Part shown: positions 1 through 64,000 of the stretch, one piece after another
Layout of the letters: every line of letters starts with the position of its first letter
Position numbering within the stretch: position 1 is the first letter of the stretch
NCBI GenBank assembly: GCA_016287565.1
Contig: JAEFAM010000001.1
Coordinates: 137,344 to 201,343, forward strand
Length of the DNA stretch: 64,000 bases
Direction of reading: 5' to 3'
DNA from: Clostridia bacterium
GTDB lineage: Bacteria; Bacillota; Clostridia; UBA1212; UBA1255
The notes under the pieces: model-generated
What the model saw: only the letters and a program-made list of their open reading frames with translations
Databases searched by the model: none
Told to the model about the DNA's origin: nothing
Position numbers and translations under genes: made by a program

Positions 1-10
1 ATACACCTAC

Positions 11-41
11 AAAAAAAGCAGCCAAAAAGGCTGCTTTTTTT
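11..41. terminator. Intrinsic terminator hairpin (GCAGCC-aaaaa-GGCTGC) flanked by an A-run and a T-run. It could act bidirectionally.
   Basis: Perfect 6-bp stem at 18-23/29-34 followed by TTTTTTT (35-41), preceded by AAAAAAA. Confidence 0.55.
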
Positions 42-127
42 GTGCCGCAAATCCACCAAAGCCATCAAGATTTGCGGCGCCCGTGGCGCGAATGAAACAA
101 GACCCGGCACCGCGGGCAAGGGGAGCT

Positions 128-175
128 TGTGGATTCGAACCTCGACCGGGTGCGAATAGTCCCTTAACATACCAA
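128..175 (+). repeat. Copy 1 of a conserved hairpin motif (GTGGATTYGAACC...GGGTG...GCGAAT...CCTTAAC). Its reverse complement carries a tRNA T-arm-like GGTTCGAATCC, but it does not fold as a tRNA.
   Basis: Close sequence similarity to 2461-2512. The ATTCG/CGAAT inverted repeat is visible. Attempted cloverleaf folding on both strands failed. Confidence 0.4.
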
Positions 176-192
176 AAGCGGGTGGCTATAAT
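164..192 (+). promoter_or_regulatory. Putative sigma-A promoter for CDS 219-677 (-35 TTAACA 164-169, 17-bp spacer, -10 TATAAT 187-192).
   Basis: Hexamers read directly from the sequence. Located about 27 nt upstream of the start codon. Confidence 0.45.
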
Positions 193-218
193 AATACACG
201 TGGTCAACGGGGAGGGAA

Positions 219-677
219 ATGATCGTGGAGCTCGGAAGGAAGATAGCGGACTTGAGAAACAACGTTAATATGTCTCAGCAGACGCTGGCCGAGCTTCTGT
301 TTGTTTCGCGAGACCTGGTCTCCAAGTGGGAGAACGGGAGCAGACGGCCGGATTATACGACGATCGAAAAGTTGGCGGCCATATTCCGGGTGAGCGCGGA
401 CGAAATTGTCAGCAAAAACGACGTGACTTTTAAAGAGCTTGCGGAATGCGTTGATGATGAAACTGAATTGACCGAAGAAGAACTTGCCGGACTGCTGAAT
501 GGATTTTTGGCGGGATTGACCGAAAAAGAAGCGGATATTTTCATGAAACGATATTATTTTTTGATGTCAGCCCCTGAGATCGCGTCGGAATACCGGCTCA
601 GGGATAATCACGTCCGCAGCATTCTGTCCAAGACCCGGAAGAAACTCAAACGATACGTCAGGGAGGCGCTGAACTGA
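219..677 (+). CDS. Small transcription factor: N-terminal XRE/Cro-type HTH fused to a sigma-70 region-4-like C-terminal domain.
   Basis: N-terminus MSQQTLAELLFVSRDLVSKWENGSRRP is the XRE HTH signature. C-terminus TEKEADIFMKRYYFLMSAPEIASEYRLRDNHVRSILSKTRKKLKRY is an ECF sigma region-4-like HTH. GGAGGG lies upstream. The stop overlaps the next start (TGAGATG). Confidence 0.8.
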   Translation: MIVELGRKIADLRNNVNMSQQTLAELLFVSRDLVSKWENGSRRPDYTTIEKLAAIFRVSADEIVSKNDVTFKELAECVDDETELTEEELAGLLNGFLAGLTEKEADIFMKRYYFLMSAPEIASEYRLRDNHVRSILSKTRKKLKRYVREALN

Positions 678-678
678 G

Positions 679-2352
679 ATGAACGGGGAAAAACTGTTTA
701 ATGCGATTACAAAAGTAAACAGTAAATTTATTGACCGCGCCGCTTCAGCCGGAGAAAACGGCATCAATACCGAAACGAAAAGCAGTGCATCCCGCAGTTG
801 GGGCAGCGGCAGGTTCAGGATGCGGCCGGCGTTGGCCGTGGAGGCATTAATCATTTTTATCGCCGTGATCGCGACGATTGTCGCCTTTGTCGCTAAAAAA
901 CAGCGTGGCGAGAGGGTCAATACGCAGCCGACAGATGGAGACGTCACGACGCTCGCCGCGGAAACCACGCCTACCCCCGCGCCGCCGGCCGTCGATCTGG
1001 TCAACGTCAGCCAGCTGATCGGAGACGACCAGCTGGGCAGGGGACTGCTATGGGGCTCAAGAGATAAACACCTGGCTGAGCTGTATGAAGCGTTGTTTGC
1101 CGCCGGCGAGGCGGGCAACACTGGGCCGCTTTATTACGGGTATCCCGTCCTGGATTACAGCCTGCTGGAAAGGATCACCTTTAACGAGGATTACGGATAC
1201 GACGTGAGCAATTTCTTTGAAGAGAAAACGCCGCGGGAAATCGAAGGGCTCGCAAGGGTCTATGTTTGTAAATATCACGGAGAGTTCGATATGATACTTG
1301 CCGGCGGATCGATCTATTATACGCTTGACCGGGCGGAACTAAAGGTCGGTTCGGCAGTACCGTTTGATTACGATAATAACGGCGTCAACGATATCCTGCT
1401 CATGTTTGGTCAGAGGCCATCGCCTTTTTCCGATTTCATAGAGAACGATCCGGATGCGCTTTACTGGAGAGGTTATTACGTACTGGATATGGCCAGGGGT
1501 GAACTGGTGGAGATCTGCTCTGTTACCGCGCCACTCGAACTGCCTTATATACTCAACAGCGGCGGAAAATGCTATATTTATCTGGATTCCAGCCAGATGG
1601 GCGGCGAAGTGAAGTTTGAGGGCGAGCGCTTTACTATCGGCGGAACAGAACCGGAGATATTCGTGAAAGCGATGTATGAAACGCGGCCTGAGCAATTGCC
1701 TTCGGATAAAATTACGGTAAACGCCACGCCCGCGCCCACTGCGGTGCCGCCGACGGAGAAACCGTATGAGGAGTTGCCGACGATGCCTCCGACGGAAGCA
1801 CCGACCGGCCCTACGCCCATCCCGTGGGATGATCCGAACAGCGTTCAGGGGATTGCCGACCACAATTTCTTTATCGAGGTCTGTCAAGAGGGCAGAAATA
1901 TTTCAGGACCGGATTTCAAAGAAGAGTTTTATTATTTTGACGGCAATGAAATGAAAACTTTCAAGTGGTCGCTCGATGCTCAAATCGAAGAAACAATGAT
2001 GCAGATCACTAGAGATATTAAAGAAAAACGTGAATTTTACGCGTATATCAGCGCGGGAAAAGATTTTTCGGTGGCCCACGTGACTGGCGGCGAGATAATT
2101 TCCGTAGATGTTTACGCGGTCAATAACGCGGAAAACTGGGAGCAACTTACGTTCGACCGGGTGGCGACCGGGCTCAGCGAGTCCGAGTTTATGGAGTATG
2201 CCGCGTCGTCAATGCCTTTCCGTCAGGGTTCAAACGGTGAGCTGCTGCCGTGCTTTGCTGTTTTCCACACTGGCATAAACGGTCAATTTATCTCCGCTGC
2301 CGGTGAGTACGAGCGCGTGATCAAGAGCAGTTTAGTAACTTTCGTGCCGTGA
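679..2352 (+). CDS. Membrane-anchored protein (single TM near residue 60, large extracytoplasmic domain with Pro/Thr-rich linkers). Translationally coupled to the regulator. Anti-sigma/sensor-like partner.
   Basis: TM segment ALAVEALIIFIAVIATIVAFVA. PT-rich linkers (TTPTPAPPA, TPAPTAVPPTEKP...PTEAPTGPTP). Start overlaps the upstream stop. Confidence 0.7.
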   Translation: MNGEKLFNAITKVNSKFIDRAASAGENGINTETKSSASRSWGSGRFRMRPALAVEALIIFIAVIATIVAFVAKKQRGERVNTQPTDGDVTTLAAETTPTPAPPAVDLVNVSQLIGDDQLGRGLLWGSRDKHLAELYEALFAAGEAGNTGPLYYGYPVLDYSLLERITFNEDYGYDVSNFFEEKTPREIEGLARVYVCKYHGEFDMILAGGSIYYTLDRAELKVGSAVPFDYDNNGVNDILLMFGQRPSPFSDFIENDPDALYWRGYYVLDMARGELVEICSVTAPLELPYILNSGGKCYIYLDSSQMGGEVKFEGERFTIGGTEPEIFVKAMYETRPEQLPSDKITVNATPAPTAVPPTEKPYEELPTMPPTEAPTGPTPIPWDDPNSVQGIADHNFFIEVCQEGRNISGPDFKEEFYYFDGNEMKTFKWSLDAQIEETMMQITRDIKEKREFYAYISAGKDFSVAHVTGGEIISVDVYAVNNAENWEQLTFDRVATGLSESEFMEYAASSMPFRQGSNGELLPCFAVFHTGINGQFISAAGEYERVIKSSLVTFVP

Positions 2353-2392
2353 GCCTTTTTGTGCGTTGCGGAATGCCTCGAAGAATGATATA

Positions 2393-2447
2393 AAACAGGG
2401 GACTGTTCAGCTGCCTGAAAACAGGTTTTTGAACAGCCCCTTTTTTG
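2393..2447 (+). terminator. Strong intrinsic terminator after the 679-2352 CDS.
   Basis: GGGGACTGTTCAG ... TTGAACAGCCCC stem of about 12 bp with one bulge, followed by TTTTTT. Confidence 0.7.
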
Positions 2448-2460
2448 CGTATAACGCGAA

Positions 2461-2512
2461 GTGGATTTGAACCGGGTGTTAGCGAATCCACAATCTCCCA
2501 TCCTTAACTTAT
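2461..2512 (+). repeat. Copy 2 of the hairpin motif (GTGGATTTGAACCGGGTGTTAGCGAATCCAC...CCTTAAC).
   Basis: Perfect 7-bp stem GTGGATT/AATCCAC. Shares GTGGATTYGAACC, GGGTG, GCGAAT and CCTTAAC with copy 1. Confidence 0.4.
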
Positions 2513-2570
2513 ATCTTTTGCAACAAGCCCAAACAAAAAACTCTACCCGCTCCCGTTTCGCGAAAACCGG

Positions 2571-2599
2571 TTGACTTGCCGCGATCGTCCGTATATAAT
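2571..2599 (+). promoter_or_regulatory. Putative sigma-A promoter for the NPCBM/GH36-like operon (-35 TTGACT, 17 bp, -10 TATAAT).
   Basis: Near-consensus hexamers at 2571-2576 and 2594-2599, about 55 nt upstream of the RBS GGAGG. Confidence 0.55.
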
Positions 2600-2654
2600 G
2601 CAAATGTTATCGGTAACATTTTCAAAACCCAAACAAAAGCGGAGGATCGTGACT

Positions 2655-4415
2655 ATGAAAAAGGGACACACGTCGACTCTCGTATCGACTCTCGTATTGG
2701 CGCTGACACTTGCTTTAACGCTTTTATTCAGCCTGTTGCCCGGCACGGCAGTAAATGCCGCGGAGGAGCAGAACGCCGAGCTGTTTCTGAGCGATCTGAC
2801 TCCGGTCAGCACCGCGCCGGTGGGAAAAGTTGACCCCAATACCGGGGCGCCGGTGGCAGGCTACACCGCGGATTCCGTCATCAACCGCTTTAACGGTTCA
2901 GGCAACACGCTTGTCCTCAACGGCCGGACGTACGAAAAAGGCATAGGCCTCGTTCCGTACGGAGACGATACGAGCGGGCAGGCAGGTTATATAAACGCAG
3001 AAGCCGTTTTCGACATCTCAGGTTACAGCAGCACGTATGACGTGTTTCTGGCAACGGTAGGAAGGCGCGACTGGCCGGAAGATCCGGGACCATACGTGTA
3101 CAGCATGGTCTGCCGGATATACGTCGACAACGTTCTCGCCGCGGAAAGTCCTTCACTCAATTTCGGAGAAGTGTACGAGGCGAAAGTCAGCATCAAGGGC
3201 GCCAAAGAGTTAAAACTGGTCACCACCTGCGGTACGGATACGTACCATTACGACTGTTCGGTATGGGGCAACGCACGGCTGGCCGCCGATAAATCATTCG
3301 CCCCGTCTTCCATAGAATTCACTTCGTTCCCGGCAAAGTCGATCTATGCCGTGGGCGAAGCGCTGAATATGAGCGGAGGCTCGATCACCGTAAAATATTC
3401 CGACGGCAGCACCGCGCAATTGCCTATGTTAGATACCATGTTGACCGGCTACGATCCGCAAACCACAGGCAAACAGCAGCTTGCGATCTCATATTTAGGC
3501 CATCAGGAAGAGTGGATCGTCACGGTGGCAGATCTGGTGTATCTGAGCGATATTGCCCCTAAATCCCTGAATATTCTGGAAAACGAAGTAGATACTTTCG
3601 GCGTCGATACGACCTCGAAGGGCAGCCCGATAATCATAAACGAGATCGATTACAAAAAAGGGTTCGGCGTGCATCCCTTTGAAGACGCTTCCGCGGAGAT
3701 AGAATATGACATCAGCGCGTACAGCGGCGAATACAATATCTTTTACGCGGTGGCGGGCAAGGATAAAACTACCGGCGAGCCCGGTTCCTTCGTGAAAGTG
3801 TACGTTTACGTTGACGGCGTCCAGGCGGCAGAATCGGACTATCTGACGTACGGCGACGAGTTCGTTATTGCCATAGATATTTCCGGCGGGTCAACGCTTC
3901 TGATTGAAGTTTCGCCGACGGAAGACGGCTATCACTGGGACAGCACCTGCTTCGGCGACGCCATGCTGCTAAAGTCGGCAATAGAGAAAAAGGAACTGGA
4001 ACTGCCGGAAAAACTGGAATATGAGAAAGGAAAACTGCTCAACCTCTCCGGCGGGGCGATCGTTTATCATTACGACAACGGTATCGTTTCCCGCGTTCCG
4101 CTGACGGACGAAATGGTGAAGGGATTTGACAAAGATACTGCCGGTACTCAGACGCTCACGGTGGAATACGGCGGCGAAACGGTTTCTTTCGAAGTGACCG
4201 TAAAAGAACCGGAGCCCGATCCCACCGCGCCGCCCACCGCCGAACCGAAAAAGACGGCAGATCCGTCCGAAGCCGGCAATACAGACGCGCCGGACCGCAG
4301 GACCGGCGGCAAAAACAGCTGGATCGCGCCTGTTATTATTGCAGCCGCCGCCATATGTGTTATAATTATTGCCGTCACAGTGATACTGAAAAAGAGCCGC
4401 AAACAGGGGAAATAA
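2655..4415 (+). CDS. Secreted, C-terminally membrane-anchored carbohydrate-binding surface protein with two NPCBM-like domains and Ig-like domains.
   Basis: Signal peptide MKKGHTSTLVSTLVLALTLALTLLFSLLPGTAVNA. Duplicated KGIGLVPYGDD.../KGFGVHPFED... modules typical of NPCBM. C-terminal hydrophobic anchor IAPVIIAAAAICVIIIAVTVILKKSRK. Strong RBS GGAGGA. Confidence 0.8.
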   Translation: MKKGHTSTLVSTLVLALTLALTLLFSLLPGTAVNAAEEQNAELFLSDLTPVSTAPVGKVDPNTGAPVAGYTADSVINRFNGSGNTLVLNGRTYEKGIGLVPYGDDTSGQAGYINAEAVFDISGYSSTYDVFLATVGRRDWPEDPGPYVYSMVCRIYVDNVLAAESPSLNFGEVYEAKVSIKGAKELKLVTTCGTDTYHYDCSVWGNARLAADKSFAPSSIEFTSFPAKSIYAVGEALNMSGGSITVKYSDGSTAQLPMLDTMLTGYDPQTTGKQQLAISYLGHQEEWIVTVADLVYLSDIAPKSLNILENEVDTFGVDTTSKGSPIIINEIDYKKGFGVHPFEDASAEIEYDISAYSGEYNIFYAVAGKDKTTGEPGSFVKVYVYVDGVQAAESDYLTYGDEFVIAIDISGGSTLLIEVSPTEDGYHWDSTCFGDAMLLKSAIEKKELELPEKLEYEKGKLLNLSGGAIVYHYDNGIVSRVPLTDEMVKGFDKDTAGTQTLTVEYGGETVSFEVTVKEPEPDPTAPPTAEPKKTADPSEAGNTDAPDRRTGGKNSWIAPVIIAAAAICVIIIAVTVILKKSRKQGK

Positions 4416-4417
4416 AA

Positions 4418-6541
4418 ATGGACAGATACAGATCAAAAAGGAGGATCATTTCTGTTATGCTGACGTCAACGCTAATTGCCGGCGCATTCGGCTGCGCCGA
4501 TTCGGGGAAAAGCGGGTCGAACGGTTATAAACCGTATTCCTATCAGTATTCGGACGTTTCCGCCGGACTGAATCCGTCGCAGGAAAAGAAAGAAGCGGTC
4601 GTCAACGAATATGAAGGCTTTCTCCGGGATCTTTCTGCGTTGCCGGTCTCTTTCTCCTTCGAAGGAAAAGAATACAAAGGCTTTAACGACAGTTTTAAAG
4701 AGATCGGCCGCGAGACCAGGGACGAAGGAGAGAAGATCGCCACCGATATCGTCCTCAAAAAAGGAGCGCTGGAGGTCAGGATAGATATGGCGGTCTATCC
4801 GAACTATTGCGCGTATGAATGGACGGTTTATTTTACAAATACAGGCAGCGACCGGATCGGTCCCCTTGAGGGAGTCAATTCTGCGGATATATCCTTCGGC
4901 GGAAAGGATCCGTATATTTTTGCCAACGCAGGCGATTATCAGCTGGATCCCGTAACAAAAGCAGAATCGGTAAGATATAATCCATACACCGTTGACCTTG
5001 CCGAGCAGCCTGTATTCGAACAGATCCAGCCTACGGGCCGTTCTTCCGAAGGCGGATTTCCGTATTATAACCTGCAGTACGGCGACGGCGGCGTGATCCT
5101 CGCGATCGGCTGGCCCGGTTCCTGGTTCTCGCGCTTCGATGCTTCTGCAGATGCCGTACGTTTTACCGCGGGACAGGCGCACCTGAACACGTATATCGAC
5201 CCGGGCGAAACGGTAAGGCTGCCGCTGATGGCGTTCGTGTATTACGAAGGCAGGGATATTGACGCGTCAATGAATCTCTGGAGGCACTGGTTTATCGACT
5301 GCAACATGCCGCGGATAAACGGTCAACTTATCAAGCCCATGACGTCCGCCACGTCCGCCACGTATATCAATCTGGCCAGGACTACGGAGAAGGAAGAGGT
5401 CAACGTCCTGAACAAGTACCTGAAAAACGATATTCCCCTCGATTCCTACTGGCTTGACGCCGGCTGGTACTTTAAAACGGGGACAGAGTCCGTTTCCGAA
5501 TGGCTCGAGACCGGCAACTGGAAAGTCGACATTGGCCGTTTCCCCACGGAATTCCAGGCTATTTCGGATATTACCGCGGCGCACGGCATGGACTTTATCG
5601 TGTGGTTCGAGCCGGAGCTGGTCCGGATAAGCAATTCCTGCCTTGACCCGGACGGAATGAAGCCCGAGTGGATCCTGGGCGAAGACGGCACCTGGCGTAT
5701 AGCGAATCTGGGCGAACCCGGGCTGGTAGACTGGGTGTTTGAAAGATTGTCCTCGATAATCGAAAAAGGCGGCGTGACCGTCTACCGTCAGGATTACGGC
5801 ACGGGAAATCCGCTGGGCAACTGGCTGGCGAACGACTCAGCGGATCGCGTCGGAATGACGGAAAACAAGTACGTTCAGGGCTATCTCGAACTTTGGGACA
5901 GGCTGCTTGAACGGTTTCCTAATATGTTTATCGACACCTGCGCTTCCGGCGGCGGGAGGCTCGATCTGGAAACGCTGAGGCGCTCAGTGCCCCTGCACAA
6001 AACCGACTACGATTACGGCGACGTCGACACCAAGCAGTCGATGCATCAGGCGCTTTTCCAGTGGATCCCGTATTTCGGCACGGTGACAACGATAGGACGG
6101 CTGGACTTTACGTCCTATTTCCTGCGGTCGAGCTACTGCTGCTTCCTGGCCGACGGCAACGACACCCGCTACAGCAAATTCGACTGGAGCGCACTGCGCC
6201 GGGCTTTCGATGAATTTCACAGCATAAAAGACTATTATTATTGCGATTATTATCCGCTTACCGAGTGGAATTACGGCCTTACCGAATGGCGTGGCTGGGA
6301 GTTTGTCGACCCCGGAACGCAGTCCGGCTTTATCCAGCTGTTCTGCCCGGAAAAATGCAAAACGCTTACGTACGTAGCGAAACTTTCGGGACTGAAGCCG
6401 GACGCCGTATATCTGTTGACCGACGCCGACGGAAACCTGACCTGCAGCAAGAGCGGCAGGGAACTGATGGAGAGCGGATTGACGGTATCGGTGCCCGAAA
6501 GCAGGACGTCGGTGTTTATAACGTTTAAAAAAGAAGGCTAA
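4418..6541 (+). CDS. Lipoprotein glycoside hydrolase, GH36-like (clan GH-D alpha-galactosidase/alpha-GalNAcase superfamily).
   Basis: Lipobox LIAGAFGC. YWLDAGWY, FIVWFEPE, YRQDYG (nucleophile-region-like) and CASGGGRLD (GH36 acid/base-region-like CSGGGGR) motifs. Separated from the upstream gene by 3 nt. Confidence 0.75.
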   Translation: MDRYRSKRRIISVMLTSTLIAGAFGCADSGKSGSNGYKPYSYQYSDVSAGLNPSQEKKEAVVNEYEGFLRDLSALPVSFSFEGKEYKGFNDSFKEIGRETRDEGEKIATDIVLKKGALEVRIDMAVYPNYCAYEWTVYFTNTGSDRIGPLEGVNSADISFGGKDPYIFANAGDYQLDPVTKAESVRYNPYTVDLAEQPVFEQIQPTGRSSEGGFPYYNLQYGDGGVILAIGWPGSWFSRFDASADAVRFTAGQAHLNTYIDPGETVRLPLMAFVYYEGRDIDASMNLWRHWFIDCNMPRINGQLIKPMTSATSATYINLARTTEKEEVNVLNKYLKNDIPLDSYWLDAGWYFKTGTESVSEWLETGNWKVDIGRFPTEFQAISDITAAHGMDFIVWFEPELVRISNSCLDPDGMKPEWILGEDGTWRIANLGEPGLVDWVFERLSSIIEKGGVTVYRQDYGTGNPLGNWLANDSADRVGMTENKYVQGYLELWDRLLERFPNMFIDTCASGGGRLDLETLRRSVPLHKTDYDYGDVDTKQSMHQALFQWIPYFGTVTTIGRLDFTSYFLRSSYCCFLADGNDTRYSKFDWSALRRAFDEFHSIKDYYYCDYYPLTEWNYGLTEWRGWEFVDPGTQSGFIQLFCPEKCKTLTYVAKLSGLKPDAVYLLTDADGNLTCSKSGRELMESGLTVSVPESRTSVFITFKKEG

Positions 6542-6587
6542 AGCGCGCCGAGAATTGACAATACCGGGGTTCTTTGATACTATTTTG

Positions 6588-6620
6588 CCGTTGCCGCCGA
6601 TGCAGACGGCAACGGTTTTT
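6588..6620 (+). terminator. Intrinsic terminator after the GH36-like gene.
   Basis: CCGTTGCCG...CGGCAACGG 9-bp stem followed by TTTTT. Confidence 0.65.
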
Positions 6621-6635
6621 GATGAGAGGAACAGC

Positions 6636-7721
6636 ATGAAAAGATCGACGATCTACGATATTGCCGAGAAGGCGGGCGTTTCGGTCACCACCGTAACACG
6701 CGCTTTTAAGAAGGACAGCAGTATTAAGCCGAAAACGAGAGAACGGATCCTTAAACTTGCGGAAGAGTTCAATTATACTCCGAGCATAAACGCCATCCGC
6801 CTCTCCAGGAAAGCGATCGTGATCGGCGCGATACTGGACACGTGCTCCGAAGAATTATATAAAGAATTAAAGAAGGGCCTGGAAGCTGCCCATAAAGAGC
6901 TGGCAGGGTTTAAGGTCGAACTGGAGATACGCAGCCTTCCGAAAGATATTGACGGTACGGATCTTTGCGAGAAATTTCTTGAAGAATTGCTCGATTCTGG
7001 AATACACGGACTTATATTGGCGCTTCAGGCATATTCGGAAAGTTTTATCCGGAAGCTCAACGACGCGGTAAACGAGGGGTTAAACCTGGTCCTGCTGATC
7101 AACGACTGCGACGTGATCCGCCAGTCGTTTCATATCCGTACGCAATCAATGCTTAGCGGGAGGGTCGCGGCCGAACTGCTCCGAAACAGTATCTCGGGCA
7201 ATGAAGTGGCAGTCTTCCTCGGCAACCGAAACGTTCCCGTTCACAAGGAGGCCATTGCGGGTTTTGAACAGGAAGCAAGAGCGTTAGGCCTCGTTGTCGC
7301 CGAAGTGTGCGATTTCAAAGAAAATCTGGAATTGTCCAGAAAGCAGGTCAAGGAAGTCGTCGGTAAACATCCCGGTCTCGGCGGCATATTCGTATCATCC
7401 GCCAATTCCGACGCCATTGTCGACGAGCTCGTGAAAAGCGGACTTGCGGGCGGCAGGATCAAGATCGTGACAACGGATCTGTATCCCCGGATAGCGGATC
7501 ATATCGAGAGCGGGGCAATATTGGCTACGATCTACAAAAACCCGTACCAGCAGGCCAAATCGTCTTTTGAATTGCTGTTCAAGCATATAAACGGTACGGC
7601 TGACGATCCGGATGACGTTTACGTCGTGCCTCAGGTCGTTATAAAGGGGAATCTGCCTGCTTATATGCGGGAGAGGGTTTCGCTTTTAGACGAATGCGGC
7701 GAACGCGGCGGAAATAATTGA
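6636..7721 (+). CDS. LacI-family transcriptional regulator.
   Basis: N-terminal MKRSTIYDIAEKAGVSVTTVTRAFK HTH_LacI signature followed by a periplasmic-binding-protein-like sugar-binding domain. The start was chosen downstream of the terminator. Confidence 0.85.
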   Translation: MKRSTIYDIAEKAGVSVTTVTRAFKKDSSIKPKTRERILKLAEEFNYTPSINAIRLSRKAIVIGAILDTCSEELYKELKKGLEAAHKELAGFKVELEIRSLPKDIDGTDLCEKFLEELLDSGIHGLILALQAYSESFIRKLNDAVNEGLNLVLLINDCDVIRQSFHIRTQSMLSGRVAAELLRNSISGNEVAVFLGNRNVPVHKEAIAGFEQEARALGLVVAEVCDFKENLELSRKQVKEVVGKHPGLGGIFVSSANSDAIVDELVKSGLAGGRIKIVTTDLYPRIADHIESGAILATIYKNPYQQAKSSFELLFKHINGTADDPDDVYVVPQVVIKGNLPAYMRERVSLLDECGERGGNN

Positions 7722-7825
7722 TTTGCGGAGCTGTTTTGATCGCAGGAGTTCGATTTTTGTCGTTCGGTTGACGATCTGAGATAGTAGATCAACCGGTCTT
7801 TTACCTGCCGTCCGCGTCATTTTTC

Positions 7826-7854
7826 TTGATTATACCTCGTAAATTTGGTACGAT
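7826..7854 (+). promoter_or_regulatory. Possible promoter of the giant surface-protein gene (-35 TTGATT, 17 bp, extended -10 TGgTACGAT).
   Basis: Hexamers read from the sequence. The -10 is a weak match. Confidence 0.3.
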
Positions 7855-7874
7855 ATCAATGGTGTATTGTGCCG

Positions 7875-7896
7875 TTGATCGATCCATATCGATCAA
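7875..7896. promoter_or_regulatory. Perfect palindrome TTGATCGAT-ccat-ATCGATCAA (9-bp arms) between the putative promoter and the giant gene. Candidate operator.
   Basis: Perfect inverted repeat read directly, about 50 bp upstream of ATG 7945 and immediately downstream of the LacI-family gene. Confidence 0.4.
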
Positions 7897-7944
7897 GACT
7901 ATTTTTGCTGCGGCGATGATTATTTAATAAAGAGGTAGAATATC

Positions 7945-10900
7945 ATGGGCAGGAAACTCATTTCGTTCATTCTTGCATTACTGATATGCGTGAATATAAT
8001 GCCGGCGGGAGTCAACGCAGGTGACGGAGACGCACCCGGCGCGGGTACAGGAAATGTCCCAGATACAGGCACCTCGGGCGCAGGCAACACTTCCGTGATT
8101 AAAAACGGAGGCGAAGATATTTCAGTTGGCGACGCAAAGGCCGGAAGCTACGTCATACATTTTTACCCGCTGGGCGAGGGCGCTGCCGACTATTACGACA
8201 TGGTTGCCACGGTGTGGGACGCGGACGGCAACTCGATCGGCAGGTTCCCGATGGGCGCTTACGGTCTTGATTTGTGGGAGCCCAAGAAGGTCGACGCGTT
8301 TTTTGACGTTGACCCCGCGACGATAAAGATCAAGTGTATGTATAAGCCGGAAGGCGCGGAGACGTACGAGGAGATCACGTTCGAGCATGATTTTGAGGAG
8401 TTCTGCTACGACAGGATCGCGAGCGGCGAACTTCACGTTGTCCAGAACGAAACGGTGGATTTCTGCAAATATACGATTGAGTGCGTCAAACACGACGACG
8501 GGACACTGCCTGGAGTTTTATACGTTGACGCGGACGGTAATCCCCACTACCAGCCGAAATGCTACGGCTTGTCCAACCACGGGTTCACGAACATTCTGAC
8601 CGACTCCAACGAGGAATACGAAAACGACGGCTGGTACAGCCTGCGCGCGGACTACACCGGCGAGAACGGGTACAACGTTCCGATTTACGTAAACGGCGAC
8701 GTAAATCTCGTTCTGTGCGATGGTTCGGCCCTTGAGTCGAGTACGTTCATGCTGATGGATGGTTCGTCGCTCACGATCTGGCAGCAGAGAGAGGGCACGG
8801 GCAAGCTCACGATCGTCGGAGAAAAGGTAACCGGCATCGGGACGTCGAACCAGTACTATCCGGGGATCCAGGTTGAGACCGGCTCGAGCCTGACCATCAA
8901 CGGCGGTATTATCGACGTGACCGGACAGGATTACTGTGCGGGCATCGGAGGCAGATATGAGCATGGAAGCGGAGCCATTACGATCAACGCGGGAACGGTC
9001 ACCGTGAAAGGCGGCACGACTCACAACTCGACCAGCTGGACAGGCGGAGCTGCGATAGGCGGAGGCGGCCATGGCTCAAACGGCCCGATCGTTATTAACG
9101 GCGGAACGGTTACCGCGAAACCGGGTGCCCTGAGCTACGGCGCCGCTATAGGCAGCGGAGATGAAGCGGACGGCGGTCCGATCACCATCAACGGGGGAAC
9201 TGTAATAACGGATGCGACCATTGGCGCAGGTTCTCACAGCAAAAGCGGAGCAGTTACGATCAACGGCGGAACGGTGGAGGTTGACTCAAAAAGCATCGGC
9301 ATCGGCGGTTCCACGAACGGGCCGATAACCATCACGGGCGGAACAGTCAGAGTATATACAACGTATGTACGCACCGCTATAGGAGCGTCGGGTAGCCAGG
9401 AGGATCCGATCATCATCAGCGGCGGAACGGTCATTGCGAAATGCTCCTCGTCAGCCGGGGAATACTCGGGACAGGCGGCGGCGATCGGCGGCGGCGGCGG
9501 GGGCCACGCCGGCAGCGCGGGCGTTATCATAATCAGCGGAAAAGATACCAACGTTATCGCGATTTCCGAGGACGGCGCAGGTATCGGCAGCGGAGGCGTG
9601 GGACGCGACATGAACGGACAGCTCATGGGGGATCCTGCAGAATCTGCGGGGGACATAACAATTGAAGACGGATTCGTTTTCGCGATGTCCACAAAATCCG
9701 GCGCGGGTATCGGCGGCGGCAACGGCTGCAACGGCGGAAAGGTCACTATAAACGGCGGGTACGTTATCGCTTACGGCGGTTCGTCAGCCTACAACTGGTA
9801 CACGGACGGCGCCCAGGACACTGCGGGAAGCGGAACGCCCGGAGCGAGCGACGACCCGATTAACGCGTACATGGAGTCGTTTCTTTACGATCTGATCGCG
9901 GACGCGATCCTCGATCTCATTTTCTCGAATACGTACAGCGCGGCGGGAATCGGCGGCGGCAGCGGCGGAACGGGCGGAACCGTTAACGTAAACGGCGGTA
10001 TCGTCGTGGCGAGAGGCGGCACGAACGAGTGCAGCGCCATCGGCTGGGGCAAAGACGCTTCGACCGTTGCGCTGAGCATCTATAACGGCGCCAAGGTGAC
10101 CTACGGCCACTGGAACGACGGCAACGACAATATCAATATTGACGGCTGGACCACCGGCAACGACAAGGCGCAGAAGGCGCGCGACAACGCTTACGCGAAG
10201 ATCGAGCCCGGCCCGCTTACGGTTAGATTCGACGTGGGCGCACACGGCACGCCGCCGGAGACCCAGGTCGTCACAATGGGCCAGACGGCAACGAGACCCG
10301 ATGATCCTTCGGAGGAAGGGTTCATTTTCGGCGACTGGTACAAGACCAACGCGTTTGACGAGCTTTTCGATTTTGAAGAGCCGATCATGACGAACACGGT
10401 GGTCTACGGCAGATGGCTGACCGCTTTTGATCTAACAGTTAAAAAGATATGGCCTGAGGGTGCGGAGCAGGAGCTTCCCGCTTCGGTTACGGTTAATTAC
10501 ACGAATAAAATCTCGGAGGAGAAGACCGAGACAGGCGCTCTTACGCTGACGGCTGAAAACGGCTGGACGGCGAATATAACGCTCTCGGAGATCAGTATTC
10601 TGACGCTTACAGAGGAGCACGCGGAGGGTTTCGTGGCGGACGGGTGGACGCTCACGTGCGGTTTGGAGTCGCGCGACGTCACGGGTCCGGAAGGCGCTCA
10701 AGGCGGCGGAAAGGGAACGGCGGTGCTCAACCTTCGCGACGCTTCGGCGCTGAATCTTTCCGCGGAGACGCTTGCCGCCCTCAGAAACGGCGGCGGCACG
10801 GTCGCATTAAACAATAAAAAGGCGCGCATATATTCCGCAGAAAAGCGGTGGGATATTCCCCAGAACAACTATAAGCCGGCAACGGTCTCAGTTGTGCTGC

Positions 10901-13900
10901 AGCACAAGAACGGCGGTACCTGGGAGACGGTCGAGACCGTCATACTGAGCGAAGAAAAAGGCTGGAAAGCAGACTTTTCGCCGCTCCCCGAAACCGCGGG
11001 AATGGACGCGGACTACCGCGTTCGCGAGCTTGACCAGGATGGCAACCCCGTTCTTGACGCGGCGGACGAAGGCGGGGCGCAGCAACCTACCGTCACTTTC
11101 GGCATTGAGCCCTGGACAGACACTCATATGGATATGAGCTACAAGGTGTCGTACACTGACGGCGTCAGCGGGAAGACCATTATCAAAAACACCGCGGGTG
11201 AGTACTATTACGTAAAAATAATCTGGCAGAGCAATGACGGCGTCATAGACATGCCGGAGACTGTTACGGTGAACCTTTTCAAGACCGGTTCGTTCGTTGA
11301 CTACCTGACGCTGTCCGCCGCAAACAACTGGGAAGGCGTTTTTCAAGGACAGATGGACAGCGCGGATTACAGGGCACGCGAGGAAGATTGCGACGATAAG
11401 ACGGTGTTTGTTTCCGACCTCGACTCTGAGGCGTTCCCGGGCAGCGATTACGACAAGGCGGTTTATATAGTTGAAAAGGACGGAGCGCAGCGGATCTACG
11501 AATTCGACGTTACCGTGGAGGTTTCCGACAGAGGCCGCACCACCGTTATCACCAACACGAAATCGGGTGTCGTGTTCACGGCAAAGAAGGTCTGGAACAC
11601 GCCGGACGACAGCCTGTGGCCTCAGAGGATCTACAGAGTTTCTGCGGTGCTTCAGAAGCGCGTTACGCCGGAAGGCGAAGACGCGGAGCCGATGTGGCAG
11701 GACGTGGAAAGGATCGACCTCGGCGCGGACATCAGGTGGGAAGGCAGATTCCCCTCCGTGCGGATCGGTCAGGATTTTGACGAAGACAACTACCGGGTGC
11801 GCGAATTCATCAAAAACGTCGCTTACGGGTACTCGAACATTAAAATAGACGCGGGCACGGATGATCCGGAAGCAGAAGGAAGGCTGATGCTTTTGCCCGG
11901 CGACAGCGACAACACAGACCGCAAGCCGGCTCATTTCAGCTGCGAATACAGATATATCAACGGCAGTATGAGCGACTACGAGTACTCCTCGGCGGGGTTC
12001 ACGGTGTCGTACGAACGCGACGAAGACGGCACCTTTGTGATTAAGAACACTCAGGACGGTATCGTTACTGTCGAAAAGAAGTGGACAGACAGCGACGGAA
12101 AAGAGATAAAGGACGGAATTCCTGAAAGCGTTAAAGTCGTTCTTCAAAAGAAAGATAACGGCGAGTGGACGACCGTCGGAGAGGCCTCGGTCCTCAATAA
12201 AGAAAACAGCTGGAGGAAGTCCTTTGACCTGACCGGCGAGCTTGATCTGAACGACATTTCGGCGGACCTTGCAAACTACCGCGTGCGCGAACTTGACGAA
12301 GAGGGAAATATCGTTTATGACGCGGACGACTCCGACAAGCCGGAGGACGCAAAAGGGAAGATCTCGTTTAAGGTGAAGACCGGCAAAGACGACGAGACGG
12401 CGGACGTTTATTTCGCAGCGTCCTACAAGACCGGGAGCGCCGGCGGCAGCTACACCGTCACCAACAAGCTCCTGGGCGGCCGCTTCGTTATCGAGAAGGA
12501 ATGGGACGTCGACCTCGAGAAGACCGACTGCCCCGACAGCGTTGAAGCCGTGATCCAGGCGAAGAACGGCGACGAATGGGAGACGGTCAAACTGATCGAA
12601 CTGAAGGGGAAGGAAGAGGAGTCCGGGAATAATTCCGGGGACAGCTCAGGCAACAACTCCGGAGACGGGAACAACTCCGGAGGCAACTCTGAAAGCGACT
12701 CTGAAAACGAAGAATGGAAGACAGTCGTCTACCTCCCGCTCACCAAAAAAACCGACGACGGCAAGACCGTCAAGATCGAGTACCGCGTAAGAGAACTTCG
12801 CGAAGAGACAGCTCTGGACGAGCTTATGGGCCGTCTGAAGGATTTCATCAAGCAGGGCAAGGATAAGTACGATGAGTGGATCGAAACGCTCAAGACCGAC
12901 GGTTCGAAATATTACAACATGCTTCCCGACGCGATCAAAGAGGCGGCGAATCAGGGTTACGAGCAGCTTCTCGACAAGCTGAACGCCACGCCGAACGACC
13001 TTTACGACAAGCTGATGGAAAAGCTTGATGAGGTCACTTCCGGGAACCGCATCGTTTACGATAAGGACGACCCGGAGGTCAAGAAGGAGGACGGTAAAGG
13101 CGGAGACGACGATGACGGCGACGAAGACGAGAAGCCCGAGACGAACGCGGTCAGATTCCACGTCAAAGAGAAGAATTCGGTCGTTTCCGGCGGCTCTGTT
13201 GATGCGCACGTGACCAAATACAGCGTTGAATACAAGGAAGAGGACGGCACGTTCACGATCACGAACAAGGCGATCCTGGATATCGATCTGATCAAGCGCT
13301 GGCTGGCAATTGGCGTGGAGGAAGAGGATATGCCGGAATCCGCGTGGGTGGTGCTGCTTTTCAAGCCTAAAGAGGGCGCCGTTGACAAAGCGGGCGGCAT
13401 TGCATCGTCGGCAGGCGTTGACATCAGCGGTGTGCTCGACTTTGAGTTCCCGGTCATCAATCCGGAGGACGGCGGCAGGGACCCGGTGAGCATCATCAGC
13501 GAGCTGGTGACAGGCATTGACATTAATATTTTCAGCAGCCTCGAGATCGTTCCGAAGCTGGCGATCGACAAGGTCGACGAGGATTCGAACTGGACGAAAA
13601 CGTACACCGTCAGCAAGTACTACTGCGGAATTCCGATGGAATACAAGGGGGCCGAACTCTCGAGCGAGATCATAAGGCAGATCGTGAAGTACCTTACGGA
13701 CGGTGCCATCGACTCGCCGGTGTCCTACAACCCGTTCGATAACTATTTCAGCATTCCCACTCCTGCGATCCGGACGCTGGCGGGCATTACTGACCCGGGC
13801 ACTTTTCTCGACTTCTCGGCGCTCACGGGCAAATTCCTCGAAAAGGCCAAGTCGTTGACAATGGACGACATTAGAAACTTCGGGCCCGAGACGCTTCTCG

Positions 13901-14346
13901 ATGATTGGCACCTGATGGCCAACGTCATCAACGTGAAGATCGACTGGAACACAGATCCCGGTAAGGCGGGGCTTGTCATCAGCAAGATCGTGGAAGGCGA
14001 AACGGCAGGCAGCAACTTCATTTTTGAGATCGAAAAGGTCGGCGGACCAGGTGAGGAAGACGGCGAAGAAAACGAGCAGGCCGAACCGTTCAGGAAGCTC
14101 ACCGTCATCATCCCGGGCAGCGGCTCCGTAAAGATCGCAGACGTCGCCCCCGGAGTTTACCGCGTTACCGAGATCACGAGCTGGAGCTGGAGATACGACG
14201 CGACAAGTGAAGTTTCCGTAGAGGTCACGATCGAAGGCGAAGATGATGTGACGGTCACGTTCACGAACGCTTTGAACGGCAAAAACTGGCTGAATGCGGA
14301 GACGAGAGCTGACAACTTCTTCTGGCCACAAGAACCGGCCGGCTAG
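7945..14346 (+). CDS. Giant secreted cell-surface protein (2133 aa): signal peptide, about 12 parallel beta-helix-type repeats (x-ITINGGTV...GAGIGGG), a Listeria-Bacteroides (Flg_new) repeat, multiple CnaB/SpaA-like prealbumin-fold domains, and acidic low-complexity linkers.
   Basis: Signal peptide MGRKLISFILALLICVNIMPAGVNA. Repeated INGGTV/AAIGGGG units. GFIFGDWYKTNAFDELFDFEEPIMTNTVVYGRW. Several VxKKWxD...YRVRELDxDGN CnaB-like modules. SGNNSGD and D/E-rich stretches. No LPXTG or TM anchor at the C-terminus. Confidence 0.85.
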   Translation: MGRKLISFILALLICVNIMPAGVNAGDGDAPGAGTGNVPDTGTSGAGNTSVIKNGGEDISVGDAKAGSYVIHFYPLGEGAADYYDMVATVWDADGNSIGRFPMGAYGLDLWEPKKVDAFFDVDPATIKIKCMYKPEGAETYEEITFEHDFEEFCYDRIASGELHVVQNETVDFCKYTIECVKHDDGTLPGVLYVDADGNPHYQPKCYGLSNHGFTNILTDSNEEYENDGWYSLRADYTGENGYNVPIYVNGDVNLVLCDGSALESSTFMLMDGSSLTIWQQREGTGKLTIVGEKVTGIGTSNQYYPGIQVETGSSLTINGGIIDVTGQDYCAGIGGRYEHGSGAITINAGTVTVKGGTTHNSTSWTGGAAIGGGGHGSNGPIVINGGTVTAKPGALSYGAAIGSGDEADGGPITINGGTVITDATIGAGSHSKSGAVTINGGTVEVDSKSIGIGGSTNGPITITGGTVRVYTTYVRTAIGASGSQEDPIIISGGTVIAKCSSSAGEYSGQAAAIGGGGGGHAGSAGVIIISGKDTNVIAISEDGAGIGSGGVGRDMNGQLMGDPAESAGDITIEDGFVFAMSTKSGAGIGGGNGCNGGKVTINGGYVIAYGGSSAYNWYTDGAQDTAGSGTPGASDDPINAYMESFLYDLIADAILDLIFSNTYSAAGIGGGSGGTGGTVNVNGGIVVARGGTNECSAIGWGKDASTVALSIYNGAKVTYGHWNDGNDNINIDGWTTGNDKAQKARDNAYAKIEPGPLTVRFDVGAHGTPPETQVVTMGQTATRPDDPSEEGFIFGDWYKTNAFDELFDFEEPIMTNTVVYGRWLTAFDLTVKKIWPEGAEQELPASVTVNYTNKISEEKTETGALTLTAENGWTANITLSEISILTLTEEHAEGFVADGWTLTCGLESRDVTGPEGAQGGGKGTAVLNLRDASALNLSAETLAALRNGGGTVALNNKKARIYSAEKRWDIPQNNYKPATVSVVLQHKNGGTWETVETVILSEEKGWKADFSPLPETAGMDADYRVRELDQDGNPVLDAADEGGAQQPTVTFGIEPWTDTHMDMSYKVSYTDGVSGKTIIKNTAGEYYYVKIIWQSNDGVIDMPETVTVNLFKTGSFVDYLTLSAANNWEGVFQGQMDSADYRAREEDCDDKTVFVSDLDSEAFPGSDYDKAVYIVEKDGAQRIYEFDVTVEVSDRGRTTVITNTKSGVVFTAKKVWNTPDDSLWPQRIYRVSAVLQKRVTPEGEDAEPMWQDVERIDLGADIRWEGRFPSVRIGQDFDEDNYRVREFIKNVAYGYSNIKIDAGTDDPEAEGRLMLLPGDSDNTDRKPAHFSCEYRYINGSMSDYEYSSAGFTVSYERDEDGTFVIKNTQDGIVTVEKKWTDSDGKEIKDGIPESVKVVLQKKDNGEWTTVGEASVLNKENSWRKSFDLTGELDLNDISADLANYRVRELDEEGNIVYDADDSDKPEDAKGKISFKVKTGKDDETADVYFAASYKTGSAGGSYTVTNKLLGGRFVIEKEWDVDLEKTDCPDSVEAVIQAKNGDEWETVKLIELKGKEEESGNNSGDSSGNNSGDGNNSGGNSESDSENEEWKTVVYLPLTKKTDDGKTVKIEYRVRELREETALDELMGRLKDFIKQGKDKYDEWIETLKTDGSKYYNMLPDAIKEAANQGYEQLLDKLNATPNDLYDKLMEKLDEVTSGNRIVYDKDDPEVKKEDGKGGDDDDGDEDEKPETNAVRFHVKEKNSVVSGGSVDAHVTKYSVEYKEEDGTFTITNKAILDIDLIKRWLAIGVEEEDMPESAWVVLLFKPKEGAVDKAGGIASSAGVDISGVLDFEFPVINPEDGGRDPVSIISELVTGIDINIFSSLEIVPKLAIDKVDEDSNWTKTYTVSKYYCGIPMEYKGAELSSEIIRQIVKYLTDGAIDSPVSYNPFDNYFSIPTPAIRTLAGITDPGTFLDFSALTGKFLEKAKSLTMDDIRNFGPETLLDDWHLMANVINVKIDWNTDPGKAGLVISKIVEGETAGSNFIFEIEKVGGPGEEDGEENEQAEPFRKLTVIIPGSGSVKIADVAPGVYRVTEITSWSWRYDATSEVSVEVTIEGEDDVTVTFTNALNGKNWLNAETRADNFFWPQEPAG

Positions 14347-14415
14347 AATAAAACCGCGGGATTCGGAACGCAGTGCGCCGGGACGATCGAACGATCAGGG
14401 ATCGAGGGGATATTA

Positions 14416-14958
14416 ATGATCGACAACGAAACTATGAAGAGCATACTTGCGCGCAGGAGTTACAAGGTGTTCGACGGCAGGCCGATCGACGACGAGGCGC
14501 TGGAGACGATAGTCACGGCGGGGCTGTACGCGCCAACGGGAATGAACCGCCAGCCGTGGCATTTCACGGTCATCAAAAGCAGGGAAGGAATGGAAAAGTT
14601 CGGCGCAGCGCGGCGTTCGCTCCCGTTGCCACCCGGCATTCCGCCTGAAATTGCCGCAAAATTCGGGGATCCGATGCGTAACGCGCCGGTGATGATACTC
14701 GTGTCCGCGAAAGAAGGCAGCACGTCGCTCGAAGATTGCTGCCTTGCCATGGAAAATATGTTCATCGCTGCGGCGTCCCTCGGCATTATGAGCGGCTGGG
14801 ACCACGCGACGGTTAATGACCTATTCAACCACGCTCCCGAGCTGAAAGCCGAAATGATACCGGAGAGCTACACGCTGTACGCGGCGGCCTTCTTCGGCTA
14901 TCCCGGCCAGACGGTCAAGGATCGCGGCGAGCGCAAAGGCACGGTGGAATATAAATGA
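14416..14958 (+). CDS. Nitroreductase family protein.
   Basis: MKSILARRSYKVF...LETIVTAGLYAPTGMNRQPWHFTVI is the classic nitroreductase N-terminus. RBS GAGGGG. Confidence 0.85.
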   Translation: MIDNETMKSILARRSYKVFDGRPIDDEALETIVTAGLYAPTGMNRQPWHFTVIKSREGMEKFGAARRSLPLPPGIPPEIAAKFGDPMRNAPVMILVSAKEGSTSLEDCCLAMENMFIAAASLGIMSGWDHATVNDLFNHAPELKAEMIPESYTLYAAAFFGYPGQTVKDRGERKGTVEYK

Positions 14959-15065
14959 CCCGTTGACCGGGTGGCCGGATGACCCGTCGACCCAATGACT
15001 CGCTGACCGGTTGACCGGTTGAAAACGCTCGACCGATATTTAGCTTATTCCAGGTGGGACCGATC

Positions 15066-15887
15066 ATGAATAATACGTACCCAGATAACAAGAAAAAAAG
15101 ATTGCCCGTGATCATTGCCGCGGCCGCAGCGGTGGTTATTTTGATGATCGCGCTCGCCGTGCTGCTATCCGGTTGCGGCGGCAATACGGACCGGCCGGAT
15201 ACCGCGACCGGGCAGCCGTCAATAAACAAGGGAGATTGTCCCGTCAAAGGCGAATTGAAAGTCGGGAACGTTGTCACGTTCGGCACATTCGAGCAGGACA
15301 ACGACACTTCCAACTGCGCGGAACCCGTCGAGTGGATCGTTCTGGCGGTGAAGAACGGAAAAGCGCTGCTGCTGTCAAAATACGGGCTTGACTGCCAGCC
15401 GTTCAACAAAGATCACGGCTCCACGACGTGGGAAAACTGCTCGCTTCGCGTCTGGCTGAACGACGATTTTATAAACACGGCATTCAGCGATGCGGAAAAA
15501 GCGTGGATCTCCCTGACTTCTCTCGTAAACCCGGACAATCCGGAGGAGGGAACGAGCGGCGGCAACGACACTGCCGACAAGGTATTCATCCTCAGCCTTG
15601 ACGAAGCCGTCAACACTGATTACGGCTTTTCAAGCGATTACGGCACTGCGGACAAGCTCAGGCAGTGCGCTCCGACGGAATATGCGAAAAACCGCAACTG
15701 CCTGCTCGATGACAACGCATCCAGCGAGTATTACGGCAATTGCCGGTGGTGGCTGCGCACCCCGAGCTTCGATTCCGACGTAATAATCGACGTCGCCGCC
15801 TCGGGGATCATCAAAGTCACCGGCGGGTTCAGCATCGGCGGCTCCATGATCGCGGTGCGCCCGGCAATGTGGATCGACGCGGAATGA
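15066..15887 (+). CDS. Hypothetical lipoprotein (DUF-type, Cys- and Trp-rich extracellular domain).
   Basis: Signal and lipobox ...IALAVLLSGCGG. Long ORF with ordinary codon usage. Start chosen at the ATG preceded by GGTGGGA. Confidence 0.65.
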   Translation: MNNTYPDNKKKRLPVIIAAAAAVVILMIALAVLLSGCGGNTDRPDTATGQPSINKGDCPVKGELKVGNVVTFGTFEQDNDTSNCAEPVEWIVLAVKNGKALLLSKYGLDCQPFNKDHGSTTWENCSLRVWLNDDFINTAFSDAEKAWISLTSLVNPDNPEEGTSGGNDTADKVFILSLDEAVNTDYGFSSDYGTADKLRQCAPTEYAKNRNCLLDDNASSEYYGNCRWWLRTPSFDSDVIIDVAASGIIKVTGGFSIGGSMIAVRPAMWIDAE

Positions 15888-16064
15888 TATTAATTATACT
15901 GTTGGCAGCCACCAAAAAGCGTATTGGAAATGTTCAAAGTGCGGGTATATATGGACTGCCGAGATAAAGACAAGAACAAGCGGATGCGGTTGCCCGCGGT
16001 GTGCCGGGAAAGTTAAAGCGCACTAATTGAAACTTTCAGACAATCGAAAAAGGATCGATAACGC

Positions 16065-18524
16065 ATGACAAAGCCAATCCTCAAAAGAGAATACGCCCAT
16101 CCTGTTTCTTTCCCCCTTCCTCCGCTGTGCGCGCAGGCGCCGCTGGAATTCGAGTGGTTTCCCACAAGGGCCCACTGTTTCGTATTCCGGAATTACGGGC
16201 TGGCGGGCGTTGACCGGCTGGCGGCGGTGCTGGGCTGCGGTCCCGATGAGGTGGAACGGCTGGCAAAAGAGATGGGACTCGGTCCGGAGGATCGGGCGGC
16301 GGAGGGGTTCGAAGAGCGCGGCTTCGTGACGCTGGTGCGCAACAACTGGCACGTGCTCGACTACGACGGACTGGCAGCGCTGCTGGGTATTGACGTGAAC
16401 GAGCTGGCAAAGTTGCTCAGGGAAAGCGATTTTCTTGACGTTAAAATGGGTGGAAGCAAACCTCCGGCGGGCGGGATCGCGGTGGAGCAGCTGAAGCCGG
16501 GCGACGAGGAGAAGCTGGCGCTCATCCGGAGCGTTATGGACGGGATCCGGGACAATTACCGCGAGAAGGCCGCGGAGAGATTCGATTTTTTCAATTTTAA
16601 TTCTGGCGGGCAGGGTGGCTGTCCGGCTGAAGGTTCCGGGCGATCCGGGTCCGCGGAGGGACAATTCGCAGGCCGGTTCAGGAACCGCATGATCTATTCA
16701 TATTCCGCGGTCTTCGGGGACCTGTTCGGCGAAGGGGAGCGCGCCATCGAAAAGGCGTTTCCGGAGGAATTGCTGGCGGAATATTCGCGGCTGGGAATCA
16801 ACGGGTTGTGGGCGCCTGCGCTTTTGAGAGAACTGGCGCCGTTTCCGTTTTTTGGCGATGCGGTTGACGGCGGTCCGGCCGCAAATAACGAGGCTTTTGC
16901 CGCGGAGGTTGCCGGTCAATACCAAAAACGCCTGGAAAATATGCGGAAAACCGTTGACAGACTCGGTCGGTACGGCATCCGGCTGTTCATCTACCTGAAC
17001 GAGCCCCGGAGCCTGCCGGAGGAAGCGTTTCGCGATCATCCGTCAATAAAAGGCGACGTGTCCGGCAGCGACGCGTCCCTGTGCGTTGCCGCGGACGAAG
17101 TGAGAAACTGGCTCAGGGACAGCGCGGAATATATTGTCAGAAACGTGCCCGGCCTGGGCGGGTTCATCACCATCACCGCCTCCGAGAACAAGACGAACTG
17201 CTACAGCGGCTGGATGGGGAAACCTCCCGCAGGGACCGGTTGCCCGCACTGCTCGCGGCTGTCCCGGGAACGTGTGTTCGCGGACGTCAATAACCTGATC
17301 GCGGAGGGTGCAAAGCGCGCGGATCCGAATTTTGAAGTCATTGCCTGGAACTGGGGCTGGGACGCGCCCGGCAGCAGCGAGGCGTCTCTTCGGGCGCTTG
17401 ATTTTCTGGACAACGGGATCTCGGCCATGTGCGTCAGCGAGGGCGGCGCCCGCAAGAACGTCAAGGGCACGGAGACGGTGGTGATAGATTATTCCATCTC
17501 GGTGGGAGGCCCCGGGGAGTGCGCGAGATCGTTCTGGGGCAAGGCCGCGTCGCAGGGGAGGCGGAGTTACGCGAAGATGCAGGTGTCGAACACCTGGGAG
17601 ATCTCAGCGGTGCCTTTTTTGCCTGTTTTCAGGACGGTTTACGGCCACCTGAAGCGGATCTGCGAGACCGGGAGCGTGACCGATCTGATGCTGGGCTGGA
17701 CGCTGGGCGGTTATCCCGGCGACACGCTCAGAATGGCGTCGTTCTTTTACGGAGACGCAGGGGAGAACCGTCGGAGCGCACGAATCGGGCAGGACGGAGA
17801 GAACGGACAGAAATTGCCGGTACCGCCGCTGGAAGAGATATACCGGAAAATGTATCCGGGAGCGTGCGTTGACAGACTCGCCGCGGCCTTTGACGCGTTT
17901 TCCGACGCATTCGACAGCTACCCCTTTTCGCTGGGTACGATCTACACGGCCCCGTTCCAGTACGGCCCCGCGAACCTGCTGTTCACGAAAAAGACGGGTT
18001 ACCGGGCAACGATGGTAGGTTTCCCTTATGACGACGTTGACAGCTGGCGGTCGAATTTTCCCGGGGACACGTTTCGGGCGTGTCTGGAGGAGATGGCGGA
18101 CAAGTGGGAAAAAGGTCTCGAACTGCTTGACGGCGAGCTGGACAATATCCGGAAAACGGTGGATAATTGCAAAAAAAGTGGGGAAAACTGCGAAAAAAGC
18201 GTGGAAAACGTTGAAACGAGTGTGGATACGCTTCGCGTCCTCGAGAGCATCCGGACGATCTCCGAGGCAGTGCTTGTCCATTTCCGGTCGGTGCTGAACC
18301 AGTTCGCGTTTGTGTGCGACAGGGACAGAGGCGTTGTCCGCAGGGACCTTTTGGAGAGCGAATCGGCTCTTGCAATGCGGCTGATCGGCTGCGTCCGGAA
18401 TGATCCGCGCATCGGCTTCGAGGCGTCCAACCACTATTTTTACACGGAGAGAAATCTGGCGGAAAAGATGATCAACTGCGAGTACTTGTTGAGAACGTCC
18501 GGCTGTTCTCATGTGGAAAGGTGA
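16065..18524 (+). CDS. Hypothetical 819-aa protein, possibly a TIM-barrel (clan GH-A-like) glycoside hydrolase.
   Basis: YLNEP motif (clan GH-A acid/base-like), CVSEGG, NWGWDAPG and a Cys cluster CPHCS. No signal peptide. Its C-terminal codons run into a repeat element. Confidence 0.65.
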   Translation: MTKPILKREYAHPVSFPLPPLCAQAPLEFEWFPTRAHCFVFRNYGLAGVDRLAAVLGCGPDEVERLAKEMGLGPEDRAAEGFEERGFVTLVRNNWHVLDYDGLAALLGIDVNELAKLLRESDFLDVKMGGSKPPAGGIAVEQLKPGDEEKLALIRSVMDGIRDNYREKAAERFDFFNFNSGGQGGCPAEGSGRSGSAEGQFAGRFRNRMIYSYSAVFGDLFGEGERAIEKAFPEELLAEYSRLGINGLWAPALLRELAPFPFFGDAVDGGPAANNEAFAAEVAGQYQKRLENMRKTVDRLGRYGIRLFIYLNEPRSLPEEAFRDHPSIKGDVSGSDASLCVAADEVRNWLRDSAEYIVRNVPGLGGFITITASENKTNCYSGWMGKPPAGTGCPHCSRLSRERVFADVNNLIAEGAKRADPNFEVIAWNWGWDAPGSSEASLRALDFLDNGISAMCVSEGGARKNVKGTETVVIDYSISVGGPGECARSFWGKAASQGRRSYAKMQVSNTWEISAVPFLPVFRTVYGHLKRICETGSVTDLMLGWTLGGYPGDTLRMASFFYGDAGENRRSARIGQDGENGQKLPVPPLEEIYRKMYPGACVDRLAAAFDAFSDAFDSYPFSLGTIYTAPFQYGPANLLFTKKTGYRATMVGFPYDDVDSWRSNFPGDTFRACLEEMADKWEKGLELLDGELDNIRKTVDNCKKSGENCEKSVENVETSVDTLRVLESIRTISEAVLVHFRSVLNQFAFVCDRDRGVVRRDLLESESALAMRLIGCVRNDPRIGFEASNHYFYTERNLAEKMINCEYLLRTSGCSHVER

Positions 18525-18599
18525 CAGTGGAACGGTGACAGACTTGAGTTTTCGTGCCGTCAAACGGTTCTCGAACGGGTGACAGACTTGATTTAATTT
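18520..18599 (+). repeat. Dispersed repeat element E1 (modules A+, B+, A+) overlapping the stop codon of the upstream CDS.
   Basis: AACGGTGACAGACTTGAGTTTT / CGTGCCGTCAAACGGTTCTCG / AACGGGTGACAGACTTGATTT. Confidence 0.8.
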
Positions 18600-18676
18600 C
18601 CCGGCTCGGGTAAGATACCGGCGAAGGGCCGTTGACCCAAAACGAGCGGATGCAGTAGATAAGGAGCAAGGCAGAT

Positions 18677-19963
18677 ATGGCGGAAGCAGCGGAGAAACGT
18701 GTTGACCCGGGAGCAGGAGCAGAAGAGCCGAGGCCGGAGCCGAGAGTTGCCCGGTTCGAGCAGCTGGCGTTCGGGATGTTTGTGCATTTCGGGCTTTATT
18801 CGATACTGGGGCGCGGCGAATGGGTGCGCGAGATCGAAAAGATCCCGGCGGACGAGTACGAGCCGCTGGCCGGGCGGTTCGAGCCGGGCAATATGCGGCA
18901 GATCGTCAAGGTCGCGAAGGCGGCGGGCTGTTCGTACGTGACGTTGACAACGCGGCATCACGACGGTTTTTCGTTGTACGATGCAGGCGAAGCGAATGAG
19001 AATGTTTGCGATGCTTTTGACGCGGTCAGGTCAGCCGCCGGGCGCGATCTGGTTGCCGAATTTGTTGACGCGTGCCGGGGCGAGGGGCTGTTGCCGTTCT
19101 TTTATCACACGACGCTGGACTGGCACCGGCGGGAATTTCGCGAGGATTTCCCGGCGTATTTGCGGTATCTGGAGCGGAGCGTGGAGATCCTGTGCCGGAA
19201 TTACGGGCCGGTGGGCGGTTTCTGGTTCGACGGCAACTGGTCGCGAAACGACGTTGACTGGCAGGAAGAGAGGCTTTACAAGCTGATCCGGCGACTTCAG
19301 CCGGAGGCGATGATCATCAACAACACCGGGCTGGAGGCGCGCGGCAAACTCGGGTGCGAGGAAATCGACGCGGTCACCTTCGAGCGAGGGCGGCCTGATC
19401 CGATGGACCGGCGGGGGCAACCGAAATACGTTGCCGCGGAGATGTGCGAGACGCTTTGCGACCATTGGGGCAAGGCGGCGCTTGACGTCAATTTCAAGTC
19501 GGTGGGCCTGCTGATCGAGGAGCTTTGCGAGTGCCGGAAGGTTGGGGCCAATTTTTTGCTGAACGTGGGGCCGGACGGTGACGGTTCGGTGGACGGTATG
19601 CAGCGGGCGACGATGGAGTGCATCGGGCGCTGGATGAGCGTGTATGGAAGGGCGATCCGCAACGGGCGTCCTTTTTTGCGTTATCCTGACCGGCGGGAGT
19701 TCCTGCTCCGCGACGCTTTTGACGACAATGTCGCGTATCTTTTTAAATTTGATCCTTCGAAATATGTGGAGCCGGGGCCGGTCGCGCCGGACGCCAACCG
19801 TCTGGTGCTGGGGCGGATCCCGGGAAAAGTCGCGTCGATCCGCTGGATGGACGGGAAAGAGGCGGCTTTCGAGCAGCGCGGCAACGAGCTGGCGGTGGAG
19901 CTGACGCCTTTTCCGTACGGGACGAGCTTTCCGGTGCGGGTGGCGGAGGTCGTGTTTGAATAA
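18677..19963 (+). CDS. Alpha-L-fucosidase (GH29).
   Basis: FGMFVHFGLYS...AKAAGCSYVTLTTRHHDGFSLYD...FWFDGNW are diagnostic GH29 motifs. Confidence 0.85.
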   Translation: MAEAAEKRVDPGAGAEEPRPEPRVARFEQLAFGMFVHFGLYSILGRGEWVREIEKIPADEYEPLAGRFEPGNMRQIVKVAKAAGCSYVTLTTRHHDGFSLYDAGEANENVCDAFDAVRSAAGRDLVAEFVDACRGEGLLPFFYHTTLDWHRREFREDFPAYLRYLERSVEILCRNYGPVGGFWFDGNWSRNDVDWQEERLYKLIRRLQPEAMIINNTGLEARGKLGCEEIDAVTFERGRPDPMDRRGQPKYVAAEMCETLCDHWGKAALDVNFKSVGLLIEELCECRKVGANFLLNVGPDGDGSVDGMQRATMECIGRWMSVYGRAIRNGRPFLRYPDRREFLLRDAFDDNVAYLFKFDPSKYVEPGPVAPDANRLVLGRIPGKVASIRWMDGKEAAFEQRGNELAVELTPFPYGTSFPVRVAEVVFE

Positions 19964-20094
19964 GCGAGAACCGTTTGACGGCACGCAAAAAGCAAGTCTG
20001 TCACGCGTTCGCACCTCGGAAAAACCAAGTCTGTCACCTGTTCGCTTACCCGTCTAAACGGCTTCGCGTGAATACCTAAATAAGGAAGACAATT
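19964..20094 (-). repeat. Dispersed repeat element E2 (B-, A-, A-, partial C, D). Module D AATAAGGAAG supplies the RBS of the downstream gene.
   Basis: GCGAGAACCGTTTGACGGCACG, two CAAGTCTGTCAC units, TTACCCGTCTAAACGGCTTCGCG, then CCTAAATAAGGAAGACAATT just before the ATG. Confidence 0.8.
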
Positions 20095-21036
20095 ATGAGC
20101 AATATCATTGAAATAAACAGCCTCGACGCACCTGAACTTGACCCGATCCTGCGGCTCACCGGCCGCCAGCTGGTCAATAAATTGCACCCCGACGAGGGGT
20201 CGTTCGTCGTCGAGAGCCCGATCGCTATTGACGCGGCGCTTACCGCCGGGTGCGAACCCGTGGCGCTGCTGGTGGAGGAGCGGTTCATCCGGGGCAATAT
20301 GCAGGGCAGGGCGGCGGAAATCGTTGACCGTGTCGGCAATGCGCCGGTCTACGTGGCTTCCCGGGAGCTGCTTGCGGGAATAACCGGCTTCGAGCTGACG
20401 CGCGGGGCAATGTGCGTGATGCGGAGGCCGGCGGAGCGGGGCTGGCGCGAGGTGATTGCCGGGGCAAGAAGGGTCGCCGTGCTGGAAAATATCGTTGACA
20501 GCACTAACGTGGGGGCAATTTTTCGCTCTGCCGCGGGGCTGGGCATTGACACGGTGCTGCTGACGCCCGAGTGCTGCGATCCGCTGTGCAGGCGTGCGGT
20601 GCGCGTGAGCATGGGGACGGTGTTGATGGTGCCTTTTGCGCGGATCTGCGAGGAAGCGGAAAACAGGCCGCGAACGGGGGACAGACTTGGGTTTTCGCCG
20701 GCGCGAACGGGGGACAGACTTGGGTTTTCGCCGCCGCGAACGGGTGACAGACTTGAGTTTTCCGGGTCCGGCTGGCCTCTTCCGGCGATCGACGAATTGA
20801 AAAAAAGCGGGTTCAAACTGGCGGCAATGGCGCTTCGCGACGACTCTCTGGCGGTCAACGACCCTGCCCTTCGCTCGGCGGAGAAGCTGGCGATCGTTCT
20901 GGGCACGGAGGGTGACGGACTTCTGCAGGAGACGATCGACAATTGCGATTACACGGTCTGCATTCCCATGGCGGGGCGGGTCGATTCATTGAACGTCGGA
21001 GCCGCAGCGGCCATCGCATTTTTCGAAATGGTTTAA
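20095..21036 (+). CDS. TrmH/SpoU-family RNA 2'-O-methyltransferase (RlmB-like), carrying an in-frame 33-aa insertion derived from the repeat element.
   Basis: SpoU motifs VLENIVDSTNVGAIFRSAAGLG, LAIVLGTEGDGL, CIPMAGRVDSLNVGAAAAIAF. An inserted (RTGDRLGFSPA)x3 segment sits between conserved blocks. Confidence 0.85.
   Translation: MSNIIEINSLDAPELDPILRLTGRQLVNKLHPDEGSFVVESPIAIDAALTAGCEPVALLVEERFIRGNMQGRAAEIVDRVGNAPVYVASRELLAGITGFELTRGAMCVMRRPAERGWREVIAGARRVAVLENIVDSTNVGAIFRSAAGLGIDTVLLTPECCDPLCRRAVRVSMGTVLMVPFARICEEAENRPRTGDRLGFSPARTGDRLGFSPPRTGDRLEFSGSGWPLPAIDELKKSGFKLAAMALRDDSLAVNDPALRSAEKLAIVLGTEGDGLLQETIDNCDYTVCIPMAGRVDSLNVGAAAAIAFFEMV
20668..20765 (+). repeat. Three tandem 33-nt copies of repeat module A inside the TrmH-family CDS (in-frame).
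   Basis: CGAACGGGGGACAGACTTGGGTTTTCGCCGGCG x2 plus CGAACGGGTGACAGACTTGAGTTTTCCGG. Confidence 0.85.
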
Positions 21037-21043
21037 GTCAGGT

Positions 21044-21208
21044 GCGAACAGGTAACAGACTTGAGTTTTTGTCCTACCTCATTTAAAAACCAGCGAGAAG
21101 CCGTTTAGACTGGTAAGAATTTTGTCTTTCCAAAATTCGTGCCGTCAAACGGTTCTCGTGCGAACAGGTGACAGACTTGAGTTTTTCCCTTGAGTTTTTC
21201 CTCTTTCC
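21044..21208 (+). repeat. Dispersed repeat element E4 (A+, C-, B+, A+, partial tail).
   Basis: GCGAACAGGTAACAGACTTGAGTTTTT ... CGAGAAGCCGTTTAGACTGGTAAGAATTTTGTCTTTCCAAAATT CGTGCCGTCAAACGGTTCTCG TGCGAACAGGTGACAGACTTGAGTTTTT. Confidence 0.8.
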
Positions 21209-21257
21209 TCATAAAAAAACGCCGTTTGCCTATATAACAACCAGACCATTTATGCTA

Positions 21258-21266
21258 TAATGTTGA
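21258..21266 (+). promoter_or_regulatory. Extended -10 element (TGcTATAAT) upstream of xylA.
   Basis: TGCTATAAT lies 35 nt upstream of the xylA ATG. No clear -35. Confidence 0.35.
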
Positions 21267-21300
21267 CACCAACTGCAAAACCATCAACGGAGGATCGATC

Positions 21301-22617
21301 ATGGGCAGGTTTTTTGACTCGGACAAAATCACCTACAGAAGCGGCGCAAAAAGAGAGTTCCTTTGGTATGACCCGGAGCGGGTCGTCCTGGGCAAAACGA
21401 TGCGCGAGCACCTGAAATTTGCCGCGTCCTACTGGCACACGTTCGTTGCCGAGGGAGCGGATATGTTTGGCGTCGGCGTGCTGGACAAAAAGTTCGGCGG
21501 CGTTGACCCGTTCGACGTTTACCGGCGGAAGGCGGAAGCGGCGGCGGAGTTTATGGACATTCTGGGCATTGATTATTACTGTTTCCACGACCGCGACATT
21601 GCCCCGGAGGCTGCGACGCTGGCGGAAACCAACAGGAATCTTGACGAACTCAGCGATTATCTCGGAAAAGTGATGGCGGATCACGGCAAAAAACTGCTTT
21701 GGGGCACGGCGAACCTGTTCAACAACCCCCGTTATATGCACGGAGCCGGAACGTCGCCGTCGGTCGACGTGTTCGCGTTTGCCGCGGCGCAGGTCAAAAA
21801 GGCGCTTGACGTGACGGTCAAGCTGGGCGGCAACGGGTACGTTTTCTGGGGCGGCCGTGAAGGTTACGAGACGCTGCTCAACACGGATGTGGGTCTGGAG
21901 CAGGACAATATGGCGCGGCTGCTGTGGATGGCGGTTAATTACGGGCGCAAGATCGGTTTCAAGGGCGATTTCTACATCGAACCCAAGCCGAAGGAGCCCA
22001 CGAAGCACCAGTACGACTTCGACGCGGCAACGGTCATCGGATTTTTGCAGAAATACGGGCTTCAGAACGAGTTTAAGCTCAATATCGAGGCCAATCACGC
22101 CACGCTTGCCGGGCACACGTTCCAGCACGAGCTCAATATTGCCCGCGTCAACGGCGCGTTCGGTTCGATCGACGCGAATCAGGGCGACCTGCTGCTGGGC
22201 TGGGACACGGACCAGTTCCCGTCTGACCCCTACGAGGCAACGCTTTGCATGCTCGAAGTGCTGAAAGCCGGCGGCTTTACCAACGGCGGCCTCAATTTCG
22301 ACGCCAAGATACGCCGCGGCTCCTGCCGTCTGGACGATATGCTTGACGGGTACGTTCTGGGCATGGACACTTTCGCGCTGGGCCTGCTCACCGCCGCCCG
22401 TATTCTGGAAGACGGCAGATTGGAGGACCTGCGCGCGGACCGCTACGCTTCCTGGAACGGCGAGCTGGGGCAACGCATCCGTTCGGGCAATTCTTCTCTC
22501 GAGGAGCTGTCGGATTACGCTCTCGCGAAGGGCGATGTCCTGTCAAGTGTGGAGAGCGGCCGACAGGAGTACCTGGAGCACATGGTCAATCAGTTATTGT
22601 TTTCTTCTGATAAGTGA
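21301..22617 (+). CDS. xylA: Xylose isomerase.
   Basis: 438 aa. [23 protein letters not shown] and FEPKP..., full-length class II XylA pattern. Confidence 0.9.
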
Positions 22618-22640
22618 CGAGCGAAATAACGAAGGCAGAT

Positions 22641-22664
22641 GCGGGCGAAGGCCCGCATTTGTTT
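22641..22664 (+). terminator. Intrinsic terminator after xylA (GCGGGC-gaag-GCCCGC followed by ATTTGTTT).
   Basis: Perfect 6-bp GC stem followed by a T-rich tract. Confidence 0.55.
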
Positions 22665-22722
22665 GAGCGGTTCGCGGAAAAACTTGGGTTTTAATCCCGC
22701 CCGAAGATAAAAAGGAGTCGAC

Positions 22723-24300
22723 ATGAAAAAATTTTTAGGCATCGAACTGGGATCCACGAGGATAAAATCCGTCCTCACCGACGAACGGGGGACAGTGATC
22801 GCGAAAGGCATATTCGACTGGGAAAACAGGCTTGTCCGGGGGCTGTGGAGCTACGACCTGGACGAAGCGCTGCGAGGCCTGGCGGAGAGTTACAAAGAGC
22901 TCTCGGAGGAATATGCGAAAAAAACGGGAGAAACGCTGAAAAAAGTTGACGCGGTGGGAATTTCCGGCATGATGCACGGATATCTGGCGCTGGACGACGA
23001 AGACCGGCAGGTGGGGATATTCCAGACGTGGCGCAACACCCACACGGAAGCCGCGGCGACGGAATTGTCCGAGCTGTTCCGGTTCAACGTGCCGCAGCGG
23101 TGGAGCGTTGCCCAGTATTACCAGGCGGAGCTGTCCGGCGAGGACCACGTCAGGCATGCGGCGAAGCTGTTCACGCTGGCGGGGTACGTGCATTACAGGC
23201 TCACGGGCAACCACGTGTCGGGCGTGGGCGAGGCGTCGGGCATGTTTCCGGTGAACGGGAACGATTACGACGGAACAATGATCGAGGCGTTCGACAGGCG
23301 GCTGGCCGAGCGGGGGCTCCAGGTGCGGTTCCGTCAACTGCTTCCGAGGATCCAGATGGCGGGCGAGATCGGCGGCTATCTGACGCCCGAAGGCGCGAAA
23401 CTGATCGATCCCAGCGGCGAGCTGCTGCCGGGAGCGCCGCTGTGCCCTCCCGAAGGCGACATTCAGACCAATATGGTCTGCGCCAACTCCATCGCGGCGG
23501 GCGCGGGCAACGTTTCTGCCGGCACTTCCTGCAATCTGGTTGCCGTGCTGGACAAGCTTCCGGCCACTTACAGCCCCGACATCGACATCGTTTCCACGCC
23601 CGACGGATTGCCCGCGGCAATGATACATTCCAACAACTGCACTTCCGAGATCAACGCCTGGATCAACCTTTTCGGTGAATTGACCGCGCTTTTCGGACGG
23701 GAAGTGCCTAAAAACGAGCTTTTCCGGCAGCTTTTCCGCCATTCGCTGGAGAGCGACGGCGACGTGGGCGGCCTCGTGGGGTACAACTACCTGGCGGGCG
23801 AGGCCATTGCCGGGTGCGAGACCGGCGCCCTGACCGTCTCCCGCAACCCCTCGGGCAAGCTTTCTCTTGCCAACTTTATGCAGATGCAGATCTATTCCGC
23901 GCTGGGTGCGCTGTCTCTCGGCGTGGACAATCTTCGTTCCATCGGGGCCAACATCCGTTTCGTTACGGCGGCGGGCGGCTATTACAAGACCGAGTTCGTG
24001 GGGCAGAACGCTACTTCGTCAATGTTTGGCGTTCCCGTGACGGTGATGGCGGGCGCGGGCGAGGGCGGCCCCTGGGGCATGGCCCTGCTGGCGATCTATA
24101 TGTTCGTCGCGAACGGGGGACAGACTTGCGTTCGCGGCGGTGAGCTGACGCTGGCGCGGTTCCTGGACGACGTCTTTGCCGACGTGGAGAAGACTACCGT
24201 CATGGCGACGCAGGAGGAGATCGACAAGTGCCGCCGGTTTACCGAGAGGTACAAGAAGTGCCTTGACGCGCAGCGCAGGATGACGGAGCTTATTCGATAA
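22723..24300 (+). CDS. FGGY-family carbohydrate kinase (putative xylulokinase) with a 9-aa in-frame repeat-derived insertion.
   Basis: GIELGSTRIKSV N-terminal ATPase motif. About 525 aa. Follows xylA. RBS AAAGGAG. The NGGQTCVRG segment is encoded by the repeat. Confidence 0.8.
   Translation: MKKFLGIELGSTRIKSVLTDERGTVIAKGIFDWENRLVRGLWSYDLDEALRGLAESYKELSEEYAKKTGETLKKVDAVGISGMMHGYLALDDEDRQVGIFQTWRNTHTEAAATELSELFRFNVPQRWSVAQYYQAELSGEDHVRHAAKLFTLAGYVHYRLTGNHVSGVGEASGMFPVNGNDYDGTMIEAFDRRLAERGLQVRFRQLLPRIQMAGEIGGYLTPEGAKLIDPSGELLPGAPLCPPEGDIQTNMVCANSIAAGAGNVSAGTSCNLVAVLDKLPATYSPDIDIVSTPDGLPAAMIHSNNCTSEINAWINLFGELTALFGREVPKNELFRQLFRHSLESDGDVGGLVGYNYLAGEAIAGCETGALTVSRNPSGKLSLANFMQMQIYSALGALSLGVDNLRSIGANIRFVTAAGGYYKTEFVGQNATSSMFGVPVTVMAGAGEGGPWGMALLAIYMFVANGGQTCVRGGELTLARFLDDVFADVEKTTVMATQEEIDKCRRFTERYKKCLDAQRRMTELIR
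24108..24136 (+). repeat. Single repeat module A (palindromic CGCGAACG-GGGGACAGACTTG-CGTTCGCG) inserted in-frame in the FGGY kinase CDS.
   Basis: Identical 27-nt core to the copy at 39299-39327. Confidence 0.8.
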
Positions 24301-24302
24301 AG

Positions 24303-24450
24303 ACGCGAACCGTTTGACGGCACGAAGCGCGAACCGTTTGAGGGCACGAATTTTGGAAAGACAAAATTCTTACCCGCCTAAACGGCTTCGCGCGGGTTTT
24401 AAATAAGGAAAGAATTGCCCGAAACCCAAGTCTGTCACCTGTTCGCGGGC
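24303..24450 (-). repeat. Dispersed repeat element E6 (B-, B-, C, D, A-).
   Basis: GCGAACCGTTTGACGGCACGAA x2, AATTTTGGAAAGACAAAATTCTTACCCGCCTAAACGGCTTCGCG, TTAAATAAGGAAAG, CCCAAGTCTGTCACCTGTTCGCG. Confidence 0.8.
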
Positions 24451-24474
24451 GGCGAACGGCGGGCGCCTATTAAG

Positions 24475-24503
24475 TTGACACGTCCGGGCAACGCTTTTAT
24501 AAT
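24475..24503 (+). promoter_or_regulatory. Consensus sigma-A promoter (TTGACA, 17 bp, TATAAT) for the downstream lipoprotein gene.
   Basis: Perfect hexamers and spacing read directly. RBS GGGAGGG before ATG 24531. Confidence 0.6.
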
Positions 24504-24530
24504 TACTGCATTCCCTGGGAGGGCAGCAGA

Positions 24531-26378
24531 ATGAAGAAAAGAACGCGCATAACAGTATTGACGCTCGCACTGGCGCTGGCCGCGGCGATATTGACCGGGC
24601 TCAGTTCCTGCGGAAAAACGGGCGGTGACGGAGATCCCAACCGGTTGTCGCGGGAGGACCAGGCGAGGGCGGAAAAACTGTTGTCCTCGGTGAGCGTGTC
24701 GGAGGTCCCGGCCATCAAAAACGAGAAGGTCGCCGCGGCGCAGGAGGATCCGGACATTTCGGTGTGGTTCGACCATTCGTTCCGCAACACGCCGGCGGAG
24801 GACGTGACGCCCACAGATTTCGACGCGTACCAGATCAAGCTGGCGAAAAACGAGATCGAGGGGTGCCACTTTATTGTCGCCTCGAAAACGGCGAAAACCG
24901 ATATTTCGCTCTCGGTATCGCCATTCATTGACGCTGCGGGGCACGTTCTGGACTGCGAGGTGTGCTACGGCTGGTATTTCGAGGGCGTCGAGGGCAAGAC
25001 CGTCGCAGATCCGATCCCGGTGCTGGAGCACAGCTTCGATCTGGCCGCCGGACGCAGCCAGATGTTTATTATCAAGGTCAAATCTACCGCCGAAACGAAC
25101 GCGGGTCAATATTCTGCCGTGGTGACGTTGACGGACGGCGCGGGCAAGGAGCTGAAAAAGGCCAACGTTTATGCATTCGTATGGGATTTTGCCCTTCCCG
25201 CCGCCTCCAGCTGCAAGACGCTCAGCGACCTCAACGAATGGAGCGTGATCGTGGGCGCCAACCGCGAAGAGACCACCGTTGACGGTCTCGAAGACGATCT
25301 TTACGCGCTTTATTACGAATATTTGCTGGAAAATAAGATAAATTGCTACACTTTGCCCTACGCGAAACGGGGCCAGTTTTGGGACGAGCGGGTGGAGCAG
25401 TACCTGGACGACCCGCGGCTGACGGCGTACACGCTGTGCTGGAAGATCCATCCGGAAGCCACTGCCAGCGACGACAACCTGAAAGCGTACCTCCAGGCGG
25501 CCTACGACCGGGTCTCGAAGAAGCAGGAGTGGCTGGACAAGGCATATTTTTACCCCAACGAGGGGGACGAACCGCTCACGCAGGCGACTCTGGACCTCAT
25601 AAAAAAGTACGATTCCATGTACACTGCCGTTTTCGGCAGCCACAAACTGATAATTCCCGTTCATTACGACACGGTACTGCCCTCCGGCGACGATTTCTTC
25701 CGCTATTTGGAGGATGCGGTCAACGTCTGGTGCCCGAAAACCTACTTTTTTAACACCGCGGCGGACAAAAAATACAACGATCAGCTCTACACGGAGTTCT
25801 ACGGACCCGAAATGGAGAGCAATTTCGGCCTGTTCAAAGACCGGATGGCCGCGGCCCGGGCGGACGGCGACGAAGTGTGGTGGTACGTCACCCGCTTCCC
25901 CCACGACCCCGAGATCACGTTGTCCATCAGCGACGAATCCGTGAAGCACCGCCTGCTGTTCTGGCAGCAAAAGCTGTACAACGTTGACGGATTTTTGTAT
26001 TACATGGTCAACGACTGGGAAAATGCCAAACAATGGACGAAAAAGTATGAGAGCGACGTCATGGGGACGACGGTCAACACCTACGGCAACGGCGTGCTGA
26101 TCTACCCGGGCGGGGCGCTTCAGGAATATATCGACAAGTACGGGAGCGACGGCTACCCGGGCCCCATCGGTTCGCTCAGGCTGGAGTCGGTGCGCGACGG
26201 GGTGGAAGATTACGATTATTTCACGATCCTCGATCAGCTTTACGGCGAAGGAACGTCAACCCTGCTGATCAGGCAGATCACCACGTCGCTGGGCTCTTAC
26301 AGCACGGACACGGAACTGTTCGACAGGCTGAGGACGGCGGCGGGGGACCTGATAGCGAAAAAGACTGCGCGAAACTGA
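24531..26378 (+). CDS. Lipoprotein with a DUF4091-like putative glycoside-hydrolase domain.
   Basis: Lipobox LTGLSSCG. 615 aa. VWDFALP and other blocks recalled as DUF4091-like. Assignment is from memory and is moderate. Confidence 0.7.
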   Translation: MKKRTRITVLTLALALAAAILTGLSSCGKTGGDGDPNRLSREDQARAEKLLSSVSVSEVPAIKNEKVAAAQEDPDISVWFDHSFRNTPAEDVTPTDFDAYQIKLAKNEIEGCHFIVASKTAKTDISLSVSPFIDAAGHVLDCEVCYGWYFEGVEGKTVADPIPVLEHSFDLAAGRSQMFIIKVKSTAETNAGQYSAVVTLTDGAGKELKKANVYAFVWDFALPAASSCKTLSDLNEWSVIVGANREETTVDGLEDDLYALYYEYLLENKINCYTLPYAKRGQFWDERVEQYLDDPRLTAYTLCWKIHPEATASDDNLKAYLQAAYDRVSKKQEWLDKAYFYPNEGDEPLTQATLDLIKKYDSMYTAVFGSHKLIIPVHYDTVLPSGDDFFRYLEDAVNVWCPKTYFFNTAADKKYNDQLYTEFYGPEMESNFGLFKDRMAAARADGDEVWWYVTRFPHDPEITLSISDESVKHRLLFWQQKLYNVDGFLYYMVNDWENAKQWTKKYESDVMGTTVNTYGNGVLIYPGGALQEYIDKYGSDGYPGPIGSLRLESVRDGVEDYDYFTILDQLYGEGTSTLLIRQITTSLGSYSTDTELFDRLRTAAGDLIAKKTARN

Positions 26379-26441
26379 AGTCTGTCACCCGTTCGAGAAC
26401 CGTTTGACGGCACGAAACTGAAGTCTGTCCCTCGTTCGGGG
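26378..26441 (-). repeat. Dispersed repeat element E7 (A-, B-, A-), starting at the stop codon of the upstream CDS.
   Basis: GAAGTCTGTCACCCGTTCG AGAACCGTTTGACGGCACGAA ACTGAAGTCTGTCCCTCGTTCGGGG. Confidence 0.8.
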
Positions 26442-26463
26442 GGCGTCAAGGAGGTCGGTTTTT

Positions 26464-27234
26464 ATGAAAATTGGTGTTTGCTGCAGTCCGGAGATGGCCG
26501 GCAGAGCGGCGGCCGCAGGCGCGGAGTATATTGAGCCGGCAATGGCGGCGATGCGCGGGAAGACCGACGCGGAGCTCCTGGAATACAGAAAAACGGCCGA
26601 AGAAGCCGGGATAGCAGTTGACGGATTCAACTGCTTCTTCGGAGGCGGAATATCGCTCTACAACGACCCGGAAGAAGTTGTGCGCGCTTATATCGAGCGA
26701 AATTGCGAGATTGGGCGCATCCTGGGCGGCAAATATTGCGTTGTGGGAAGCGGCGGACTCCGAAGGATCCCCGACGGCGCGGACCGGAAGGCCTGCGAGG
26801 CGAAATTCATCGAGATCGCGGACTGCATCGGCACCGTGGCGGCCGGGTACGGGCTGGAGATATATCTGGAACCGCTTTCCAGGGCCGAGACGAACCTTAT
26901 GAACACGGTCAGGGAAGGGCTGGCTTTCGCCGAGGCGGTGGGCAATCCCAACGTGGGCATAGTGGTGGATTTCTTCCATTTCTTTGTCAACGGAGAGCCT
27001 CTTTCCGATCTGGATCAGCTGCGTCAAGGCCAGCCGGGGCACGTGCATATTGCCCGGCCCGATCCGGACCGCAGAGCGCCGACGGCGAAAGACGTTGACG
27101 CAATGAAAGTATGGAGCGAAAAATTGAAAAAAGCGGGATACGACGGCAGGATCTCTCTCGAATGCACCTGGGGCAAAGACCCCGCGGCCGAGTGGATGGA
27201 AGCCGTTCCGCTGGTGCGGAAATTATTCTCGTAA
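26464..27234 (+). CDS. Sugar phosphate isomerase/epimerase (xylose-isomerase-like TIM barrel).
   Basis: MKIGVCCSP...YLEPLSRAETNLMNT...VGIVVDFFHF pattern. RBS AAGGAGG. Confidence 0.8.
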   Translation: MKIGVCCSPEMAGRAAAAGAEYIEPAMAAMRGKTDAELLEYRKTAEEAGIAVDGFNCFFGGGISLYNDPEEVVRAYIERNCEIGRILGGKYCVVGSGGLRRIPDGADRKACEAKFIEIADCIGTVAAGYGLEIYLEPLSRAETNLMNTVREGLAFAEAVGNPNVGIVVDFFHFFVNGEPLSDLDQLRQGQPGHVHIARPDPDRRAPTAKDVDAMKVWSEKLKKAGYDGRISLECTWGKDPAAEWMEAVPLVRKLFS

Positions 27235-27355
27235 AAGCCGAGAAAATTGACCGGACCGCAGCGGCGAAAATTGCCCGAACGGAAACGATTAAACGATTTT
27301 ATAATTAAACAATTGAACGATCAAACGATCAATTAATTAAACAGGAGTGAAAACG

Positions 27356-28525
27356 ATGGCAGTATTGACGCCCGACGACACAGTAAGAGAAAATTTGCTA
27401 AACGTTACCGGATATGAAGTGCTCGGCAAGCTTCCGGATCCCTTCGTCATGGACGACGGGCGGCGCATCAGCGACCCTTCCGAATGGGAAGCCCGCCGCG
27501 CCGAAATCTACCGCACCGCTGTGGAACTGCAGTACGGCCATCAGTTCCCTGAGCCGGAGTTCGTGGACGTCGAGCTGATCTGTTATTCGCACGTAATAAC
27601 GTACCTAATCCACACCGGCACACGGGAAAATCCGTTGACCTTCCGCATGCAGCTCATAAAGCCGGACACGAAAGAAGAAAAATTTCCCGTGATCGTTGAC
27701 GGAGATATGTGCTGGCGCTACCACATGGACAAAGAATTCCTGAATGCGGCGCTGGACAAGGGCATCGGCTGGGCGATATTCGACCGCACCGAGCTTGCCC
27801 ACGACGTCAACAACGAGGGAAGGGGCAAGGGCGCGATCTACAAGACTTATCCCGATTGCGACTCCGGCGCGCTGGGCGCCTGGGCCTGGGGCTACTCGCG
27901 AGTTGTCGACGCCCTTGAAAAACTGAGATTGCCCATCGATCTCGACTGGATCGCTTTCACCGGACACTCCCGGGGCGGCAAGACAGCCGCGCTGGCCGGA
28001 GCGCTTGACAGACGCGCACGCATCGTCAACCCCAACGAGACCTGCGCCGGTGCCTGCGGCTGTTACCGCATCCATATGAAAGGCTTCTGCGAAGGGTATC
28101 CCGAGCAGCGCAGCGAGACGCTGAACGACATCTACCACATGTTCCCGTTCTGGTTCGGCACCGGAATGGAAAAATATATGACCTGCGAAGATCAATTGCC
28201 CTTCGACACCCACTATCTCAAAGCGATGGTGGCGCCCCGCACGCTGTTCGTCTCCGAAGCCTCCGCGGACATCTGGTCAAACCCCATCGGTTCCTACCAG
28301 ACGACGGTGGCAGCGGGAGAGGTCTTCAAGTTTCTGGGCGTCCCGGACAATCTTTTCTGGTATTTCAGGCCAGGTTCCCACGCTCACGCGCTCTCCGACG
28401 TCAGAATGCTGGTCAATTTGATCAGGCACCAGCGGAACGGCGAGGAATTGAGCGACCATATGTTCAAGCTTCCTTTCGCAGCGCCTGAAAAAATATACGA
28501 CTGGAAAGCTCCCGGGACCGTTTAA
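27356..28525 (+). CDS. Alpha/beta-hydrolase carbohydrate esterase (CE15 glucuronoyl-esterase-like or CE7-like).
   Basis: GHSRGGKTAALAGA nucleophile-elbow motif, intermediate between CE15 GCSRxG and CE7 GxSQGG. RBS AGGAGTG. Confidence 0.65.
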   Translation: MAVLTPDDTVRENLLNVTGYEVLGKLPDPFVMDDGRRISDPSEWEARRAEIYRTAVELQYGHQFPEPEFVDVELICYSHVITYLIHTGTRENPLTFRMQLIKPDTKEEKFPVIVDGDMCWRYHMDKEFLNAALDKGIGWAIFDRTELAHDVNNEGRGKGAIYKTYPDCDSGALGAWAWGYSRVVDALEKLRLPIDLDWIAFTGHSRGGKTAALAGALDRRARIVNPNETCAGACGCYRIHMKGFCEGYPEQRSETLNDIYHMFPFWFGTGMEKYMTCEDQLPFDTHYLKAMVAPRTLFVSEASADIWSNPIGSYQTTVAAGEVFKFLGVPDNLFWYFRPGSHAHALSDVRMLVNLIRHQRNGEELSDHMFKLPFAAPEKIYDWKAPGTV

Positions 28526-28549
28526 GCCGTCGGGAATTATTTCAAAAAC

Positions 28550-28660
28550 CGCGGGAAATATTACGAAAATCATATATTTCCCGGGAAATAGCATCAACCG
28601 CCACGTATTATTACCCGGGAAATATCCCGAACGTTCCGAATTTTCCCGGGGAATAACGAG
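28550..28660. repeat. Cluster of TTTCCCGGGAAA-type palindromes (GGGAAATATTAC, ATATTTCCCGGGAAATAG, TTACCCGGGAAATATC, TTTTCCCGGGGAATAAC) upstream of the metal ABC transporter operon.
   Basis: Read directly. The same motifs recur at 38443-38560. Confidence 0.6.
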
Positions 28661-28685
28661 TTAACAAACGAAAAGAGGTGCCGCC

Positions 28686-29456
28686 TTGGCCCTGATAGAA
28701 TGCGTAAACCTTACGCTGGCATACGAAAAAAACATTGTCCTGGAAAATCTTACCTTTCAGGTAAATTCCGGCGATTATCTTTGCATAATCGGTGAAAACG
28801 GTTCCGGAAAGACCACGCTCATGAAAGCCATACTGGGGCTGAAAGCGCCCCTGAAAGGCGATATCGTGCTGGGCGACGGACTCCGCCGCAATGAGATCGG
28901 ATATCTCCCGCAGCAGACGGGAGTTCAGAAAGATTTCCCGGCTTCGGTCACCGAAGTGGTGTTGTCCGGCTGCCTTAACCGGTCCGGCCTGGTGCCATTC
29001 TACACAAAAGCCCAGAAGCAGCGGGCCCTGGACAATATGGCCAAATTGAACGTCACGTCCCTCAAAAACGCCTGCTACCGGGAATTGTCCGGCGGACAGC
29101 AGCAGAGGGTGCTCATTGCCCGCGCCCTGTGCGCCACCGGAAAGCTCCTGTTGCTTGACGAGCCCGTGACCGGCCTTGACCCGGACGCCAGCGCCGAACT
29201 TTACGAGCTCATCGACCACCTGAACAGGGCCCACGGCATCACGGTCATAATGATAACCCATGACACCGCCGCGGCGCTTCCGCGCTGCACCCACGTGCTT
29301 CACCTGCACAAGGATATGAATTTCTTCGGAAAAAGGGAAGATTACGGAAAATGCAGCGTCTGCGCCGTTGCCCTGGACGAAGAGGGCCATCTGGCAACAC
29401 CCGGAGGAAAGGAGCGCGTGCACCATGAATGCTGCGATAATCACAGACATTTTTAA
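28686..29456 (+). CDS. Metal (Zn/Mn-type) ABC transporter ATP-binding protein, ZnuC-like. Apparent TTG start. Cys/His-rich C-terminal tail.
   Basis: Walker A GENGSGKTT, signature LSGGQQQRV, Walker B LLLDEP. Tail CSVCAVALDEEGH...HHECCDNHRHF. RBS AAAGAGGTG is 8 nt before the TTG. Confidence 0.8.
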   Translation: MALIECVNLTLAYEKNIVLENLTFQVNSGDYLCIIGENGSGKTTLMKAILGLKAPLKGDIVLGDGLRRNEIGYLPQQTGVQKDFPASVTEVVLSGCLNRSGLVPFYTKAQKQRALDNMAKLNVTSLKNACYRELSGGQQQRVLIARALCATGKLLLLDEPVTGLDPDASAELYELIDHLNRAHGITVIMITHDTAAALPRCTHVLHLHKDMNFFGKREDYGKCSVCAVALDEEGHLATPGGKERVHHECCDNHRHF

Positions 29457-30321
29457 AACGGTATTCAGTTACGGCTTCGTTTTCCGGGCAATGCTGGTGG
29501 GCGTCCTGATCTCGGTCTGCGCGGCGCTGCTCGGCGTCAGCCTGGTGCTCAGGCGCTGCTCCATGATCGGAGACGGGCTGTCCCACGTAGGCTTCGGAGC
29601 GCTGGCGGTCGCCGCGGCGCTGGGGGCCGCTCAATTGTGGGTGGCGCTACCGGTGGTCGTGGTGGTGGCTTTCCTCATAATAAGGCTGGGAGACGATTCC
29701 AAGCTCAGCAGCGATTCGGCCATTGCCCTGCTTTCCAGCGGCGTCCTTGCCCTGGGCGTCATGATCGTGTCGCTCACCGGCTCCAACACTAACCTCAGCG
29801 ACTTCCTGTTCGGATCGGTTTTTGCCCTCGGGGAAGCCGACGCGATCCTCAGCCTGGTGCTTTCCGTCATCGTACTGGCGCTTTTCGTGCTGTTCTACAA
29901 CAAGATCTTCGCAGTGACTTTCGATGCCGCGTTCGCCCGGGCGACCGGTACCCGCGAAGGTTTTTACAATACTTTCATCGCGCTGCTCACCGCCGTAACC
30001 GTGGTGGTCGGTATGCGTCTCGTTGGCGCCCTGCTCGTGACGAGCCTGATAATTTTCCCGCCGCTCACGGCAATGAGGGTCTGCAAGAAATTCCGCTCCG
30101 TGGTGATCTGCTCCGGCGTGCTGTCCGCGCTCAGCTTCGTCATCGGAATGATGATCTCCCTGGGCGTGCGCTCCGCTCCCGTGGGCGCCAGCGTCGTGCT
30201 GGTCAACGTGGTGTTTTTCCTGCTTTTCCTCTGCGCAGGGAAGGTCAGGTCAATGATCCGTACCCGGACCGACGGGGGCCGGGATGGTACGGATCCGCAG
30301 CCGGGGGACCGGGGACAATGA
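29425..30321 (+). CDS. Metal ABC transporter permease (ZnuB/MntB-like).
   Basis: MNAAIITDIFKTVFSYGFVFRAMLVGVLISV... polytopic ABC-3 permease pattern. Overlaps the znuC-like stop. Confidence 0.8.
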   Translation: MNAAIITDIFKTVFSYGFVFRAMLVGVLISVCAALLGVSLVLRRCSMIGDGLSHVGFGALAVAAALGAAQLWVALPVVVVVAFLIIRLGDDSKLSSDSAIALLSSGVLALGVMIVSLTGSNTNLSDFLFGSVFALGEADAILSLVLSVIVLALFVLFYNKIFAVTFDAAFARATGTREGFYNTFIALLTAVTVVVGMRLVGALLVTSLIIFPPLTAMRVCKKFRSVVICSGVLSALSFVIGMMISLGVRSAPVGASVVLVNVVFFLLFLCAGKVRSMIRTRTDGGRDGTDPQPGDRGQ

Positions 30322-31457
30322 CCGTTTCAACGGCCGTCCCGCCGGGCGCCCCTGCCGGAGAGGCGTCGTGTGCCCCGTCCGGCGCCCCGTCCTGCGCCCC
30401 GGCCGCCGCTGTTGCTCCTTCTTTCGGTCAACGCCTGAAGGCGGAATTCGGCCGGAAAGTTTACAAATTGTCCCTGGATATCGGCTGCACCTGCCCCACC
30501 CGCGACGGCACCAAAGGCACGCGCGGCTGCATTTTCTGCTCTCAGGCCGGCAGCGGCGACTTCGCCGTACGGTTCACCGGCAAACAGGAAGAACTTGACC
30601 TGGCCAAATCCCGTCTCAAAGGCAAGATCGACACGGACAATGCCGGTTTTATCGCTTATTTTCAAAATTTCACCAACACGTACGCTCCCGTTACGTACCT
30701 GGAGACGCTTTTCACCGCCGCGCTGAAAGACCCGTCGGTTGTGGCGTTGTCGATCGCCACGCGGCCCGACTGCCTCGGGAGCGACGTCATCGAAATGATC
30801 CGACGGCTGTGCCTGCGGACAACCATTTTCGTGGAGCTTGGCCTTCAGACCATCCATCCTGCCACCGCGGCTTTCATCCGCCGCGGCTTCGACCTGCGCG
30901 AGTACGACGATGCGGTGGTCGCGCTTCACGGCGCCGGCGCCAGGGTGGTGACCCACCTGATATTCGGGCTGCCTTATCCGGTTGCCGGACGCAAGTCTGT
31001 CCGAGAACCGTTTGACGGCACGAATTTTGGAAAAAACAAAATTCTTACCCGTCTAAACGGCTTCTCGCTGGTTCCGAACAAGGAAAGGAAGCAGGAACTA
31101 AGGCCTGTTATTTGTTCGGCTGAAACGGAACTGGCCCTCGAGTCGAGGGAAATGATGCTGGGATCGGTAAGATACGTTGTCCGCGCCGGAACGGACGGAG
31201 TGAAATTTCAGCTGCTCCACGTACTTAAAGGGACGGACCTGGCGGACCTGTACCTGCGAGGCGCGTTCAGAACGTTGACCTTCGACGAATACAAGGAAAT
31301 AATAAAAGAGGCAGCCGAGCTGCTGCCTCCCGAAATCGCCATTCACCGCCTCACCGGCGACCCGCCGCGAAAACTGCTGATCGCGCCACAATGGTGCACC
31401 GACAAAAAGCGGGTATTGAACGAGATCAATCGAAAAATTCTTCGTAAAGCGCCTTGA
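30318..31457 (+). CDS. TIGR01212-family radical SAM protein (YhcC-like), carrying an about 36-aa in-frame insertion encoded by a composite repeat element.
   Basis: GCTCPTRDGTKGTRGCIFCSQ radical-SAM Cys motif typical of TIGR01212. 379 aa against about 310 aa typical. The inserted segment VAGRKSVREPFDGTNFGKNKILTRLNGFSLVPNKERKQ maps onto repeat modules A-, B-, C. Confidence 0.8.
   Translation: MTVSTAVPPGAPAGEASCAPSGAPSCAPAAAVAPSFGQRLKAEFGRKVYKLSLDIGCTCPTRDGTKGTRGCIFCSQAGSGDFAVRFTGKQEELDLAKSRLKGKIDTDNAGFIAYFQNFTNTYAPVTYLETLFTAALKDPSVVALSIATRPDCLGSDVIEMIRRLCLRTTIFVELGLQTIHPATAAFIRRGFDLREYDDAVVALHGAGARVVTHLIFGLPYPVAGRKSVREPFDGTNFGKNKILTRLNGFSLVPNKERKQELRPVICSAETELALESREMMLGSVRYVVRAGTDGVKFQLLHVLKGTDLADLYLRGAFRTLTFDEYKEIIKEAAELLPPEIAIHRLTGDPPRKLLIAPQWCTDKKRVLNEINRKILRKAP
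30986..31091 (-). repeat. Composite repeat element E8 (A-, B-, C, D-like) lying entirely inside the radical SAM CDS, in-frame.
   Basis: CGGACGCAAGTCTGTCCGAG AACCGTTTGACGGCACGAA TTTTGGAAAAAACAAAATTCTTACCCGTCTAAACGGCTTCTCG ...AACAAGGAAAGG. Confidence 0.8.
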
Positions 31458-32781
31458 CCGCCGGCTTGGCGTCCGCATCCTCCACGCCGAACATGATGCT
31501 GACCTCGCTGGAGCCCTGGTTGATCATATTGATATTGATCCCGGCCCGGTTGAACGCCTCGGCCGCTCTTGCCGCGATACCGACAGATTTGGTCATGCCG
31601 CGTCCCACCAGCATCACGATGGCCTGATTATGGACAACGTTGACGGAATTCACGTTCAGCGTGGCCCGGATCTTTTCAGTGACCCGGTCCAGCTTGTCTT
31701 TCGGGCAATTACTTTCGCGTATTATCACGGAAATGCTGTCGATGCCGGAAGGCGTGTGCTCGTAGGAGATGCCCTCTTCTTCGAGGATCTGCAGCAGCCT
31801 GCGTCCGAAACCGATCTCGCGGTTCATCATGTATTTGTAAACGTGGATGGTCAGGAAGCCCTTGTCCGCCGCGATGCCTACCACGGGGAAGGTGGATTTG
31901 GGAGCTTTGTCGTCGGCCACTATAAAGGTGCCGGGAGCGTCCGGGTTGTTGGTGTTGCGGATGTTGACCGGGATCCCCAGGCTGTAGACCGGAGCCAGCG
32001 CCTCTTCGTGGAGCACGCTGAAGCCGCCGTAGGAAAGTTCCCGCATCTCCTCGTATGTGAACAGCGGGATGGGGAAGGGTTTGTCAACGATGTGCGGATT
32101 TGCGGCGTAAACGAAGTCCACGTCGGTGAAGTTTTCGTAAACGTCCGCGTTCAGCGCTGCGGCAAGTATTCCGCCGGTCACGTCGGAACCGCCCCGGGAG
32201 AAGGTCACCACGTCGCCGTCTTTAGAGTATCCGAAGAAGCCGGGAAAAATGATCAGAGTCTTTTTCTCCAGCAGCTTTTTCAGCAGAGCGTATGATTCGG
32301 GAAGCACCTGGGCGTTGCCGAACTCGGTGGTGAGGTAAAGCCCCGCGTCCTTGGGATTCACGTATTCCGCGTTCTGGCCGCGGCTCTTAAGGTACGCCGC
32401 CATCAGCTTGGCGGAATTGTCCTCGCCCGCCGCCTTCATAGAGTCGAGAAATTTGGGATACTCCTCGTTCCTGTTGGCGATGCGGCTTATGATGTCCGCG
32501 CGGATCGTGAAAACGATTGACCGGTCAAGTTTCAGGTCCTTGGCGATCGATTCGTACCGCGACACAACTTCGTCGATGCCCTCGCCGATGTCGCCGCCGT
32601 CTCTCACGGTTTCCGCCAGAGATATGAGCATATCCGTCACTTTAGTGTCGTTCTCGCCGCGCTTGCCGGGGGCGGAGACCACCACCACTCTGCGCTCGGG
32701 GTCGGATATCACGATGTTGGCAACTTTTTTGAACTGCTTGGCGTCCGCCATGGAACTGCCGCCGAATTTGATGACTTTCAT
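31426..32781 (-). CDS. lysC: Aspartate kinase.
   Basis: MKVIKFGGSSMADAKQFKKV... full-length aspartokinase with C-terminal ACT domains. 3' end overlaps the radical SAM gene by 32 bp (convergent). Confidence 0.9.
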   Translation of the reverse strand: MKVIKFGGSSMADAKQFKKVANIVISDPERRVVVVSAPGKRGENDTKVTDMLISLAETVRDGGDIGEGIDEVVSRYESIAKDLKLDRSIVFTIRADIISRIANRNEEYPKFLDSMKAAGEDNSAKLMAAYLKSRGQNAEYVNPKDAGLYLTTEFGNAQVLPESYALLKKLLEKKTLIIFPGFFGYSKDGDVVTFSRGGSDVTGGILAAALNADVYENFTDVDFVYAANPHIVDKPFPIPLFTYEEMRELSYGGFSVLHEEALAPVYSLGIPVNIRNTNNPDAPGTFIVADDKAPKSTFPVVGIAADKGFLTIHVYKYMMNREIGFGRRLLQILEEEGISYEHTPSGIDSISVIIRESNCPKDKLDRVTEKIRATLNVNSVNVVHNQAIVMLVGRGMTKSVGIAARAAEAFNRAGININMINQGSSEVSIMFGVEDADAKPAVKALYEEFFD

Positions 32782-32883
32782 ACGTTTTTTCTCCTGTGAC
32801 CGGCACCCTTCGCGGTACCTGTTGTTTTAATTCCTGCTGCGCCTCGATGCCTGCTGCGCCGCCTTGCGCCGCGCCCCGGAAAC

Positions 32884-34140
32884 TCAGTCCAGCACTTTCA
32901 GCGTCAGTTTCAGCTTCGCGCCAAGCGCTGCGAGCGCCTCGATCTTCTCAGGCAGCTCCTCCGGAAGGTATGCCGGAGTGATGACGCCGCCGGTGGATTC
33001 CAGATTGATCTCTTCCCAGGGATCCCGCTCGTCTTTAGAGTAGAGGCAAAGCGTATCCTCGCCGAAAATGTCGATCAGCGTGCCGGCGGACAACTGCCTG
33101 AACGACCTGAATCTCAGATAGTAGCGGGTGGGCCGGTCGTCGGGGGCAACTACCGCTTTTTTGTCGACGAATTCCGGCAACGACGGCAGGCGGGGAGTTC
33201 CCAAAAGCTCCACGATGTCGCCCACGACGGCGCTGGCGGTGGCTTCCTTGCCGGCGCCCTGGCCGTAAAACAGCGAATCGCCCGTGAAATTGCCCTTCGT
33301 CAGGATGGCGTTGTACACGGAATTGACGTCGGACAGCAGGTGGCCCTTGCGCACCAGCTTGGGCTCAACGCTGATATACACTTTTCCGTCCTCGAACCGG
33401 CTGCCCGCGATAAGCTTCAGGGTAAAACCGGCCTTGTCCGCCAGTTCGTGGTCCACAAGGGCAACGTTCCTTATGCCCATGCAGGGCACGTCCCGGTAAT
33501 CCACGAAGGCACCGTATGCGATGGAGGACAATATGGCTATCTTCCTGGCGGCGTCGTATCCGTCAACGTCGGCGGAGGGATCCGCTTCGGCGTAGCCCTT
33601 CTTCTGTGCCCTGGCCAGCATCTCGTCGAAAGAAGCGTGCCTGCGGTACATTCCCGTCAGCATATAGTTGGTGGTGCCGTTCAGGATGCCCTGGATCTCG
33701 GTGATGTCGTTGGCGAACAGGCAGATGTTCAACGGCCTGATGATGGGGATGCCGCCTCCCACGCTGGCCTCGTACATGAAGCGCCTGTCCTTCGAGAAAG
33801 CCAGTTTTTCCAGCTCCGGACCGTACGCCGCCACCACCGCTTTGTTGGAAGTGACCACGTGCCGTCCCGCTTTCAGCGCCCGGAAACAGTAATCCGCCGC
33901 CAGGTCGAGGCCGCCGATGGTGATGACAACCACTTCCACTTCCGGATCCGCCAGGATGCTGTCAAGGCTTTCCGCTTTATACTCTGCGTAGGGCGTTCCC
34001 GTCAGGTCGCGTATGTCAAGCACGTACGCCAGACCCACCTCGCGGGCGGCCCTTCTGCTAAGCTTTTCTTTCTGGTATATCAGGGCGTCGCACACGCCCG
34101 ATCCTACGACTCCGCAGCCGCACACAGCGATCTTATACAT
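32884..34140 (-). CDS. hom: Homoserine dehydrogenase.
   Basis: MYKIAVCGCGVVGSGV... NAD-binding N-terminus, catalytic and ACT domains. 418 aa. Confidence 0.9.
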   Translation of the reverse strand: MYKIAVCGCGVVGSGVCDALIYQKEKLSRRAAREVGLAYVLDIRDLTGTPYAEYKAESLDSILADPEVEVVVITIGGLDLAADYCFRALKAGRHVVTSNKAVVAAYGPELEKLAFSKDRRFMYEASVGGGIPIIRPLNICLFANDITEIQGILNGTTNYMLTGMYRRHASFDEMLARAQKKGYAEADPSADVDGYDAARKIAILSSIAYGAFVDYRDVPCMGIRNVALVDHELADKAGFTLKLIAGSRFEDGKVYISVEPKLVRKGHLLSDVNSVYNAILTKGNFTGDSLFYGQGAGKEATASAVVGDIVELLGTPRLPSLPEFVDKKAVVAPDDRPTRYYLRFRSFRQLSAGTLIDIFGEDTLCLYSKDERDPWEEINLESTGGVITPAYLPEELPEKIEALAALGAKLKLTLKVLD

Positions 34141-34145
34141 ATATT

Positions 34146-35720
34146 TCAGTTCCTTTCCGCGCCGGGATCCTCTCTGAGGAGGAATTCCAGCACCGCGTCC
34201 TTCATTTCGTCTTTATCGCATACTCCCGTGTGGAGCAGCGGCTTTTTATCGAGGCCTCTGAGGGGGAGAGGTATGTCAAGTCCCGTCATTTCCGAAAGCT
34301 TCTGCTGTACGGCAAATTCGCTTGAATCCTTCGGGCAGTCGAATATGGATTCCGCCACGCTGCCGTTGAACTTGAACGGGCTGGCCGTGGCAACGGCAAC
34401 GGTGGGAGTGAGGTCGCCGGTGGATATGACGTACTTGTCGAATACGTTGACGCCTACCGCCGTGTGAGGGTCGATAAGATAATCGTACTGATTCCATACG
34501 TCGGAGATCGTGCGGCGGGTCTCTTCTTCCGTTGACGAATCCGACCAGAACAGGCTGGATATGCCTGAGAGCGTGCTCCTGTCAACGTTGTAGCATCCCG
34601 CGCTGCTCAGTTCGGCCATCAGTTTAGACGTGGTCTTTTCGTCTTCGCAGGACATATCGTACACGAGGCGCTCCAGGTTCGAGGAGATCAGTATGTCCAT
34701 GGCGGGGGAGATGGTCACTTTGAATTCCCGGTTGGCGTTGTAGAATCCGGTGTGGATGAAGTCCGACACCACCGAATTGGAGTTGGTTGCGCAGATCAGG
34801 CGGCCGATGGGCAGCCCGTTTTTGTACGCGTAGTACGCTGCCAGGATGTCGCCGAAATTGCCCGTGGGGACAACGAAATTCACCGGAGCGCCCAGGTTTA
34901 TCCGCTCTGCGCGGACAAGGCTGAAGTATGCGTGGAAATAGTACACCACCTGGGGGATCAGGCGGCCGATGTTTATGGAATTGGCGGAGGACAACCGGTA
35001 TCCGCACTCTTTGAGGAGCGCTTTGAACTCGTCGTCGCCGAATATCTTTTTTACGCCTGTCTGGGCGTCGTCGAAATTGCCCCTGACCGCCGCGACCCGG
35101 ACGTTTTTGCCTTCCTGGGTCTGCATCTGGGTGCGCTGCATCTCGCTGACGCCGTTTTCGGGGAAGAATACCATTATGTCGATGCCCTCGGCGTCGCGGA
35201 AACCTTCCATTGCCGCCTTGCCGGTGTCGCCGCTGGTGGCGGTGAGGATGGCGATCTTTTCATTGGCGAAGGGAGCCGCGCCGTTCTGGGCGGTGGAGCC
35301 GGATGAGCCGCCGGCATTGTCCTGCCTCTTTTTGAGAGCCACCGACATAAATGCGGGCAGCACCTGCAGCGCCATATCCTTGAACGCCGCCGTGGGTCCG
35401 TGCCACAGTTCCAGCACGCTGAGCGTTTCGTTGAGCCGCGTCAACGGCGCCGGATCCCTGCCGTCGAACCTGCTGCCCGAACCGTACGCCCGGTCAACGC
35501 AGTATTCGATCTCGCCGTCGGTGAGATCTTCCGCGTATCTGCGGAAAATATGGGCCGCCAGCGCCTTGTAGTCCATCTCGCACATCTCGGCCAGTTCGAG
35601 AGAATCGAACTTTATATCCTGCTCGGGCACGAAGAGGCCTCCGTCCGCGGCAATGCCTTTCAGCACCGCTTCCGAAAAGCCGATCCCTTTTTCTCCGCCC
35701 CTTGTGCTCTTGTAACTCAT
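34146..35720 (-). CDS. thrC: Threonine synthase.
   Basis: MSYKSTRGG N-terminus, PLP-fold motifs (SGDTGKAAMEGF, PTGNFGDILAAYYA). The ORF extends to 35786 (TTG), but the conserved STRG N-terminus favours ATG 35720. The start is uncertain. Confidence 0.85.
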   Translation of the reverse strand: MSYKSTRGGEKGIGFSEAVLKGIAADGGLFVPEQDIKFDSLELAEMCEMDYKALAAHIFRRYAEDLTDGEIEYCVDRAYGSGSRFDGRDPAPLTRLNETLSVLELWHGPTAAFKDMALQVLPAFMSVALKKRQDNAGGSSGSTAQNGAAPFANEKIAILTATSGDTGKAAMEGFRDAEGIDIMVFFPENGVSEMQRTQMQTQEGKNVRVAAVRGNFDDAQTGVKKIFGDDEFKALLKECGYRLSSANSINIGRLIPQVVYYFHAYFSLVRAERINLGAPVNFVVPTGNFGDILAAYYAYKNGLPIGRLICATNSNSVVSDFIHTGFYNANREFKVTISPAMDILISSNLERLVYDMSCEDEKTTSKLMAELSSAGCYNVDRSTLSGISSLFWSDSSTEEETRRTISDVWNQYDYLIDPHTAVGVNVFDKYVISTGDLTPTVAVATASPFKFNGSVAESIFDCPKDSSEFAVQQKLSEMTGLDIPLPLRGLDKKPLLHTGVCDKDEMKDAVLEFLLREDPGAERN

Positions 35721-35851
35721 CCTCAGCTCAGATCCTTTCGTCCGGACCCGGCGCTCTTCCGCCTGTCCGGGCTTTCGCGACGTCAACGCCTCCGTTGCGG
35801 CATTAACTGAATAATACTATATCATTTAAGCTGGAAATTCAAGAGGGTGCA

Positions 35852-36057
35852 GCAGGGGACAGAGGAGCAACGGGGGACAGACCCCGGTTGCCGATGCCGG
35901 AAACGCAAGTCTGTCCGCGAATCGTTTGACGGCACGAATTTTGGAAAGACAAAATTCTTACCCGTCTAAACGACTTCGCGCCGGTTTTGTAATAAGGAAA
36001 CAGAAGTCTGTTCCTCATTTCCTGGCGGGGAAACAGAAGTCTGTCCCTCGTTCGCGG
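35852..36057 (-). repeat. Dispersed repeat element E9 (partial A+, A-, B-, C, D, A-, A-).
   Basis: ...CAACGGGGGACAGAC; GGAAACGCAAGTCTGTCCGCG AATCGTTTGACGGCACGAA TTTTGGAAAGACAAAATTCTTACCCGTCTAAACGACTTCGCG ...TAATAAGGAAACAGAAGTCTGTTCC...CAGAAGTCTGTCCCTCGTTCGCGG. Confidence 0.8.
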
Positions 36058-36138
36058 TTGAAGACAGCGGGCCTTATGTGGTATATTATTGGAAGAATAT
36101 TGACCCTGTTGACGCGGACGACGCGGGAGGGAGCAGAA

Positions 36139-36906
36139 GTGGAACGCAAAAAAGAGAGTGTTGACCGGAAGAGCGGAGCAGGCGGGGAGAAACTGCCTGT
36201 GGTCGCCGTCGTTCTTGCCGCGGGCAAGGGCAGGCGCATGGGGACGGCGGTCCCGAAGCAGTTTGCCGAAGCGGAAGGGCGGCCGGTGCTGGCCTATACT
36301 GTGGAAAAGTTCCAGGAACACCCGGAAGTTGACGGGATCATCGTGATATGCGGCCGCGGAAGCAGGAAAATTGTCACCGAAATATGCAAAAAAAGCAATT
36401 TCTCGAAAGTCAAGCGCGTTGCCGCCGGAGGAAGGACCAGGCGCGAGTCCTCATACAAGGGGGTCAAGGCCGCCGAAAAGCTGTACGGCGACTGCGTGGT
36501 TCTGATCCACGACGCGGCGAGGCCCAACGTGACCGGGAGCGTGATCTCGGACAATATCCGCCTGGCAAAGAAGTTCGGCGCCTGCGTAACGGCGGCCAGG
36601 GCCGTCGACACGGTAGTGACCAGCGTCGACGGGCAGCTGATTTCGGGCCTCATCCCCAGGGACACGGTCTGGACGGTCCAGACGCCCCAGTCCTTCCGGC
36701 TCGGCGTGATCCTGAACGCCCACGAACTGTACGAACAATCGATCGCCGCAGGAGAAAACGTCCCCGATATCACCGACGACGGAAGCCTGGTGAGGTTTGC
36801 CGGCGGCGAAGTTGCCATCTGCGAATCCGGCCGCGACAATTTTAAATTGACGGTTCCCGCCGATCTGGAACTGTTCCGGGCGATGCTGAAAAGAGGGAAA
36901 ACGTAA
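36139..36906 (+). CDS. ispD: IspD/TarI-family cytidylyltransferase (2-C-methyl-D-erythritol 4-phosphate or ribitol-5-phosphate cytidylyltransferase).
   Basis: LPVVAVVLAAGKGRRMG...PKQF...HDAARP...VQTPQSF. GTG start preceded by GGGAGG. The ORF frame extends upstream into the repeat. IspD versus TarI cannot be distinguished from the sequence alone. Confidence 0.7.
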   Translation: MERKKESVDRKSGAGGEKLPVVAVVLAAGKGRRMGTAVPKQFAEAEGRPVLAYTVEKFQEHPEVDGIIVICGRGSRKIVTEICKKSNFSKVKRVAAGGRTRRESSYKGVKAAEKLYGDCVVLIHDAARPNVTGSVISDNIRLAKKFGACVTAARAVDTVVTSVDGQLISGLIPRDTVWTVQTPQSFRLGVILNAHELYEQSIAAGENVPDITDDGSLVRFAGGEVAICESGRDNFKLTVPADLELFRAMLKRGKT

Positions 36907-38427
36907 ATGAAGAACCCGCAAAATTATTTAAGATCCGGCAATTCCGAACGTTCCCGGTTGAAACTGTCCGAAAACGCCAAGACCGCCCTGCTGGCCACCA
37001 TCAGCAGCCTGCTGTTCCTTGTCCTCATCTTCGCCACTTACGGCAAGGCAGGCTCCGACGCCTATAAAAAGCACGGTTCCTTCGACAGCTACACGCTGCA
37101 GGCGCTGGCATGGCGCAGAGGCGAGGCCAAACTTGACCAGAACTATCCGCACCTGGAGCTGGCGATCATCAACCGGGAGTGGCTGGCGACCCACGACAAG
37201 GACGACTATATGGCGTACCGGGAGACCTTCGGAGACGTGAACGCCCCGATCCAGCACGTTGAGGGCAACGAATATTACGTCAGTTTCCCGCCCACGCCCT
37301 CTGTCCCCATGCTGTTGCTCAGCTTCATTTTCGGCCGCCAGACGCCGGACAATTTCATGACCATATTGTACGTGGTGGGTTCCTTCGCCCTTGCCATCTT
37401 AATAGGCAGGCGGCTCAAATACGGCTGCATCGCCTCGCTGGCAGGAGGGTTGCTATCCTGCGCAGCCTCCGGAGCCTTCTTCCTGGCGGCCGACAAATAC
37501 GCCGGAGGCCCCTGGTTCGCCGCCCAGACGCTGAGTATGCTGTTGACGCTGGCCGCGTTTTACACCATGCTGAGCGAGCGGAAGATAGGCATGTACCTGG
37601 CCTTCGCGTTCCTTGCCCTGGCCGTGGGCTGCAGGCCTTTCCAGATAATCTACTTCGTGCTGCTGGCATACGTTGCCGCGAAAAAATACGATTTCAAGAT
37701 CTTAAAAACGTGGAAATATTACGTGGCTCCGGCGCTCATCGGCGGGGCCTATATGTGGTACAACTACATCCGCTTCGGCAATATCCTGGAATTCGGCCAC
37801 AACTACCTGCCTGAATTCATGCGCACCGAATACAGCAAATTCGCTCTGGAAAACGTGAAGGGCAATATTTCCCCGTATTTCAAGACTTTTCCCACGTACA
37901 ACAACGGAAAACTGGAATTTTCCCAGTACGGATTTACGTTCTACGTTTCAAACGTGATATTCATTCTGGCCGGACTGGCGCTGCTGCTGTTCGCCGCCTA
38001 CGCCATACTGAGATTCATTGACCTCCGCAAAAAGGGAGGCGGTCCCGGCAATGCCGTCGGAGAGGCGATCGCACTTCCGGACACGGTGGAAACGGCAAGG
38101 AAATTCTCCGTCTTCCGCGACACTCCCGTAGTGGAAGTTATTATTTTGACGGTATGCGGGGCGATCGAACTCTTCCTCCTTATGATGCACCGCACCGCCG
38201 GCGGATGGCAGTTCGGCATGCGCTACACTGTGGACATCGTTCCCGCAGCGCTGCTTCTCATCGGATATTCCGTCAAACCCTTCTTCCGCAAAGTGAAATG
38301 TTACGGCCCGGACAAAACGTCTAAATTCGCCCTTATGGCCCGTGGCGCCCTCGTTTTGCTGGGAGCGGTCCTGGTGGTATTCGGCATGTGGCTGAATATC
38401 TACGGATCGTATCTGTTGCTGAAATAA
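36907..38427 (+). CDS. Polytopic membrane protein, possibly a GT-C-fold glycosyltransferase. Start abuts the cytidylyltransferase stop (TAAATG).
   Basis: About 12 predicted TM helices with an extracytoplasmic loop after TM1. 506 aa. No specific family recognised. Confidence 0.65.
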   Translation: MKNPQNYLRSGNSERSRLKLSENAKTALLATISSLLFLVLIFATYGKAGSDAYKKHGSFDSYTLQALAWRRGEAKLDQNYPHLELAIINREWLATHDKDDYMAYRETFGDVNAPIQHVEGNEYYVSFPPTPSVPMLLLSFIFGRQTPDNFMTILYVVGSFALAILIGRRLKYGCIASLAGGLLSCAASGAFFLAADKYAGGPWFAAQTLSMLLTLAAFYTMLSERKIGMYLAFAFLALAVGCRPFQIIYFVLLAYVAAKKYDFKILKTWKYYVAPALIGGAYMWYNYIRFGNILEFGHNYLPEFMRTEYSKFALENVKGNISPYFKTFPTYNNGKLEFSQYGFTFYVSNVIFILAGLALLLFAAYAILRFIDLRKKGGGPGNAVGEAIALPDTVETARKFSVFRDTPVVEVIILTVCGAIELFLLMMHRTAGGWQFGMRYTVDIVPAALLLIGYSVKPFFRKVKCYGPDKTSKFALMARGALVLLGAVLVVFGMWLNIYGSYLLLK

Positions 38428-38442
38428 ACGCTTTTTAAACGG

Positions 38443-38560
38443 TAATATATTTCCCGGGAAATATTACACGGCGTCGGGAAATAACCGTAAATTTCGAAAA
38501 ACGCCGCGTAAATTCCGGAAAATTACGGAAAAACCCGGGAAATTCCGGGAAAAGTCCGGC
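38443..38560. repeat. Second cluster of TTTCCCGGGAAA-type palindromes (ATATTTCCCGGGAAATATTAC; AACCCGGGAAATTCCGGGAAAAG) upstream of GH36-like gene #2.
   Basis: Same motifs as 28550-28660. Confidence 0.6.
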
Positions 38561-38597
38561 AATGCCGGCGAACAAAAGGAAATCAGGAGTTGTTGTT

Positions 38598-40643
38598 ATG
38601 AAACCGTCAAAAACAGATCTTGCCCTCGGAAAATATCTGCCCCGCTTCACCGAAAGCGGCATCGTCCCCTTCAGCTACAAGCTCGACGGAGTTGCCTATA
38701 ATGGCATCCCCGCGGAATTTTCGCCCAAAGCGGAAACGCGTAAGATCGACGCCAACATCATCTTCTCGGTGATCACCGGCAGGACGCCCGCGGGCCTGGA
38801 GCTCAGGGCCGAATGCAAAGAATATATCGATTATCCCGTGACCGAATGGGTCATGTCTATGACGAACACGGACTCCGCGAATTCGGCGGTGATAACCGGC
38901 TGGCAGGCAGAAGCGGAATTTCCGTTGACGCCATTCAACGAGGAGGCTCCGGAGCCGCGGGACGGGAAAAATAACGCGAAACTTCTCCACGGCAACGGCG
39001 ACAACGTCACCGATCAGGGCTACTCCTGGTTCGTTGACGCGCTGTGCCCCGAGCCCCTCTGCATCGCGCCCTCGGGAGACGGGACCTCCTGCAACGGCGC
39101 ATTCCCGTACATGCGGCTGATCCTGGACGGGTACGACGTCAATATCGCCGTGGGCTGGACCGGGACCTGGCAGCTGACCGCCTCCGAGAGCGGCGGGACC
39201 GTCAAGATCGCTGCGTCTCAGAAGCGTTTCAACACCTACCTCGAACCCGGTGAGACGGTGCGCACCCCGCTGCTGGTGCTCCAGACCGCTTCCGACTGCC
39301 GCGAACGGGGGACAGACTTGCGTTCGGCCGGATGCGACCAGGACGCTGCCCGCAACCTCTGGCGCAGCTGGTACATCGACCACGTGCTGCCCAGGCAGGA
39401 CGGCAGACCCCTTCAGCCCAAGCTGGTGCTCCACACGTTCATGATAGATGGATTGCCCGAATTTTGCGGCGTCACCGAAGAAAACCAGCTAAAAGCGATA
39501 CAGACGTATATTGACCGCCGCCTCAAACCGGACATCTGGTGGATCGACGCAGGCTGGTACCCCTGCAACAACAACTGGCCCACGGGCACCGGCAACTGGT
39601 TCCCGAACCCGGATCATTTCCCCGACGGCATGCATAAGGTCGGAGAAATATGCAAGGCAAACGGCATCGACCTGCTGCTCTGGTTCGAGCCGGAGCGCGT
39701 CTACCGTAACACGGAGCTTTGGAACGACCACCCCGAATATCTGATCTTCGGTGCCCCCGAGGACGACAACGCACTCCTGTTTCTGGGCGATCCCGCCGCC
39801 CGCAGGTGGATCACCGACCGTGTGGACAACGTCATCAAAGAGGCCGGGGTCAATGTCTACCGCCAGGATTTCAACTTCGCGCCTGCGAGCTACTGGGCCC
39901 GCGGCGAGGCGGACAACAGGCAGGGCATTCACGAAAACCTGCATATCCAGGGCTATTATGCATTCTGGGACGAGCTGCTCAGGCGCAACCCCGGGCTCTG
40001 GATCGACTCCTGCTCCTCCGGCGGCCGCCGCAACGACATAGAAACCATGAAGCGCGCCGTGCCCCTCCACTACACCGACATCGGCTACGGCCACCATCCC
40101 ACCAAACAGAAGCAGCACCGCCAGATGTTCGAGTGGATACCATATTTCCGCGCCCACAATATGAGCTGGGACAGGCCAGACGGCACCTACGGCGGCAATA
40201 TGCCCGTTGACGAGTTCGCGTACCAGAACGCCCTCACGCCCTCCGTCACCTCGATGATAGAGTGGAACGACCCGGAGGAGCGGTTCGAGATCGGCCGCGC
40301 GTTCCATCCCATCTGGCGAAAAGCGGCCGAGATCATGCTCCGCGCCGATTACTACCCGTTGACCGAGACCAACGCCAGCCCCGCCGACTGGTATGCCATG
40401 CAGTTCTACGATCCGGAGCGCCGGGACGGTTTCGTCCAGGTGATACGTAATATTGCCGTCGAGGATGGCCGGACGACGCTTTTCGGCTTCGTTCCGGAGG
40501 AAAATCTCCACAGGATCTACCGGTTCTACGACCCGGTCTCCAATCAGGTCTGGACCATGTCCGGCGAGAATTTCCGCTCGGGCGGCTTCGAGGAGACGCT
40601 CCCGAAACGCAGCGGCAGGATCTGGTTCTATTGTGTTTTGTGA
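38598..40643 (+). CDS. GH36-like glycoside hydrolase, cytoplasmic paralog of 4418-6541, carrying a 9-aa in-frame repeat-derived insertion.
   Basis: WWIDAGWY, LLLWFEPE, YRQDFNF, CSSGGRRND motifs. RBS AGGAG. CRERGTDLRS is extra relative to the paralog. Confidence 0.8.
   Translation: MKPSKTDLALGKYLPRFTESGIVPFSYKLDGVAYNGIPAEFSPKAETRKIDANIIFSVITGRTPAGLELRAECKEYIDYPVTEWVMSMTNTDSANSAVITGWQAEAEFPLTPFNEEAPEPRDGKNNAKLLHGNGDNVTDQGYSWFVDALCPEPLCIAPSGDGTSCNGAFPYMRLILDGYDVNIAVGWTGTWQLTASESGGTVKIAASQKRFNTYLEPGETVRTPLLVLQTASDCRERGTDLRSAGCDQDAARNLWRSWYIDHVLPRQDGRPLQPKLVLHTFMIDGLPEFCGVTEENQLKAIQTYIDRRLKPDIWWIDAGWYPCNNNWPTGTGNWFPNPDHFPDGMHKVGEICKANGIDLLLWFEPERVYRNTELWNDHPEYLIFGAPEDDNALLFLGDPAARRWITDRVDNVIKEAGVNVYRQDFNFAPASYWARGEADNRQGIHENLHIQGYYAFWDELLRRNPGLWIDSCSSGGRRNDIETMKRAVPLHYTDIGYGHHPTKQKQHRQMFEWIPYFRAHNMSWDRPDGTYGGNMPVDEFAYQNALTPSVTSMIEWNDPEERFEIGRAFHPIWRKAAEIMLRADYYPLTETNASPADWYAMQFYDPERRDGFVQVIRNIAVEDGRTTLFGFVPEENLHRIYRFYDPVSNQVWTMSGENFRSGGFEETLPKRSGRIWFYCVL
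39299..39327 (+). repeat. Single repeat module A inserted in-frame in GH36-like gene #2.
   Basis: CGCGAACGGGGGACAGACTTGCGTTCGG. The paralog at 4418-6541 lacks these codons at the aligned position. Confidence 0.85.
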
Positions 40644-40756
40644 CCGGTTATGCTAAGATTCGTGAGTCCGCGGGCGTCTTTTTCAGGCGTACGGCGGGAC
40701 AATAAATCGCGCGGCCCATCGGCGAAAACGCAGGCGGGCGCGGCGGACAACGAGAT

Positions 40757-42088
40757 ATGAACGGCAGTTTTGACGACGACAACGACGTAGAGATCAGAAA
40801 GTTTGACGGGCAGGAGTCCGGCTTCGGGTCCGCGCGCCCTGAAGAGGGGAGCAGGGGGTCCGGCAACGGCGTTGACGGCAGTTACGCAAACTCCGACGGC
40901 GACGGCATTGGCCCGGCCGATAATACCGTCGATCCCAACGATCCCGCGCAGCCCAAAAAGAAAAAGCTGCCCCTGGGCGCTAAAATTGCCCTCATCGCCG
41001 TGATCGTCATCATCGTCATTGCCGCCGGCGCCTTCATCTTCGTAAATTGCACCGTTGACCGGTACATCGACAAGATCAACTACACCCACGACCCATACGA
41101 CCCCTTCGACACGGCGCCGATCCCCATCGACACGCTGCCCCCAGAGCTCGATCCCTGGTACGACGAGACCGACGAGCCGGATCCCACCGCCACCCCCGAA
41201 GCCACCGGAGACGTGCCAGGCACCGAAGTTCCGGCGGGATACACGCCCACCGCGGTACCCACGGCCACGCCGACGCCCACGCCCATACCCACCTCCGACG
41301 TTGACGACGAGGCGGATCTTCTTATGAGCGACAAAGTGTACAACATTCTGGTGATCGGCACCGACACAAGGGACGTTGACACGTTCCGGGGCAATTCCGA
41401 CGTCATCCTGCTTGTCTCTTTCAATTCGGCAACCAAAAAGATCTGGCTCACGTCCTTCCACCGGGACAGTTACGTGGAGATCCCCGGCGTCGGGCACAGA
41501 AAGATCAACAGCGCATACGCGTACGGAGGTGCCCGGCTGCTCCAGAGGACGCTGCAGGAAGACTTCCTGGTGGTGGCGCCCAACTATTGCATAATCAACT
41601 TCGACAGCTTCACGAAAGTGATCGACGCCGTGGGAGGCGTTGACATCACCATCACCAAAGAAGAGGCGGAGAAGGGCACCGTGCGCGGCATAAAAGAACC
41701 GGGCACCTACACGCTGAACGGCAAACAGGCGCTTGCGTACGCCAGGGAGAGGCACCTGGAGGGCGACGACTGGGGCAGGACCCAGCGGCACAGAAACGTG
41801 GTCTCCGCCCTCATCAAAAAGTTCAAGAACCAGAGCGTCACGCAGCTGTTGTCAACGATGGACGTGCTCCTGCCGCTCGTCACTACCAACATTCCCAAAA
41901 ACGAGATCAGGTCCCTGATCTACAAGGCGCCCGAGTACGCTCAATATTCGGTCCACGAGCTGAGCCTGCCCAGATCCGGCACCTGGCACAACGCCTACCT
42001 GAAGAGGACCCAGGAGACCGTCGTCATCGACAGCTTCTGGAGGAACGTGGTGGCGATCCGGGACAACGTCTACGCGGGAGCCCTGTGA
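40757..42088 (+). CDS. LytR-CpsA-Psr (LCP) family cell-envelope phosphotransferase with an acidic, disordered N-terminal region and one TM.
   Basis: VLVSFNSATKKIWLTSFHRDSYVEIPGVGHRKINSAYAYGG...ALAYARERH...RQRNVVSAL LCP motifs. TM IALIAVIVIIVIAAGAFIFV. Confidence 0.8.
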   Translation: MNGSFDDDNDVEIRKFDGQESGFGSARPEEGSRGSGNGVDGSYANSDGDGIGPADNTVDPNDPAQPKKKKLPLGAKIALIAVIVIIVIAAGAFIFVNCTVDRYIDKINYTHDPYDPFDTAPIPIDTLPPELDPWYDETDEPDPTATPEATGDVPGTEVPAGYTPTAVPTATPTPTPIPTSDVDDEADLLMSDKVYNILVIGTDTRDVDTFRGNSDVILLVSFNSATKKIWLTSFHRDSYVEIPGVGHRKINSAYAYGGARLLQRTLQEDFLVVAPNYCIINFDSFTKVIDAVGGVDITITKEEAEKGTVRGIKEPGTYTLNGKQALAYARERHLEGDDWGRTQRHRNVVSALIKKFKNQSVTQLLSTMDVLLPLVTTNIPKNEIRSLIYKAPEYAQYSVHELSLPRSGTWHNAYLKRTQETVVIDSFWRNVVAIRDNVYAGAL

Positions 42089-42196
42089 CGCTGTGACGCC
42101 TCCCGCACCGTCCGGAGGATCCGCGCAGTTCGCAGATCACAAAAAAGCCGTAAAACGCCTCGAAACAACGTCAAAACGACGTAAAAATCAGCAGAT

Positions 42197-42231
42197 CCGG
42201 CCCCGGCAGACCACCGGGGCCTTCGTTTTTT
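42197..42231 (+). terminator. Intrinsic terminator after the LCP gene.
   Basis: GGCCCCGG-cagaccac-CCGGGGCC followed by TTTTTT. Confidence 0.65.
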
Positions 42232-42241
42232 GCCATGCTGT

Positions 42242-42271
42242 TTGACTTCCCCGCCTCCCCGGTGATATAAT
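42242..42271 (+). promoter_or_regulatory. Putative sigma-A promoter (-35 TTGACT, 18 bp, -10 TATAAT) with an about 115-nt leader before the symporter gene.
   Basis: Hexamers read directly. Confidence 0.5.
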
Positions 42272-42386
42272 CCGGGATACCTCGGAACGGAGGCCTGTCA
42301 TCCGGCGCCCGAACTCCGGAGTATTTATCACAAAAGCACGTCAGTGACTCAGAACCATTGCAATCACAGAACGGGAGGACGGTAGT

Positions 42387-43913
42387 ATGGTAGTAAAGAT
42401 TGCCTGTATTCTGGTATTTGCGGCGGTGACGGTGATCATCGGCATCGTCAGCAGTAAAAAAGTGCGGGGCGTAGGAGATTTCGTACTGGGCGGCAGAAAC
42501 GTAGGCCCCTGGTTTTCCGCGTTCGCCTTCGGCACCTCTTATTTCTCAGCAGTTATTTTCGTAGGCTACGCCGGCAAGTTCGGCTGGAGCTTCGGCGTTT
42601 CCGCCACCTGGATCGGCCTGGCCAACGCCCTCATCGGCAGCTGCCTGGCCTGGCTCGTTTTGGGCCGCAGGACCAGGATCATGACGAAGCACCTGGAAAC
42701 ATCCACCATGCCGGAGTTTTTTGAAAAACGCTACGGCAGCAAGGCCCTGAAGCTCACGGCCGCCATAATCATTTTCGTATTCCTCGTGCCCTATTCCGCG
42801 TCAATCTATAAAGGCCTTTCCGGCATATTCGAGATGGCGTTCAACATCAAATTCGAATACTGCATAATTGCCATGGCGGTATTGACCGCGGTGTACGTCA
42901 TACTCGGCGGATACGTTGCCGCGGCGCTCAACGATTTCATACAGGGCATCGTGATGCTCATCGGCATAGGCATCGTGGTCTATAAAGTGCTGGCGGGGCA
43001 GGGCGGATTCACCGCGGCCCTGGCGAAGCTTTCCACTCAGATCGCGGAGACTTCCGGAGGCACGCTGAACGGCGCTTTCGTGTCCTTCTTCGGGCCGGAT
43101 CCTCTGGGCCTGATCGCGGTCATGATATTGACCAGCCTGGGCACCTGGGGCCTTCCTCAGATGGTGCACAAGTTCTACTCCATAAGCGACGAGAAGGCCA
43201 TCAGAAAAGGCACGATCATATCCACGCTGTTTGCCGTGGTAGTCGCAGGCGGCTCATACTTTATGGGCGGCTTCGGGCGGCTGTACGTAGAGGCGGACGC
43301 GGCAACGGGCAATCCGGTCACCGGCTTTGACAGCATCGTTCCCACTATGTTGTCCGGCGCCCTTTCCGACCTGATGATCGGAATAATCGTTGTCCTGGTG
43401 TTGTCCGCGTCAATGTCCACGCTCTCTTCGCTGGTCATCTCTTCGTCTTCCACCGTTACGCTGGACCTGATCAAAGGGTTCATTGCCCCGAAGATGAGCG
43501 AGAAAAAACAGATGTGGACCATCCGCATACTTTGCGCCTTCTTTATCGTGCTTTCCGTGGTGCTGGCCATGGACAAAGGTTCTCTCATCTCCAACCTGAT
43601 GGCCATCTCCTGGGGCGCTCTTGCAGGCGCGTTCCTGGCGCCTTTCATGTACGGCCTGTTCAGCAAACGGGTCACGAAGGCGGCGGTCTGGGTCAGTTTC
43701 ATCGGAGGCGTGGGACTGGTGGTCTCGAACCTCATATTCAAATTCACGGACGGAACGGTGGCAGGCGCCCTGGCAATGGTCGGTACCCTCGTTATCGTGC
43801 CGCTGGTAAGCCTTATCACGCCGCGGATGGACAGGGATTACGTGGACAAATGCTTCGCCTGCTACGAGGAGCGCGCTGTTACCAAAGTCACGCACTCGCT
43901 GGAAGATCTGTGA
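42387..43913 (+). CDS. Sodium:solute symporter (SSS family) transporter.
   Basis: GRNVGPWFSAFAFGTSYFSAVIFVGYAG SSS signature. About 13 TM. RBS GGGAGGA. Confidence 0.85.
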   Translation: MVVKIACILVFAAVTVIIGIVSSKKVRGVGDFVLGGRNVGPWFSAFAFGTSYFSAVIFVGYAGKFGWSFGVSATWIGLANALIGSCLAWLVLGRRTRIMTKHLETSTMPEFFEKRYGSKALKLTAAIIIFVFLVPYSASIYKGLSGIFEMAFNIKFEYCIIAMAVLTAVYVILGGYVAAALNDFIQGIVMLIGIGIVVYKVLAGQGGFTAALAKLSTQIAETSGGTLNGAFVSFFGPDPLGLIAVMILTSLGTWGLPQMVHKFYSISDEKAIRKGTIISTLFAVVVAGGSYFMGGFGRLYVEADAATGNPVTGFDSIVPTMLSGALSDLMIGIIVVLVLSASMSTLSSLVISSSSTVTLDLIKGFIAPKMSEKKQMWTIRILCAFFIVLSVVLAMDKGSLISNLMAISWGALAGAFLAPFMYGLFSKRVTKAAVWVSFIGGVGLVVSNLIFKFTDGTVAGALAMVGTLVIVPLVSLITPRMDRDYVDKCFACYEERAVTKVTHSLEDL

Positions 43914-44013
43914 CGCGTTCGCGCCGGGAGCCTGACGCTTGCGCCGCAGCTCCGACCGAAATAGACCTTACTTTCGCCGGCGTTCCTGCGCCGAGCTGTT
44001 CCGGAGGTAGTAT

Positions 44014-45822
44014 ATGCTAAAACTGTTATTGGGAAACGAAGCCGTTGCCCAGGGCGCCTGGGAAGCGGGAGTGCACGTGGTGTCGTCCTATCCGGGCACG
44101 CCCAGCACCGAGATCACTGAAACGCTGGCAAAAATGAGCGGCGTGTATTGCGAATGGTCGCCCAACGAAAAAGTCAGCGCCGAAGTGGCCATAGGAGCTG
44201 CCATCGGAGGCGGACGGGCAATGTGCTGTATGAAGCACGTGGGGCTCAACGTGGCGGCAGACCCGCTGTTTACGTCATCCTACGCAGGCGTCAACGGAGG
44301 TCTGGTATTCGCGGTTGCCGACGATCCCGGCCTGTTCAGCTCACAGAACGACCAGGATTCACGGTTCTACGCGTTGTCCGCCCACGTTCCCATGCTGGAA
44401 CCCTCCGACAGCGCAGAGTGCCTGGAATACGCTAAAAAGGCCTTCGAGCTCAGCGAAAAATACGATACGCCCGTCATATTGAGATTGACCACCCGCGTGT
44501 CTCACTCCAGGAGCCCGGTAGAAGCGGGAGAAAGAACGCCCGTACCGAAAAAACCCTATAAAAAAGACATACAGAAGTACGTAATGATGCCCGGAATGGC
44601 AAAAAAGCGCCAGGCCGTCGTCAAGGAGCGCGACCGGATCCTCACGGAAACGGCCAACGAATGGACGCGGCTGGAGAATCCCGGCCGGAAGCTGGGCATA
44701 ATCACCTCCGGCATCTGCTACCAGTACGTAAAAGAAGTGTTCCCCGAGGCTTCCGTGCTGAAACTGGGCATGATATATCCGCTTCCGGAAAAGGCCATCA
44801 GAGACTTCGCGGCAACCGTGGAAGAACTGCTGGTAGTGGAAGAACTGGAACCGTATATCGAGAATTTCGTCAGGCAGCTGGGCATCACCGGCGTGGAGGG
44901 CAAGAAATATTTCACTCCTCTGGGGGAACTTGGCACCGAGAAGATCAGGCAGGCATATTACGGCACAGTCACTCCCGCAGCGAAAACCGGCGAAGAGTCC
45001 GGGCTCAGCCCCGATGACGCGCCCATGAGGCCTCCTACGCTCTGCCCCGGCTGTCCTCACAGAGGCGTGTTCTATACGCTTTCCCAGCTGAAGCTCAGGG
45101 TCACCGGCGACATCGGCTGCTACACTTTAGGCGCCGCGGCCCCTTATAAGGCTATGGACGCCTGCATCTGCATGGGCGCTTCGATAGGCATGTCCCACGG
45201 CATGGAAAAGGCCGAAGCGGCTGCGAGAGCGGAAGCGGCGGCAGCGGAAGGCGCGGGCGCAGGAACTTCCGACGGAGAGGACAACGTTCCGGGCACCGTG
45301 GCGGTCATCGGCGACTCCACCTTTATGCACTCCGGCATAACGGGCCTGGTCAATATCGTTTACAACAAAGGCGCATCCACCGTCATCATTCTTGACAACT
45401 CCATCACCGGCATGACGGGCCATCAGCAGAATCCCACCACTGGCAAGACGATCCGCATGGAGGACACGTATCCCGTTGACCTGACGCTTCTGTGCAAGTC
45501 CGTGGGCGTGAACCGCGTGCGGGTGGAAGACCCCTTCGACCTTAAGAAGTTCCGCAAAGCGGTGCAGGAAGAGATCGCCGCGCCGGAGCCCTCCGTCATT
45601 ATCGCACAGAGGCCCTGCGCGTTGCTGAAAGGCGTAAAATACGGGGCGCCTGTGTTTATCGACACGGAAAAATGCCGTAAATGCGGTGCCTGCATGCGCG
45701 TGGGCTGCCCGGCCATCATAAAGGGCGAAAGCGGCATGCGCATCGACCGCTCATTGTGCGCAGGCTGTGAATTCTGTTCGCAGATGTGCGCTTTCGGCGC
45801 CATCCGGAAGGAGGCAGAGTGA
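44014..45822 (+). CDS. iorA: Indolepyruvate:ferredoxin oxidoreductase alpha subunit.
   Basis: MLKLLLGNEAVAQGAWEAGV...SYPGTPSTEI TPP-enzyme N-terminus. C-terminal 2x[4Fe-4S] CRKCGACMRVGCP...CAGCEFCSQMC. Confidence 0.85.
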   Translation: MLKLLLGNEAVAQGAWEAGVHVVSSYPGTPSTEITETLAKMSGVYCEWSPNEKVSAEVAIGAAIGGGRAMCCMKHVGLNVAADPLFTSSYAGVNGGLVFAVADDPGLFSSQNDQDSRFYALSAHVPMLEPSDSAECLEYAKKAFELSEKYDTPVILRLTTRVSHSRSPVEAGERTPVPKKPYKKDIQKYVMMPGMAKKRQAVVKERDRILTETANEWTRLENPGRKLGIITSGICYQYVKEVFPEASVLKLGMIYPLPEKAIRDFAATVEELLVVEELEPYIENFVRQLGITGVEGKKYFTPLGELGTEKIRQAYYGTVTPAAKTGEESGLSPDDAPMRPPTLCPGCPHRGVFYTLSQLKLRVTGDIGCYTLGAAAPYKAMDACICMGASIGMSHGMEKAEAAARAEAAAAEGAGAGTSDGEDNVPGTVAVIGDSTFMHSGITGLVNIVYNKGASTVIILDNSITGMTGHQQNPTTGKTIRMEDTYPVDLTLLCKSVGVNRVRVEDPFDLKKFRKAVQEEIAAPEPSVIIAQRPCALLKGVKYGAPVFIDTEKCRKCGACMRVGCPAIIKGESGMRIDRSLCAGCEFCSQMCAFGAIRKEAE

Positions 45823-46403
45823 TGAATATCGACGATCTTAACATTCTGATAATCGGCGTCGGAGGCCAGGGAACGCTGCTGGCGTCAAGGTTTTTAGGCG
45901 ACGTTGCCCTCAGGCTGGGCAAGGACGTGAAGGTCTCCGAGGTGCACGGCATGTCCCAGCGCGGCGGCAGCGTGGAGACCTGCGTGCGCATCGGCAAGAA
46001 CATCGCTTCTCCCATAATCGACCGGGGCATGGCCGACGTGATATTGTCCTTCGAGAGCGTGGAGGCGCTGCGGGCGCTGGATTATCTGAAGCCCGGCGGC
46101 CTGGTGATAATGAATACGCAGGAGATATTGCCTATGCCCGTGGTGTCCGGAACGGCAACTTATCCGGAAAACGTGCCCGAGCGCCTGAAAGGCGGCAATT
46201 TCCGGGTCACGGCGCTGGACGCGTTGTCCGCCGCCGAAAAATGCGGCAGCGTGAAATGCGTCAACGTGGTGCTCCTGGGCGTGTTGTCCGCGGCAATACC
46301 CGAGATCCCCGCCGAGGTCTGGAACGAGGCCCTTTTAAGCGTGGTCCCGCCGAAACTGCTGGACGTGAACAAAAAGGCGTTCGAACTGGGACGCGGAATA
46401 TAG
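45822..46403 (+). CDS. iorB: Indolepyruvate:ferredoxin oxidoreductase beta subunit.
   Basis: MNIDDLNILIIGVGGQGTLLASRFLG POR gamma-like domain. ATG overlaps the iorA stop. Confidence 0.85.
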   Translation: MNIDDLNILIIGVGGQGTLLASRFLGDVALRLGKDVKVSEVHGMSQRGGSVETCVRIGKNIASPIIDRGMADVILSFESVEALRALDYLKPGGLVIMNTQEILPMPVVSGTATYPENVPERLKGGNFRVTALDALSAAEKCGSVKCVNVVLLGVLSAAIPEIPAEVWNEALLSVVPPKLLDVNKKAFELGRGI

Positions 46404-46432
46404 TGTGGGATTTGGCGTACTATAATTAAAGA

Positions 46433-47155
46433 TCACCCTGCGGACAGCCGCTCCAGCGCCTCCGAGATCCGGCTTTTGACCAGCTCGGCCACCTCTTTGG
46501 GCTTCAGCCCGCGATATTCTTCATAATAAATGGGGTCAAGATATTCGATCGCGCAGGTGACGCGCCGGAGCCCTTTGGCGTTGAACGGCTTGTACGTGTC
46601 GTACAGGCAGACCGGCACGATGGGGCAGCCGGTGTTAAGCGGGATCCGCATGCAGCCAGAGTGAAATTTGTACAGAGAATTGCGCTTAGAATCGTCGTAG
46701 ATCCCTTCCGGGAAAATGATATAATTGCGCCCTTCCGTCACTGCGGTCTCGATCTCGCTGATGGCCTTAAGCGCCGCGCGCCTGTTGGTCTTGTCGATGG
46801 GTTTCGCGTCAAGCGCCTTGAAAACGCTGTTTATTGGGAACACGTTCTCCCGCTTCGCGTCCGGCGCGAAGGACAATGGCCTGTCTGAGGACGCCAGGAT
46901 TCCTATCCCGTCGTACCGCCCCTGATGGTTGGCGAACAGCACGAACCCGTCTTTCTCGGGCAATCTCTCCATCCCGCTCGATTTCAGCGTGATCCTCGAT
47001 TTTTTACTTATAACGAACGCCGCCCGCCTTGCCGCCGAGTACCTCTTTTCCAGCGGGACTCCCGGTTTCGCCGTCTTTTTTATGCTGAAATAGAGTATAA
47101 AAACCCAGTGCAAATTAAACACGAACAAAAACACAAATCTGGTCAACGAGGTCAC
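46433..47155 (-). CDS. plsC: Lysophospholipid acyltransferase (PlsC-like).
   Basis: FANHQGRYDG (HX4D-type) and FPEG motifs. N-terminal TM. The exact start is uncertain. Confidence 0.7.
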   Translation of the reverse strand: MTSLTRFVFLFVFNLHWVFILYFSIKKTAKPGVPLEKRYSAARRAAFVISKKSRITLKSSGMERLPEKDGFVLFANHQGRYDGIGILASSDRPLSFAPDAKRENVFPINSVFKALDAKPIDKTNRRAALKAISEIETAVTEGRNYIIFPEGIYDDSKRNSLYKFHSGCMRIPLNTGCPIVPVCLYDTYKPFNAKGLRRVTCAIEYLDPIYYEEYRGLKPKEVAELVKSRISEALERLSAG

Positions 47156-47418
47156 CTTCTTCCGGCGCGTTTTCGGGCAATGGCTGCTCCGCCGCGGCTA
47201 CGGCGTATTTTATAGAAAAAGCGGAACGATTTCAAGAGCGGAACGGTGGACAGGTTTCCGTGGCATCCGTTTCATACTTAACCGTCGGGCAGCATTGTCC
47301 ATGACGGACAAAATCGTGACTGCCGTTCATTTTGTTTTTCCTGAAGTCCTGTGCTATAATTCACCCAGACCGAATCCGCAAAGGAAACAGACAGAACCCG
47401 CAAAGGAGATTGCCGCGT

Positions 47419-49713
47419 ATGAGTCATTGGATCCGCACCGTATCAAAACCGGTTGACACACATTTTTACTATTTCAAAAAAGAGATCGAGCTGGACTTCG
47501 AGCCGTTGTCCGTCCGGTCGGTCTGCATCAAGGTCTGCGCAGATTCACGCTACCGCCTGTACGTAAACGGCGCATTCGCGGGAGAGGGACCTTGCCAGGG
47601 CTCGGAATATTCCAGGTATTACGAGACTTACACCGAAAAAGAGATATTGCCGCTGCTCCGGCGCGGAAAAAACGAGTTCTGCCTGAAGGTCCTGCATCTG
47701 GAAGAAAATTCGTTTATCTCCATATATAAAAGATCTCGGCCCGCGATGTGGCTCGAAGGCGAGATAAATTACGTTCTCGACTGTCAGGAGAGTCCGGGAA
47801 ATACCGGGAAATATGATTTCGGGTCCGACGACAGCTGGACCTGTATGAGGGACGACAGCGTTACTTTCCGCCATTTCCCCGGGATACACATTTCCGTTGC
47901 CCCGGGAGAAGAGCATTGGGGAGACCCGAAGCTTGAGCCGGAGGCGATACAGCGGTTCGAAACGCCTTCGCCGGGAGGCTACAACATTTTCGGCCTGGCG
48001 GACGCATATCCGCTGGAAGAAAGGCCGGTGCCCCAGCTGGAATACGGCGAAGAAAAAGAATTTGCGCTTGCCCGGAAAGGCGAGAATTTCGAAGAATACG
48101 ACGCGGGAGTGTACACCACGGCATTGCCCACGCTTAAGCTGAGAGGCACGCCCGGGGCAACGGTAAAGCTCACATACAGCGAGAGCTACCTTGTCCGCAA
48201 CGAAAAAGGGGAGCTCTATAAAGGCCTCAGGGACGCGGTATATACCGATCCGGAGGCGGTGTTCAGCGGCGACAGAGTGGTGTACGACGTTGTCCATATA
48301 CCCGAAAGCGGCGCGGCGGAATTTACGCCTTTCTGGTACAAGGCCTTCAGATTCGTACGGCTGGACGTCAGCGGGGGAGAGATAAGCGTTGACCGGTTCA
48401 GCTACCGGCCCTGCTTCTACCCGTTCCCTCAGGAAGGTTACTTCAGGAGCTCCGACGACCGCTTTGAAGAGATGTGGAAGGTCAGCGTGAACACCGTCAA
48501 ATGCTGCGCCCACGAGATATACGTCGACTGCCCCTATTATGAGCAGCAGGAATACGACATGGACAGCTGCCTCGAAATGCTGTTCACCCAGCGCATGATC
48601 TCCGACCCCAGGCTCCCATTAAAAGGCGTCACCGACCTGGCCAGATCACAGATATTCAACGGCATGCTGCAGGCCAACTATCCTTCCACGATGACCCAGA
48701 TCATCCCTAATTTCACGCTGTTCTGGGTGATAATGCTGCGCGAATACGTTAGATACGCACCGGCCACTGCGGCAACGGTCCGGCAGGTCTCTTCTTTCCT
48801 CGGCACCGTGGACAAGGCTCTGGAGGCCTTCGAGATATTCAGGGACCGGGACAATTACGGCCTGGCAGGCGCCAATCCCTACTGGAACTTCGTTGACTGG
48901 GTCCCCGGCTGGCCCGTCGGCATCACCCCCGGAGGCCTCGAAGGCGAACCGCTCACGGTATCGTCAATGATGTTCACCGCCGCCCTCAGAAACGCCGCCG
49001 AGATCGCCGAATACTGCGGCCGCTCCGCCAGAGCCGCCGAATACAGGAGCAGAGCCGAAGAGATGGCAGCCGTCATCCGCGAAAGATGCTACGACGCCGA
49101 AGCCGGTCTGTTCCGCAACACGCCGTCCAGAAGAGAATTCAGCGAACACACCGCGCTCTGGGCCGTGCTGGCTGACGTGGTCACCGGCGAAGATGCAAGA
49201 AAACTGATGGAACGCACGCTGGAAGACCGCCCGGATATGGCCAGATGCAGCTTCTCTATGGGATTTTTCCTGTTCCGGGCGATCGAAAAAGCAGGCGTTT
49301 ACGACAAATACGCTCCGAAACTCCTTGCCGGCTGGCAGCGGATGCTGGACAACCACTGCACCACCTGGTGCGAGAATCCCGACAGCCCCCGCAGCGAATG
49401 CCACGGCTGGAGCTCCGCGCCCGCCTACGAACTTTCCGCCCTGGTGCTGGGCGCCTTCCCGGCGGAAGACGGCTACAAAAAGCTTCGGATCCGTCCCCAT
49501 CTGTTCACATACGGTACCGAATGGGCCGAAGGCGCCGTTCCCACGCCATACGGCCTTGTCCGCATCTCCCTTCGCAGGGAGGCTGCAGCGGAACAGGAAC
49601 CTGAATCTGGCGCGGCGAAACGGTTTTCTATCGACGTAAAGTTCCCCGACGGCAGCACGTTCGGCAAGAGCGGCTGCGTTGACGGAGACGAATTCCTGTT
49701 CCGGCTGGGCTGA
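47419..49713 (+). CDS. Six-hairpin glycosidase, alpha-L-rhamnosidase (GH78)-like.
   Basis: N-terminal bacterial-rhamnosidase-like block (SVCIKVCADSRYRLYVNGAFAGEGP) and VDCPYYEQQEY in place of GH78 DCPxRE. Family assignment is tentative. Confidence 0.65.
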   Translation: MSHWIRTVSKPVDTHFYYFKKEIELDFEPLSVRSVCIKVCADSRYRLYVNGAFAGEGPCQGSEYSRYYETYTEKEILPLLRRGKNEFCLKVLHLEENSFISIYKRSRPAMWLEGEINYVLDCQESPGNTGKYDFGSDDSWTCMRDDSVTFRHFPGIHISVAPGEEHWGDPKLEPEAIQRFETPSPGGYNIFGLADAYPLEERPVPQLEYGEEKEFALARKGENFEEYDAGVYTTALPTLKLRGTPGATVKLTYSESYLVRNEKGELYKGLRDAVYTDPEAVFSGDRVVYDVVHIPESGAAEFTPFWYKAFRFVRLDVSGGEISVDRFSYRPCFYPFPQEGYFRSSDDRFEEMWKVSVNTVKCCAHEIYVDCPYYEQQEYDMDSCLEMLFTQRMISDPRLPLKGVTDLARSQIFNGMLQANYPSTMTQIIPNFTLFWVIMLREYVRYAPATAATVRQVSSFLGTVDKALEAFEIFRDRDNYGLAGANPYWNFVDWVPGWPVGITPGGLEGEPLTVSSMMFTAALRNAAEIAEYCGRSARAAEYRSRAEEMAAVIRERCYDAEAGLFRNTPSRREFSEHTALWAVLADVVTGEDARKLMERTLEDRPDMARCSFSMGFFLFRAIEKAGVYDKYAPKLLAGWQRMLDNHCTTWCENPDSPRSECHGWSSAPAYELSALVLGAFPAEDGYKKLRIRPHLFTYGTEWAEGAVPTPYGLVRISLRREAAAEQEPESGAAKRFSIDVKFPDGSTFGKSGCVDGDEFLFRLG

Positions 49714-49732
49714 GCGGCGGAGGAGAAAAAGG

Positions 49733-51073
49733 ATGTCCCAGACGTTGTCCGTGATAATAAAAGTGTTGAGCGTCATATCCACGGTGGTGACGGTACTGTA
49801 CCTGCCCAAAGCCCTGTATATGATCGTGGGCTTTTTCAAGACACGCAAATTTCCCCCTGCGAAAAACCTGCATAAATACGCCATACTGATCGCCGCCCGG
49901 AACGAATCCGCGGTGATCGGCAGCCTCTTGGACAGCATTAGGAAGCAGGATTATCCGGAAAAAGTGCCCGTGTTCGTGGTGGCGGACAACTGCACCGACG
50001 ATACGGCCCGGATCGCCAGGGAAAGTGGCGCGATCTGCTACGAGCGCACGGACCCGGACCACCGCACGAAAGGCTACGCGCTCCAGTTCCTGCTGGAAAA
50101 CATATACAGAGACTACGGCCGGGACGCCTTCGAGGGTTATTTCCTGTTCGACGCGGACAATCTCCTGCGCTCCGATTACATCTCCCGCATGAACGACGCC
50201 TTCGACGCCGGGGAGAAGATCATCACCTCATACCGCAACACCAAAAATTACGACGACAACTGCATTTCTTCTTCCTACGCCATCCACTGGATGCGCACGA
50301 TCCGCAACACCAACAGGGGCATCTCCGTGCTGAAACTCACCACGCGCCTCCAGGGCACCGGCTTCCTGTTCGCCGCCGAGGCCATCGAAAAGCGCGGCTG
50401 GACCTACACCTCCCTTACCGAGGACAGGGCCTTCAGCGCGGACGCGGTAAGCGACGGATTCAGGATAACCTACCAGAACGACGCAGAATTTTACGACGAA
50501 CAGCCTACGGTGCTCAGGCAGGTGCTGCGCCAGAGGATCCGCTGGGCCAAGGGACACATCCAGGCCTTTTTCGAGACCGGCGGCAAGCTTTTCCTGAACG
50601 TCTTCCGGCGACCCTTCTCCGTCAAGAATTATTGCAATTACGATATGCTGCTGACCGTGTTTCCCCGGGAGCTTTTTTCCATTTTCAGAAAGCTTCTGGT
50701 GTTCATATTGCGGATCGTCATCATAGTGCTGGCGGGATTCGCCTGGGGCCCGGTATGGGGCGTACTGGGAGGCATCGGCATCAACTTTCTGACCTCCTGG
50801 GGCACGGGTATGGCAATGGCGGCGTACGTCGTCATTATAGAGCACAAGCACATACCGAAATTGCCCTGGTACCGCCATCTGTGGCACATATTTATGTTCC
50901 CGCTTTTCGAGGTCATCGGCAAGTGGTCGATGATCATTGCCCTCTTTATGAAGGTGGAGTGGAAGCCCATCTACCATAACAGGAACATAAGCATCGAAGA
51001 GGCGGCGGGGGGCAATGCTGCCGGGTCCGGAACCGGGGCGGACAAGGGCGAAGGCAAAGAGGATCACCGGTAA
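49733..51073 (+). CDS. Membrane-embedded family-2 glycosyltransferase (processive, cellulose-synthase-like architecture).
   Basis: N-terminal TM, then YAILIAARNESAVIG...VFVVADNCTDDT, FDADN, QRIRWAKG (QxxRW) motifs. C-terminal TM bundle. RBS GGAGGAG. Confidence 0.8.
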   Translation: MSQTLSVIIKVLSVISTVVTVLYLPKALYMIVGFFKTRKFPPAKNLHKYAILIAARNESAVIGSLLDSIRKQDYPEKVPVFVVADNCTDDTARIARESGAICYERTDPDHRTKGYALQFLLENIYRDYGRDAFEGYFLFDADNLLRSDYISRMNDAFDAGEKIITSYRNTKNYDDNCISSSYAIHWMRTIRNTNRGISVLKLTTRLQGTGFLFAAEAIEKRGWTYTSLTEDRAFSADAVSDGFRITYQNDAEFYDEQPTVLRQVLRQRIRWAKGHIQAFFETGGKLFLNVFRRPFSVKNYCNYDMLLTVFPRELFSIFRKLLVFILRIVIIVLAGFAWGPVWGVLGGIGINFLTSWGTGMAMAAYVVIIEHKHIPKLPWYRHLWHIFMFPLFEVIGKWSMIIALFMKVEWKPIYHNRNISIEEAAGGNAAGSGTGADKGEGKEDHR

Positions 51074-51152
51074 AAAGCATTTCAATTTGCGCGGTTTTAC
51101 GCTATAATAATACGCGTCGATAATATTTAACGATTTCACGGAGGTTGTTCAT

Positions 51153-51500
51153 ATGTCTAAAGGTTTCAGAGGCGGATTCGGTCAGAGGAGCGGCAGCGGC
51201 GGCAACAATATGCAGAAAATGATGCAGCAGGCCCAGCAGCTTCAGCGCGAGATGGAAAAGGAGCAGGCTGAACTTTCGGAAACGGAGTTCGAAGGAACCT
51301 CCGGCGGCGGAATGGTGAAAGTGACCATGACCGGCGCACATAAAGTCACGGCAATCGAGATCAAGCCCGAAGTGGTTGACCCGGACGACGTGGAAATGCT
51401 GGAAGATCTTATATTGACCGCCCTCAACGATTGCGGCGAGAAGATCGACGAAGCGAATCAGGAGAAGATGGGCAAGTACACACAGGGACTTCCTTTCTGA
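51153..51500 (+). CDS. ybaB: YbaB/EbfC nucleoid-associated protein.
   Basis: 115 aa. ...MQKMMQQAQQLQREMEKEQAEL...GGGMVKVTMTGAHKVTAIEI pattern. Confidence 0.85.
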   Translation: MSKGFRGGFGQRSGSGGNNMQKMMQQAQQLQREMEKEQAELSETEFEGTSGGGMVKVTMTGAHKVTAIEIKPEVVDPDDVEMLEDLILTALNDCGEKIDEANQEKMGKYTQGLPF

Positions 51501-51529
51501 TGCCGCGATAGGGGCGGCAGGGTGCTGCG

Positions 51530-52126
51530 ATGAGCGTTTACGGTGCGTCTGTAACAAAATTGATCGAAAAATTCGAATCCCTGCCCGGCGTGGGACACAA
51601 AAGCGCCGAGCGCATGGCGTTCTATCTTATGCGCAAGAGCGAAGAAGAAGTTAAAGACTTCGCCCAGGCCATATACGACGCCAGAAAACAGCTGAAATTC
51701 TGCACTGTCTGCCAGAATATGTCCGACAAGGACGTCTGCGACATATGCGGCAACGCCTCCCGCAACAAAAGCATCATCTGCGTGGTCCAGGACCCCAAGG
51801 ACGTGCAGGCCATCGAGCGGTCGAGGGAGTTCAACGGCACATACCACGTGCTCCACGGAAAGATATCGCCCATGAGCGGCGTTGGCCCCGACGACATACG
51901 CATCAAGGAGCTTCTGGCAAGGCTGGACGGAACGGTTAAAGAAGTGATCGTTGCCACCAACTCCGACGTGGAAGGGGAGGCGACGGCAATGTACATCGCC
52001 CGGCTGGTCAAACCCCTCGGCGTGACCGCCACCCGCATCGCCCGGGGCCTTCCCGTGGGAGGCGACCTGGAGTACGCGGACGACGTGACGCTGGGCGCGG
52101 CAATAGAGCATCGCGTGGAGATCTGA
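51530..52126 (+). CDS. recR: Recombination protein RecR.
   Basis: LIEKFESLPGVGHKSAERMAFYL HhH. C4 zinc finger CTVCQN...CDICGN. Toprim domain. Confidence 0.9.
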   Translation: MSVYGASVTKLIEKFESLPGVGHKSAERMAFYLMRKSEEEVKDFAQAIYDARKQLKFCTVCQNMSDKDVCDICGNASRNKSIICVVQDPKDVQAIERSREFNGTYHVLHGKISPMSGVGPDDIRIKELLARLDGTVKEVIVATNSDVEGEATAMYIARLVKPLGVTATRIARGLPVGGDLEYADDVTLGAAIEHRVEI

Positions 52127-52135
52127 GGTCCCTGA

Positions 52136-54235
52136 ATGAAAAAAGCGATTATACCATATGAGATGAACGGCAGGCCTCTGAAGCTGATACACGGCTTCGG
52201 ATACGGCAGAAACGACGGTCCCGAAAAGAGGCAGGAGACCGTCGACCGGACGCTGGAGCGGCTGTACAGGCTGGGATACGGCGGGATCGTCACCAACGTC
52301 GATTTCGACCGGTACCTTGAGAGCCCCGAAAACTGGGAGACGCTGAGATATACGTTAAAAAAGGCCAAGAGCATGGGCTTCAGGCTGTGGCTCTACGACG
52401 AGCACGGCTATCCCAGCGGCGGCGCCGGAGGCATCACGCTCCGGGATCATCCTGAATACGAGGCAAAAGCGCTGGTGCAGGTCACCTGCGAAGGGTTGCC
52501 CGGGGAGAGCGTGCGGATAGAGCTTCCCAGGGGGCACGAAAAATTTGTGCGGCCCGAAGCGGCGCCTGGAGAACCCGTCGCGGTCAATGCCGGGGAAGAC
52601 GGCGTTGCCAGGGCTTACGCGATAAAGCGCCTTTACGAAGGCACCCACGCGGAGCACAACGTGCACGAATCCCGCAGATATATCAACGTGCTGGATCCTG
52701 ACGCCGTAAGGGCGTTCATCGAAAACACCTACGAAGCATACCGCCGGGAGCTGGGTAATCTTTTTGATGATATAGAGGCCATATTCACCGACGAGCCCTC
52801 TATAATGGCCGCTTATCTGAACGCGGGCCTGTACCCCGGAAGAGTCCGGGACGAATTCGACGACACGCTCCCGCTGCTGCCTCTGGTGGTCTGGGACGAC
52901 AGGCTTCCCGGCAGGTTCGAAGCAAAATGGGGCAATGAGCTTCTTCCTTTATTAGACGATCTTTTCGGGCCTCCCACGGACGAAAACAGGGACACCCGTT
53001 TTAAATTTTATTCCACCACTTCCGAGATGTACGAAGAGGCGTTTTTCACTCAGCTGGGAGGCTGGTGCGACGCCAACGGCACCAATTTTTCCGGCCACGT
53101 GCTCCTGGAAGAAGAGATACTTCACCATCCGCTTTTCGAGGGCAATATCTTCCGCTTCGTCTCTCATATGGGCGTTCCAGGCATCGATATGCTGACAACG
53201 ATCCCCGAAGGCGTGCTGCGCCAGGCTCCCACGCCTAAACTCGTTTCCTCTTCCGCCATATGGCACGGCAGAGACGAGGTGATGTCGGAGGTCTCCGGCC
53301 ATATGCAGGGCGGCAAATACGGCCTTGCTGAAATGAAAGGCGCGGTGGCGCTCCAGAGGGCGCTGGGCGTGACGGCGTTCCCCTCCTATTACAGCGACAC
53401 CCTGGTCTCGGAGCAGGAATTCAAGGACTTTTGCGATTTTACCGCCAATATCTGCCGCCTTCTGGAGCCGGAAGTTTCCGCAGCTGTCTCCCATATGGCG
53501 AACAGGGTGCTTTTGCTGTATCCTGTCGAAGCGGCCTTCGCCTCCTCTTTCGGGTCCGATTCCCAGCTGTGGGCGCGCGAGCACGCCGAAGACGAAAAGC
53601 GGCTGGAGCGGTCATGGCAGGAGCTGAACAGAGCGCTGCTGCTCTCCGGAGTGGGGTACGAATGCGTTGACGTACGCACGCTGCTGGAAAGGACGCACAT
53701 CGAGAGCAGGGGCGTGTATCACGCTGACAATTGCTACAGGGCGGTCGTATTGCCGTATATGAATTATCTGACGCCGGAAACGATCAAATTAAAAGAAAAG
53801 CTCGAAGCCGCAGGAGTCATCACCGTGACGGACCCGGGCGGCAAAGGATCTGCCGCAGATACCGTGAACGAGCTGATCTCCGAACTTGCCCGTAAGGAAG
53901 GCATTTATCCATTTGGCGAGCTTGAAGCCGCTCCGGCCGGCGAGAACCCCCTGGTGATCTCGTCGTATTTCGACACGCGCTATTTCCGGCTGGCGTTCCT
54001 CATCGTGAACTACACGGATTCGCCTGTAAAGGGCAATATAAAACTGGACGTCCCGGACTGGTGGACCGGCGTCAATGAAAACAGCCGCGTCCATGCGGTG
54101 GATCCGGACAACGGCATTTTCACCAAAGCCGGAGGCTGCTTCAGCCGAACCGGCAGCGGAAAAGATTCGAGGCTCACCTACGAGTTCCCGGCGGACATCC
54201 GTCCCATGGGCGCCGTGGTGGTGGGATTCAGATAA
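52136..54235 (+). CDS. Hypothetical 699-aa protein, possibly a glycoside-hydrolase-like TIM barrel.
   Basis: Long ORF with ordinary codon usage. GYGGIVTNVDF, FRLWLYDEHGYPSGG. No family recognised. Confidence 0.6.
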   Translation: MKKAIIPYEMNGRPLKLIHGFGYGRNDGPEKRQETVDRTLERLYRLGYGGIVTNVDFDRYLESPENWETLRYTLKKAKSMGFRLWLYDEHGYPSGGAGGITLRDHPEYEAKALVQVTCEGLPGESVRIELPRGHEKFVRPEAAPGEPVAVNAGEDGVARAYAIKRLYEGTHAEHNVHESRRYINVLDPDAVRAFIENTYEAYRRELGNLFDDIEAIFTDEPSIMAAYLNAGLYPGRVRDEFDDTLPLLPLVVWDDRLPGRFEAKWGNELLPLLDDLFGPPTDENRDTRFKFYSTTSEMYEEAFFTQLGGWCDANGTNFSGHVLLEEEILHHPLFEGNIFRFVSHMGVPGIDMLTTIPEGVLRQAPTPKLVSSSAIWHGRDEVMSEVSGHMQGGKYGLAEMKGAVALQRALGVTAFPSYYSDTLVSEQEFKDFCDFTANICRLLEPEVSAAVSHMANRVLLLYPVEAAFASSFGSDSQLWAREHAEDEKRLERSWQELNRALLLSGVGYECVDVRTLLERTHIESRGVYHADNCYRAVVLPYMNYLTPETIKLKEKLEAAGVITVTDPGGKGSAADTVNELISELARKEGIYPFGELEAAPAGENPLVISSYFDTRYFRLAFLIVNYTDSPVKGNIKLDVPDWWTGVNENSRVHAVDPDNGIFTKAGGCFSRTGSGKDSRLTYEFPADIRPMGAVVVGFR

Positions 54236-54293
54236 AGCGTTCCGGGAGCGTTCCGGAAGCGGTTTGAAAAGGCAAAAACAGGGAGCAAAACGT

Positions 54294-54959
54294 ATGGGGA
54301 TTCTTGACGGCCCCGAAGTCCGGGGCAGGATCAGGGCGATAATATTCGACATGGACGGCGTGTTGGTGGATTCCGAACCGGCCATGTACAAGGCGTCCAT
54401 AGAAGGGCTCCGGGAGTTCGGCATCGAGGCCAGGGCGGAAGATTTCAGGCCTTTCGTGGGAACCGGAGAAAAGAGTTTCATCGGAAACGTTGTCCGGCTC
54501 CACGGGGGCGTGTACTCCGACGAGATGAAGGACAGGGTGTACGAGATATATTGCCGGGACGTGGACAGGGAGATCGTGAGGTTTCCGGCGGTTGTCCCCA
54601 CGGTGCGCAAATTGAGAGAAAAGGGCTACCTGCTGGCCGTTGCCTCCGCCGCCGACGCGGTCAAGGTCAATGCCAACATTCGTGCTTCGGGCCTTCGCGC
54701 TTCCGATTTCGGAGCGGTGGTCAAGGCGGGCGACGTGGTCAATCTCAAACCTGCGCCTGACATTTTCCTGAAGGCCGCGTCGTTGCTGGGAGTTGATCCT
54801 TCTGAGTGCATAGTGTGCGAAGACGCGGAAAACGGCGTGCGCGCCGCAAAGGCGGGAGGAATGTACTGCCTGGGCATCACCAGCACGTTTTCGGACGGGC
54901 GGCTGAAGGAGCTGGGCGCGGATTGGACCGCGGCGGACATAGGGGCACTGACGGATTGA
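54294..54959 (+). CDS. HAD-superfamily hydrolase (beta-phosphoglucomutase-like).
   Basis: IIFDMDGVLVDSEP (DxDGxL), ...GITSTF.., CEDAENGVRAAKAGGM motifs. Confidence 0.8.
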   Translation: MGILDGPEVRGRIRAIIFDMDGVLVDSEPAMYKASIEGLREFGIEARAEDFRPFVGTGEKSFIGNVVRLHGGVYSDEMKDRVYEIYCRDVDREIVRFPAVVPTVRKLREKGYLLAVASAADAVKVNANIRASGLRASDFGAVVKAGDVVNLKPAPDIFLKAASLLGVDPSECIVCEDAENGVRAAKAGGMYCLGITSTFSDGRLKELGADWTAADIGALTD

Positions 54960-54987
54960 AGCGCCCGGAAACAGGGAAGGTGAACGT

Positions 54988-56091
54988 ATGAAAATTTCCG
55001 ATATCGACAGCAATCTGAGAGTGGCGGAAACGCTGGAACTGCCGGACGTACAATGGTTCGGCGCAGGCAGCGATATTTTCCGGGTCTACGGTACGTCGGG
55101 AGACTGCGGCAGCGGCCCGTTTAGAAGGGTGCCCGAAGACGTTGCAGCGGCAACCAGCGAGGCGGTGGCGTATCTTGCCACCAACACGGCGGGGATCAGG
55201 CTTAGGCTGCGCACCGATTCGCCTTACGTTGCAATCCACGCGGAGTGGCATTGCCAGTGCCAGTTCCCGCATATGGCCGTGACGGGCGTCAGCGGATTCG
55301 ATCTGTACCGCATTTCCGGCGGCGCCTCCGGCAACGGCGTCCAGGAATTTGCGGGCACTTTCATCCCGCCTTTTATTTCGCCTCACGGGTACGAGAGCGT
55401 GCTGCCCACGCCCGGCGGCATGCAGGACCTGGTGATATATTTCCCGCTGTACAACGACGTTTCCAAGCTTTACGTAGGACTTCAGGCCGGGGCGAAGACG
55501 GAGGCTCCCGGGACGTATTCATATAAATTGCCCGTGGCGTTTTACGGGTCGTCCATCACCCAGGGAGGATGCGCTTCGAGGCCCGGCACGGCGTATCAGG
55601 CGATGTTGTCCCGGGCGCTGGACGTGGATATAGTGAACCTGGGCTTTTCGGGCAGCGCGCTGGGGGAGACCGCCATTGTCCGGTATATCGCGTCGCTTCC
55701 CTTGCTGGCCTTCGTGTGCGATTACGACCACAACGCCCCCACGCCGGAGCACCTGGAACGCACCCATTATCCGCTTTACAAAACGGTCAGGGAGGCGCAG
55801 CCGGACCTGCCCATATTATTCCTTTCGAAGCCCGACGGCCGGAACATAAATCCGGACGCGGTCAATATCAACCTCCGCCGCGCGGCGATCATCCGCGAGA
55901 CATACGACCGGGCGGTTCGCGAGGGGGACAATAACGTCTATTATATCAACGGCTTTTCTCTTTATGAGGAAGACGTGACGATGGCGGCAAGCGTCGACGG
56001 CTGCCATCCCAACGACCTGGGCTTCTATTTCTTCTTTAAGGCGCTGCTGCCGGTGCTGAAGTCGCTGCTCGGAGGGAAAGTGGGCGCCTGA
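54988..56091 (+). CDS. SGNH/GDSL hydrolase with an N-terminal beta-sandwich domain.
   Basis: FYGSSITQG block I and DGCHPND block V of SGNH hydrolases. Confidence 0.8.
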   Translation: MKISDIDSNLRVAETLELPDVQWFGAGSDIFRVYGTSGDCGSGPFRRVPEDVAAATSEAVAYLATNTAGIRLRLRTDSPYVAIHAEWHCQCQFPHMAVTGVSGFDLYRISGGASGNGVQEFAGTFIPPFISPHGYESVLPTPGGMQDLVIYFPLYNDVSKLYVGLQAGAKTEAPGTYSYKLPVAFYGSSITQGGCASRPGTAYQAMLSRALDVDIVNLGFSGSALGETAIVRYIASLPLLAFVCDYDHNAPTPEHLERTHYPLYKTVREAQPDLPILFLSKPDGRNINPDAVNINLRRAAIIRETYDRAVREGDNNVYYINGFSLYEEDVTMAASVDGCHPNDLGFYFFFKALLPVLKSLLGGKVGA

Positions 56092-56222
56092 GCTTGCTCC
56101 GGGGCCGTTGCTGTGAGGAAAAACCGGGGCCTGAGCTTGCTCCGGGGCCGTTGCTGTGAGGAAAAACCGGCGCCTGAGCTTGCTCCGGGGCCGTTGCTGT
56201 GAGGAAAAACCGGCGCCTGAGC
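56087..56222 (+). repeat. Tandem direct repeat, 43-bp unit x about 3.1, beginning at the SGNH gene stop codon.
   Basis: CCTGAGCTTGCTCCGGGGCCGTTGCTGTGAGGAAAAACCGG(G/C)G repeated at 56087, 56130 and 56173, with a partial unit at 56216. Confidence 0.85.
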
Positions 56223-56325
56223 CCGCGCGGCCGCAGTTGACGCAGGGACAGGCGTGAGGAGATCGACGGAATGACGGATCACGGCGGTTTTTTAACGAAA
56301 AATAACGAAAAATAACGAAAATTTC

Positions 56326-56354
56326 TTGCCATTCCGCCCGACAAGGAGTACAAT
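56326..56354 (+). promoter_or_regulatory. Putative promoter (TTGCCA, 17 bp, TACAAT) for the DUF4870 gene, preceded by (AACGAAAAAT)x3.
   Basis: Hexamers read directly. Confidence 0.45.
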
Positions 56355-56437
56355 TACAGCAAATAATATCCTGCGGCTCCGCCGCGGGAAAAAATAACAG
56401 ATCTCAACCAAAATCGTTTCAAAAGGAGAGGTTTACA

Positions 56438-56827
56438 ATGGCAGATTTTGACGAGAAATTAAAGAATCTCAACAATACGGCTGATCATACCGAAGAGATG
56501 GATCCTGCCGATATTGAGGGCAACAAAGTTATGGCGATACTCGCCTACATCGGCATCCTGGTACTTATCCCGCTGCTTGCGGCGAAAGATTCCAAATTCG
56601 CCCGCTTCCACTGCAATCAGGGCCTGGTGCTCTTCATCGCGGAACTCATCATTAGTATCGTTTTAGGTATCCTTGGCGCGATCCCCAAGATCGGATGGAT
56701 CTTCGGAATCCTCGGTTCCCTGGTAGGCATCTGCTTCCTTGTCCTCGTCATCATCGGCATCATCAACGCCGTCAACGGCAAGGCGAAGGAGCTTCCTCTG
56801 GTTGGCAAATTCAAGATCCTGAAATGA
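56438..56827 (+). CDS. Small membrane protein, DUF4870-like.
   Basis: VMAILAYIGILVLIPLL...FARFHCNQGLVLFI signature. RBS AAAGGAGAGG. Confidence 0.75.
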   Translation: MADFDEKLKNLNNTADHTEEMDPADIEGNKVMAILAYIGILVLIPLLAAKDSKFARFHCNQGLVLFIAELIISIVLGILGAIPKIGWIFGILGSLVGICFLVLVIIGIINAVNGKAKELPLVGKFKILK

Positions 56828-56911
56828 TCTGAAACAGACAGGCAGCCGTCAACGCGTTGACCGGTCCGGTTCTCGGGCGGGACAATGACGGCGTGGCGGT
56901 CAGGTAAAAGT

Positions 56912-56951
56912 CCGGCGGCTTTCTTTTGCAGCAAAGCCGCTGGTCTTTTTT
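56912..56951 (+). terminator. Intrinsic terminator after the DUF4870 gene.
   Basis: CCGGCGGCTTTC...CAAAGCCGCTGG imperfect stem followed by TCTTTTTT. Confidence 0.5.
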
Positions 56952-57015
56952 CGTTCCGTCAACGTTGGCAGGAAGGTGCGTGCAGCGGAGGAAAGCGGAA
57001 GAGAGCGGAGTTCGC

Positions 57016-57470
57016 GGGCGTTTCGCGCTCGTTTTGGGCAACAGGTAGCGCGGCCTTCTTTCAAACGCCCAGAAATCCGGGTTAAGAGGTAAAAGTTAGG
57101 CGTTTCGCGCTCATTTCCGGCTTTGAGGCAGCGCCACTTTCTTTCAAACGCCCAGAAATCCGGGTTAAGAGGTAAAATGTGGGCGTTTCACGCTCGTTTC
57201 CGGCTTTGAGGCAGCGCCACCTTCTTTCAAACGCCCAGAAATCCGGGTTAAGAGGTAAAATGTGGGCGTTTCACGCTCGTTTCCGGCTTTGAGGCGGCGC
57301 CACCTTTACGAAAACGCCCAGAAATCCAGGTTAAGAGGCAAAATCAGGGCGTTTCTCGCTCATTTTAATCCTCGAGGCGGCGCCACCTTTACGAAAACGC
57401 CCAGAAATCCGGGTTAAGAGGTAAAATGTGGGCGTTTCACGCTCATTTCCGGCTTTGAGACAGCGCCGCG
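57016..57470 (+). repeat. Tandem array of about 5.5 units of an 82-84-bp repeat upstream of rpsO. Each unit contains the inverted repeat CAAACGCCC...GGGCGTTT.
   Basis: Units start at about 57016, 57098, 57181, 57263, 57347 and 57430. Unit: GGGCGTTTCACGCTCGTTTCCGGCTTTGAGGCAGCGCCACCTTCTTTCAAACGCCCAGAAATCCGGGTTAAGAGGTAAAATGT. Confidence 0.85.
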
Positions 57471-57711
57471 CCGCTTGCCGACGGGTCGCGGCGCTCCTCC
57501 GATCCCAATTGCGTTGTCCGTCGCAGGATCGGGAGGTGTTTTTAAGGCGTATGCCGCCATCGTTGTGGAAAATTGCCGGATACCTCAAAAAAATACTGTT
57601 GACACCGTTCCTTGCGTTGTGATATCATTCCCCCGTATGCCGCTTCCCGGATACAGGACTCTCCGACCTCTTCCCGGATGCTGGTGAATTAAAAAACAAG
57701 GAGAAAAAATC

Positions 57712-57975
57712 ATGACAAAGGAAAGAAAACAGGAAATCATCAAGACCTACGGCCTCAAGGAAGGCGACACCGGATCCCCCGAGGTCCAGGTCGCTCTGCT
57801 CACCGAGCGCATCAACGAGCTCAACAAGCACCTCGAGTCCCATAAGAAGGACCACCACTCCAGACGCGGCCTGCTCATCATGGTCGGTCACAGACGCGGC
57901 CTCCTTTCTTACCTTCAGAAGATCGACGTAGCGCGCTACCGTTCGCTGATCGAAAGACTTGGTCTGAGAAAGTAA
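57712..57975 (+). CDS. rpsO: 30S ribosomal protein S15.
   Basis: 87 aa. ...[24 protein letters not shown]...HHSRRGLL... Confidence 0.95.
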
Positions 57976-57990
57976 TCTTTTGGCACAATG

Positions 57991-58019
57991 GCGAGGCTCC
58001 CTACCGGAGTCTCGCTTTT
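57991..58019 (+). terminator. Hairpin plus U-tract between rpsO and pnp (attenuator/terminator, the classic position of the RNase III site).
   Basis: GCGAGGCTCC-ctacc-GGAGTCTCGC followed by TTTTG. Confidence 0.5.
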
Positions 58020-58205
58020 GTAAATAAATATTTTAAAAGAAGTTGCGGCTGTAGGGCGTAGATTGTACGCTCGGGCGCCGGACGGCCTGAAGGCGGACAA
58101 CGGGGGATAGATCCCAAGGCGGAAATTGCCCCGTAACAGGCCGGCCACGGACAACGCGGAGCGCAGAATCTACATGCTACCGCCCCGGCTTCGGAAAGGA
58201 ACGAT

Positions 58206-60290
58206 ATGTTCAGAACGTTTACAACACAGCTTGCCGGCAGGACCCTCACACTCGAATTCGGAAAGATGGCCCAGCTGGCCAACGGCGCCTGCCTCGTCCG
58301 CTACGGAGACACAGTGGTATTGTCCACCGCCACCGCTTCCAAAGAGCCCAAAGAGGGGATCGATTTCTTCCCCCTCAGCGTCGACTACGAGGAGAAGCTC
58401 TACTCCGTAGGCAAGATCCCCGGCGGATTCATCAAAAGAGAGGGCAAGCCTTCCGAAAAAGCGATCCTGACCTCCCGCGTCATTGACCGCCCCATTCGCC
58501 CCCTGTTCCCGAAAGATCTGAGGAACGACGTGGTGGTCATCAACACGGTTATGTCGGTGGACCAGGACAACTCCCCTGAAATTGCCGCTATGATCGGTAC
58601 TTCCGCCGCGCTGGCAGTCTCCGATATTCCGTGGGGCGGCCCCATCGGCGGCATCGTGCTCGGCCTCGTTGACGACCAGGTCGTCATCAACCCCAACGCC
58701 GCTCAGAGAGAGCGCAGCAAAATGTACGTCACCCTGGCCGGTACCCGCGAGAAGATCTGCATGATCGAAGCAGGCGCCCAGGAAGTTCCCGACGACGTGA
58801 TGCTGAACGCCATCATTAAAGGTCACGGCACCATTAAAAAGATCTGCGAGTTCATCGAAGGCATCCGCGCCGAGATCGGCAAAGAGAAGTTCACGTACAA
58901 ATCCGCTGAAGTTCCTCACGAGATCTACGACGACGTGAAGGCGCTCGTATTCGACGAGCTGAAGGCTGCCGTGTACACCCCGGACAAACCGGAGCGCGAC
59001 GCCAAGATCGACGCCATCACCAAGCGCACCGCAGAGGCGCTGGCCGAGAAATATCCCGATTCCAAGGCAAAGATCGGCGAAGCCATCTACAAACTTGAGA
59101 AGAGCATCGTACGCGAAGGCATCCTGCGCGACCACAAACGCGTTGACGGCCGCGGCCTGTACGACATCCGTCCTCTCAGCGCCGAAGTAGGCATCCTTCC
59201 CAGGACCCACGGTTCGGGCCTGTTCAAGAGAGGCCTCACTCAGGTGCTGACGATCGCCACCCTCGGCCCCATGTCCGACATCCAGAAGATGGACGGCATC
59301 GACCTGGAAGACTCCAAGCGCTACATGCATCACTACAACTTCCCGGCTTACAGCGTCGGCGAAGCCAAGACTTCCAGAGGCCCCGGACGCCGCGAGATCG
59401 GCCACGGCGCGCTGGCTGAAAGAGCTCTCGAACCCGTTATCCCCTCCGAGGAAGAATTCCCCTACGCCATCCGCCTCGTTTCCGAAGTGCTGATGTCCAA
59501 CGGATCCACCTCTCAGGGCAGCGTTTGCGGATCCACTCTGGCCCTTATGGACGCCGGCGTGCCCATCAAACGCCCCGTCACCGGTATTTCCGCCGGCCTC
59601 GTCACCAACCCCGATGACGAGAACGATTTCGTCACCTTTATGGACATCCAGGGCATCGAAGACTTCTTCGGCGACATGGACTTCAAGGTGGCCGGTACCG
59701 AAAAAGGCATCACCGCCATCCAGGTAGATATAAAGGTCCAGGGACTTTCCTACGAGATCATCCGCCAGGCCTTCGAGCTCACTCATAAAGGCCGCGACCG
59801 CATCCTCAACGAGGTCATGCTTCCCTGCATCTCCGCTCCTCGCGATCATCTGTCCAAGTACGCTCCCAAGATGTACCAGATGAAGATCGATCCGGACAAG
59901 ATCCGCGACGTCATCGGCTCCGGCGGCAAGGTCATCAACCGCATCATCGACGAGACCGGCGTCAAGATCGACATCAACGACGACGGCACCATCTACGTTG
60001 CAGCCGTTGAAGAGGAAGCGGCCAATAAAGCCATGGACATCATCAAAGGAATCACCGGCGACATCGAAGTCGGTACCGTCTTCGAGGGCAAGGTCACCAA
60101 GACGATGGCCTTCGGCGCTTTCGTGGAATACCTGCCCGGCAAGGAAGGCATGGTCCACATCTCCAGGCTGGCCAAGTACCGCGTGGAGCACACCGAGGAC
60201 GTGGTCAACGTCGGCGATATCGTCAAGATCAAATACATCGGCCTTGACAAGCAGGGCAGGATGGATTTCTCCATCAAGGACGTGGAATGA
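58206..60290 (+). CDS. pnp: Polynucleotide phosphorylase.
   Basis: 694 aa. Two RNase PH domains, KH (IRDVIGSGGKVI) and S1 (GTVFEGKVTKTMAFGAFVEY) domains. Confidence 0.95.
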   Translation: MFRTFTTQLAGRTLTLEFGKMAQLANGACLVRYGDTVVLSTATASKEPKEGIDFFPLSVDYEEKLYSVGKIPGGFIKREGKPSEKAILTSRVIDRPIRPLFPKDLRNDVVVINTVMSVDQDNSPEIAAMIGTSAALAVSDIPWGGPIGGIVLGLVDDQVVINPNAAQRERSKMYVTLAGTREKICMIEAGAQEVPDDVMLNAIIKGHGTIKKICEFIEGIRAEIGKEKFTYKSAEVPHEIYDDVKALVFDELKAAVYTPDKPERDAKIDAITKRTAEALAEKYPDSKAKIGEAIYKLEKSIVREGILRDHKRVDGRGLYDIRPLSAEVGILPRTHGSGLFKRGLTQVLTIATLGPMSDIQKMDGIDLEDSKRYMHHYNFPAYSVGEAKTSRGPGRREIGHGALAERALEPVIPSEEEFPYAIRLVSEVLMSNGSTSQGSVCGSTLALMDAGVPIKRPVTGISAGLVTNPDDENDFVTFMDIQGIEDFFGDMDFKVAGTEKGITAIQVDIKVQGLSYEIIRQAFELTHKGRDRILNEVMLPCISAPRDHLSKYAPKMYQMKIDPDKIRDVIGSGGKVINRIIDETGVKIDINDDGTIYVAAVEEEAANKAMDIIKGITGDIEVGTVFEGKVTKTMAFGAFVEYLPGKEGMVHISRLAKYRVEHTEDVVNVGDIVKIKYIGLDKQGRMDFSIKDVE

Positions 60291-60328
60291 GTTTCGGAAG
60301 AGACGCCGCGTAATTGACAGTGTCGAGG

Positions 60329-60362
60329 CAGAGCGGAAGGCGATTCCGCTCTGTCCTTTTTT
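60329..60362 (+). terminator. Intrinsic terminator after pnp.
   Basis: AGAGCGGAA-ggcgat-TCCGCTCT followed by GTCCTTTTTT. Confidence 0.65.
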
Positions 60363-60945
60363 AATACAAAAACTGCGCGTCAGCCGCGTGATGCGCTGTC
60401 TGATTTGGTGCAGGACGTCATTTTTCGAGGGATTTTGACTGATTTGTTATTTTTCCTCGAACTCTCCTTTTGCGTGCGCTGTCTGTTTTTGCTCGACGAA
60501 GCGAAAAGTCGAGGGCTTTCGCAAGTTTTCGGTTTTCCCTTGAAACTTTGTTCGACCTGCGCTGTCTGTCGAGATAAGATCTCGTGTTTAACGTAGCTCC
60601 GCTCCTCAAAATGAGCAAGAACGTCAGGGATTTTTCGAGAATCATTATTTTCCCTCGAAATATTGGCGGAAAGAAAAAACGCCTCCGCTGAAATGAGCGA
60701 GAGCAACGAGGATTTTATCGTTTTTGTCTGATTCCCTCGAAAAACCTGTCTGATGCGCCGAATGCGCCGCACAAATGAGCAAAAAAGGCAGTTTCGCTCG
60801 TTTGGCGAAATGCCTTCGGCAAAAAGAGGAGAAGGGCCGTTTCGCCTGTTTGCCGAAACTCCCGGTAAATCGTGGAGAAAGGTGGCTGCGCCTGTCAGCG
60901 ACTTCACTTTTTTGCGTGTTAACGCCGCCGGGCGGGGGAGAAGGC
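60363..60945. repeat. About 580-bp noncoding region with degenerate dispersed short repeats (TGCGCTGTCTG x3; TTTTCGAGGG/CCCTCGAAA inverted copies x5; AAATGAGC x3).
   Basis: Motifs read directly. Only short low-complexity ORFs are present. Confidence 0.5.
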
Positions 60946-60949
60946 GCGC

Positions 60950-60978
60950 TTGCATTGGCGCGAGCAAAATGGTACAAT
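60950..60978 (+). promoter_or_regulatory. Putative promoter (TTGCAT, 17 bp, TACAAT) for the ABC-2 transporter operon.
   Basis: Hexamers read directly. Confidence 0.45.
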
Positions 60979-61149
60979 GAAATGGTGGATTTGTGCCCGA
61001 AAAAAGACACAAATGTCTGGTAATATTTTGACCCGGTCACAGCGCGTACCCGCAAAGGAGCGTTGACGCGGCGGCAGCGTACGGCCACGGGCCGGCGGCC
61101 TCAGGCCCGCGGACGGATGGAAATGTACCATACGGAGGTATCAGGAAAT

Positions 61150-62127
61150 ATGATCGAGATCAGGAATCTCACGAAAAAGTACGGCCAGTTCCTTGCCCTG
61201 GACAACGTCTCTTTCGACGTTAAGAAGGGCGAGATAATGGGCTTCCTGGGGCCCAACGGCGCCGGAAAATCAACAACCATGAACATTCTGACGGGATACA
61301 TCCCCTGCACGTCCGGCACCGTAAAGGTAGGCGGCTTCGAGATAATGGAAAACCCGAAGGAAGTTAAAAGTCAGATCGGTTACCTGCCCGAGATCCCGCC
61401 GCTCTACGGCGACATGACGGTGGATGAATACCTGAAATTCATTTTCGAACTGAAATCCGTGCCCCTCAACCAGCGCAAAAGACAGATGGACGACATCCTT
61501 TACCTGGTGAAGATCGGGGACATGAAAAAGCGCCTTATAAAGAACCTCTCCAAAGGATACCGCCAGCGCGTGGGATTTGCCCAGGCCCTCGTCGGAAATC
61601 CTCCCGTGCTCGTCCTCGACGAACCCACGGTGGGACTTGACCCGAGCCAGATCGTTGAGATCCGCAAGCTCATATCTTCCCTGAGGCACGACCACACCAT
61701 AATACTCAGTACACATATATTGTCCGAGGTCAACGCCGTGTGCAGCTCCGTCGTAATGGTCAACCACGGCAGGATCGCGGCCAAAGGCAGCGTCTCCGAC
61801 TTTACCGCCTCCGAAGGCTCCGTGAACAAGTTCATCATCAGCGTCGTGGGCAATAAAAACGCAATCCAGAAGACCATCTCCGAGGTCAGCGGCGTCAGGA
61901 ACGTCACTTTCCTCCGGGTGGACAAGGACGCCGCGCTGTTCAATGTGGAATCGTCCAGGAACGTTGACGTCCGCCGCCCGCTGTTCAACGAACTTGCCCG
62001 AGCCTCGCTTCCCGTGATCGAACTGAGGCCCGTAGGCAGGTCCATGGAAGAGATATTCATTGACATCGTAAACAACGACAAATACGTTTCCGAGACCGCG
62101 GGAAACGAGAGAGGGGAGGAAGACTGA
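61150..62127 (+). CDS. ABC transporter ATP-binding protein (ABC-2/GldA-like).
   Basis: Walker A GPNGAGKSTT, signature LSKGYRQRV, Walker B VLVLDEP. Start chosen at the ATG with upstream GGAGGT. The ORF extends to 61063. Confidence 0.8.
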   Translation: MIEIRNLTKKYGQFLALDNVSFDVKKGEIMGFLGPNGAGKSTTMNILTGYIPCTSGTVKVGGFEIMENPKEVKSQIGYLPEIPPLYGDMTVDEYLKFIFELKSVPLNQRKRQMDDILYLVKIGDMKKRLIKNLSKGYRQRVGFAQALVGNPPVLVLDEPTVGLDPSQIVEIRKLISSLRHDHTIILSTHILSEVNAVCSSVVMVNHGRIAAKGSVSDFTASEGSVNKFIISVVGNKNAIQKTISEVSGVRNVTFLRVDKDAALFNVESSRNVDVRRPLFNELARASLPVIELRPVGRSMEEIFIDIVNNDKYVSETAGNERGEED

Positions 62128-62834
62128 TGGGCACTATCTATAAAAGAGAAATGAACGCGTACTTCCGTTCTCCCGTGGCATACACCATCATCGCGCTGTT
62201 CATGCTGATGGTGGGCCTGTTCTTCTGGGTTCGGAATCTGCTGTACGCCTCCACCGACTTCTCCGGCGCCCTTTCCATGACGTCAACGTACCTCACGTTC
62301 CTGATGCCCACGCTCACCATGAAGCTCCTTTCCGACGAACGCAGGAACGGCACCGAAGTGCTGCTGCGCACTTCACCCACGCCGATGTGGAAAGTTGTAG
62401 TCGGCAAATACCTGGCCGCCCTTACCCTCTACGGCATAATGGTGGCATTGACGGCGATCTACCCCATCGTGATGACGTTCCTTTCCGAAACCGGCATCCC
62501 CGTGGGCAAGACCTTCGGCGGCTACGTAGGCTTCTTCCTGCTGGGCGCCACCTATCTTGCCATCAGCCTCTTCGCCTCCTCCTTCACGGAGAGCCAGGTG
62601 GTGGCCGCGATCTCCGGCATCGTGGCGCTGCTGGTGCTTTACTATATGCAGTCCATAGGCGCCACCATAGGAGGCACCTTCGGATCCATACTTCAGTGGC
62701 TCTCTCCGCTGAAGCGCTATTCCGACTTCTCGCTGGGCGGCTTCAACATCGCCTCCCTTGTATTCTATCTCACGTTCTCCGGAATGATGGTGTTCCTCTC
62801 CGTGCTGAACGTGGAGCGCAGACGCTGGCAGTGA
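62127..62834 (+). CDS. ABC-2 family transporter permease (GldF-like).
   Basis: 235 aa, 6 TM. ATG overlaps the ATPase stop (TGATG). Confidence 0.8.
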   Translation: MGTIYKREMNAYFRSPVAYTIIALFMLMVGLFFWVRNLLYASTDFSGALSMTSTYLTFLMPTLTMKLLSDERRNGTEVLLRTSPTPMWKVVVGKYLAALTLYGIMVALTAIYPIVMTFLSETGIPVGKTFGGYVGFFLLGATYLAISLFASSFTESQVVAAISGIVALLVLYYMQSIGATIGGTFGSILQWLSPLKRYSDFSLGGFNIASLVFYLTFSGMMVFLSVLNVERRRWQ

Positions 62835-62847
62835 GGGGGTGTGTGAA

Positions 62848-64000
62848 ATGAAGAAAAAGAACGAACTTGATTATTTCGAGGCCCTCGAGAAAACGGAAGA
62901 TCCCGGAAACGGGACCGAAAAGAAAGAACGCATTTCACAGACGCTCCGCAGGCGTTTCCGCTACGGCAGCAATATGATAGTGTTCGCCATACTCGCCATA
63001 GTAGTGTTCATCGTGCTGAACGTGGTGCTGGAAAGATTCTCCACGCCGTTGACCATCGATATGACGTCTGAAAAGCTCTATACCATCGGCGACGTGACGA
63101 AGGAGAATATGGAGGGCCTGGAGAAGGACGTGGAGATCATTGCCCTTTACGACCGCGTGAAGGGAGAGGCCGACACCCAGAAGATGTCCATAATCAAGAT
63201 ACTTGACCTGTACGACCGGTTCGAAAAGATACACGTGTCCTACGTCGACCCGGACGCCAACCCCAACTTTATCCTTGATACCGTGGGCAAGATCAACGCC
63301 AATTCCTATTCTTCCGGCGACTACATCGTCAAATGCGGCGACAAGACCCGGCGCCTGGCGGAGAGCGACATGTACGTGACAACGACTCAGACGTACAATA
63401 GTATGTATTCGTACCAGGTCCAGAGCGGCATGCAGGCCGAGAAAAAGCTGACCACCGCAGTGCTCTATGTTACCGCGGAAGTGTCTCCCGTGGTCTACTA
63501 CGTTACCGGCCACGGCGAGGAGGCCATCGAATATTACTCCATGCTGCTCACGTATATCGAAGGGCTGGGCTGCGACGTTAAAGAACTCGATATGGGAAAG
63601 ATCACCGAGATGCCCGAGGACGCCGCGGTGGCCATAATGATGGGCCCCAAATTCGACATTTCTCCCTCCGAATCCGTCATGATCAGGCAGTGGCTTGAGC
63701 AGAAGGCCGGACAGCTGGCGGTGGCAGTGGATCCCCTGCAGAGCGGCACGGAATTTGCCAACCTGAACGGGCTTTTAGAGAGCATGTTCGCCATCACGCT
63801 GAACAACGACCAGGTGTCCGACGACGAATACAGGATCGCCGCCGCGGGCAACGCATTCTCCTTCCTGGGACAATCCGTTTCCAACGGCCCCATCGAGAAT
63901 TCCAGCGTATACCAGGTGCCCATCTTCAACTCCCGCTCCGTCAACGTGCTGAACATCGACGAGACTTCCGCCGGTATAACCCACTATCCCATCATCCAGA
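62848..64000 (+). CDS. GldG-like ABC-transporter auxiliary protein (N-terminal TM plus large extracytoplasmic domain). 3' end truncated by the window edge.
   Basis: Open frame from ATG 62848 (RBS GAGGGGG) to the window end, read by hand. MIVFAILAIVVFIVLNVV TM. ...EKLYTIGDVTKENMEGL...VEIIALYDR pattern. Confidence 0.7.
   Translation, partial: MKKKNELDYFEALEKTEDPGNGTEKKERISQTLRRRFRYGSNMIVFAILAIVVFIVLNVVLERFSTPLTIDMTSEKLYTIGDVTKENMEGLEKDVEIIALYDRVKGEADTQKMSIIKILDLYDRFEKIHVSYVDPDANPNFILDTVGKINANSYSSGDYIVKCGDKTRRLAESDMYVTTTQTYNSMYSYQVQSGMQAEKKLTTAVLYVTAEVSPVVYYVTGHGEEAIEYYSMLLTYIEGLGCDVKELDMGKITEMPEDAAVAIMMGPKFDISPSESVMIRQWLEQKAGQLAVAVDPLQSGTEFANLNGLLESMFAITLNNDQVSDDEYRIAAAGNAFSFLGQSVSNGPIENSSVYQVPIFNSRSVNVLNIDETSAGITHYPIIQ

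What the first reader, a model, noticed from the sequence alone, without database searches (positions are those of the whole stretch)
19964..20094. Repeat elements supply or abut translation and transcription signals of downstream genes
Module D (CCTAAATAAGGAAGACAATT) ends 0-1 nt before the TrmH-family ATG, so its AAGGAAG is the only plausible RBS. The element at 24303-24450 is followed 25 nt later by a perfect TTGACA-17-TATAAT promoter. Element E9 (35852-36057) directly precedes the ispD-like gene. Element E7 abuts the RBS of the sugar-phosphate isomerase gene. The family may therefore rewire the expression of neighbouring genes.
Basis: inference. Interest (0 to 1): 0.6.

Follow-up and report, generated by a model that had tools for sequence, protein, structure and literature searches.

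The report
Mobile repeat donates a ribosome-binding site
A small modular repeat found only in this uncultured gut-type Clostridia lineage has been inserted between two genes that overlap in relatives, and it now carries the only ribosome-binding site for the downstream methyltransferase gene.

Summary
The repeat family is real. Its modules are A, an AT-rich loop, C, D and a 33-nt B unit, and A pairs with C in a 25-bp hairpin. Module D is a true module: in all 10 independent copies, RAGGWA lies 10-13 nt after C.

The spoU/TrmH claim is supported. The whole 131-nt spacer 19964-20094 is element sequence. Element-free relatives have no spacer: fucosidase and spoU overlap by 4 nt (ATGA), and the spoU Shine-Dalgarno lies inside the fucosidase coding end. 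In the window that native site is about 140 nt away. D's AAGGAAG, 6 nt before the ATG, is the only candidate and is weak (-5.1 kcal/mol).

The other three claims are adjacency only. The perfect promoter at 24475-24503, the AAGGAGG at 26448-26454, and the ispD promoter-like site and RBS all lie in flanks shared with a sister lineage. That lineage carries different module cassettes at the same sites.

The family resembles pneumococcal BOX, MIRU, RPE and Correia elements and is new only in sequence. It also sits in frame inside five coding sites. No expression data exist, so use of the RBS is inferred.

The parts
19965..19985 (+). Module A (CGAGAACCGTTTGACGGCACG), the left arm of the family hairpin. 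It starts 1 nt after the fucosidase stop codon (TAA 19961-19963).
19985..20046 (+). Two B units (33-nt period, core CAAGTCTGTCAC). Here they replace the usual AT-rich loop between A and C.
20045..20068 (+). Module C (CTTACCCGTCTAAACGGCTTCGCG), the right arm of the hairpin.
20069..20094 (+). Module D. Its SD-like AAGGAAG lies at 20082-20088, 6 nt before the spoU ATG. It is the only SD candidate for spoU and is inferred to be the functional RBS.
20095..21036 (+). SpoU/TrmH-family methyltransferase gene (313 aa). The start codon is confirmed by the conserved N-terminus.
20667..20762 (-). Three tandem 33-nt B units in frame inside spoU (11-aa repeat RTGDRLGFSPP). Related alleles carry 2 or 4 copies and distant homologues none. 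The model shows a disordered loop here.
21043..21186 (-). Full-length element B-A-loop-C-D-B in reverse orientation, after the spoU stop. The xylA2-like gene's own extended -10 promoter and RBS lie downstream in conserved flank.
18526..18594 (-). B-A-B element between the 819-aa gene and fucosidase. The upstream gene's TGA stop (18522-18524) lies in a B-like fragment.
24304..24449 (+). Element A-A-loop-C-D-B after the FGGY kinase stop. Its hairpin is followed by GGGTTTTAAAT, which is terminator-like.
24475..24503 (+). Perfect sigma-70-type promoter TTGACA-17-TATAAT for the GH123-like gene (ATG 24531, SD GGGAGGG 24517-24523). It lies outside the element. It is conserved in the sister lineage, which has only A-B at this site.
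26369..26440 (+). Element E7 (B-A-B). The TGA stop of the GH123-like gene (26376-26378) lies inside it.
26448..26454 (+). AAGGAGG RBS of the xylose-isomerase-like TIM-barrel gene (ATG 26464), 7 nt beyond the element. It is host flank, identical in the sister lineage.
30988..31122 (+). 135-nt element (partial B-A-loop-C-D-degenerate B) inserted in frame in the radical SAM (TIGR01212-like) gene. It adds 45 aa and is absent from the sister-lineage allele. This shows that D travels with the element.
35869..36057 (+). Element E9 (B-like cores, A-loop-C-D, two B units) in the divergent spacer between the threonine synthase-like gene and ispD.
36058..36141 (+). Host flank holding a promoter-like TTGAAG-18-TGgTATATT (36058-36087), SD GGGAGGGAG (36125-36133) and the ispD GTG start (36139). 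It is conserved in the sister lineage behind a different cassette.
24107..24133 (-). Single B hairpin unit in frame inside the FGGY kinase gene. The sister lineage has two copies.
39299..39324 (-). Single B unit inside the melibiase-family gene.

Best explanation
The window holds a lineage-restricted family of small, non-coding, modular interspersed repeats. They resemble BOX, REP and MITE elements.

**Anatomy.** The full unit is B-A-loop-C-D-B, about 150 nt. A and C pair into a 25-bp hairpin. B is a 33-nt unit that expands and contracts in tandem. D follows C and carries a conserved motif: stop codons followed by RAGGWA.

**How it changes.**
- Whole units insert. A filled and an empty site are seen in the radical SAM gene.
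- B copy number changes.
- Modules are exchanged between copies. The result is a hypervariable cassette between conserved host flanks.

**Effect at fucosidase-spoU.** One such element was inserted at a junction that, in element-free relatives, is a 4-nt ATGA overlap with translational coupling. The insertion pushed the native spoU SD, which lies inside the fucosidase coding end, about 140 nt away. D's AAGGAAG was left 6 nt before the spoU ATG. Ribosomes most likely now start spoU translation from this weaker, element-borne site, on a transcript that still begins upstream of fucosidase.

**Elsewhere.** The elements only sit beside the host's own promoters and ribosome-binding sites. At two genes they supply the stop codon instead.

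**Shown versus inferred.** Shown: the module anatomy, the insertion, the empty sites and the conservation of the flanks. Inferred: that D is the RBS actually used, that spoU is co-transcribed with fucosidase, and how the elements move.
For: **Repeat family.**

**Hairpin.** It folds at -34.6 kcal/mol, z = -5.4. It has 25 pairs, of which 3 show compensatory changes. 97% of cells are paired, and 2 of 500 shuffles reach the observed value.

**D module.** RAGGWA lies at +10 to +13 after every one of 10 independent C modules. D also lies inside the 135-nt insertion that the sister allele of the radical SAM gene lacks.

**Empty state at spoU.**
- Loci L045-L050 have no module hits.
- In L045, fucosidase is at 122-1384 and spoU at 1381-2178, an ATGA overlap.
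- Their SD, GGAAGTGGAG (-8.8 kcal/mol), lies in the fucosidase coding sequence.

**Constancy of D at spoU.**
- Three element-bearing alleles (window, L009, L007) differ in their internal modules.
- They are identical in GAATACCTAAATAAGGAAGACAATT plus the ATG.
- The L041 lineage is more diverged. It has lost any recognisable C but keeps a homologous D, with shuffle p about 0.01.

**No competing signal.** There is no other SD within 25 nt of the ATG. No promoter-like site lies in the spacer.

**Host signals elsewhere.** They are conserved behind different cassettes.

**B copy-number variation.** It is seen.

**No known counterpart.** Rfam, plasmid and phage searches found nothing. The 26 hits to the A 18-mer among GTDB species representatives are singletons in unrelated phyla and carry no other module.
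Against: - There are no transcript, TSS or ribosome data, so use of D as the RBS is inferred.
- D's SD is weak: -5.1 kcal/mol against a generic anti-SD, compared with -8.7 to -12.8 for most neighbouring genes.
- The element-free relatives are distant (57-61% SpoU identity). The state just before insertion is therefore reconstructed, not observed.
- A second distant lineage (L004) has another gene between fucosidase and spoU.
- Only 1 of about 10 D copies sits at a start codon.
- No transposase or RAYT gene is in the window.
- The direct repeat at the radical SAM insertion is imperfect, so the mobility mechanism is open.
Confidence: 0.65

Rival explanations
1. The 26 nt before spoU are the gene's own ancestral leader and RBS. 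The element (A-B-B-C) merely landed upstream of it. The D-like sequence in other copies exists because a founder element at this locus captured the spoU leader, or because the sequences converged.
For: The L041 lineage keeps GAATATGATAAGGAAAAATTGAA-ATG with no recognisable A, loop or C upstream. D plus the ATG is the only constant part across four lineages.
Against: Element-free relatives have no leader at all, only a 4-nt gene overlap. RAGGWA lies at the family-typical +13 from C. D is inside the unit inserted into the radical SAM gene. The spoU D shares GGAAGACA with a D copy at another locus.
Confidence: 0.1
2. The hairpin-plus-D unit is a host-beneficial, portable intercistronic cassette. 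The hairpin would act as a terminator, an mRNA stabiliser or a processing site. Stop codons in two frames and an SD would keep downstream cistrons translated. The cassette would be kept by selection rather than as selfish DNA.
For: RAGGWA is positionally conserved although the rest of D varies. TAA, TGA or TAG precedes it in 8 of 10 copies. About half the copies have a T-run right after the hairpin. Elements start 1-4 nt after stop codons or contain them. MIRUs show a comparable arrangement (PMC3184786).
Against: Both orientations occur between co-directional genes. Cassettes at orthologous sites differ or lack the hairpin, with no change to the flanking genes. Copies lie inside coding regions. 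The spoU-proximal copy has no T-run and folds no better than shuffles, z = -0.28. Stops are expected often in AT-rich sequence.
Confidence: 0.15
3. The elements act as outward-reading promoters, as Correia elements do. The A module's TTGACG and the loop's CAAAAT, 18 nt apart, would drive transcription through C-D into the downstream gene.
For: TTGACG-18-CAAAAT scores 9 of 12 and is present in each A-loop copy. Most A-loop-C-D copies point toward the downstream gene.
Against: Matches of 9/12 occur about 2-3 times per region in shuffles. The -10 lacks the first T. The motif lies inside a very stable hairpin. The spoU-proximal copy lacks the loop altogether. Downstream genes have their own, better promoters.
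Confidence: 0.08
4. The repeated B core and the A/C palindrome are arrays of binding sites for a DNA-binding regulator or nucleoid protein that controls this glycan-utilisation region.
For: All copies cluster in 18.5-39.3 kb, among glycoside hydrolase and sugar-metabolism genes. None occur in the rest of the window or in 10 kb beyond it. The L041 lineage has head-to-head arrays of the B core in three neighbouring spacers.
Against: Copies also lie in frame inside coding regions and next to housekeeping genes such as ispD, the radical SAM gene and spoU. Number, order and orientation differ freely between close lineages. The B units behave as minisatellites.
Confidence: 0.05

Closest known systems
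BOX elements of Streptococcus pneumoniae and S. suis (boxA-boxB(n)-boxC; PMC3049150)
   Same: Both are composite repeats built from distinct modules. The two outer modules pair into a stem-loop. The middle module is present in a variable tandem number that differs between strains. Both are mostly intergenic, cluster and nest, and can affect or extend neighbouring genes.
   Different: The host is an unrelated uncultured Clostridia lineage, and no sequence relation was found. B is 33 nt here. The family has an extra AT-rich loop and an SD-bearing D module. B occurs alone, in head-to-head arrays, and in frame inside genes.
Mycobacterial interspersed repetitive units (MIRU; Supply et al. 1997, as summarised in PMC3184786)
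   Same: Both are short tandem units lying between cistrons of an operon and transcribed with them. Their ends meet or overlap the stop and start codons of the flanking genes. Both show filled and empty sites and variable copy number.
   Different: MIRUs carry small ORFs that bridge the two genes. Here the spacer is not an ORF and instead offers an SD. The sequence and host differ.
Correia elements of Neisseria (PMC10969869)
   Same: Both are small non-autonomous repeats lying just upstream of genes. Correia elements donate expression signals.
   Different: Correia elements donate promoters, have defined terminal inverted repeats and carry an IHF site. Here only a weak promoter-like match exists, and the donated signal is an RBS.
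Rickettsia palindromic elements (RPE; PMC10969869)
   Same: Both are palindromic repeats of about 100-150 bp inserted in frame into functional protein-coding genes, adding a peptide segment.
   Different: In RPEs, in-frame insertion into genes is reported at an unusually high frequency. Here most copies are intergenic, and tandem 11-aa expansions also occur.
REP/BIME elements and SPRITE (PMC3184786, PMC3049150)
   Same: All are short G+C-based palindromes at the 3' ends of genes, combined in mosaics. Some copies look like intrinsic terminators.
   Different: There is no 5' GTAG signature and no RAYT gene in the window. The hairpin is much longer, with an AT-rich tip.

Membership tests
BOX-type composite repeat | Modular A-B(n)-C build, with A and C pairing and B in variable tandem number | tested here: met
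   Module maps. A/C hairpin. B present in 2, 3 or 4 copies between alleles.
BOX-type composite repeat | Sequence homology to boxA, boxB and boxC of streptococci | not tested
   No BOX consensus sequences were available in the tools. The host is a Clostridia lineage, and PMC3049150 reports BOX as rare outside mitis-group streptococci and S. suis.
MITE | Short, non-coding, multicopy, with filled and empty sites | tested here: met
   About 150-nt units at 11 loci in the window. A 135-nt filled site against an empty site in the radical SAM gene. A spacer against a 4-nt overlap at fucosidase-spoU.
MITE | Terminal inverted repeats and a target-site duplication | tested here: inconclusive
   The inverted repeats (A and C) are internal, and the outer B units are direct repeats. 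The radical SAM insertion is flanked by an imperfect repeat of about 9 nt: GCCG-GACG and GCTGAAACG, against GCCGAGACG in the empty site.
MITE | A related autonomous IS with matching ends | tested here: not met
   No transposase domain was found in 30 window ORFs scanned against Pfam. The rest of the genome could not be searched.
REP/REPIN | Short palindrome with a conserved 5' GTAG, plus a RAYT transposase in the genome | tested here: not met
   Units begin CGCGAAC or CGAGAAC, not GTAG. No Y1 transposase lies in the window. A genome-wide test was not possible.
MIRU-like intercistronic repeat | Lies between co-directional cistrons and meets their stop and start codons | tested here: met
   The element spans from 1 nt after the fucosidase stop to 0 nt before the spoU ATG. 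The GH123-like gene's stop lies inside the element.
MIRU-like intercistronic repeat | The repeat unit carries a small ORF that overlaps both flanking genes | tested here: not met
   No ORF bridges 19964-20094. C and D contain TAA codons in two frames.
Correia-like promoter donor | A functional sigma-70 promoter within the element | tested here: inconclusive
   Only TTGACG-18-CAAAAT (9/12) lies within A-loop. The strong promoter at 24475 is outside the element and is conserved without the hairpin.
RPE-like intragenic repeat | In-frame insertion in intact genes, with the insert in a tolerated region | tested here: met
   spoU, FGGY kinase, radical SAM and melibiase genes. Residues 188-224 of SpoU have pLDDT below 30 and are coil.

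The most novel reading that the evidence does not exclude
Module D is not an accident of sequence. On this reading it is an adaptation that lets the element live inside operons: a portable cassette of hairpin, stop codons and Shine-Dalgarno. The cassette would end any read-through translation and re-prime the downstream cistron. The element could then split even overlapping, translationally coupled gene pairs without killing the downstream gene. Such an 'operon-safe' design would explain why RAGGWA is fixed at +10 to +13 after C in every copy while the rest of D drifts.
Probability: 0.15. Interest if true: 0.6.

Novelty: new member of a known kind. Interest (0 to 1): 0.38.

Why it matters
It is a clean natural example of a selfish repeat replacing a gene's translation start signal. 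Two genes that are overlapping and coupled in relatives were pulled 131 nt apart, and the downstream gene now depends on a weaker, element-borne Shine-Dalgarno.

It adds an uncultured Clostridia lineage to the short list of bacteria with BOX-, MIRU- or RPE-like repeats. It also offers strain-typing markers, because B copy number varies between alleles.

It warns annotators that the extra 11-aa repeats and the 45-aa insert in these enzymes are repeat-derived. It also shows that being next to a repeat is not evidence of regulation: three of the four cited signals are ordinary host signals.

Tried and rejected
- **Rfam.** No family matched, either at gathering threshold on the whole window or at E<=1 on 18400-26600.
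- **Plasmids and phages.** blastn of a full element found no match.
- **GTDB species representatives.** An exact scan with the A 18-mer gave 26 singleton hits in unrelated phyla. None carried another module, so they are chance matches.
- **JGI metagenomes.** The C pattern found nothing. The A 20-mer found one further locus, seen in two assemblies (L037, L040), plus three hits that carry no other module.
- **Literature.** A search for the module sequences returned only unrelated primer matches.
- **SD sequestration.** I looked for D's SD being hidden in a structure at spoU. The fold is no better than shuffles and the SD is mostly open. A riboswitch- or thermometer-type reading was rejected.
- **A small ORF started by D.** No start codon sits at a consistent distance in the other copies.
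- **Assembly artefact.** The locus is identical in two independent assemblies read here, L001 and L002.
- **DNA-uptake-sequence reading of the B core.** All copies cluster in 21 kb, with none in the other roughly 53 kb examined.
- **Failed look-up.** The window's first gene was not on record, so the upstream flank could not be extended.

Full report
**1. What is at 19964-20094**

The window is about 57% G+C. It encodes glycoside hydrolases and housekeeping genes. The closest named homologues are from uncultured Clostridia.

The finding covers the whole spacer between an alpha-L-fucosidase gene (18677-19963) and a SpoU/TrmH-family methyltransferase gene (20095-21036). Every base of the spacer is repeat sequence:
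- TAA stop, then G
- module A, 19965-19985
- two B units, 19985-20013 and 20018-20046
- module C, 20045-20068
- module D, 20069-20094
- ATG at 20095

The ATG is the real start. M1 and the N-terminus MSNIIEI are conserved across homologues.

**2. The repeat family**

The B core matches 13 times in the window, against 0.18 expected. A profile of B finds 20 strong copies (E below 1e-3), all between 18.5 and 39.3 kb. The 10 kb beyond the window's right end has none.

The canonical unit is B-A-loop-C-D-B, for example 21043-21186 on the minus strand. A and C pair around an AT-rich loop that forms its own stem:
- The fold is -34.6 kcal/mol, z = -5.4.
- Across nine copies, 25 pairs are predicted and 3 show compensatory changes.
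- 97% of cells pair, and only 2 of 500 shuffles reach the observed values.

Searches for a known counterpart were negative:
- Rfam, plasmid and phage searches found nothing.
- The A 18-mer gave only chance singletons among 185,579 species representatives.
- JGI metagenomes yielded one more locus.
- No transposase lies in the window.

**3. Is D a module?**

Its core is not unique.

In all 10 independent C modules (window, L009, L042, L037), RAGGWA follows C at +10 to +13. The spoU copy has it at +13. Stop codons usually lie just before the motif.

D also lies inside a 135-nt element inserted in frame into the radical SAM gene (30988-31122). The sister lineage lacks that insert. Its allele is 334 aa against 379 aa, with empty site GCCGAGACGGAAC. 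So D travels with the element. In that coding copy the two TAA codons of D are absent.

D shares GGAA(A)GACA with the hairpin loop. The SD-like look may therefore be a family motif rather than a designed RBS (my reading).

**4. The decisive comparison for spoU**

More distant, element-free relatives keep fucosidase directly upstream of spoU. These are SpoU P0016 and P0014 (57-61% identity), at loci L045-L050, with no module or B-core hits. In them the two genes overlap by 4 nt:

...GTGGCGGAAGTGGAGTTTGCGCGATGAGCAATATC...

Their spoU SD, GGAAGTGGAG (-8.8 kcal/mol), lies inside the fucosidase coding end.

The window reads ...GTGGCGGAGGTCGTGTTTGAATAAG, then 130 nt of element, then ATGAGCAATATC. 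The 131-nt spacer is therefore an insertion into a junction that was probably translationally coupled. The native SD is now about 140 nt from the ATG.

Within 25 nt of the ATG, the only SD-like sequence is D's AAGGAAG (20082-20088), 6 nt before the ATG. It is weak: -5.1 kcal/mol, against -8.7 to -12.8 for most neighbouring genes. It is not sequestered. No promoter-like site lies in the spacer, so spoU is probably still transcribed with fucosidase (inference).

Four element-bearing lineages differ in the rest of the spacer:

| Lineage | Spacer composition |
|---|---|
| Window | A-B-B-C-D |
| L007 | A-B-partial C-D |
| L009 | A-loop-C-D'-B-C-D |
| L041 | arrays of the B core only |

Window, L007 and L009 keep GAATACCTAAATAAGGAAGACAATT-ATG unchanged. 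L041 keeps a homologous form of it. This fits selection on D as the working RBS.

One caveat applies. The element-free relatives are distant, and another distant lineage has a gene inserted at this junction. The pre-insertion state is therefore reconstructed.

**5. The other three claims**

- **Promoter at 24475-24503.** It is a perfect TTGACA-17-TATAAT, 24-25 nt after the element. In the sister lineage the element at this site is only A-B, about 100 nt shorter and without a hairpin or D. The promoter, the 24-nt linker and the RBS are conserved, with two substitutions in the promoter's 17-nt spacer.
- **E7 (26369-26440).** It ends 7 nt before AAGGAGG (26448-26454). The sister lineage has A-loop-C-D-B-B there and the same RBS.
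- **E9.** It ends at 36057. ispD starts at GTG 36139, matching the 255-aa gene call in L042. The 81 nt between hold TTGAAG-18-TGgTATATT and GGGAGGGAG. From GCGGTTGAAG onward the sequence is shared with L042, whose upstream cassette is entirely different.

These signals belong to the host, and the elements fill the space next to them. At the 3' side the elements do contribute. The last codons and the stop of the GH123-like gene are element sequence in both lineages: TGA in B in the window, and TGA in A in L009.

**6. How it most likely works**

- Units insert, as the filled and empty sites show.
- B behaves as a minisatellite: 2, 3 or 4 copies in spoU alleles and 1 or 2 in the FGGY kinase gene.
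- Modules are exchanged between copies, perhaps at the shared CGCGAAC/GTTCGCG junctions (inference).

The outcome is a hypervariable cassette between conserved flanks. RBS donation at spoU is best read as a single exaptation that allowed an insertion into a coupled gene pair to survive.

**7. Comparison with known systems**

| Known family | Shared feature | Source |
|---|---|---|
| Pneumococcal BOX | modular A-B(n)-C architecture with strain variation | PMC3049150 |
| MIRU | intercistronic position touching the flanking stop and start codons | PMC3184786 |
| RPE | in-frame gene insertions | PMC10969869 |
| Correia elements | donation of expression signals by small repeats | PMC10969869 |

I file this as a new member of a known kind. 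Homology to BOX was not tested. The MITE hallmarks (terminal inverted repeats, target-site duplication, autonomous partner) are inconclusive or unmet.

**8. Verdict**

Interest is moderate.

Noticed in passing
window 20667-20762: Three tandem 33-nt B units lie in frame inside the SpoU methyltransferase domain, giving the repeat RTGDRLGFSPP. Related alleles have 4, 2 or degenerate copies, and homologues at about 60% identity have none. AlphaFold gives pLDDT below 30 and coil for residues 188-224.
   Followed up: yes
window 30988-31122: A near full-length element (135 nt, 45 aa) lies in frame inside the radical SAM (TIGR01212-like) gene, between its two Pfam domains. The sister-lineage allele P0242 lacks it. 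D's stop codons are absent in this copy. There is a possible imperfect 9-nt target duplication (GCCGAGACG).
   Followed up: yes
proteins P0243 and P0244 (radical SAM homologues, about 73% identity to the window protein): Another lineage pair differs by an unrelated 48-aa repeat-containing insert (KLYAGEF/KIYAGEF) at the same loop of the radical SAM protein. This suggests a recurrent permissive site, or a second intragenic repeat family.
   Followed up: no
window 24107-24133 and 39299-39324: Single B hairpin units lie in frame inside the FGGY kinase gene and a melibiase-family gene. L009 has two copies in FGGY. Across genes, B is read in all three frames (GDRL, GTDL, GQTC).
   Followed up: partly
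window 26376-26378 and 18522-18524; L009 16186-16188: The stop codon and last codons of the GH123-like gene are element sequence in both lineages, from different modules. The 819-aa gene's stop lies in a B-like fragment. The repeats therefore supply 3' ends of genes.
   Followed up: partly
L041 (ENA ERZ28653721 scaffold_48534) 700-920, 1340-1490, 2270-2400, 2550-2700, 3680-3850: In the lineage with about 79% SpoU identity, three neighbouring spacers hold head-to-head arrays of only the B core (GCGCAGGGGACAGACTTG / CAAGTCTGTCCCCTGCGC), with no A, loop or C. Its fucosidase (P0122, 489 aa) has two in-frame B-core arrays (AGDRL x3, AQGTDL x3).
   Followed up: partly
window 18526-39324, compared with 1-18500, 39400-64000 and L043/L044: All copies of the family cluster in about 21 kb. 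None occur in the other 43 kb of the window or in the 10 kb downstream. This suggests local spread or a repeat 'nest'.
   Followed up: partly
window 21119-21148 (-), 35926-35955 (+), and other A-loop copies: A's TTGACG and the loop's CAAAAT, 18 nt apart, give a weak promoter-like match (9/12) pointing through C-D. The hairpin loop and D share the motif GGAA(A)GACA.
   Followed up: partly
window 56083-56222 and 57043-57467: Two unrelated tandem arrays lie in the 2-kb region between the GDSL lipase gene and rpsO-pnp. One has a 43-nt unit x3.3 starting at the lipase stop. The other has an 83-nt unit x5.1 containing an internal palindrome (AAACGCCCA...TGGGCGTTT).
   Followed up: no
window 38510-38559 and 14956-15022: There is a 10-nt repeat (AAATTCCGGA x4.9) immediately upstream of the melibiase start codon, and an 8-nt repeat (TGACCCGT x8.4) in the spacer after the nitroreductase gene.
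   Followed up: no
L037 2001-2065 and L040 10330-10394 (JAEEGL/JAEEGF contigs): One further A-loop-C-D copy lies in a different genomic context, directly after a stop codon. It is flanked by a variant B (GTACCTGTCCCCCGTTCCGG), which suggests B subfamilies.
   Followed up: partly

What the first reader, a model, noticed from the sequence alone, without database searches (positions are those of the whole stretch)
20668..20765. Three tandem in-frame repeat units, (RTGDRLGFSPA)x3, inside a TrmH/SpoU-family methyltransferase
Three consecutive 33-nt copies of module A are translated as RTGDRLGFSPA-RTGDRLGFSPP-RTGDRLEFSGS. They sit between conserved SpoU blocks, after VPFARICEEA and before the substrate-binding region. 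The protein is about 313 aa against about 250-270 aa typical. Tandem expansion of a mobile repeat inside an essential-type RNA-modification enzyme is unusual and may be strain-variable.
Basis: seen in the sequence. Interest (0 to 1): 0.8.

Follow-up and report, generated by a model that had tools for sequence, protein, structure and literature searches.

The report
Interspersed repeat array inside methyltransferase gene
A 33-base module of a repeat family private to one uncultured Clostridia lineage sits three times in a row, in frame, in a floppy surface loop of an RNA methyltransferase. The same family has also entered three other enzyme genes, and its copy number differs between close strains, much like the "selfish DNA in genes" known from Rickettsia.

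Summary
Window 20667-20769 holds three head-to-tail 33-nt units translated as RTGDRLGFSPA/RTGDRLGFSPP/RTGDRLEFSGS, inside an intact 313-aa SpoU/TrmH-family gene (20095-21036).

The unit is one module of a mosaic interspersed repeat family, with about 20 copies between 18.5 and 39.3 kb. Its other modules form a roughly 66-nt hairpin. The array lies in the catalytic SPOUT domain, between motifs 1 and 2, and AlphaFold2 predicts a disordered loop there. All catalytic motifs are kept, and dN/dS against a 95%-identical relative is 0.15.

Close relatives carry 2 or 4 units. An 83%-identical relative has three decayed units. Homologues at 71% identity or less have none.

The same module is read in the other two frames in xylulokinase (1 vs 2 units between strains) and an alpha-galactosidase (1 vs 2). 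A complete 135-nt composite element lies in frame in a radical-SAM gene and is absent from the relative.

No transposase, terminal inverted repeats or clear target duplication were found. No copy turned up in any public collection outside this lineage.

Best reading: tolerated selfish or neutral DNA that expands and contracts by slippage or recombination, filtered by selection to multiples of three. It is an undescribed family that behaves like Rickettsia RPEs and pneumococcal BOX elements.

The parts
20095..21036 (+). Host gene: a two-domain SpoU/TrmH-family RNA 2'-O-methyltransferase, 313 aa, intact
   Evidence: ORF. Pfam PF00588 E=5e-31. Foldseek finds YsgA and RlmR with TM-score (target-normalised) 0.78-0.85. 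dN/dS 0.149 against the relative.
20667..20769 (+). The finding itself: three tandem 33-nt A-module units (20667-20699, 20700-20732, 20733-20765), translated as residues 193-225
   Evidence: TRF period 33, score 171. nhmmer E=2e-10 to 5e-10 for each unit. Translation. pLDDT below 50 over residues 188-224.
19965..20070 (-). Intergenic mosaic directly upstream of the SpoU start, in the order C, A, A, B. The two A units are also spaced 33 nt apart. The SpoU ribosome-binding site lies just beyond it, in sequence that resembles the x segment of the composite element.
21044..21190 (+). Intergenic composite element A-x-C-H-B-A directly downstream of SpoU. Modules C, H and B fold into one long hairpin.
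   Evidence: DNA fold -24.3 kcal/mol, z -3.75. Strain L003 lacks the 116 nt between the two A modules.
18530..18591 (+). Intergenic A-B-A cluster. It coincides with an 8.3-kb indel breakpoint against the relative.
24106..24138 (+). One A unit in frame inside xylulokinase (ORF 22723..24300), read in a second frame as VANGGQTCVRG. This unit forms a hairpin.
   Evidence: The relative has two units, 33 nt more. Hairpin -10.7 kcal/mol, z -3.6.
24304..24448 (-). Intergenic composite (A-x-C-H-B-B). It is largely absent from the relative.
26371..26438 (-). Intergenic A-B-A cluster. The relative has a different module arrangement at this spot.
30988..31122 (-). A complete 135-nt composite element in frame inside a TIGR01212-type radical-SAM gene (ORF 30318..31457). 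It adds 45 aa.
   Evidence: Translation. The 92%-identical orthologue P0122 has an empty site. Fold -29.4 kcal/mol, z -5.25.
35897..36056 (-). Intergenic composite with additional A-like copies
39298..39330 (+). One A unit in frame inside an alpha-galactosidase (Melibiase-family) ORF 38562..40643, read in the third frame as RERGTDLRS
   Evidence: The relative has two copies 42 nt apart. Family assignment.

Best explanation
**What it is.** The (RTGDRLGFSPA)x3 segment is a tandem array of the 33-nt 'A' module of a lineage-specific mosaic interspersed repeat family. The modules are:
- A, consensus GCGAAC-RGG-K-GACAGACTTG-N-GTT..., whose cleanest form is the hairpin GCGAACG-N13-CGTTCGC.
- C, H and B, which together form one imperfect hairpin of about 66 nt.

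**What it does to the protein.** The array sits in the loop after the third strand of the SPOUT catalytic domain of a YsgA/RlmR-like SpoU methyltransferase. There it is translated as a disordered surface loop of about 35 residues and is tolerated by a still-functional enzyme.

**Shown.**
- The repeat is dispersed.
- In-frame copies occur in four unrelated genes, using all three sense frames plus the antisense orientation.
- Copy number and presence differ between genomes that are 95-98% identical.
- The host gene is under purifying selection.
- The loop is predicted to be disordered.

**Inferred.**
- An A unit, or a short array, entered the loop by transposition or illegitimate recombination in an ancestor of this species cluster.
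- Copy number then changes by replication slippage or unequal recombination between the 33-nt direct repeats.
- Selection keeps only stop-free lengths that are multiples of three. This explains why every coding-region period is divisible by three (33, 42, 27, 36 and 135 nt for this family; 30 nt for a second family), while three of the five intergenic periods (43, 43 and 116 nt) are not.

Because the unit is 11 codons long, gain or loss changes loop length. It does not switch the gene on or off.
For: **The repeat is dispersed.**
- The 26-mer gives 9 hits against 0 expected, and the 16-mer gives 13 against 0.04.
- An nhmmer census finds about 20 copies between 18.5 and 39.3 kb.
- The four composite elements share one conserved architecture.

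**The modules fold.** C-H-B forms a hairpin with z of -3.75 and -5.25.

**Copy number differs between strains.**
- SpoU has 3 units in the window, 4 in P0002/L003 and 2 in P0003/L004. P0004/L005 has three decayed units. Homologues of 275-280 aa have none.
- xylB has 1 unit in the window and 2 in the relative. The alpha-galactosidase has 1 and 2. The radical-SAM gene has a 135-nt insertion where the relative has an empty site.

**Three reading frames are used**. The xylB frame would hit a TGA stop in the GGGTGAC variant, and every xylB copy carries GGGGGAC instead.

**The host enzyme is intact.**
- The AF2 model has mean pLDDT 79.6. The insert scores below 50 and most of the rest of the catalytic domain about 90 or above.
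- The fold matches YsgA, RlmR and RlmB.
- All invariant family columns, including N138, G140, R144, E272, G273, G275, I290, M292 and S298-V301, are kept.
- dN/dS is 0.149.

**The assembly is reproducible.** Identical DNA occurs in two further assemblies.

**Recombination between A modules is visible.** L003 lacks exactly the 116 nt between two direct A modules.
Against: - No mobilising enzyme was found. The Pfam scans of 20 further window ORFs show no transposase or RAYT.
- There are no terminal inverted repeats and no clean target-site duplication at the radical-SAM junction.
- The SpoU units themselves do not fold better than shuffled sequence (z +0.5 to +0.9).
- All copies lie in a 21-kb stretch of the 64-kb window. 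That is odd for a freely transposing element.
- The 13-nt core GGGGACAGACTTG survives at 37 of 39 positions in a relative whose gene is only 79% identical in DNA. This could mean the core is functionally constrained rather than neutral.
- Translation of the loop and enzyme activity were not tested.
Confidence: 0.78

Rival explanations
1. The A core (GACAGACTTG with its GCGAAC flank) is a functional DNA- or RNA-level site. It could be a binding or recombination site for a lineage-specific protein, or a regulatory motif of the sugar-utilisation gene cluster. On this reading the intragenic arrays are maintained or re-homogenised because of that function. This is not exclusive of the main explanation.
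For: - Copies occupy most intergenic spacers between 18.5 and 39.3 kb, a region of fucosidase, xylA, xylB, GH123, alpha-galactosidase and similar genes. None lie in the other 43 kb.
- The core is kept at 37 of 39 positions in L005 although the gene is 79% identical overall (binomial p about 0.007).
- The cores of paralogous coding copies are identical over 24-27 nt while their linkers differ.
Against: - The core is not itself symmetric like a typical operator.
- The number, order and orientation of modules differ at every locus between strains that are 95% identical. That is not expected of conserved regulatory sites.
- Orthologous cores differ at about 3 per 100 nt, close to the genome average (hand count).
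- No regulator or partner protein was identified.
Confidence: 0.15
2. The peptide repeat is an adaptive extension of the enzyme, selected for its amino-acid sequence. For example, it could be a flexible arginine/aspartate-containing arm that contacts rRNA or a partner protein.
For: - The insert persists, always in frame, across relatives down to 83% protein identity, and a G-D-R-L/V motif is still recognisable there.
- Each G-variant unit carries a net positive charge.
Against: - The same DNA is read in two other frames in xylulokinase and alpha-galactosidase, and also occurs in non-coding spacers.
- Copy number varies from 2 to 4 among near-identical strains.
- The insert is absent from all homologues at 71% identity or less.
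- It is predicted to be disordered.
- A phmmer search of 1.84 billion representative proteins finds only unrelated repetitive proteins.
Confidence: 0.05
3. The array is an assembly artefact, or the gene is a decaying pseudogene.
For: - Short tandem repeats can be mis-assembled.
- The 4-unit variant comes from a 2.5-kb contig with about 2.9x coverage.
Against: - Identical DNA occurs in three assemblies and the protein was seen on 7 contigs.
- The array is only 99 nt.
- Variants differ by whole units.
- The ORF is intact, all family-invariant residues are kept, and dN/dS is 0.15.
Confidence: 0.02

Closest known systems
Rickettsia palindromic elements (RPEs; Ogata et al. 2000 and 2002, as summarised in PMC10969869)
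   Same: - A dispersed palindromic repeat family inserted in frame into unrelated housekeeping and metabolic genes.
- The inserts are translated as extra peptide segments compatible with the host fold.
- The 135-nt composite in the radical-SAM gene is the closest parallel in size and behaviour.
   Different: - RPEs are single copies of about 100-150 bp in Alphaproteobacteria.
- Here the usual coding insert is a 33-nt module that forms tandem arrays of variable copy number.
- The host is an uncultured Clostridia lineage.
- There is presence/absence polymorphism between strains that are 95-98% identical.
- No sequence relationship to RPEs was tested or is expected.
Pneumococcal BOX elements (boxA-boxB(n)-boxC; Croucher et al. 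2011, PMC3049150)
   Same: - A modular mosaic repeat in which one short module occurs in tandem arrays of variable, strain-dependent number.
- Size changes are attributed to slippage or unequal crossover.
- The elements cluster together and can create open reading frames.
   Different: - BOX elements are essentially intergenic or operon adducts.
- They have terminal inverted repeats and target duplications, and boxB is 45 nt (from memory).
- Here the variable module sits inside enzyme-coding sequence in three frames, and no inverted repeats or target duplication were found.
REP/BIME elements of Enterobacteria and Pseudomonas
   Same: - Short imperfect palindromes of about 27-33 nt, combined with other motifs into mosaic clusters in intergenic spacers.
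   Different: - REPs are extragenic.
- They carry a GTAG or CGTC tag at one end (abstract of PMC3733652) and are linked to RAYT transposases (from general knowledge).
- Here the unit starts with GCGAAC, no RAYT was seen in the window, and copies lie inside ORFs.
Coding-region VNTRs, contingency loci and mycobacterial MIRU-VNTRs (from general knowledge)
   Same: - Copy number of a short tandem unit differs between strains, presumably by slipped-strand mispairing.
   Different: - The unit is 11 codons, so there is no frameshift on/off switching.
- The host is a cytoplasmic RNA-modification enzyme rather than a surface protein.
- The unit is a member of a dispersed family rather than a locus-specific repeat.
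YsgA (B. subtilis) and RlmR (T. thermophilus) 23S rRNA 2'-O-methyltransferases (PDB 7QIU, 9H1K)
   Same: - Best structural matches of the host protein over both domains (TM-score, target-normalised, 0.78-0.85).
   Different: - Only 20-25% sequence identity.
- None of the solved relatives has a long loop at this position: the solved chains are 249-267 residues against 313 here.

Membership tests
SPOUT / SpoU-TrmH RNA methyltransferase (host gene) | Match to the SpoU_methylase domain above the curated threshold | tested here: met
   PF00588 scores 108 bits against a cut-off of 29.7. The match is split into two stretches by the insert.
SPOUT / SpoU-TrmH RNA methyltransferase (host gene) | The three conserved catalytic and AdoMet-binding motifs are intact | tested here: met
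   N138, G140, R144, E272, G273, G275, I290, M292 and S298-V301 are invariant columns in the 120-sequence alignment and are present in the window protein.
SPOUT / SpoU-TrmH RNA methyltransferase (host gene) | SPOUT alpha/beta fold, with an N-terminal L30e-like domain in the two-domain subgroup | tested here: met
   The AF2 model matches YsgA, RlmR, AviRb and RlmB over the full length at probability 1.00. The trefoil knot itself was not checked.
RlmB (23S rRNA Gm2251 methyltransferase) equivalog | Score above the NCBIfam equivalog cut-off | tested here: not met
   TIGR00186 scores 97.2 bits against a cut-off of 160.15. NF008386 scores 61.5 against 366.
RPE-like protein-coding interspersed repeats | Multi-copy dispersed repeat family | tested here: met
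   About 20 copies in the window, against 0 expected by chance.
RPE-like protein-coding interspersed repeats | In-frame insertion into several unrelated ORFs without disrupting them | tested here: met
   SpoU, xylulokinase, alpha-galactosidase and the radical-SAM gene all carry copies. Empty or lower-copy alleles exist in relatives.
RPE-like protein-coding interspersed repeats | Palindromic, hairpin-forming sequence | tested here: inconclusive
   The C-H-B composite (z -3.75 and -5.25) and the xylB unit (z -3.6) fold well. The alpha-galactosidase unit (z -0.6) and the SpoU units (z +0.5 to +0.9) do not.
RPE-like protein-coding interspersed repeats | The insert lies at the protein surface and is compatible with the fold | tested here: met
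   Met for SpoU only: a disordered loop between strand 181-183 and helix 231-237. Not tested for the other three genes, because the PDB alignments did not cover their insertion sites.
RPE-like protein-coding interspersed repeats | Sequence homology to the Rickettsia RPE families | not tested
   No comparison was run and none is expected. The claim is 'works like', not 'is a member'.
MITE | Terminal inverted repeats | tested here: not met
   Composite elements are bounded by A modules in direct orientation, not inverted.
MITE | Target-site duplication at filled versus empty sites | tested here: inconclusive
   The radical-SAM junction shows only a vague GTTSCSG similarity. The filled and empty alleles in the spoU-xylA spacer differ by 116 nt, including a 32-nt duplicated A module. 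That fits A-by-A recombination better than a transposase duplication.
MITE | A related autonomous IS or transposase | not testable with these tools
   None in the window.
REP/BIME with RAYT | A 20-40 nt imperfect palindrome with a GTAG or CGTC tag at one end | tested here: not met
   A palindrome GCGAACG-N13-CGTTCGC is present, but it starts with GCGAAC, not GTAG or CGTC (criterion taken from the abstract of PMC3733652).
BOX-like modular repeat | A composite of distinct modules, one of which occurs in variable tandem number between strains | tested here: met
   Modules A, x, C, H and B recur in a shared order. A and B occur in tandem, and their number and arrangement differ between the window, the relative and L003.
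Phase-variable contingency locus | Copy-number change shifts the reading frame (unit length not divisible by 3) | tested here: not met
   The unit is 33 nt, and the 2-, 3- and 4-unit alleles are all in frame.

The most novel reading that the evidence does not exclude
The family may be a currently active, enzyme-mobilised mini-element of an uncultured, probably rumen, Clostridia lineage. Its 33-nt hairpin module would be among the shortest units known to colonise protein-coding genes in all three frames, making it a Firmicute counterpart of the Rickettsia RPEs. On this reading the near-invariant GCGAAC...GACAGACTTG core is the recognition site of a dedicated, still unidentified enzyme, for example a RAYT/IS200-like single-strand transposase or a recombinase. 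The element would then be an ongoing source of new surface loops in enzymes.
Probability: 0.25. Interest if true: 0.7.

Novelty: new member of a known kind. Interest (0 to 1): 0.52.

Why it matters
In-frame colonisation of enzyme genes by interspersed repeats is documented mainly for Rickettsia, where it has been called a 'unique but recurrent feature' of that genus. This window shows the same behaviour in a free-living gut-type Clostridia lineage.

The events here are recent enough to see filled and empty sites, and 1-, 2-, 3- and 4-unit alleles, among genomes that are 95-98% identical. That makes several questions directly testable:
- how such elements enter genes;
- how selection filters them by frame and by stop codons;
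- whether the added loops are neutral.

There are practical uses too. The array is a ready-made strain-typing marker for this lineage. It is also a warning for annotation and alignment pipelines: the Pfam domain match is split in two, and the protein is about 35 residues longer than its family.

Tried and rejected
**Searches for the repeat elsewhere.**
1. A GTDB-representative genome scan with GGTGACAGACTTGRGTTT gave 35 single hits. That equals my own back-of-envelope chance estimate (about 35), and none carried the other modules. The species, or at least its repeat family, is therefore not represented there.
2. The JGI metagenome scan gave 0 hits for the 24-mer and 2 chance hits for the module-B 20-mer. 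IMG/VR gave 2 chance hits. blastn against PLSDB plasmids and INPHARED phages found nothing.
3. Rfam found nothing at gathering level for the whole window, or at E<=1 for 18.4-21.4 kb. ARAGORN found no tRNA or tmRNA.

**Searches for other proteins carrying the insert.**
4. A concatenated six-frame 'polypeptide' of the modules was searched against 5.8 billion proteins. It recovered only the window's own SpoU and radical-SAM proteins plus the 4-unit SpoU. It even missed the known 2-unit alleles, so it is insensitive to short inserts.
5. phmmer of the 35-aa array against 1.84 billion representatives returned only unrelated repetitive proteins, such as FG-GAP-like and eukaryotic low-complexity repeats.

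**Leads that went nowhere.**
6. PNPase length variants of 705 and 725 aa looked like further 11-aa inserts. They are only different start-codon calls.
7. PDB sequence alignments for xylulokinase and the alpha-galactosidase do not reach the insertion sites, so the structural position of those inserts is unknown.
8. Pfam scans of 20 further window ORFs found no transposase, RAYT or recombinase.
9. A literature search for the assembly accessions found nothing.
10. DNA-uptake sequences were considered because of a loose resemblance between module B and the Neisseria DUS. I rejected this as coincidental, and no sequence-specific uptake is known in Firmicutes (from general knowledge).
Full report
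**1. Observation**

The window holds an uninterrupted ORF at 20095..21036 (+, 313 aa). Its residues 193-225 read RTGDRLGFSPA-RTGDRLGFSPP-RTGDRLEFSGS. Tandem Repeats Finder reports 20667-20762 with period 33, 2.9 copies, 93% matches, no indels and score 171.

The protein matches Pfam SpoU_methylase (PF00588, E=5e-31). The match is split into two stretches, residues up to about 185 and residues 231-309, by the insert.

**2. The unit is a module of a dispersed mosaic repeat**

The 26-nt core GCGAACGGGTGACAGACTTGAGTTTT occurs 9 times in the window at up to 3 mismatches, against 0.00 expected. A 16-nt core occurs 13 times against 0.04 expected. An nhmmer profile built from the coding units finds about 20 copies, all between 18.5 and 39.3 kb.

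In the intergenic spacers this 'A' module is combined with three other modules:
- B: GTGCCGTCAAACGGTTC
- C: GAAGCCGTTTAGACGGGTAAG
- H: GAATTTTG-N6-CAAAATTC, a short hairpin

Four composites share one architecture, A-x-C-H-B-(A or A-core), about 135-150 nt long. C, H and B fold together into one long imperfect hairpin. As single-stranded DNA the folds are -24.3 and -29.4 kcal/mol, with z of -3.75 and -5.25 against shuffles.

The cleanest form of A is itself a hairpin, GCGAACG-N13-CGTTCGC. The xylB copy folds at -10.7 kcal/mol, z -3.6. The three SpoU units have a degraded 3' arm (GGTTTTCGC) and fold no better than shuffled sequence.

The spacer just upstream of SpoU holds two A units that are also 33 nt apart (19986-20045, minus strand).

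**3. The host protein and where the insert sits**

- *Family.* NCBIfam places the protein below the RlmB equivalog cut-off (97 vs 160 bits). It is therefore an uncharacterised SpoU/TrmH paralogue, not RlmB.
- *Fold.* An AlphaFold2 model built on 120 homologues has mean pLDDT 79.6 and pTM 0.78. Foldseek matches the two-domain 23S rRNA 2'-O-methyltransferases YsgA, RlmR, TTHA0275, AviRb and RlmB at probability 1.00 and TM-score (target-normalised) of 0.73-0.85 for the best chains.
- *Position.* Residues 188-224 have pLDDT below 50 and no secondary structure. They lie between strand 181-183 (VPFARI) and helix 231-237. Block means for most of the rest of the catalytic domain are about 87-97.
It is not 'before the substrate-binding region'. 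In this subgroup the substrate-binding domain is the N-terminal one (established knowledge of RlmB/YsgA-type enzymes).
- *Function retained.* All family-invariant residues are kept. dN/dS against a 95%-identical relative is 0.149, compared with 0.04-0.08 for the neighbouring genes. The gene is under purifying selection and is not a pseudogene.

**4. Strain variation**

| Protein (locus) | Identity to window | Length | Repeat units |
|---|---|---|---|
| Window protein = P0001 | 100% | 313 aa | 3 |
| P0002 (L003) | 98% | 324 aa | 4 |
| P0003 (L004) | 96% | 298 aa | 2 |
| P0004 (L005) | 83% | 313 aa | 3 decayed (NRLGGDGA / GDRVDGESRAS / AGDRLASVS), DNA periods 27 and 36 nt |
| About 115 further homologues | 71% or less | mostly 275-280 aa | no recognisable unit in those inspected |

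These figures come from a search of 5.8 billion proteins and the resulting alignments and insert DNA. The window allele has identical DNA in two other NCBI assemblies.

**5. The same family sits in frame in three more genes**

A syntenic 31-kb stretch of a relative was assembled from L004 and L045. It is about 95% identical in DNA to window 18.3-41.3 kb.

- *Xylulokinase (22723..24300).* It contains one unit at 24106-24138, read as VANGGQTCVRG. The relative has two, ANGGQTCVSDG-ANGGQTCVHGG, which is 33 nt more.
- *Melibiase-family alpha-galactosidase (38562..40643).* It contains one unit at 39298-39330, read as RERGTDLRS. The relative has two copies 42 nt apart.
- *TIGR01212-type radical-SAM gene (30318..31457).* It carries a complete 135-nt composite (30988-31122, antisense orientation), translated as a 45-aa insert. 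The 92%-identical orthologue P0122 has a clean empty site.

The three A-type coding inserts use the three different sense frames (RTGDRL / ANGGQT / RERGTD). This argues against selection for a particular peptide and for a DNA-level origin. In the xylB frame the common GGGTGAC variant would create a TGA stop, and all xylB copies carry GGGGGAC instead.

Every coding-region period or insert length is a multiple of three:
- 33, 33 and 33 nt in SpoU
- 33 nt in xylB
- 42 nt in the alpha-galactosidase
- 27 and 36 nt in L005
- 135 nt in the radical-SAM gene

The intergenic spacings are not held to this: they are 33, 43, 43, 24 and 116 nt, and three of the five are not divisible by three. This is the signature expected if selection filters random gains and losses.

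**6. Dynamics and mechanism**

Module number, order and presence differ between the window, the relative and L003 at every repeat cluster compared. One cluster, at 18485-18586, coincides with an 8.3-kb indel.

In the spoU-xylA spacer, L003 lacks exactly the 116 nt between two direct A modules. That is the expected product of recombination or slippage between A units. Read in reverse, it would be an insertion that duplicated a 32-nt A, which is far longer than normal target duplications.

The following were not found:
- terminal inverted repeats;
- a clear target duplication at the radical-SAM junction;
- any transposase-like gene among the 20 further window ORFs scanned.

I therefore treat these points as shown: the repeat is dispersed, it occurs in frame in several genes, and it is polymorphic. 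I treat these as inferred: the original entry happened by transposition or illegitimate recombination, and later expansion and contraction happen by slipped-strand mispairing or unequal recombination. Because the unit is 11 codons, changes alter loop length and cannot act as a frameshift switch.

**7. Distribution**

No search outside this lineage found the family:
- Exact-pattern scans of GTDB representative genomes gave 35 single hits, equal to my own rough chance estimate and without any other module.
- JGI metagenomes gave 0 hits and then 2 chance hits.
- IMG/VR gave 2 chance hits.
- blastn against plasmids and phages found nothing.
- Rfam found nothing.

Sources name the neighbouring conserved proteins only as 'Clostridia bacterium'. 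The sample labels of the relatives (WILK20, XIEF21) suggest ruminant gut metagenomes, but that rests on my memory of those studies and is not a test.

**8. Unexplained points**

- All copies lie within a 21-kb, sugar-utilisation-rich part of the window.
- In L005, whose gene is only 79% identical in DNA, the 13-nt core GGGGACAGACTTG is kept at 37 of 39 positions (p about 0.007), while the rest of each unit has decayed.
- Coding copies share identical 24-27-nt cores while their linkers differ.

These points leave room for a DNA- or RNA-level role for the core, or for ongoing homogenisation. This is rival 1, at about 0.15, and it does not exclude the main reading.

**9. Comparison with known systems**

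In behaviour the family is closest to Rickettsia palindromic elements, which are interspersed palindromic repeats inserted in frame into many unrelated genes (review PMC10969869).

In architecture and dynamics it is closest to pneumococcal BOX elements. Those are modular, with a short module in a variable, strain-dependent tandem number attributed to slippage or unequal crossover (PMC3049150). It also resembles REP/BIME mosaics.

It fails the defining tests for three classes:
- MITEs: no terminal inverted repeats, and the target duplication is inconclusive.
- Canonical REPs: no GTAG or CGTC tag, the copies are not extragenic, and no RAYT was seen.
- Contingency loci: the unit length is divisible by three.

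I therefore say it works like an RPE or BOX element, but I do not file it as a member of any described family.

**10. Verdict**

The array is one visible instance of a broader phenomenon in this window that has not been described for this lineage. The kind of phenomenon is known, so I rate it a new member of a known kind.

Interest is moderate, about 0.5. It is a clean, recent and polymorphic example outside Rickettsia that would let the mechanism and the selective filter be studied. It does not overturn current understanding.

Noticed in passing
window 24106-24138 (xylulokinase ORF 22723..24300); relative L045 about 3700-3780: One 33-nt A unit lies in frame and is read as VANGGQTCVRG. The 95%-identical relative has two units, giving 536 aa against 525.
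   Followed up: yes
window 39298-39330 (alpha-galactosidase ORF 38562..40643): One A unit lies in frame in the third reading frame (RERGTDLRS). The relative has two copies 42 nt apart.
   Followed up: yes
window 30988-31122 (radical-SAM ORF 30318..31457): A complete 135-nt composite repeat element is translated as a 45-aa insert. The 92%-identical orthologue P0122 has an empty site.
   Followed up: yes
L046 413-1513 (P0123) vs P0124; window 28530-28660 and 38440-38560: A second short-repeat family is built on the palindrome TTTCCCGGGAAA. It fills two intergenic spacers of the window. In a sister lineage, 30-nt tandem units of it form a 49-aa in-frame insert at the very same loop of the radical-SAM protein (366 vs 317 aa).
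   Followed up: partly
window 18485-18586 vs relative L004 144-8458: The A-B-A repeat cluster marks the breakpoint of an 8.3-kb indel. In the relative the extra DNA carries an AraC-type regulator, 1216-aa and 564-aa proteins, and a DUF1349 protein.
   Followed up: no
window 20045-20097: The SpoU ribosome-binding site and start (taaataaggaagacaattATG) lie in sequence resembling the x segment of the composite element (reverse complement of TCCTTTCCTTATTTAAAA). The repeat may therefore supply the gene's translation-initiation region.
   Followed up: no
window 56083-56222: A 43-nt tandem repeat (3.3 copies, 97% matches) starts about 6 nt before the stop codon of the GDSL-lipase gene (54988..56091), so that stop codon lies inside the first repeat unit.
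   Followed up: no
window 57043-57467: An 83-nt tandem repeat (5.1 copies, 88% matches) lies in the spacer between a small membrane-protein gene (56438..56827) and rpsO (57712..57975), which itself precedes pnp. It has no Rfam match at gathering level, and its function is unknown.
   Followed up: no
window 30318-30430: The radical-SAM ORF starts with an Ala/Pro-rich low-complexity extension of about 35 aa (TRF period 12/24 at 30364-30409). The extension differs from the relative and is missing in more distant homologues. It may be a mis-called start or another variable segment.
   Followed up: no
L005 975-989 (3' end of the SpoU orthologue P0004): In the 83%-identical relative the gene's last codons (VPKGQT-stop) run into an A-like core, GGGACAGACTTGA. 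A downstream repeat module there has become the C-terminus and the stop codon.
   Followed up: no

What the first reader, a model, noticed from the sequence alone, without database searches (positions are those of the whole stretch)
24108..24136. Repeat module inserted in-frame into coding sequences, with the unit open in all six frames
The 27-nt unit CGCGAACGGGGGACAGACTTGCGTTCG lies inside the FGGY kinase (24108-24136, adding NGGQTCVRG) and inside GH36-like gene #2 (39299-39327, adding RERGTDLRS). The secreted paralog at 4418-6541 lacks exactly those residues at the aligned position (...YYEG--RDIDASMNLW versus ...TASDCRERGTDLRSAGCDQDAARNLW). I translated the unit by hand in all three forward and all three reverse frames and found no stop codon in any. 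The host genes use three different frames across the insertion sites. This is the hallmark of Rickettsia RPE-type elements that are tolerated inside proteins.
Basis: partly seen in the sequence, partly recalled or inferred. Interest (0 to 1): 0.9.

Follow-up and report, generated by a model that had tools for sequence, protein, structure and literature searches.

The report
In-frame hairpin repeats inside enzyme genes
A short, hairpin-forming DNA repeat that litters the spaces between genes of an uncultured gut bacterium has also landed inside at least four enzyme genes, where it is kept in frame and read as extra, floppy loop residues. This kind of thing is known from Rickettsia and a few other bacteria, but this repeat family is apparently undescribed.

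Summary
The exact 27-mer CGCGAACGGGGGACAGACTTGCGTTCG lies at 24108-24134 in an FGGY kinase gene and at 39300-39326 in a GH36-like gene; shuffles expect 0 matches. Three tandem 33-nt copies sit in a SpoU methyltransferase gene (20669-20767). The three genes read the unit in three different frames. I also found a 135-nt composite of the same family in frame in a MnmL/YtqA-type radical-SAM gene (30993-31127).

Orthologs at 72% identity or less lack the window's extra residues; one 72% GH36 relative carries a sister repeat at the same loop. Relatives at 79-98% carry other copy numbers at the same sites. AlphaFold places the SpoU and FGGY inserts in loops.

The unit belongs to a REP-like superfamily with a 12-bp stem, an ACAGR loop and a conserved AACGGGGGACAG head. 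It is mostly intergenic and turns over much faster than flanking DNA.

"Open in all six frames" is true but unremarkable, because 16-27% of 27-mers are. The RPE comparison holds as an analogy, not as membership.

Verdict: a new REP/RPE-like family in a probable Clostridia lineage. It is a new member of a known kind, and its mobilising enzyme is unknown.

The parts
24108..24140 (+). One 33-nt repeat unit (exact 27-mer at 24108-24134) in frame in the FGGY sugar-kinase gene. It encodes ANGGQTCVRG (residues 463-472).
   Evidence: Orthologs at 63% identity or less lack it, and the two closest relatives (P0001 at 96-98%, P0002 at 82-85%) have 2 units. It lies in the loop between helices 445-463 and 477-484 of the AF2 model. 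The hairpin folds at -23.2 kcal/mol, z = -4.2.
39300..39338 (+). One repeat unit plus a 12-nt tail, about 39 nt (13 aa), inserted in frame in the GH36-like glycosidase gene. It encodes RERGTDLRSAGCD.
   Evidence: Orthologs at 70% identity or less, and the paralog at 4355-6541, lack it. The relative whose flanking DNA is about 94-95% identical has 2 units with a 42-nt period. A 72% relative has 4 sister units, 2 sense and 2 antisense, at the same site.
20669..20767 (+). Three tandem 33-nt units in frame in the SpoU/TrmH-type RNA methyltransferase gene. They encode (P)RTGDRLGFSP three times.
   Evidence: Relatives have 4 units (P0242), 2 units (P0243) or diverged units (P0244). Orthologs at about 70% identity or less have none. 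Residues 188-224 have pLDDT below 50 and no secondary structure. Pfam, NCBIfam and PDB alignments break there.
30993..31127 (-). A 135-nt composite element in frame in the MnmL/YtqA-type radical-SAM gene, adding 45 aa. It consists of a degenerate unit, a linker, a hairpin module of roughly 70-85 nt and a partial unit.
   Evidence: It is absent from the syntenic relative L013, whose flanks are about 92-95% identical (379 vs 334 aa). TIGR01212 matches the window protein in 2 stretches, with the first ending at residue 220, but matches the L013 protein in 1 stretch. It is open in only 2 of 6 frames, including the frame used. The ambiguity at the insertion junction is 1 nt or less, so there is no target-site duplication.
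20095..21036 (+). Host gene: SpoU-family RNA 2'-O-methyltransferase.
   Evidence: Pfam PF00588.
22723..24300 (+). Host gene: FGGY-family sugar kinase.
   Evidence: Pfam PF00370 and PF02782.
30318..31457 (+). Host gene: radical-SAM tRNA-modification protein (TIGR01212, MnmL/YtqA).
38562..40643 (+). Host gene: GH36-like (Melibiase) glycosidase.
   Evidence: Pfam PF02065.
18530..18596 (+). Two intergenic units separated by the hairpin's right arm (GTGCCGTCAAACGGTTCT).
19963..20086 (-). Intergenic split hairpin module with two units (19984-20012 and 20017-20045) in place of its apical loop.
   Evidence: The relative L013 is arranged differently at this site.
21044..21189 (+). The complete intergenic composite: unit, linker, hairpin module (21076-21162), unit.
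   Evidence: The module folds at -32.7 kcal/mol, z = -4.7.
24303..24447 (-). Intergenic solo right arm, full hairpin module (24327-24409) and one unit (24418-24447).
   Evidence: A 97-nt stretch containing the module is absent from L013.
26367..26438 (-). Two intergenic units flanking a right arm.
   Evidence: L013 has an extra hairpin module here.
35865..36056 (-). Intergenic cluster: the canonical palindromic REP form (35865-35893, + strand), a hairpin module (35911-35998) and two units (35995-36020 and 36028-36056).
   Evidence: The region is entirely restructured in the relative, while its flanks are about 95-96% identical.

Best explanation
The 27-mer is one copy of a short, non-coding, REP-like repeat. 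The unit is about 29-33 nt: a 12-bp imperfect stem, an ACAGR loop and a strongly conserved 5' arm plus loop, AACGGGGGACAG. The repeat has multiplied in this lineage. It sits mostly between genes, alone, in tandem arrays with a period of about 33 nt, or joined to a hairpin module of roughly 70-85 nt.

Copies occasionally land in coding DNA. They survive only when three conditions hold: the added length is a multiple of three, the frame being read has no stop codon, and the site is a surface loop. The G-rich arm and its complement encode Gly/Arg/Thr/Asp or Pro/Ser peptides in every frame. These peptides are flexible and loop-friendly.

Once inside a gene, the unit expands and contracts by replication slippage or unequal recombination, which gives strain-level copy-number variation.

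Shown here: dispersal of the repeat, lineage-specific insertion, translation-compatible structure, loop location and copy-number polymorphism. Inferred: that the spread is transposition-like, that slippage causes the copy-number changes, and that the extra residues are neutral passengers. The mobilising enzyme was not identified.
For: Dispersal. There are 17 units in the window, all between 18.5 and 39.3 kb, of which 5 are in genes. Shuffles expect 0 matches to the 27-mer.

The DNA, not a peptide, is what is conserved. The same DNA is read in three frames as ANGGQTCVRG, RERGTDLRS and RTGDRLGFSP.

The inserts are derived. Orthologs at 72% identity or less lack the window's residues in all three genes. 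TIGR01212 is interrupted only in the window's radical-SAM protein.

There is one new, clean insertion. The 135 nt in the radical-SAM gene are absent from the relative L013.

Copy number varies at the same sites in relatives:
- SpoU: 2, 3 or 4 units.
- FGGY: 1 or 2 units.
- GH36: 1 or 2 units. The sister species has 1 to 3 antisense units.

The reading frame is under selection. Family indels inside genes are 45, 33, 42 and 135 nt, and genic array periods are 33, 33, 42, 45, 45 and 57 nt, all divisible by 3. Intergenic indels are 97, 87, 11 and 9 nt, and intergenic periods include 34, 43, 44 and 55 nt. The FGGY copy has GGGGGACAG where most intergenic copies have GGGTGACAG, which would put TGA in that frame.

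The inserts are in loops. SpoU residues 188-224 have pLDDT below 50 and are coil. FGGY residues 464-476 form a loop between helices.

The hairpin is supported. In a gapless alignment of 59 distinct units from 7 loci, 73.7% of cells are paired, against 53% or less when the partner is slid. The covariation score is 0.263 against 0.161 or less, and 0 of 500 shuffles reach it. The outer pairs switch between GC, CG and UA.

A sister lineage is dense with the repeat. L016, syntenic at about 72% aa identity, has 23 units in 16 kb.
Against: No transposase of any kind was found in the Pfam annotations covering window positions about 12.7-54.2 kb or in the related loci. The remaining genes of the window were not annotated. 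The agent of spread is therefore unknown.

Only one insertion, the radical-SAM one, has a clean empty site in a close relative. For the three unit-only sites, the empty state is seen only in proteins at 72% identity or less, so exact boundaries and target sequences are unknown.

Most of the window's own units have a decayed 3' arm and fold no better than shuffles, with z about 0. The hairpin may therefore not matter in this lineage.

No expression or protein data exist, so translation of the inserts is inferred from frame and stop constraints only. Genome-wide copy number could not be measured. The GTDB-representative scan returned only two unrelated hits.
Confidence: 0.8

Rival explanations
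1. The arrays are purely local in-frame minisatellites. Each genic array arose in place by slippage, and similarity between loci comes from gene conversion rather than from insertion of a mobile unit.
For: Copy number changes at fixed sites between close relatives, and neighbouring units are nearly identical; SpoU units 1 and 2 are 97% identical.
Against: Identical 27-mers occur in unrelated genes and related units occur in about a dozen intergenic spacers. A 135-nt element appears in the radical-SAM gene at a site with no prior family sequence. Orthologs offer no seed sequence at these sites.
Confidence: 0.07
2. The element is domesticated and functional. Either the in-gene hairpins act on the mRNA (ribosome pausing, processing, stability), or the variable loops act as contingency loci that tune the enzymes. 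On this view selection maintains them and they are not merely tolerated.
For: The same sites stay occupied across relatives of 79-98% identity and, for GH36, in a 72% relative. The two genic copies named in the finding are among the best hairpins in the window; the FGGY copy folds at -23 kcal/mol, z = -4.2. The head and loop stay conserved even where the stem decays.
Against: The repeat yields three different peptides in three frames. It appears in either orientation in the GH36 of L016. Copy number is variable. The SpoU segment has low pLDDT and is unstructured. The four host enzymes are unrelated in function. All of this fits passengers better than modules.
Confidence: 0.08
3. The inserts never reach the mature protein. 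They are removed from the mRNA or bypassed by the ribosome, like an intervening sequence or a translational hop.
For: The strong local hairpin in the FGGY copy could in principle support bypassing.
Against: All four genic inserts and all copy-number variants are multiples of 3 and free of stops in the frame used. That would be unnecessary if they were removed. There were no Rfam matches above gathering thresholds, so no intron-like family was detected. The units are far too short for inteins or introns.
Confidence: 0.03
4. The pattern is an assembly or binning artefact of a metagenome-assembled genome.
For: The window comes from metagenomic assemblies, and repeats are a classic source of misassembly.
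Against: The same units at the same sites are found in an independent NCBI assembly contig (L001, 99.985% identical over 13.4 kb). The FGGY and SpoU proteins are each recorded on 7 contigs from NCBI and JGI sources. Related ENA and Logan assemblies have the units at the same sites with different copy numbers.
Confidence: 0.02

Closest known systems
Rickettsia palindromic elements (RPE-1 to RPE-10; Ogata et al. 2000 and 2002, as summarised in PMC10969869 and PMC3733652)
   Same: Both are dispersed palindromic repeats found in frame inside unrelated housekeeping and metabolic genes, without stop codons, adding loop peptides that appear compatible with the fold. The 135-nt radical-SAM insertion is in the RPE size range.
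   Different: The unit in the finding is 27-33 nt, whereas RPEs are about 100-150 bp. It forms tandem arrays that vary between strains. The host is a free-living gut anaerobe, probably a Clostridia member, not an obligate intracellular alphaproteobacterium. No sequence relationship was tested.
REP / BIME / REPIN elements and intragenic REPs (Di Nocera et al. 2013, PMC3733652; Bertels and Rainey 2011, PMC3116915)
   Same: Both are 20-40 nt GC-rich imperfect palindromes, high in density, mostly between genes, often clustered in either orientation, and faster-evolving than their flanks. REPs inside ORFs, including clusters encoding 43-82 aa, are already reported (PMC3733652).
   Different: There is no GTAG or CGTC tag at either end. 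The conserved part is the 5' arm plus loop (AACGGGGGACAG). No RAYT gene was seen. The words Firmicutes and Clostridi- do not occur in the 2013 survey's text.
Pneumococcal BOX elements (boxA, boxB repeated n times, boxC) and mycobacterial MIRU-VNTRs
   Same: Both have a modular build, with one short module present in variable tandem copy number between strains. The behaviour is minisatellite-like.
   Different: Those elements are essentially intergenic and unrelated in sequence. Here the variable module also sits inside enzyme coding sequences. This comparison rests on my own knowledge and was not tested.
Bacterial MITEs (Correia/NEMIS, ERIC, RUP, Nezha)
   Same: The hairpin module of roughly 70-85 nt has inverted arms of about 22 nt and is present or absent between close relatives. 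Intragenic in-frame MITEs are known (PMC10969869).
   Different: There is no target-site duplication at the one clean insertion (1 nt or less), and no parent IS with matching ends was found.

Membership tests
Rickettsia palindromic elements (RPE) | Dispersed repeat inserted in frame, without stops, inside otherwise conserved protein genes | tested here: met
   Four genes in the window carry such inserts. Orthologs lack them, and the reading frame and downstream invariant residues are kept.
Rickettsia palindromic elements (RPE) | Element length about 100-150 bp with a long palindromic structure | tested here: not met
   The unit in the finding is 27-33 nt. Only the separate 135-nt composite in the radical-SAM gene is in that size range.
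Rickettsia palindromic elements (RPE) | Sequence homology to RPE-1 to RPE-10 and residence in Rickettsiales | not tested
   No RPE sequences were available for comparison. The nearest named homologs of the host genes are Clostridia or Oscillospiraceae MAGs, so the host is not Rickettsiales.
Rickettsia palindromic elements (RPE) | Insertions fall at surface positions compatible with the fold | tested here: met
   The SpoU insert is coil with pLDDT below 50, between E181-183 and H231-237. The FGGY insert is in the loop at 464-476. These are models only. GH36 and the radical-SAM protein were not modelled.
REP / REPIN | Imperfect palindrome of 20-40 nt able to form a stem-loop | tested here: met
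   A 12-bp stem with a 5-nt loop is supported over slid registers and shuffles on 59 distinct units. Perfect forms occur in L004 and L012 and at window 35865-35893. Many of the window's own copies have a decayed 3' arm.
REP / REPIN | Many copies per genome, predominantly extragenic | tested here: inconclusive
   Local density is high: 17 units in 21 kb of the window with 12 intergenic, 23 units in 16 kb of L016, and 13 in 14 kb of L004. A whole-genome count was not possible, because the source species gave no hits in the GTDB-representative scan.
REP / REPIN | GTAG or CGTC tetranucleotide tag at one end (the two superfamilies of PMC3733652) | tested here: not met
   Units start with NN(G/C)(C/G)AACGG and end with GTT(K)(C/T). 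No conserved GTAG or CGTC is present.
REP / REPIN | A cognate RAYT (Y1 transposase) gene in the genome, usually flanked by REPs | not testable with these tools
   None was found among the genes annotated for window positions about 12.7-54.2 kb or in L004, L012 (one ORF), L013, L016 and L019. The other genes of the window were not annotated, and the rest of the genome could not be reached.
MITE | Terminal inverted repeats | tested here: met
   The hairpin module has arms of about 22 nt, GCGAGAAGCCGTTTAGACGGG and CCGTCAAACGGTTCTCGC. It folds at -32 to -36 kcal/mol with z from -3.9 to -5.5. This does not apply to the 27-nt unit itself.
MITE | Target-site duplication flanking the insertion | tested here: not met
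   In the radical-SAM filled-versus-empty comparison, the junction ambiguity is 1 nt or less.
MITE | A parent insertion sequence with the same ends | not tested
   No longer element with these ends was seen in the loci held. No dedicated search was possible.

The most novel reading that the evidence does not exclude
The AACGGGGGACAG head and loop stay almost invariant across lineages whose 3' arms have diverged or decayed, and the units lack the GTAG or CGTC tags of RAYT-linked REPs. This would fit a REP-like system in Clostridia served by a different, still unknown, sequence-specific enzyme. The in-gene arrays could then act as rapidly varying loops (contingency loci) in metabolic and RNA-modifying enzymes, rather than as neutral passengers.
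Probability: 0.15. Interest if true: 0.65.

Novelty: new member of a known kind. Interest (0 to 1): 0.5.

Why it matters
This appears to be a well-documented case, outside Proteobacteria, of selfish hairpin repeats being written into proteins. It comes with a natural series of alleles: 0, 1, 2, 3 or 4 units at the same loop in close relatives. Those alleles could be used to test how much insertion enzymes tolerate.

It also matters practically. These repeats create spurious ORFs; for example, a 47-aa "gene" in L016 is made only of repeat units. They inflate protein lengths, break profile matches and are rearrangement hot spots in metagenome-assembled genomes. Annotation and strain typing of these gut Clostridia should take them into account.

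Tried and rejected
- Six-frame openness as evidence. I rejected it because 16% of random 27-mers and 27% of the window's own 27-mers are open in six frames.
- Rfam. The gathering scan of the whole window and the E-value scan of 55.9-58.3 kb found nothing.
- Scan of GTDB species representatives for CGAACGGGKGACAGACTTG. It returned only two hits in unrelated organisms, a cyanobacterium and a Lachnospiraceae MAG, with no other family features. The source species is therefore absent, or its representative lacks this variant.
- JGI metagenome scan. It returned 9 loci, of which 5 are real relatives: L004, L007, L009, L011 and L012.
- Two viral-contig scans. Both gave 0 hits, so the family is not phage-borne.
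- Search for a transposase. None was found by Pfam among the genes annotated in the window and related loci.
- Units in L004, L007, L009, L011 and L012 as further in-gene cases. I rejected this because they lie upstream of the likely start codons.
- The 14-nt match to the repeat head inside the FGGY N-terminus (22782-22795). It causes no length change relative to orthologs, so I did not count it as an insertion.
- The LytR N-terminal indel and the 69-nt indel at the ABC-3/radical-SAM junction between the window and its relative. Neither involves this family.
Full report
**Observation**

The 27-mer CGCGAACGGGGGACAGACTTGCGTTCG occurs exactly at 24108-24134 and 39300-39326. Two further copies with 3 mismatches lie at 20669 and 20702. 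Dinucleotide-preserving shuffles expect no match.

- In the FGGY kinase ORF (22723-24300; Pfam FGGY_N and FGGY_C) the unit reads ANGGQTCVRG.
- In the GH36-like ORF (38562-40643; Pfam Melibiase) it reads RERGTDLRS.
- In the SpoU methyltransferase ORF (20095-21036), three tandem 33-nt units at 20669-20767 read PRTGDRLGFSP three times.

The unit has no stop in any of the six frames. This property is common, however: 16% of random 27-mers of this composition and 27% of the window's own 27-mers share it. It is not a hallmark.

The sequence is not an assembly artefact. An independent NCBI contig (L001) is 99.985% identical over 13.4 kb and carries the same units. The FGGY and SpoU proteins are each recorded on 7 contigs from NCBI and JGI sources.

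**Are these insertions?**

Yes. I aligned about 35-40 homologs for each of the three proteins.

- FGGY: every ortholog at 63% identity or less has a short loop where the window has ANGGQTCVRG. The two closest relatives (P0001 at 96-98% and P0002 at 82-85%, depending on the method) have two units.
- SpoU: orthologs at about 70% identity or less have no unit. Relatives at 83-98% identity to the window have 2 units, 4 units or diverged units, against 3 in the window.
- GH36: orthologs at 70% identity or less, and the paralog at 4355-6541, lack about 13 residues. The GH36 of a relative whose flanking DNA is about 94-95% identical has two units with a 42-nt period.
- GH36 in a syntenic species: at 72% identity (L016) the same loop holds four sister units, two sense and two antisense. 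Strains of that species have one, two or three antisense units.

**A fourth, cleaner case**

I aligned the window to the syntenic contig of a close relative (L013 and L019; aligned blocks are about 92-96% identical, mostly 94-96%). This shows a 135-nt segment at about 30993-31127 inside the radical-SAM ORF 30318-31457 that the relative lacks (379 vs 334 aa).

NCBIfam TIGR01212 (MnmL/YtqA) matches the relative's protein in one stretch. It matches the window's protein in two stretches, the first ending at residue 220. The 45 residues are therefore an insertion, not a deletion in the relative.

The segment is a composite of the same family in reverse orientation. It is open in only two of six frames, one of which is the frame used. 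The usual ATTTAAAA of the linker reads GTTCGGAA in this copy, which removes a stop. The junction shows at most 1 nt of ambiguity, so there is no target-site duplication.

**What the family is**

A profile search finds 17 units in the window. All lie between 18.5 and 39.3 kb, and 12 are intergenic. They occur alone, in tandem (periods of 33, 43 or 44 nt), or attached to a module of roughly 70-85 nt:

GCGAGAAGCCGTTTAGACGGGTAAG - AATTTTGTCTTTCCAAAATT - CGTGCCGTCAAACGGTTCTCG

This module folds into a long hairpin of -32 to -36 kcal/mol, with z from -3.9 to -5.5. Four full and four partial copies are present.

Related contigs show that the unit is a lineage variant of a REP-like superfamily.

- L004 and L012 carry many perfect palindromes, GGCAACGGGGGACAGACCCCCGTTGCC. 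One such copy is in the window at 35865-35893.
- L016 carries TTGGAACGGGGGACAGGTRCYGGTTTT at 23 copies in 16 kb.
- L014 carries GCGCAGGGGACAGACTTGTGCGC.

I made a gapless 29-nt alignment of 59 distinct units. A 12-bp stem with a 5-nt loop has 73.7% of cells paired, against 53% or less in slid registers. Its covariation score is 0.263 against 0.161 or less, and no shuffle out of 500 reaches it. The outer pairs switch between GC, CG and UA.

The 5' arm and loop (AACGGGGGACAG) are nearly invariant, whereas the 3' arm is variable. In the window's commonest variant (…GACAGACTTGAGTTTTCG) the stem has largely decayed, and those copies fold no better than shuffles. The FGGY copy keeps a strong hairpin (-23.2 kcal/mol, z = -4.2), but the GH36 copy in its context does not stand out (-13.9 kcal/mol, z = -0.4).

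**Turnover**

Eleven alignment breaks separate the window from its close relative. Nine of them lie in this family:

- The three genic arrays.
- The radical-SAM insertion.
- Five intergenic spacers, in which modules are present, absent or rearranged in either genome.

The ThrS-IspD spacer is completely restructured, although its flanks are about 95-96% identical.

**Evidence that the genic copies are translated and under selection for frame**

| Context | Indels between window and relative | Tandem periods |
|---|---|---|
| Inside genes | 45, 33, 42, 135 nt | 33, 33, 42, 45, 45, 57 nt |
| Between genes | 97, 87, 11, 9 nt | include 34, 43, 44, 55 nt |

All the genic values are divisible by three; the intergenic values are not constrained in this way.

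Four of five genic units are open in six frames, against one of eleven intergenic units. Most intergenic units carry GGGTGACAG, which gives TGA in exactly the frame that FGGY uses; the FGGY copy has GGGGGACAG.

Residues invariant across the families are retained downstream of each insert.

**Location in the proteins**

In the AlphaFold model of SpoU (mean pLDDT 79.9), residues 188-224 have pLDDT below 50 and no secondary structure. They lie between strand 181-183 and helix 231-237, while neighbouring blocks mostly score above 85. Pfam, NCBIfam and PDB alignments all break at this point.

In the FGGY model (mean pLDDT 89.5), the insert lies in the loop 464-476 between helices 445-463 and 477-484, with a locally lower pLDDT of 78.

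The GH36 insert lies before the catalytic barrel, which PDB homologs align to residues 318-499. It was not modelled, and neither was the radical-SAM insert.

**Mechanism**

The best-supported account is a non-autonomous, REP/MITE-like element that spreads in the genome.

1. Genic copies persist only when they are in frame, free of stops, and in loops.
2. The G-rich arm and its complement encode Gly/Arg/Thr/Asp or Pro/Ser peptides in every frame, which suits loops.
3. Slippage or unequal recombination then changes the copy number.

Dispersal, derived status, frame constraint, loop location and polymorphism are shown. Transposition as the mode of spread is inferred. It rests on one clean filled/empty pair without a target-site duplication, which would fit hairpin-dependent single-strand transposition. 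No transposase was found in any annotated locus.

The rivals are less likely, for the reasons given in their entries: local minisatellites only, a domesticated function, removal before translation, and assembly artefact.

**Comparison with known systems**

In-frame palindromic repeats are known from three sources:

- Rickettsia RPEs.
- REPs inside ORFs in several Proteobacteria and other phyla, including clusters that encode 43-82 aa.
- Intragenic MITEs (PMC3733652, PMC10969869).

This family works like those elements. It is not an RPE: the size class and host are wrong, and sequence relatedness was not tested. It also lacks the GTAG or CGTC tags that define the two large REP superfamilies. 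Firmicutes and Clostridia are not mentioned in that survey.

The host is probably an uncultured Clostridia member, Oscillospiraceae-like, from ruminant gut metagenomes. This is an inference from the names of homologs at about 55-70% identity and from ENA sample labels.

**Verdict**

The finding is real and richer than reported, but it is a new member of a known kind rather than something categorically new. Its interest is moderate. The density is unusual, with 4 of about 17 genes in 24 kb carrying insertions. The allelic series in close relatives makes tolerance of insertions directly testable. The conserved head without a known partner enzyme leaves room for a new REP-enzyme system.

Noticed in passing
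window 57043-57467: An 83-nt unit repeated 5.1 times in tandem (88% matches) in an ORF-poor stretch upstream of an rpsO-like ORF (57713-57976). Each unit holds an inverted repeat (AAACGCCCA...TGGGCGTTT). It is unrelated to the GACAGACTTG family, and the Rfam E-value scan found nothing.
   Followed up: partly
window 56083-56222: A 43-nt unit repeated 3.3 times (97% matches). It starts inside the last codons of ORF 54988-56091 and runs into the spacer.
   Followed up: no
window 38510-38559: A 10-nt unit, AAATTCCGGA, repeated about 4.9 times immediately upstream of the GH36-like start codon at 38562.
   Followed up: no
window 22782-22795: A 14-nt identity to the repeat head (CGAACGGGGGACAG) inside the N-terminus of the FGGY gene, encoding DERGTV. 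It is conserved in the close relative and partly in the 82% relative. There is no length change relative to orthologs. It could be chance, or an old conversion tract.
   Followed up: partly
L016 1008-1151: A 47-aa gene was called entirely within three repeat units. The open frames of the repeat generate spurious ORF calls in public annotations.
   Followed up: partly
window 35845-36054 vs L019 7175-7457: The divergent ThrS-IspD spacer is completely different between two genomes whose flanks are about 95-96% identical. Both versions are built from modules of the family.
   Followed up: partly
window 30284-30292 vs L013 17576-17653: The close relative has about 69 extra nt at the ABC-3/radical-SAM junction, so its ABC-3 protein is 321 aa against 298 aa. 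This segment does not belong to the repeat family.
   Followed up: no
window 47240-47270: A degenerate unit (GCGGAACGGTGGACAGGTTTCCG) in the acyltransferase-rhamnosidase spacer. The relative has a better-preserved unit there (GGAACGGGTGACAGACATCTGTTTC).
   Followed up: partly
window 7945-14346: A 2133-aa ORF with internal imperfect repeats (Flg_new hits on the called product). It is unrelated to the finding.
   Followed up: no
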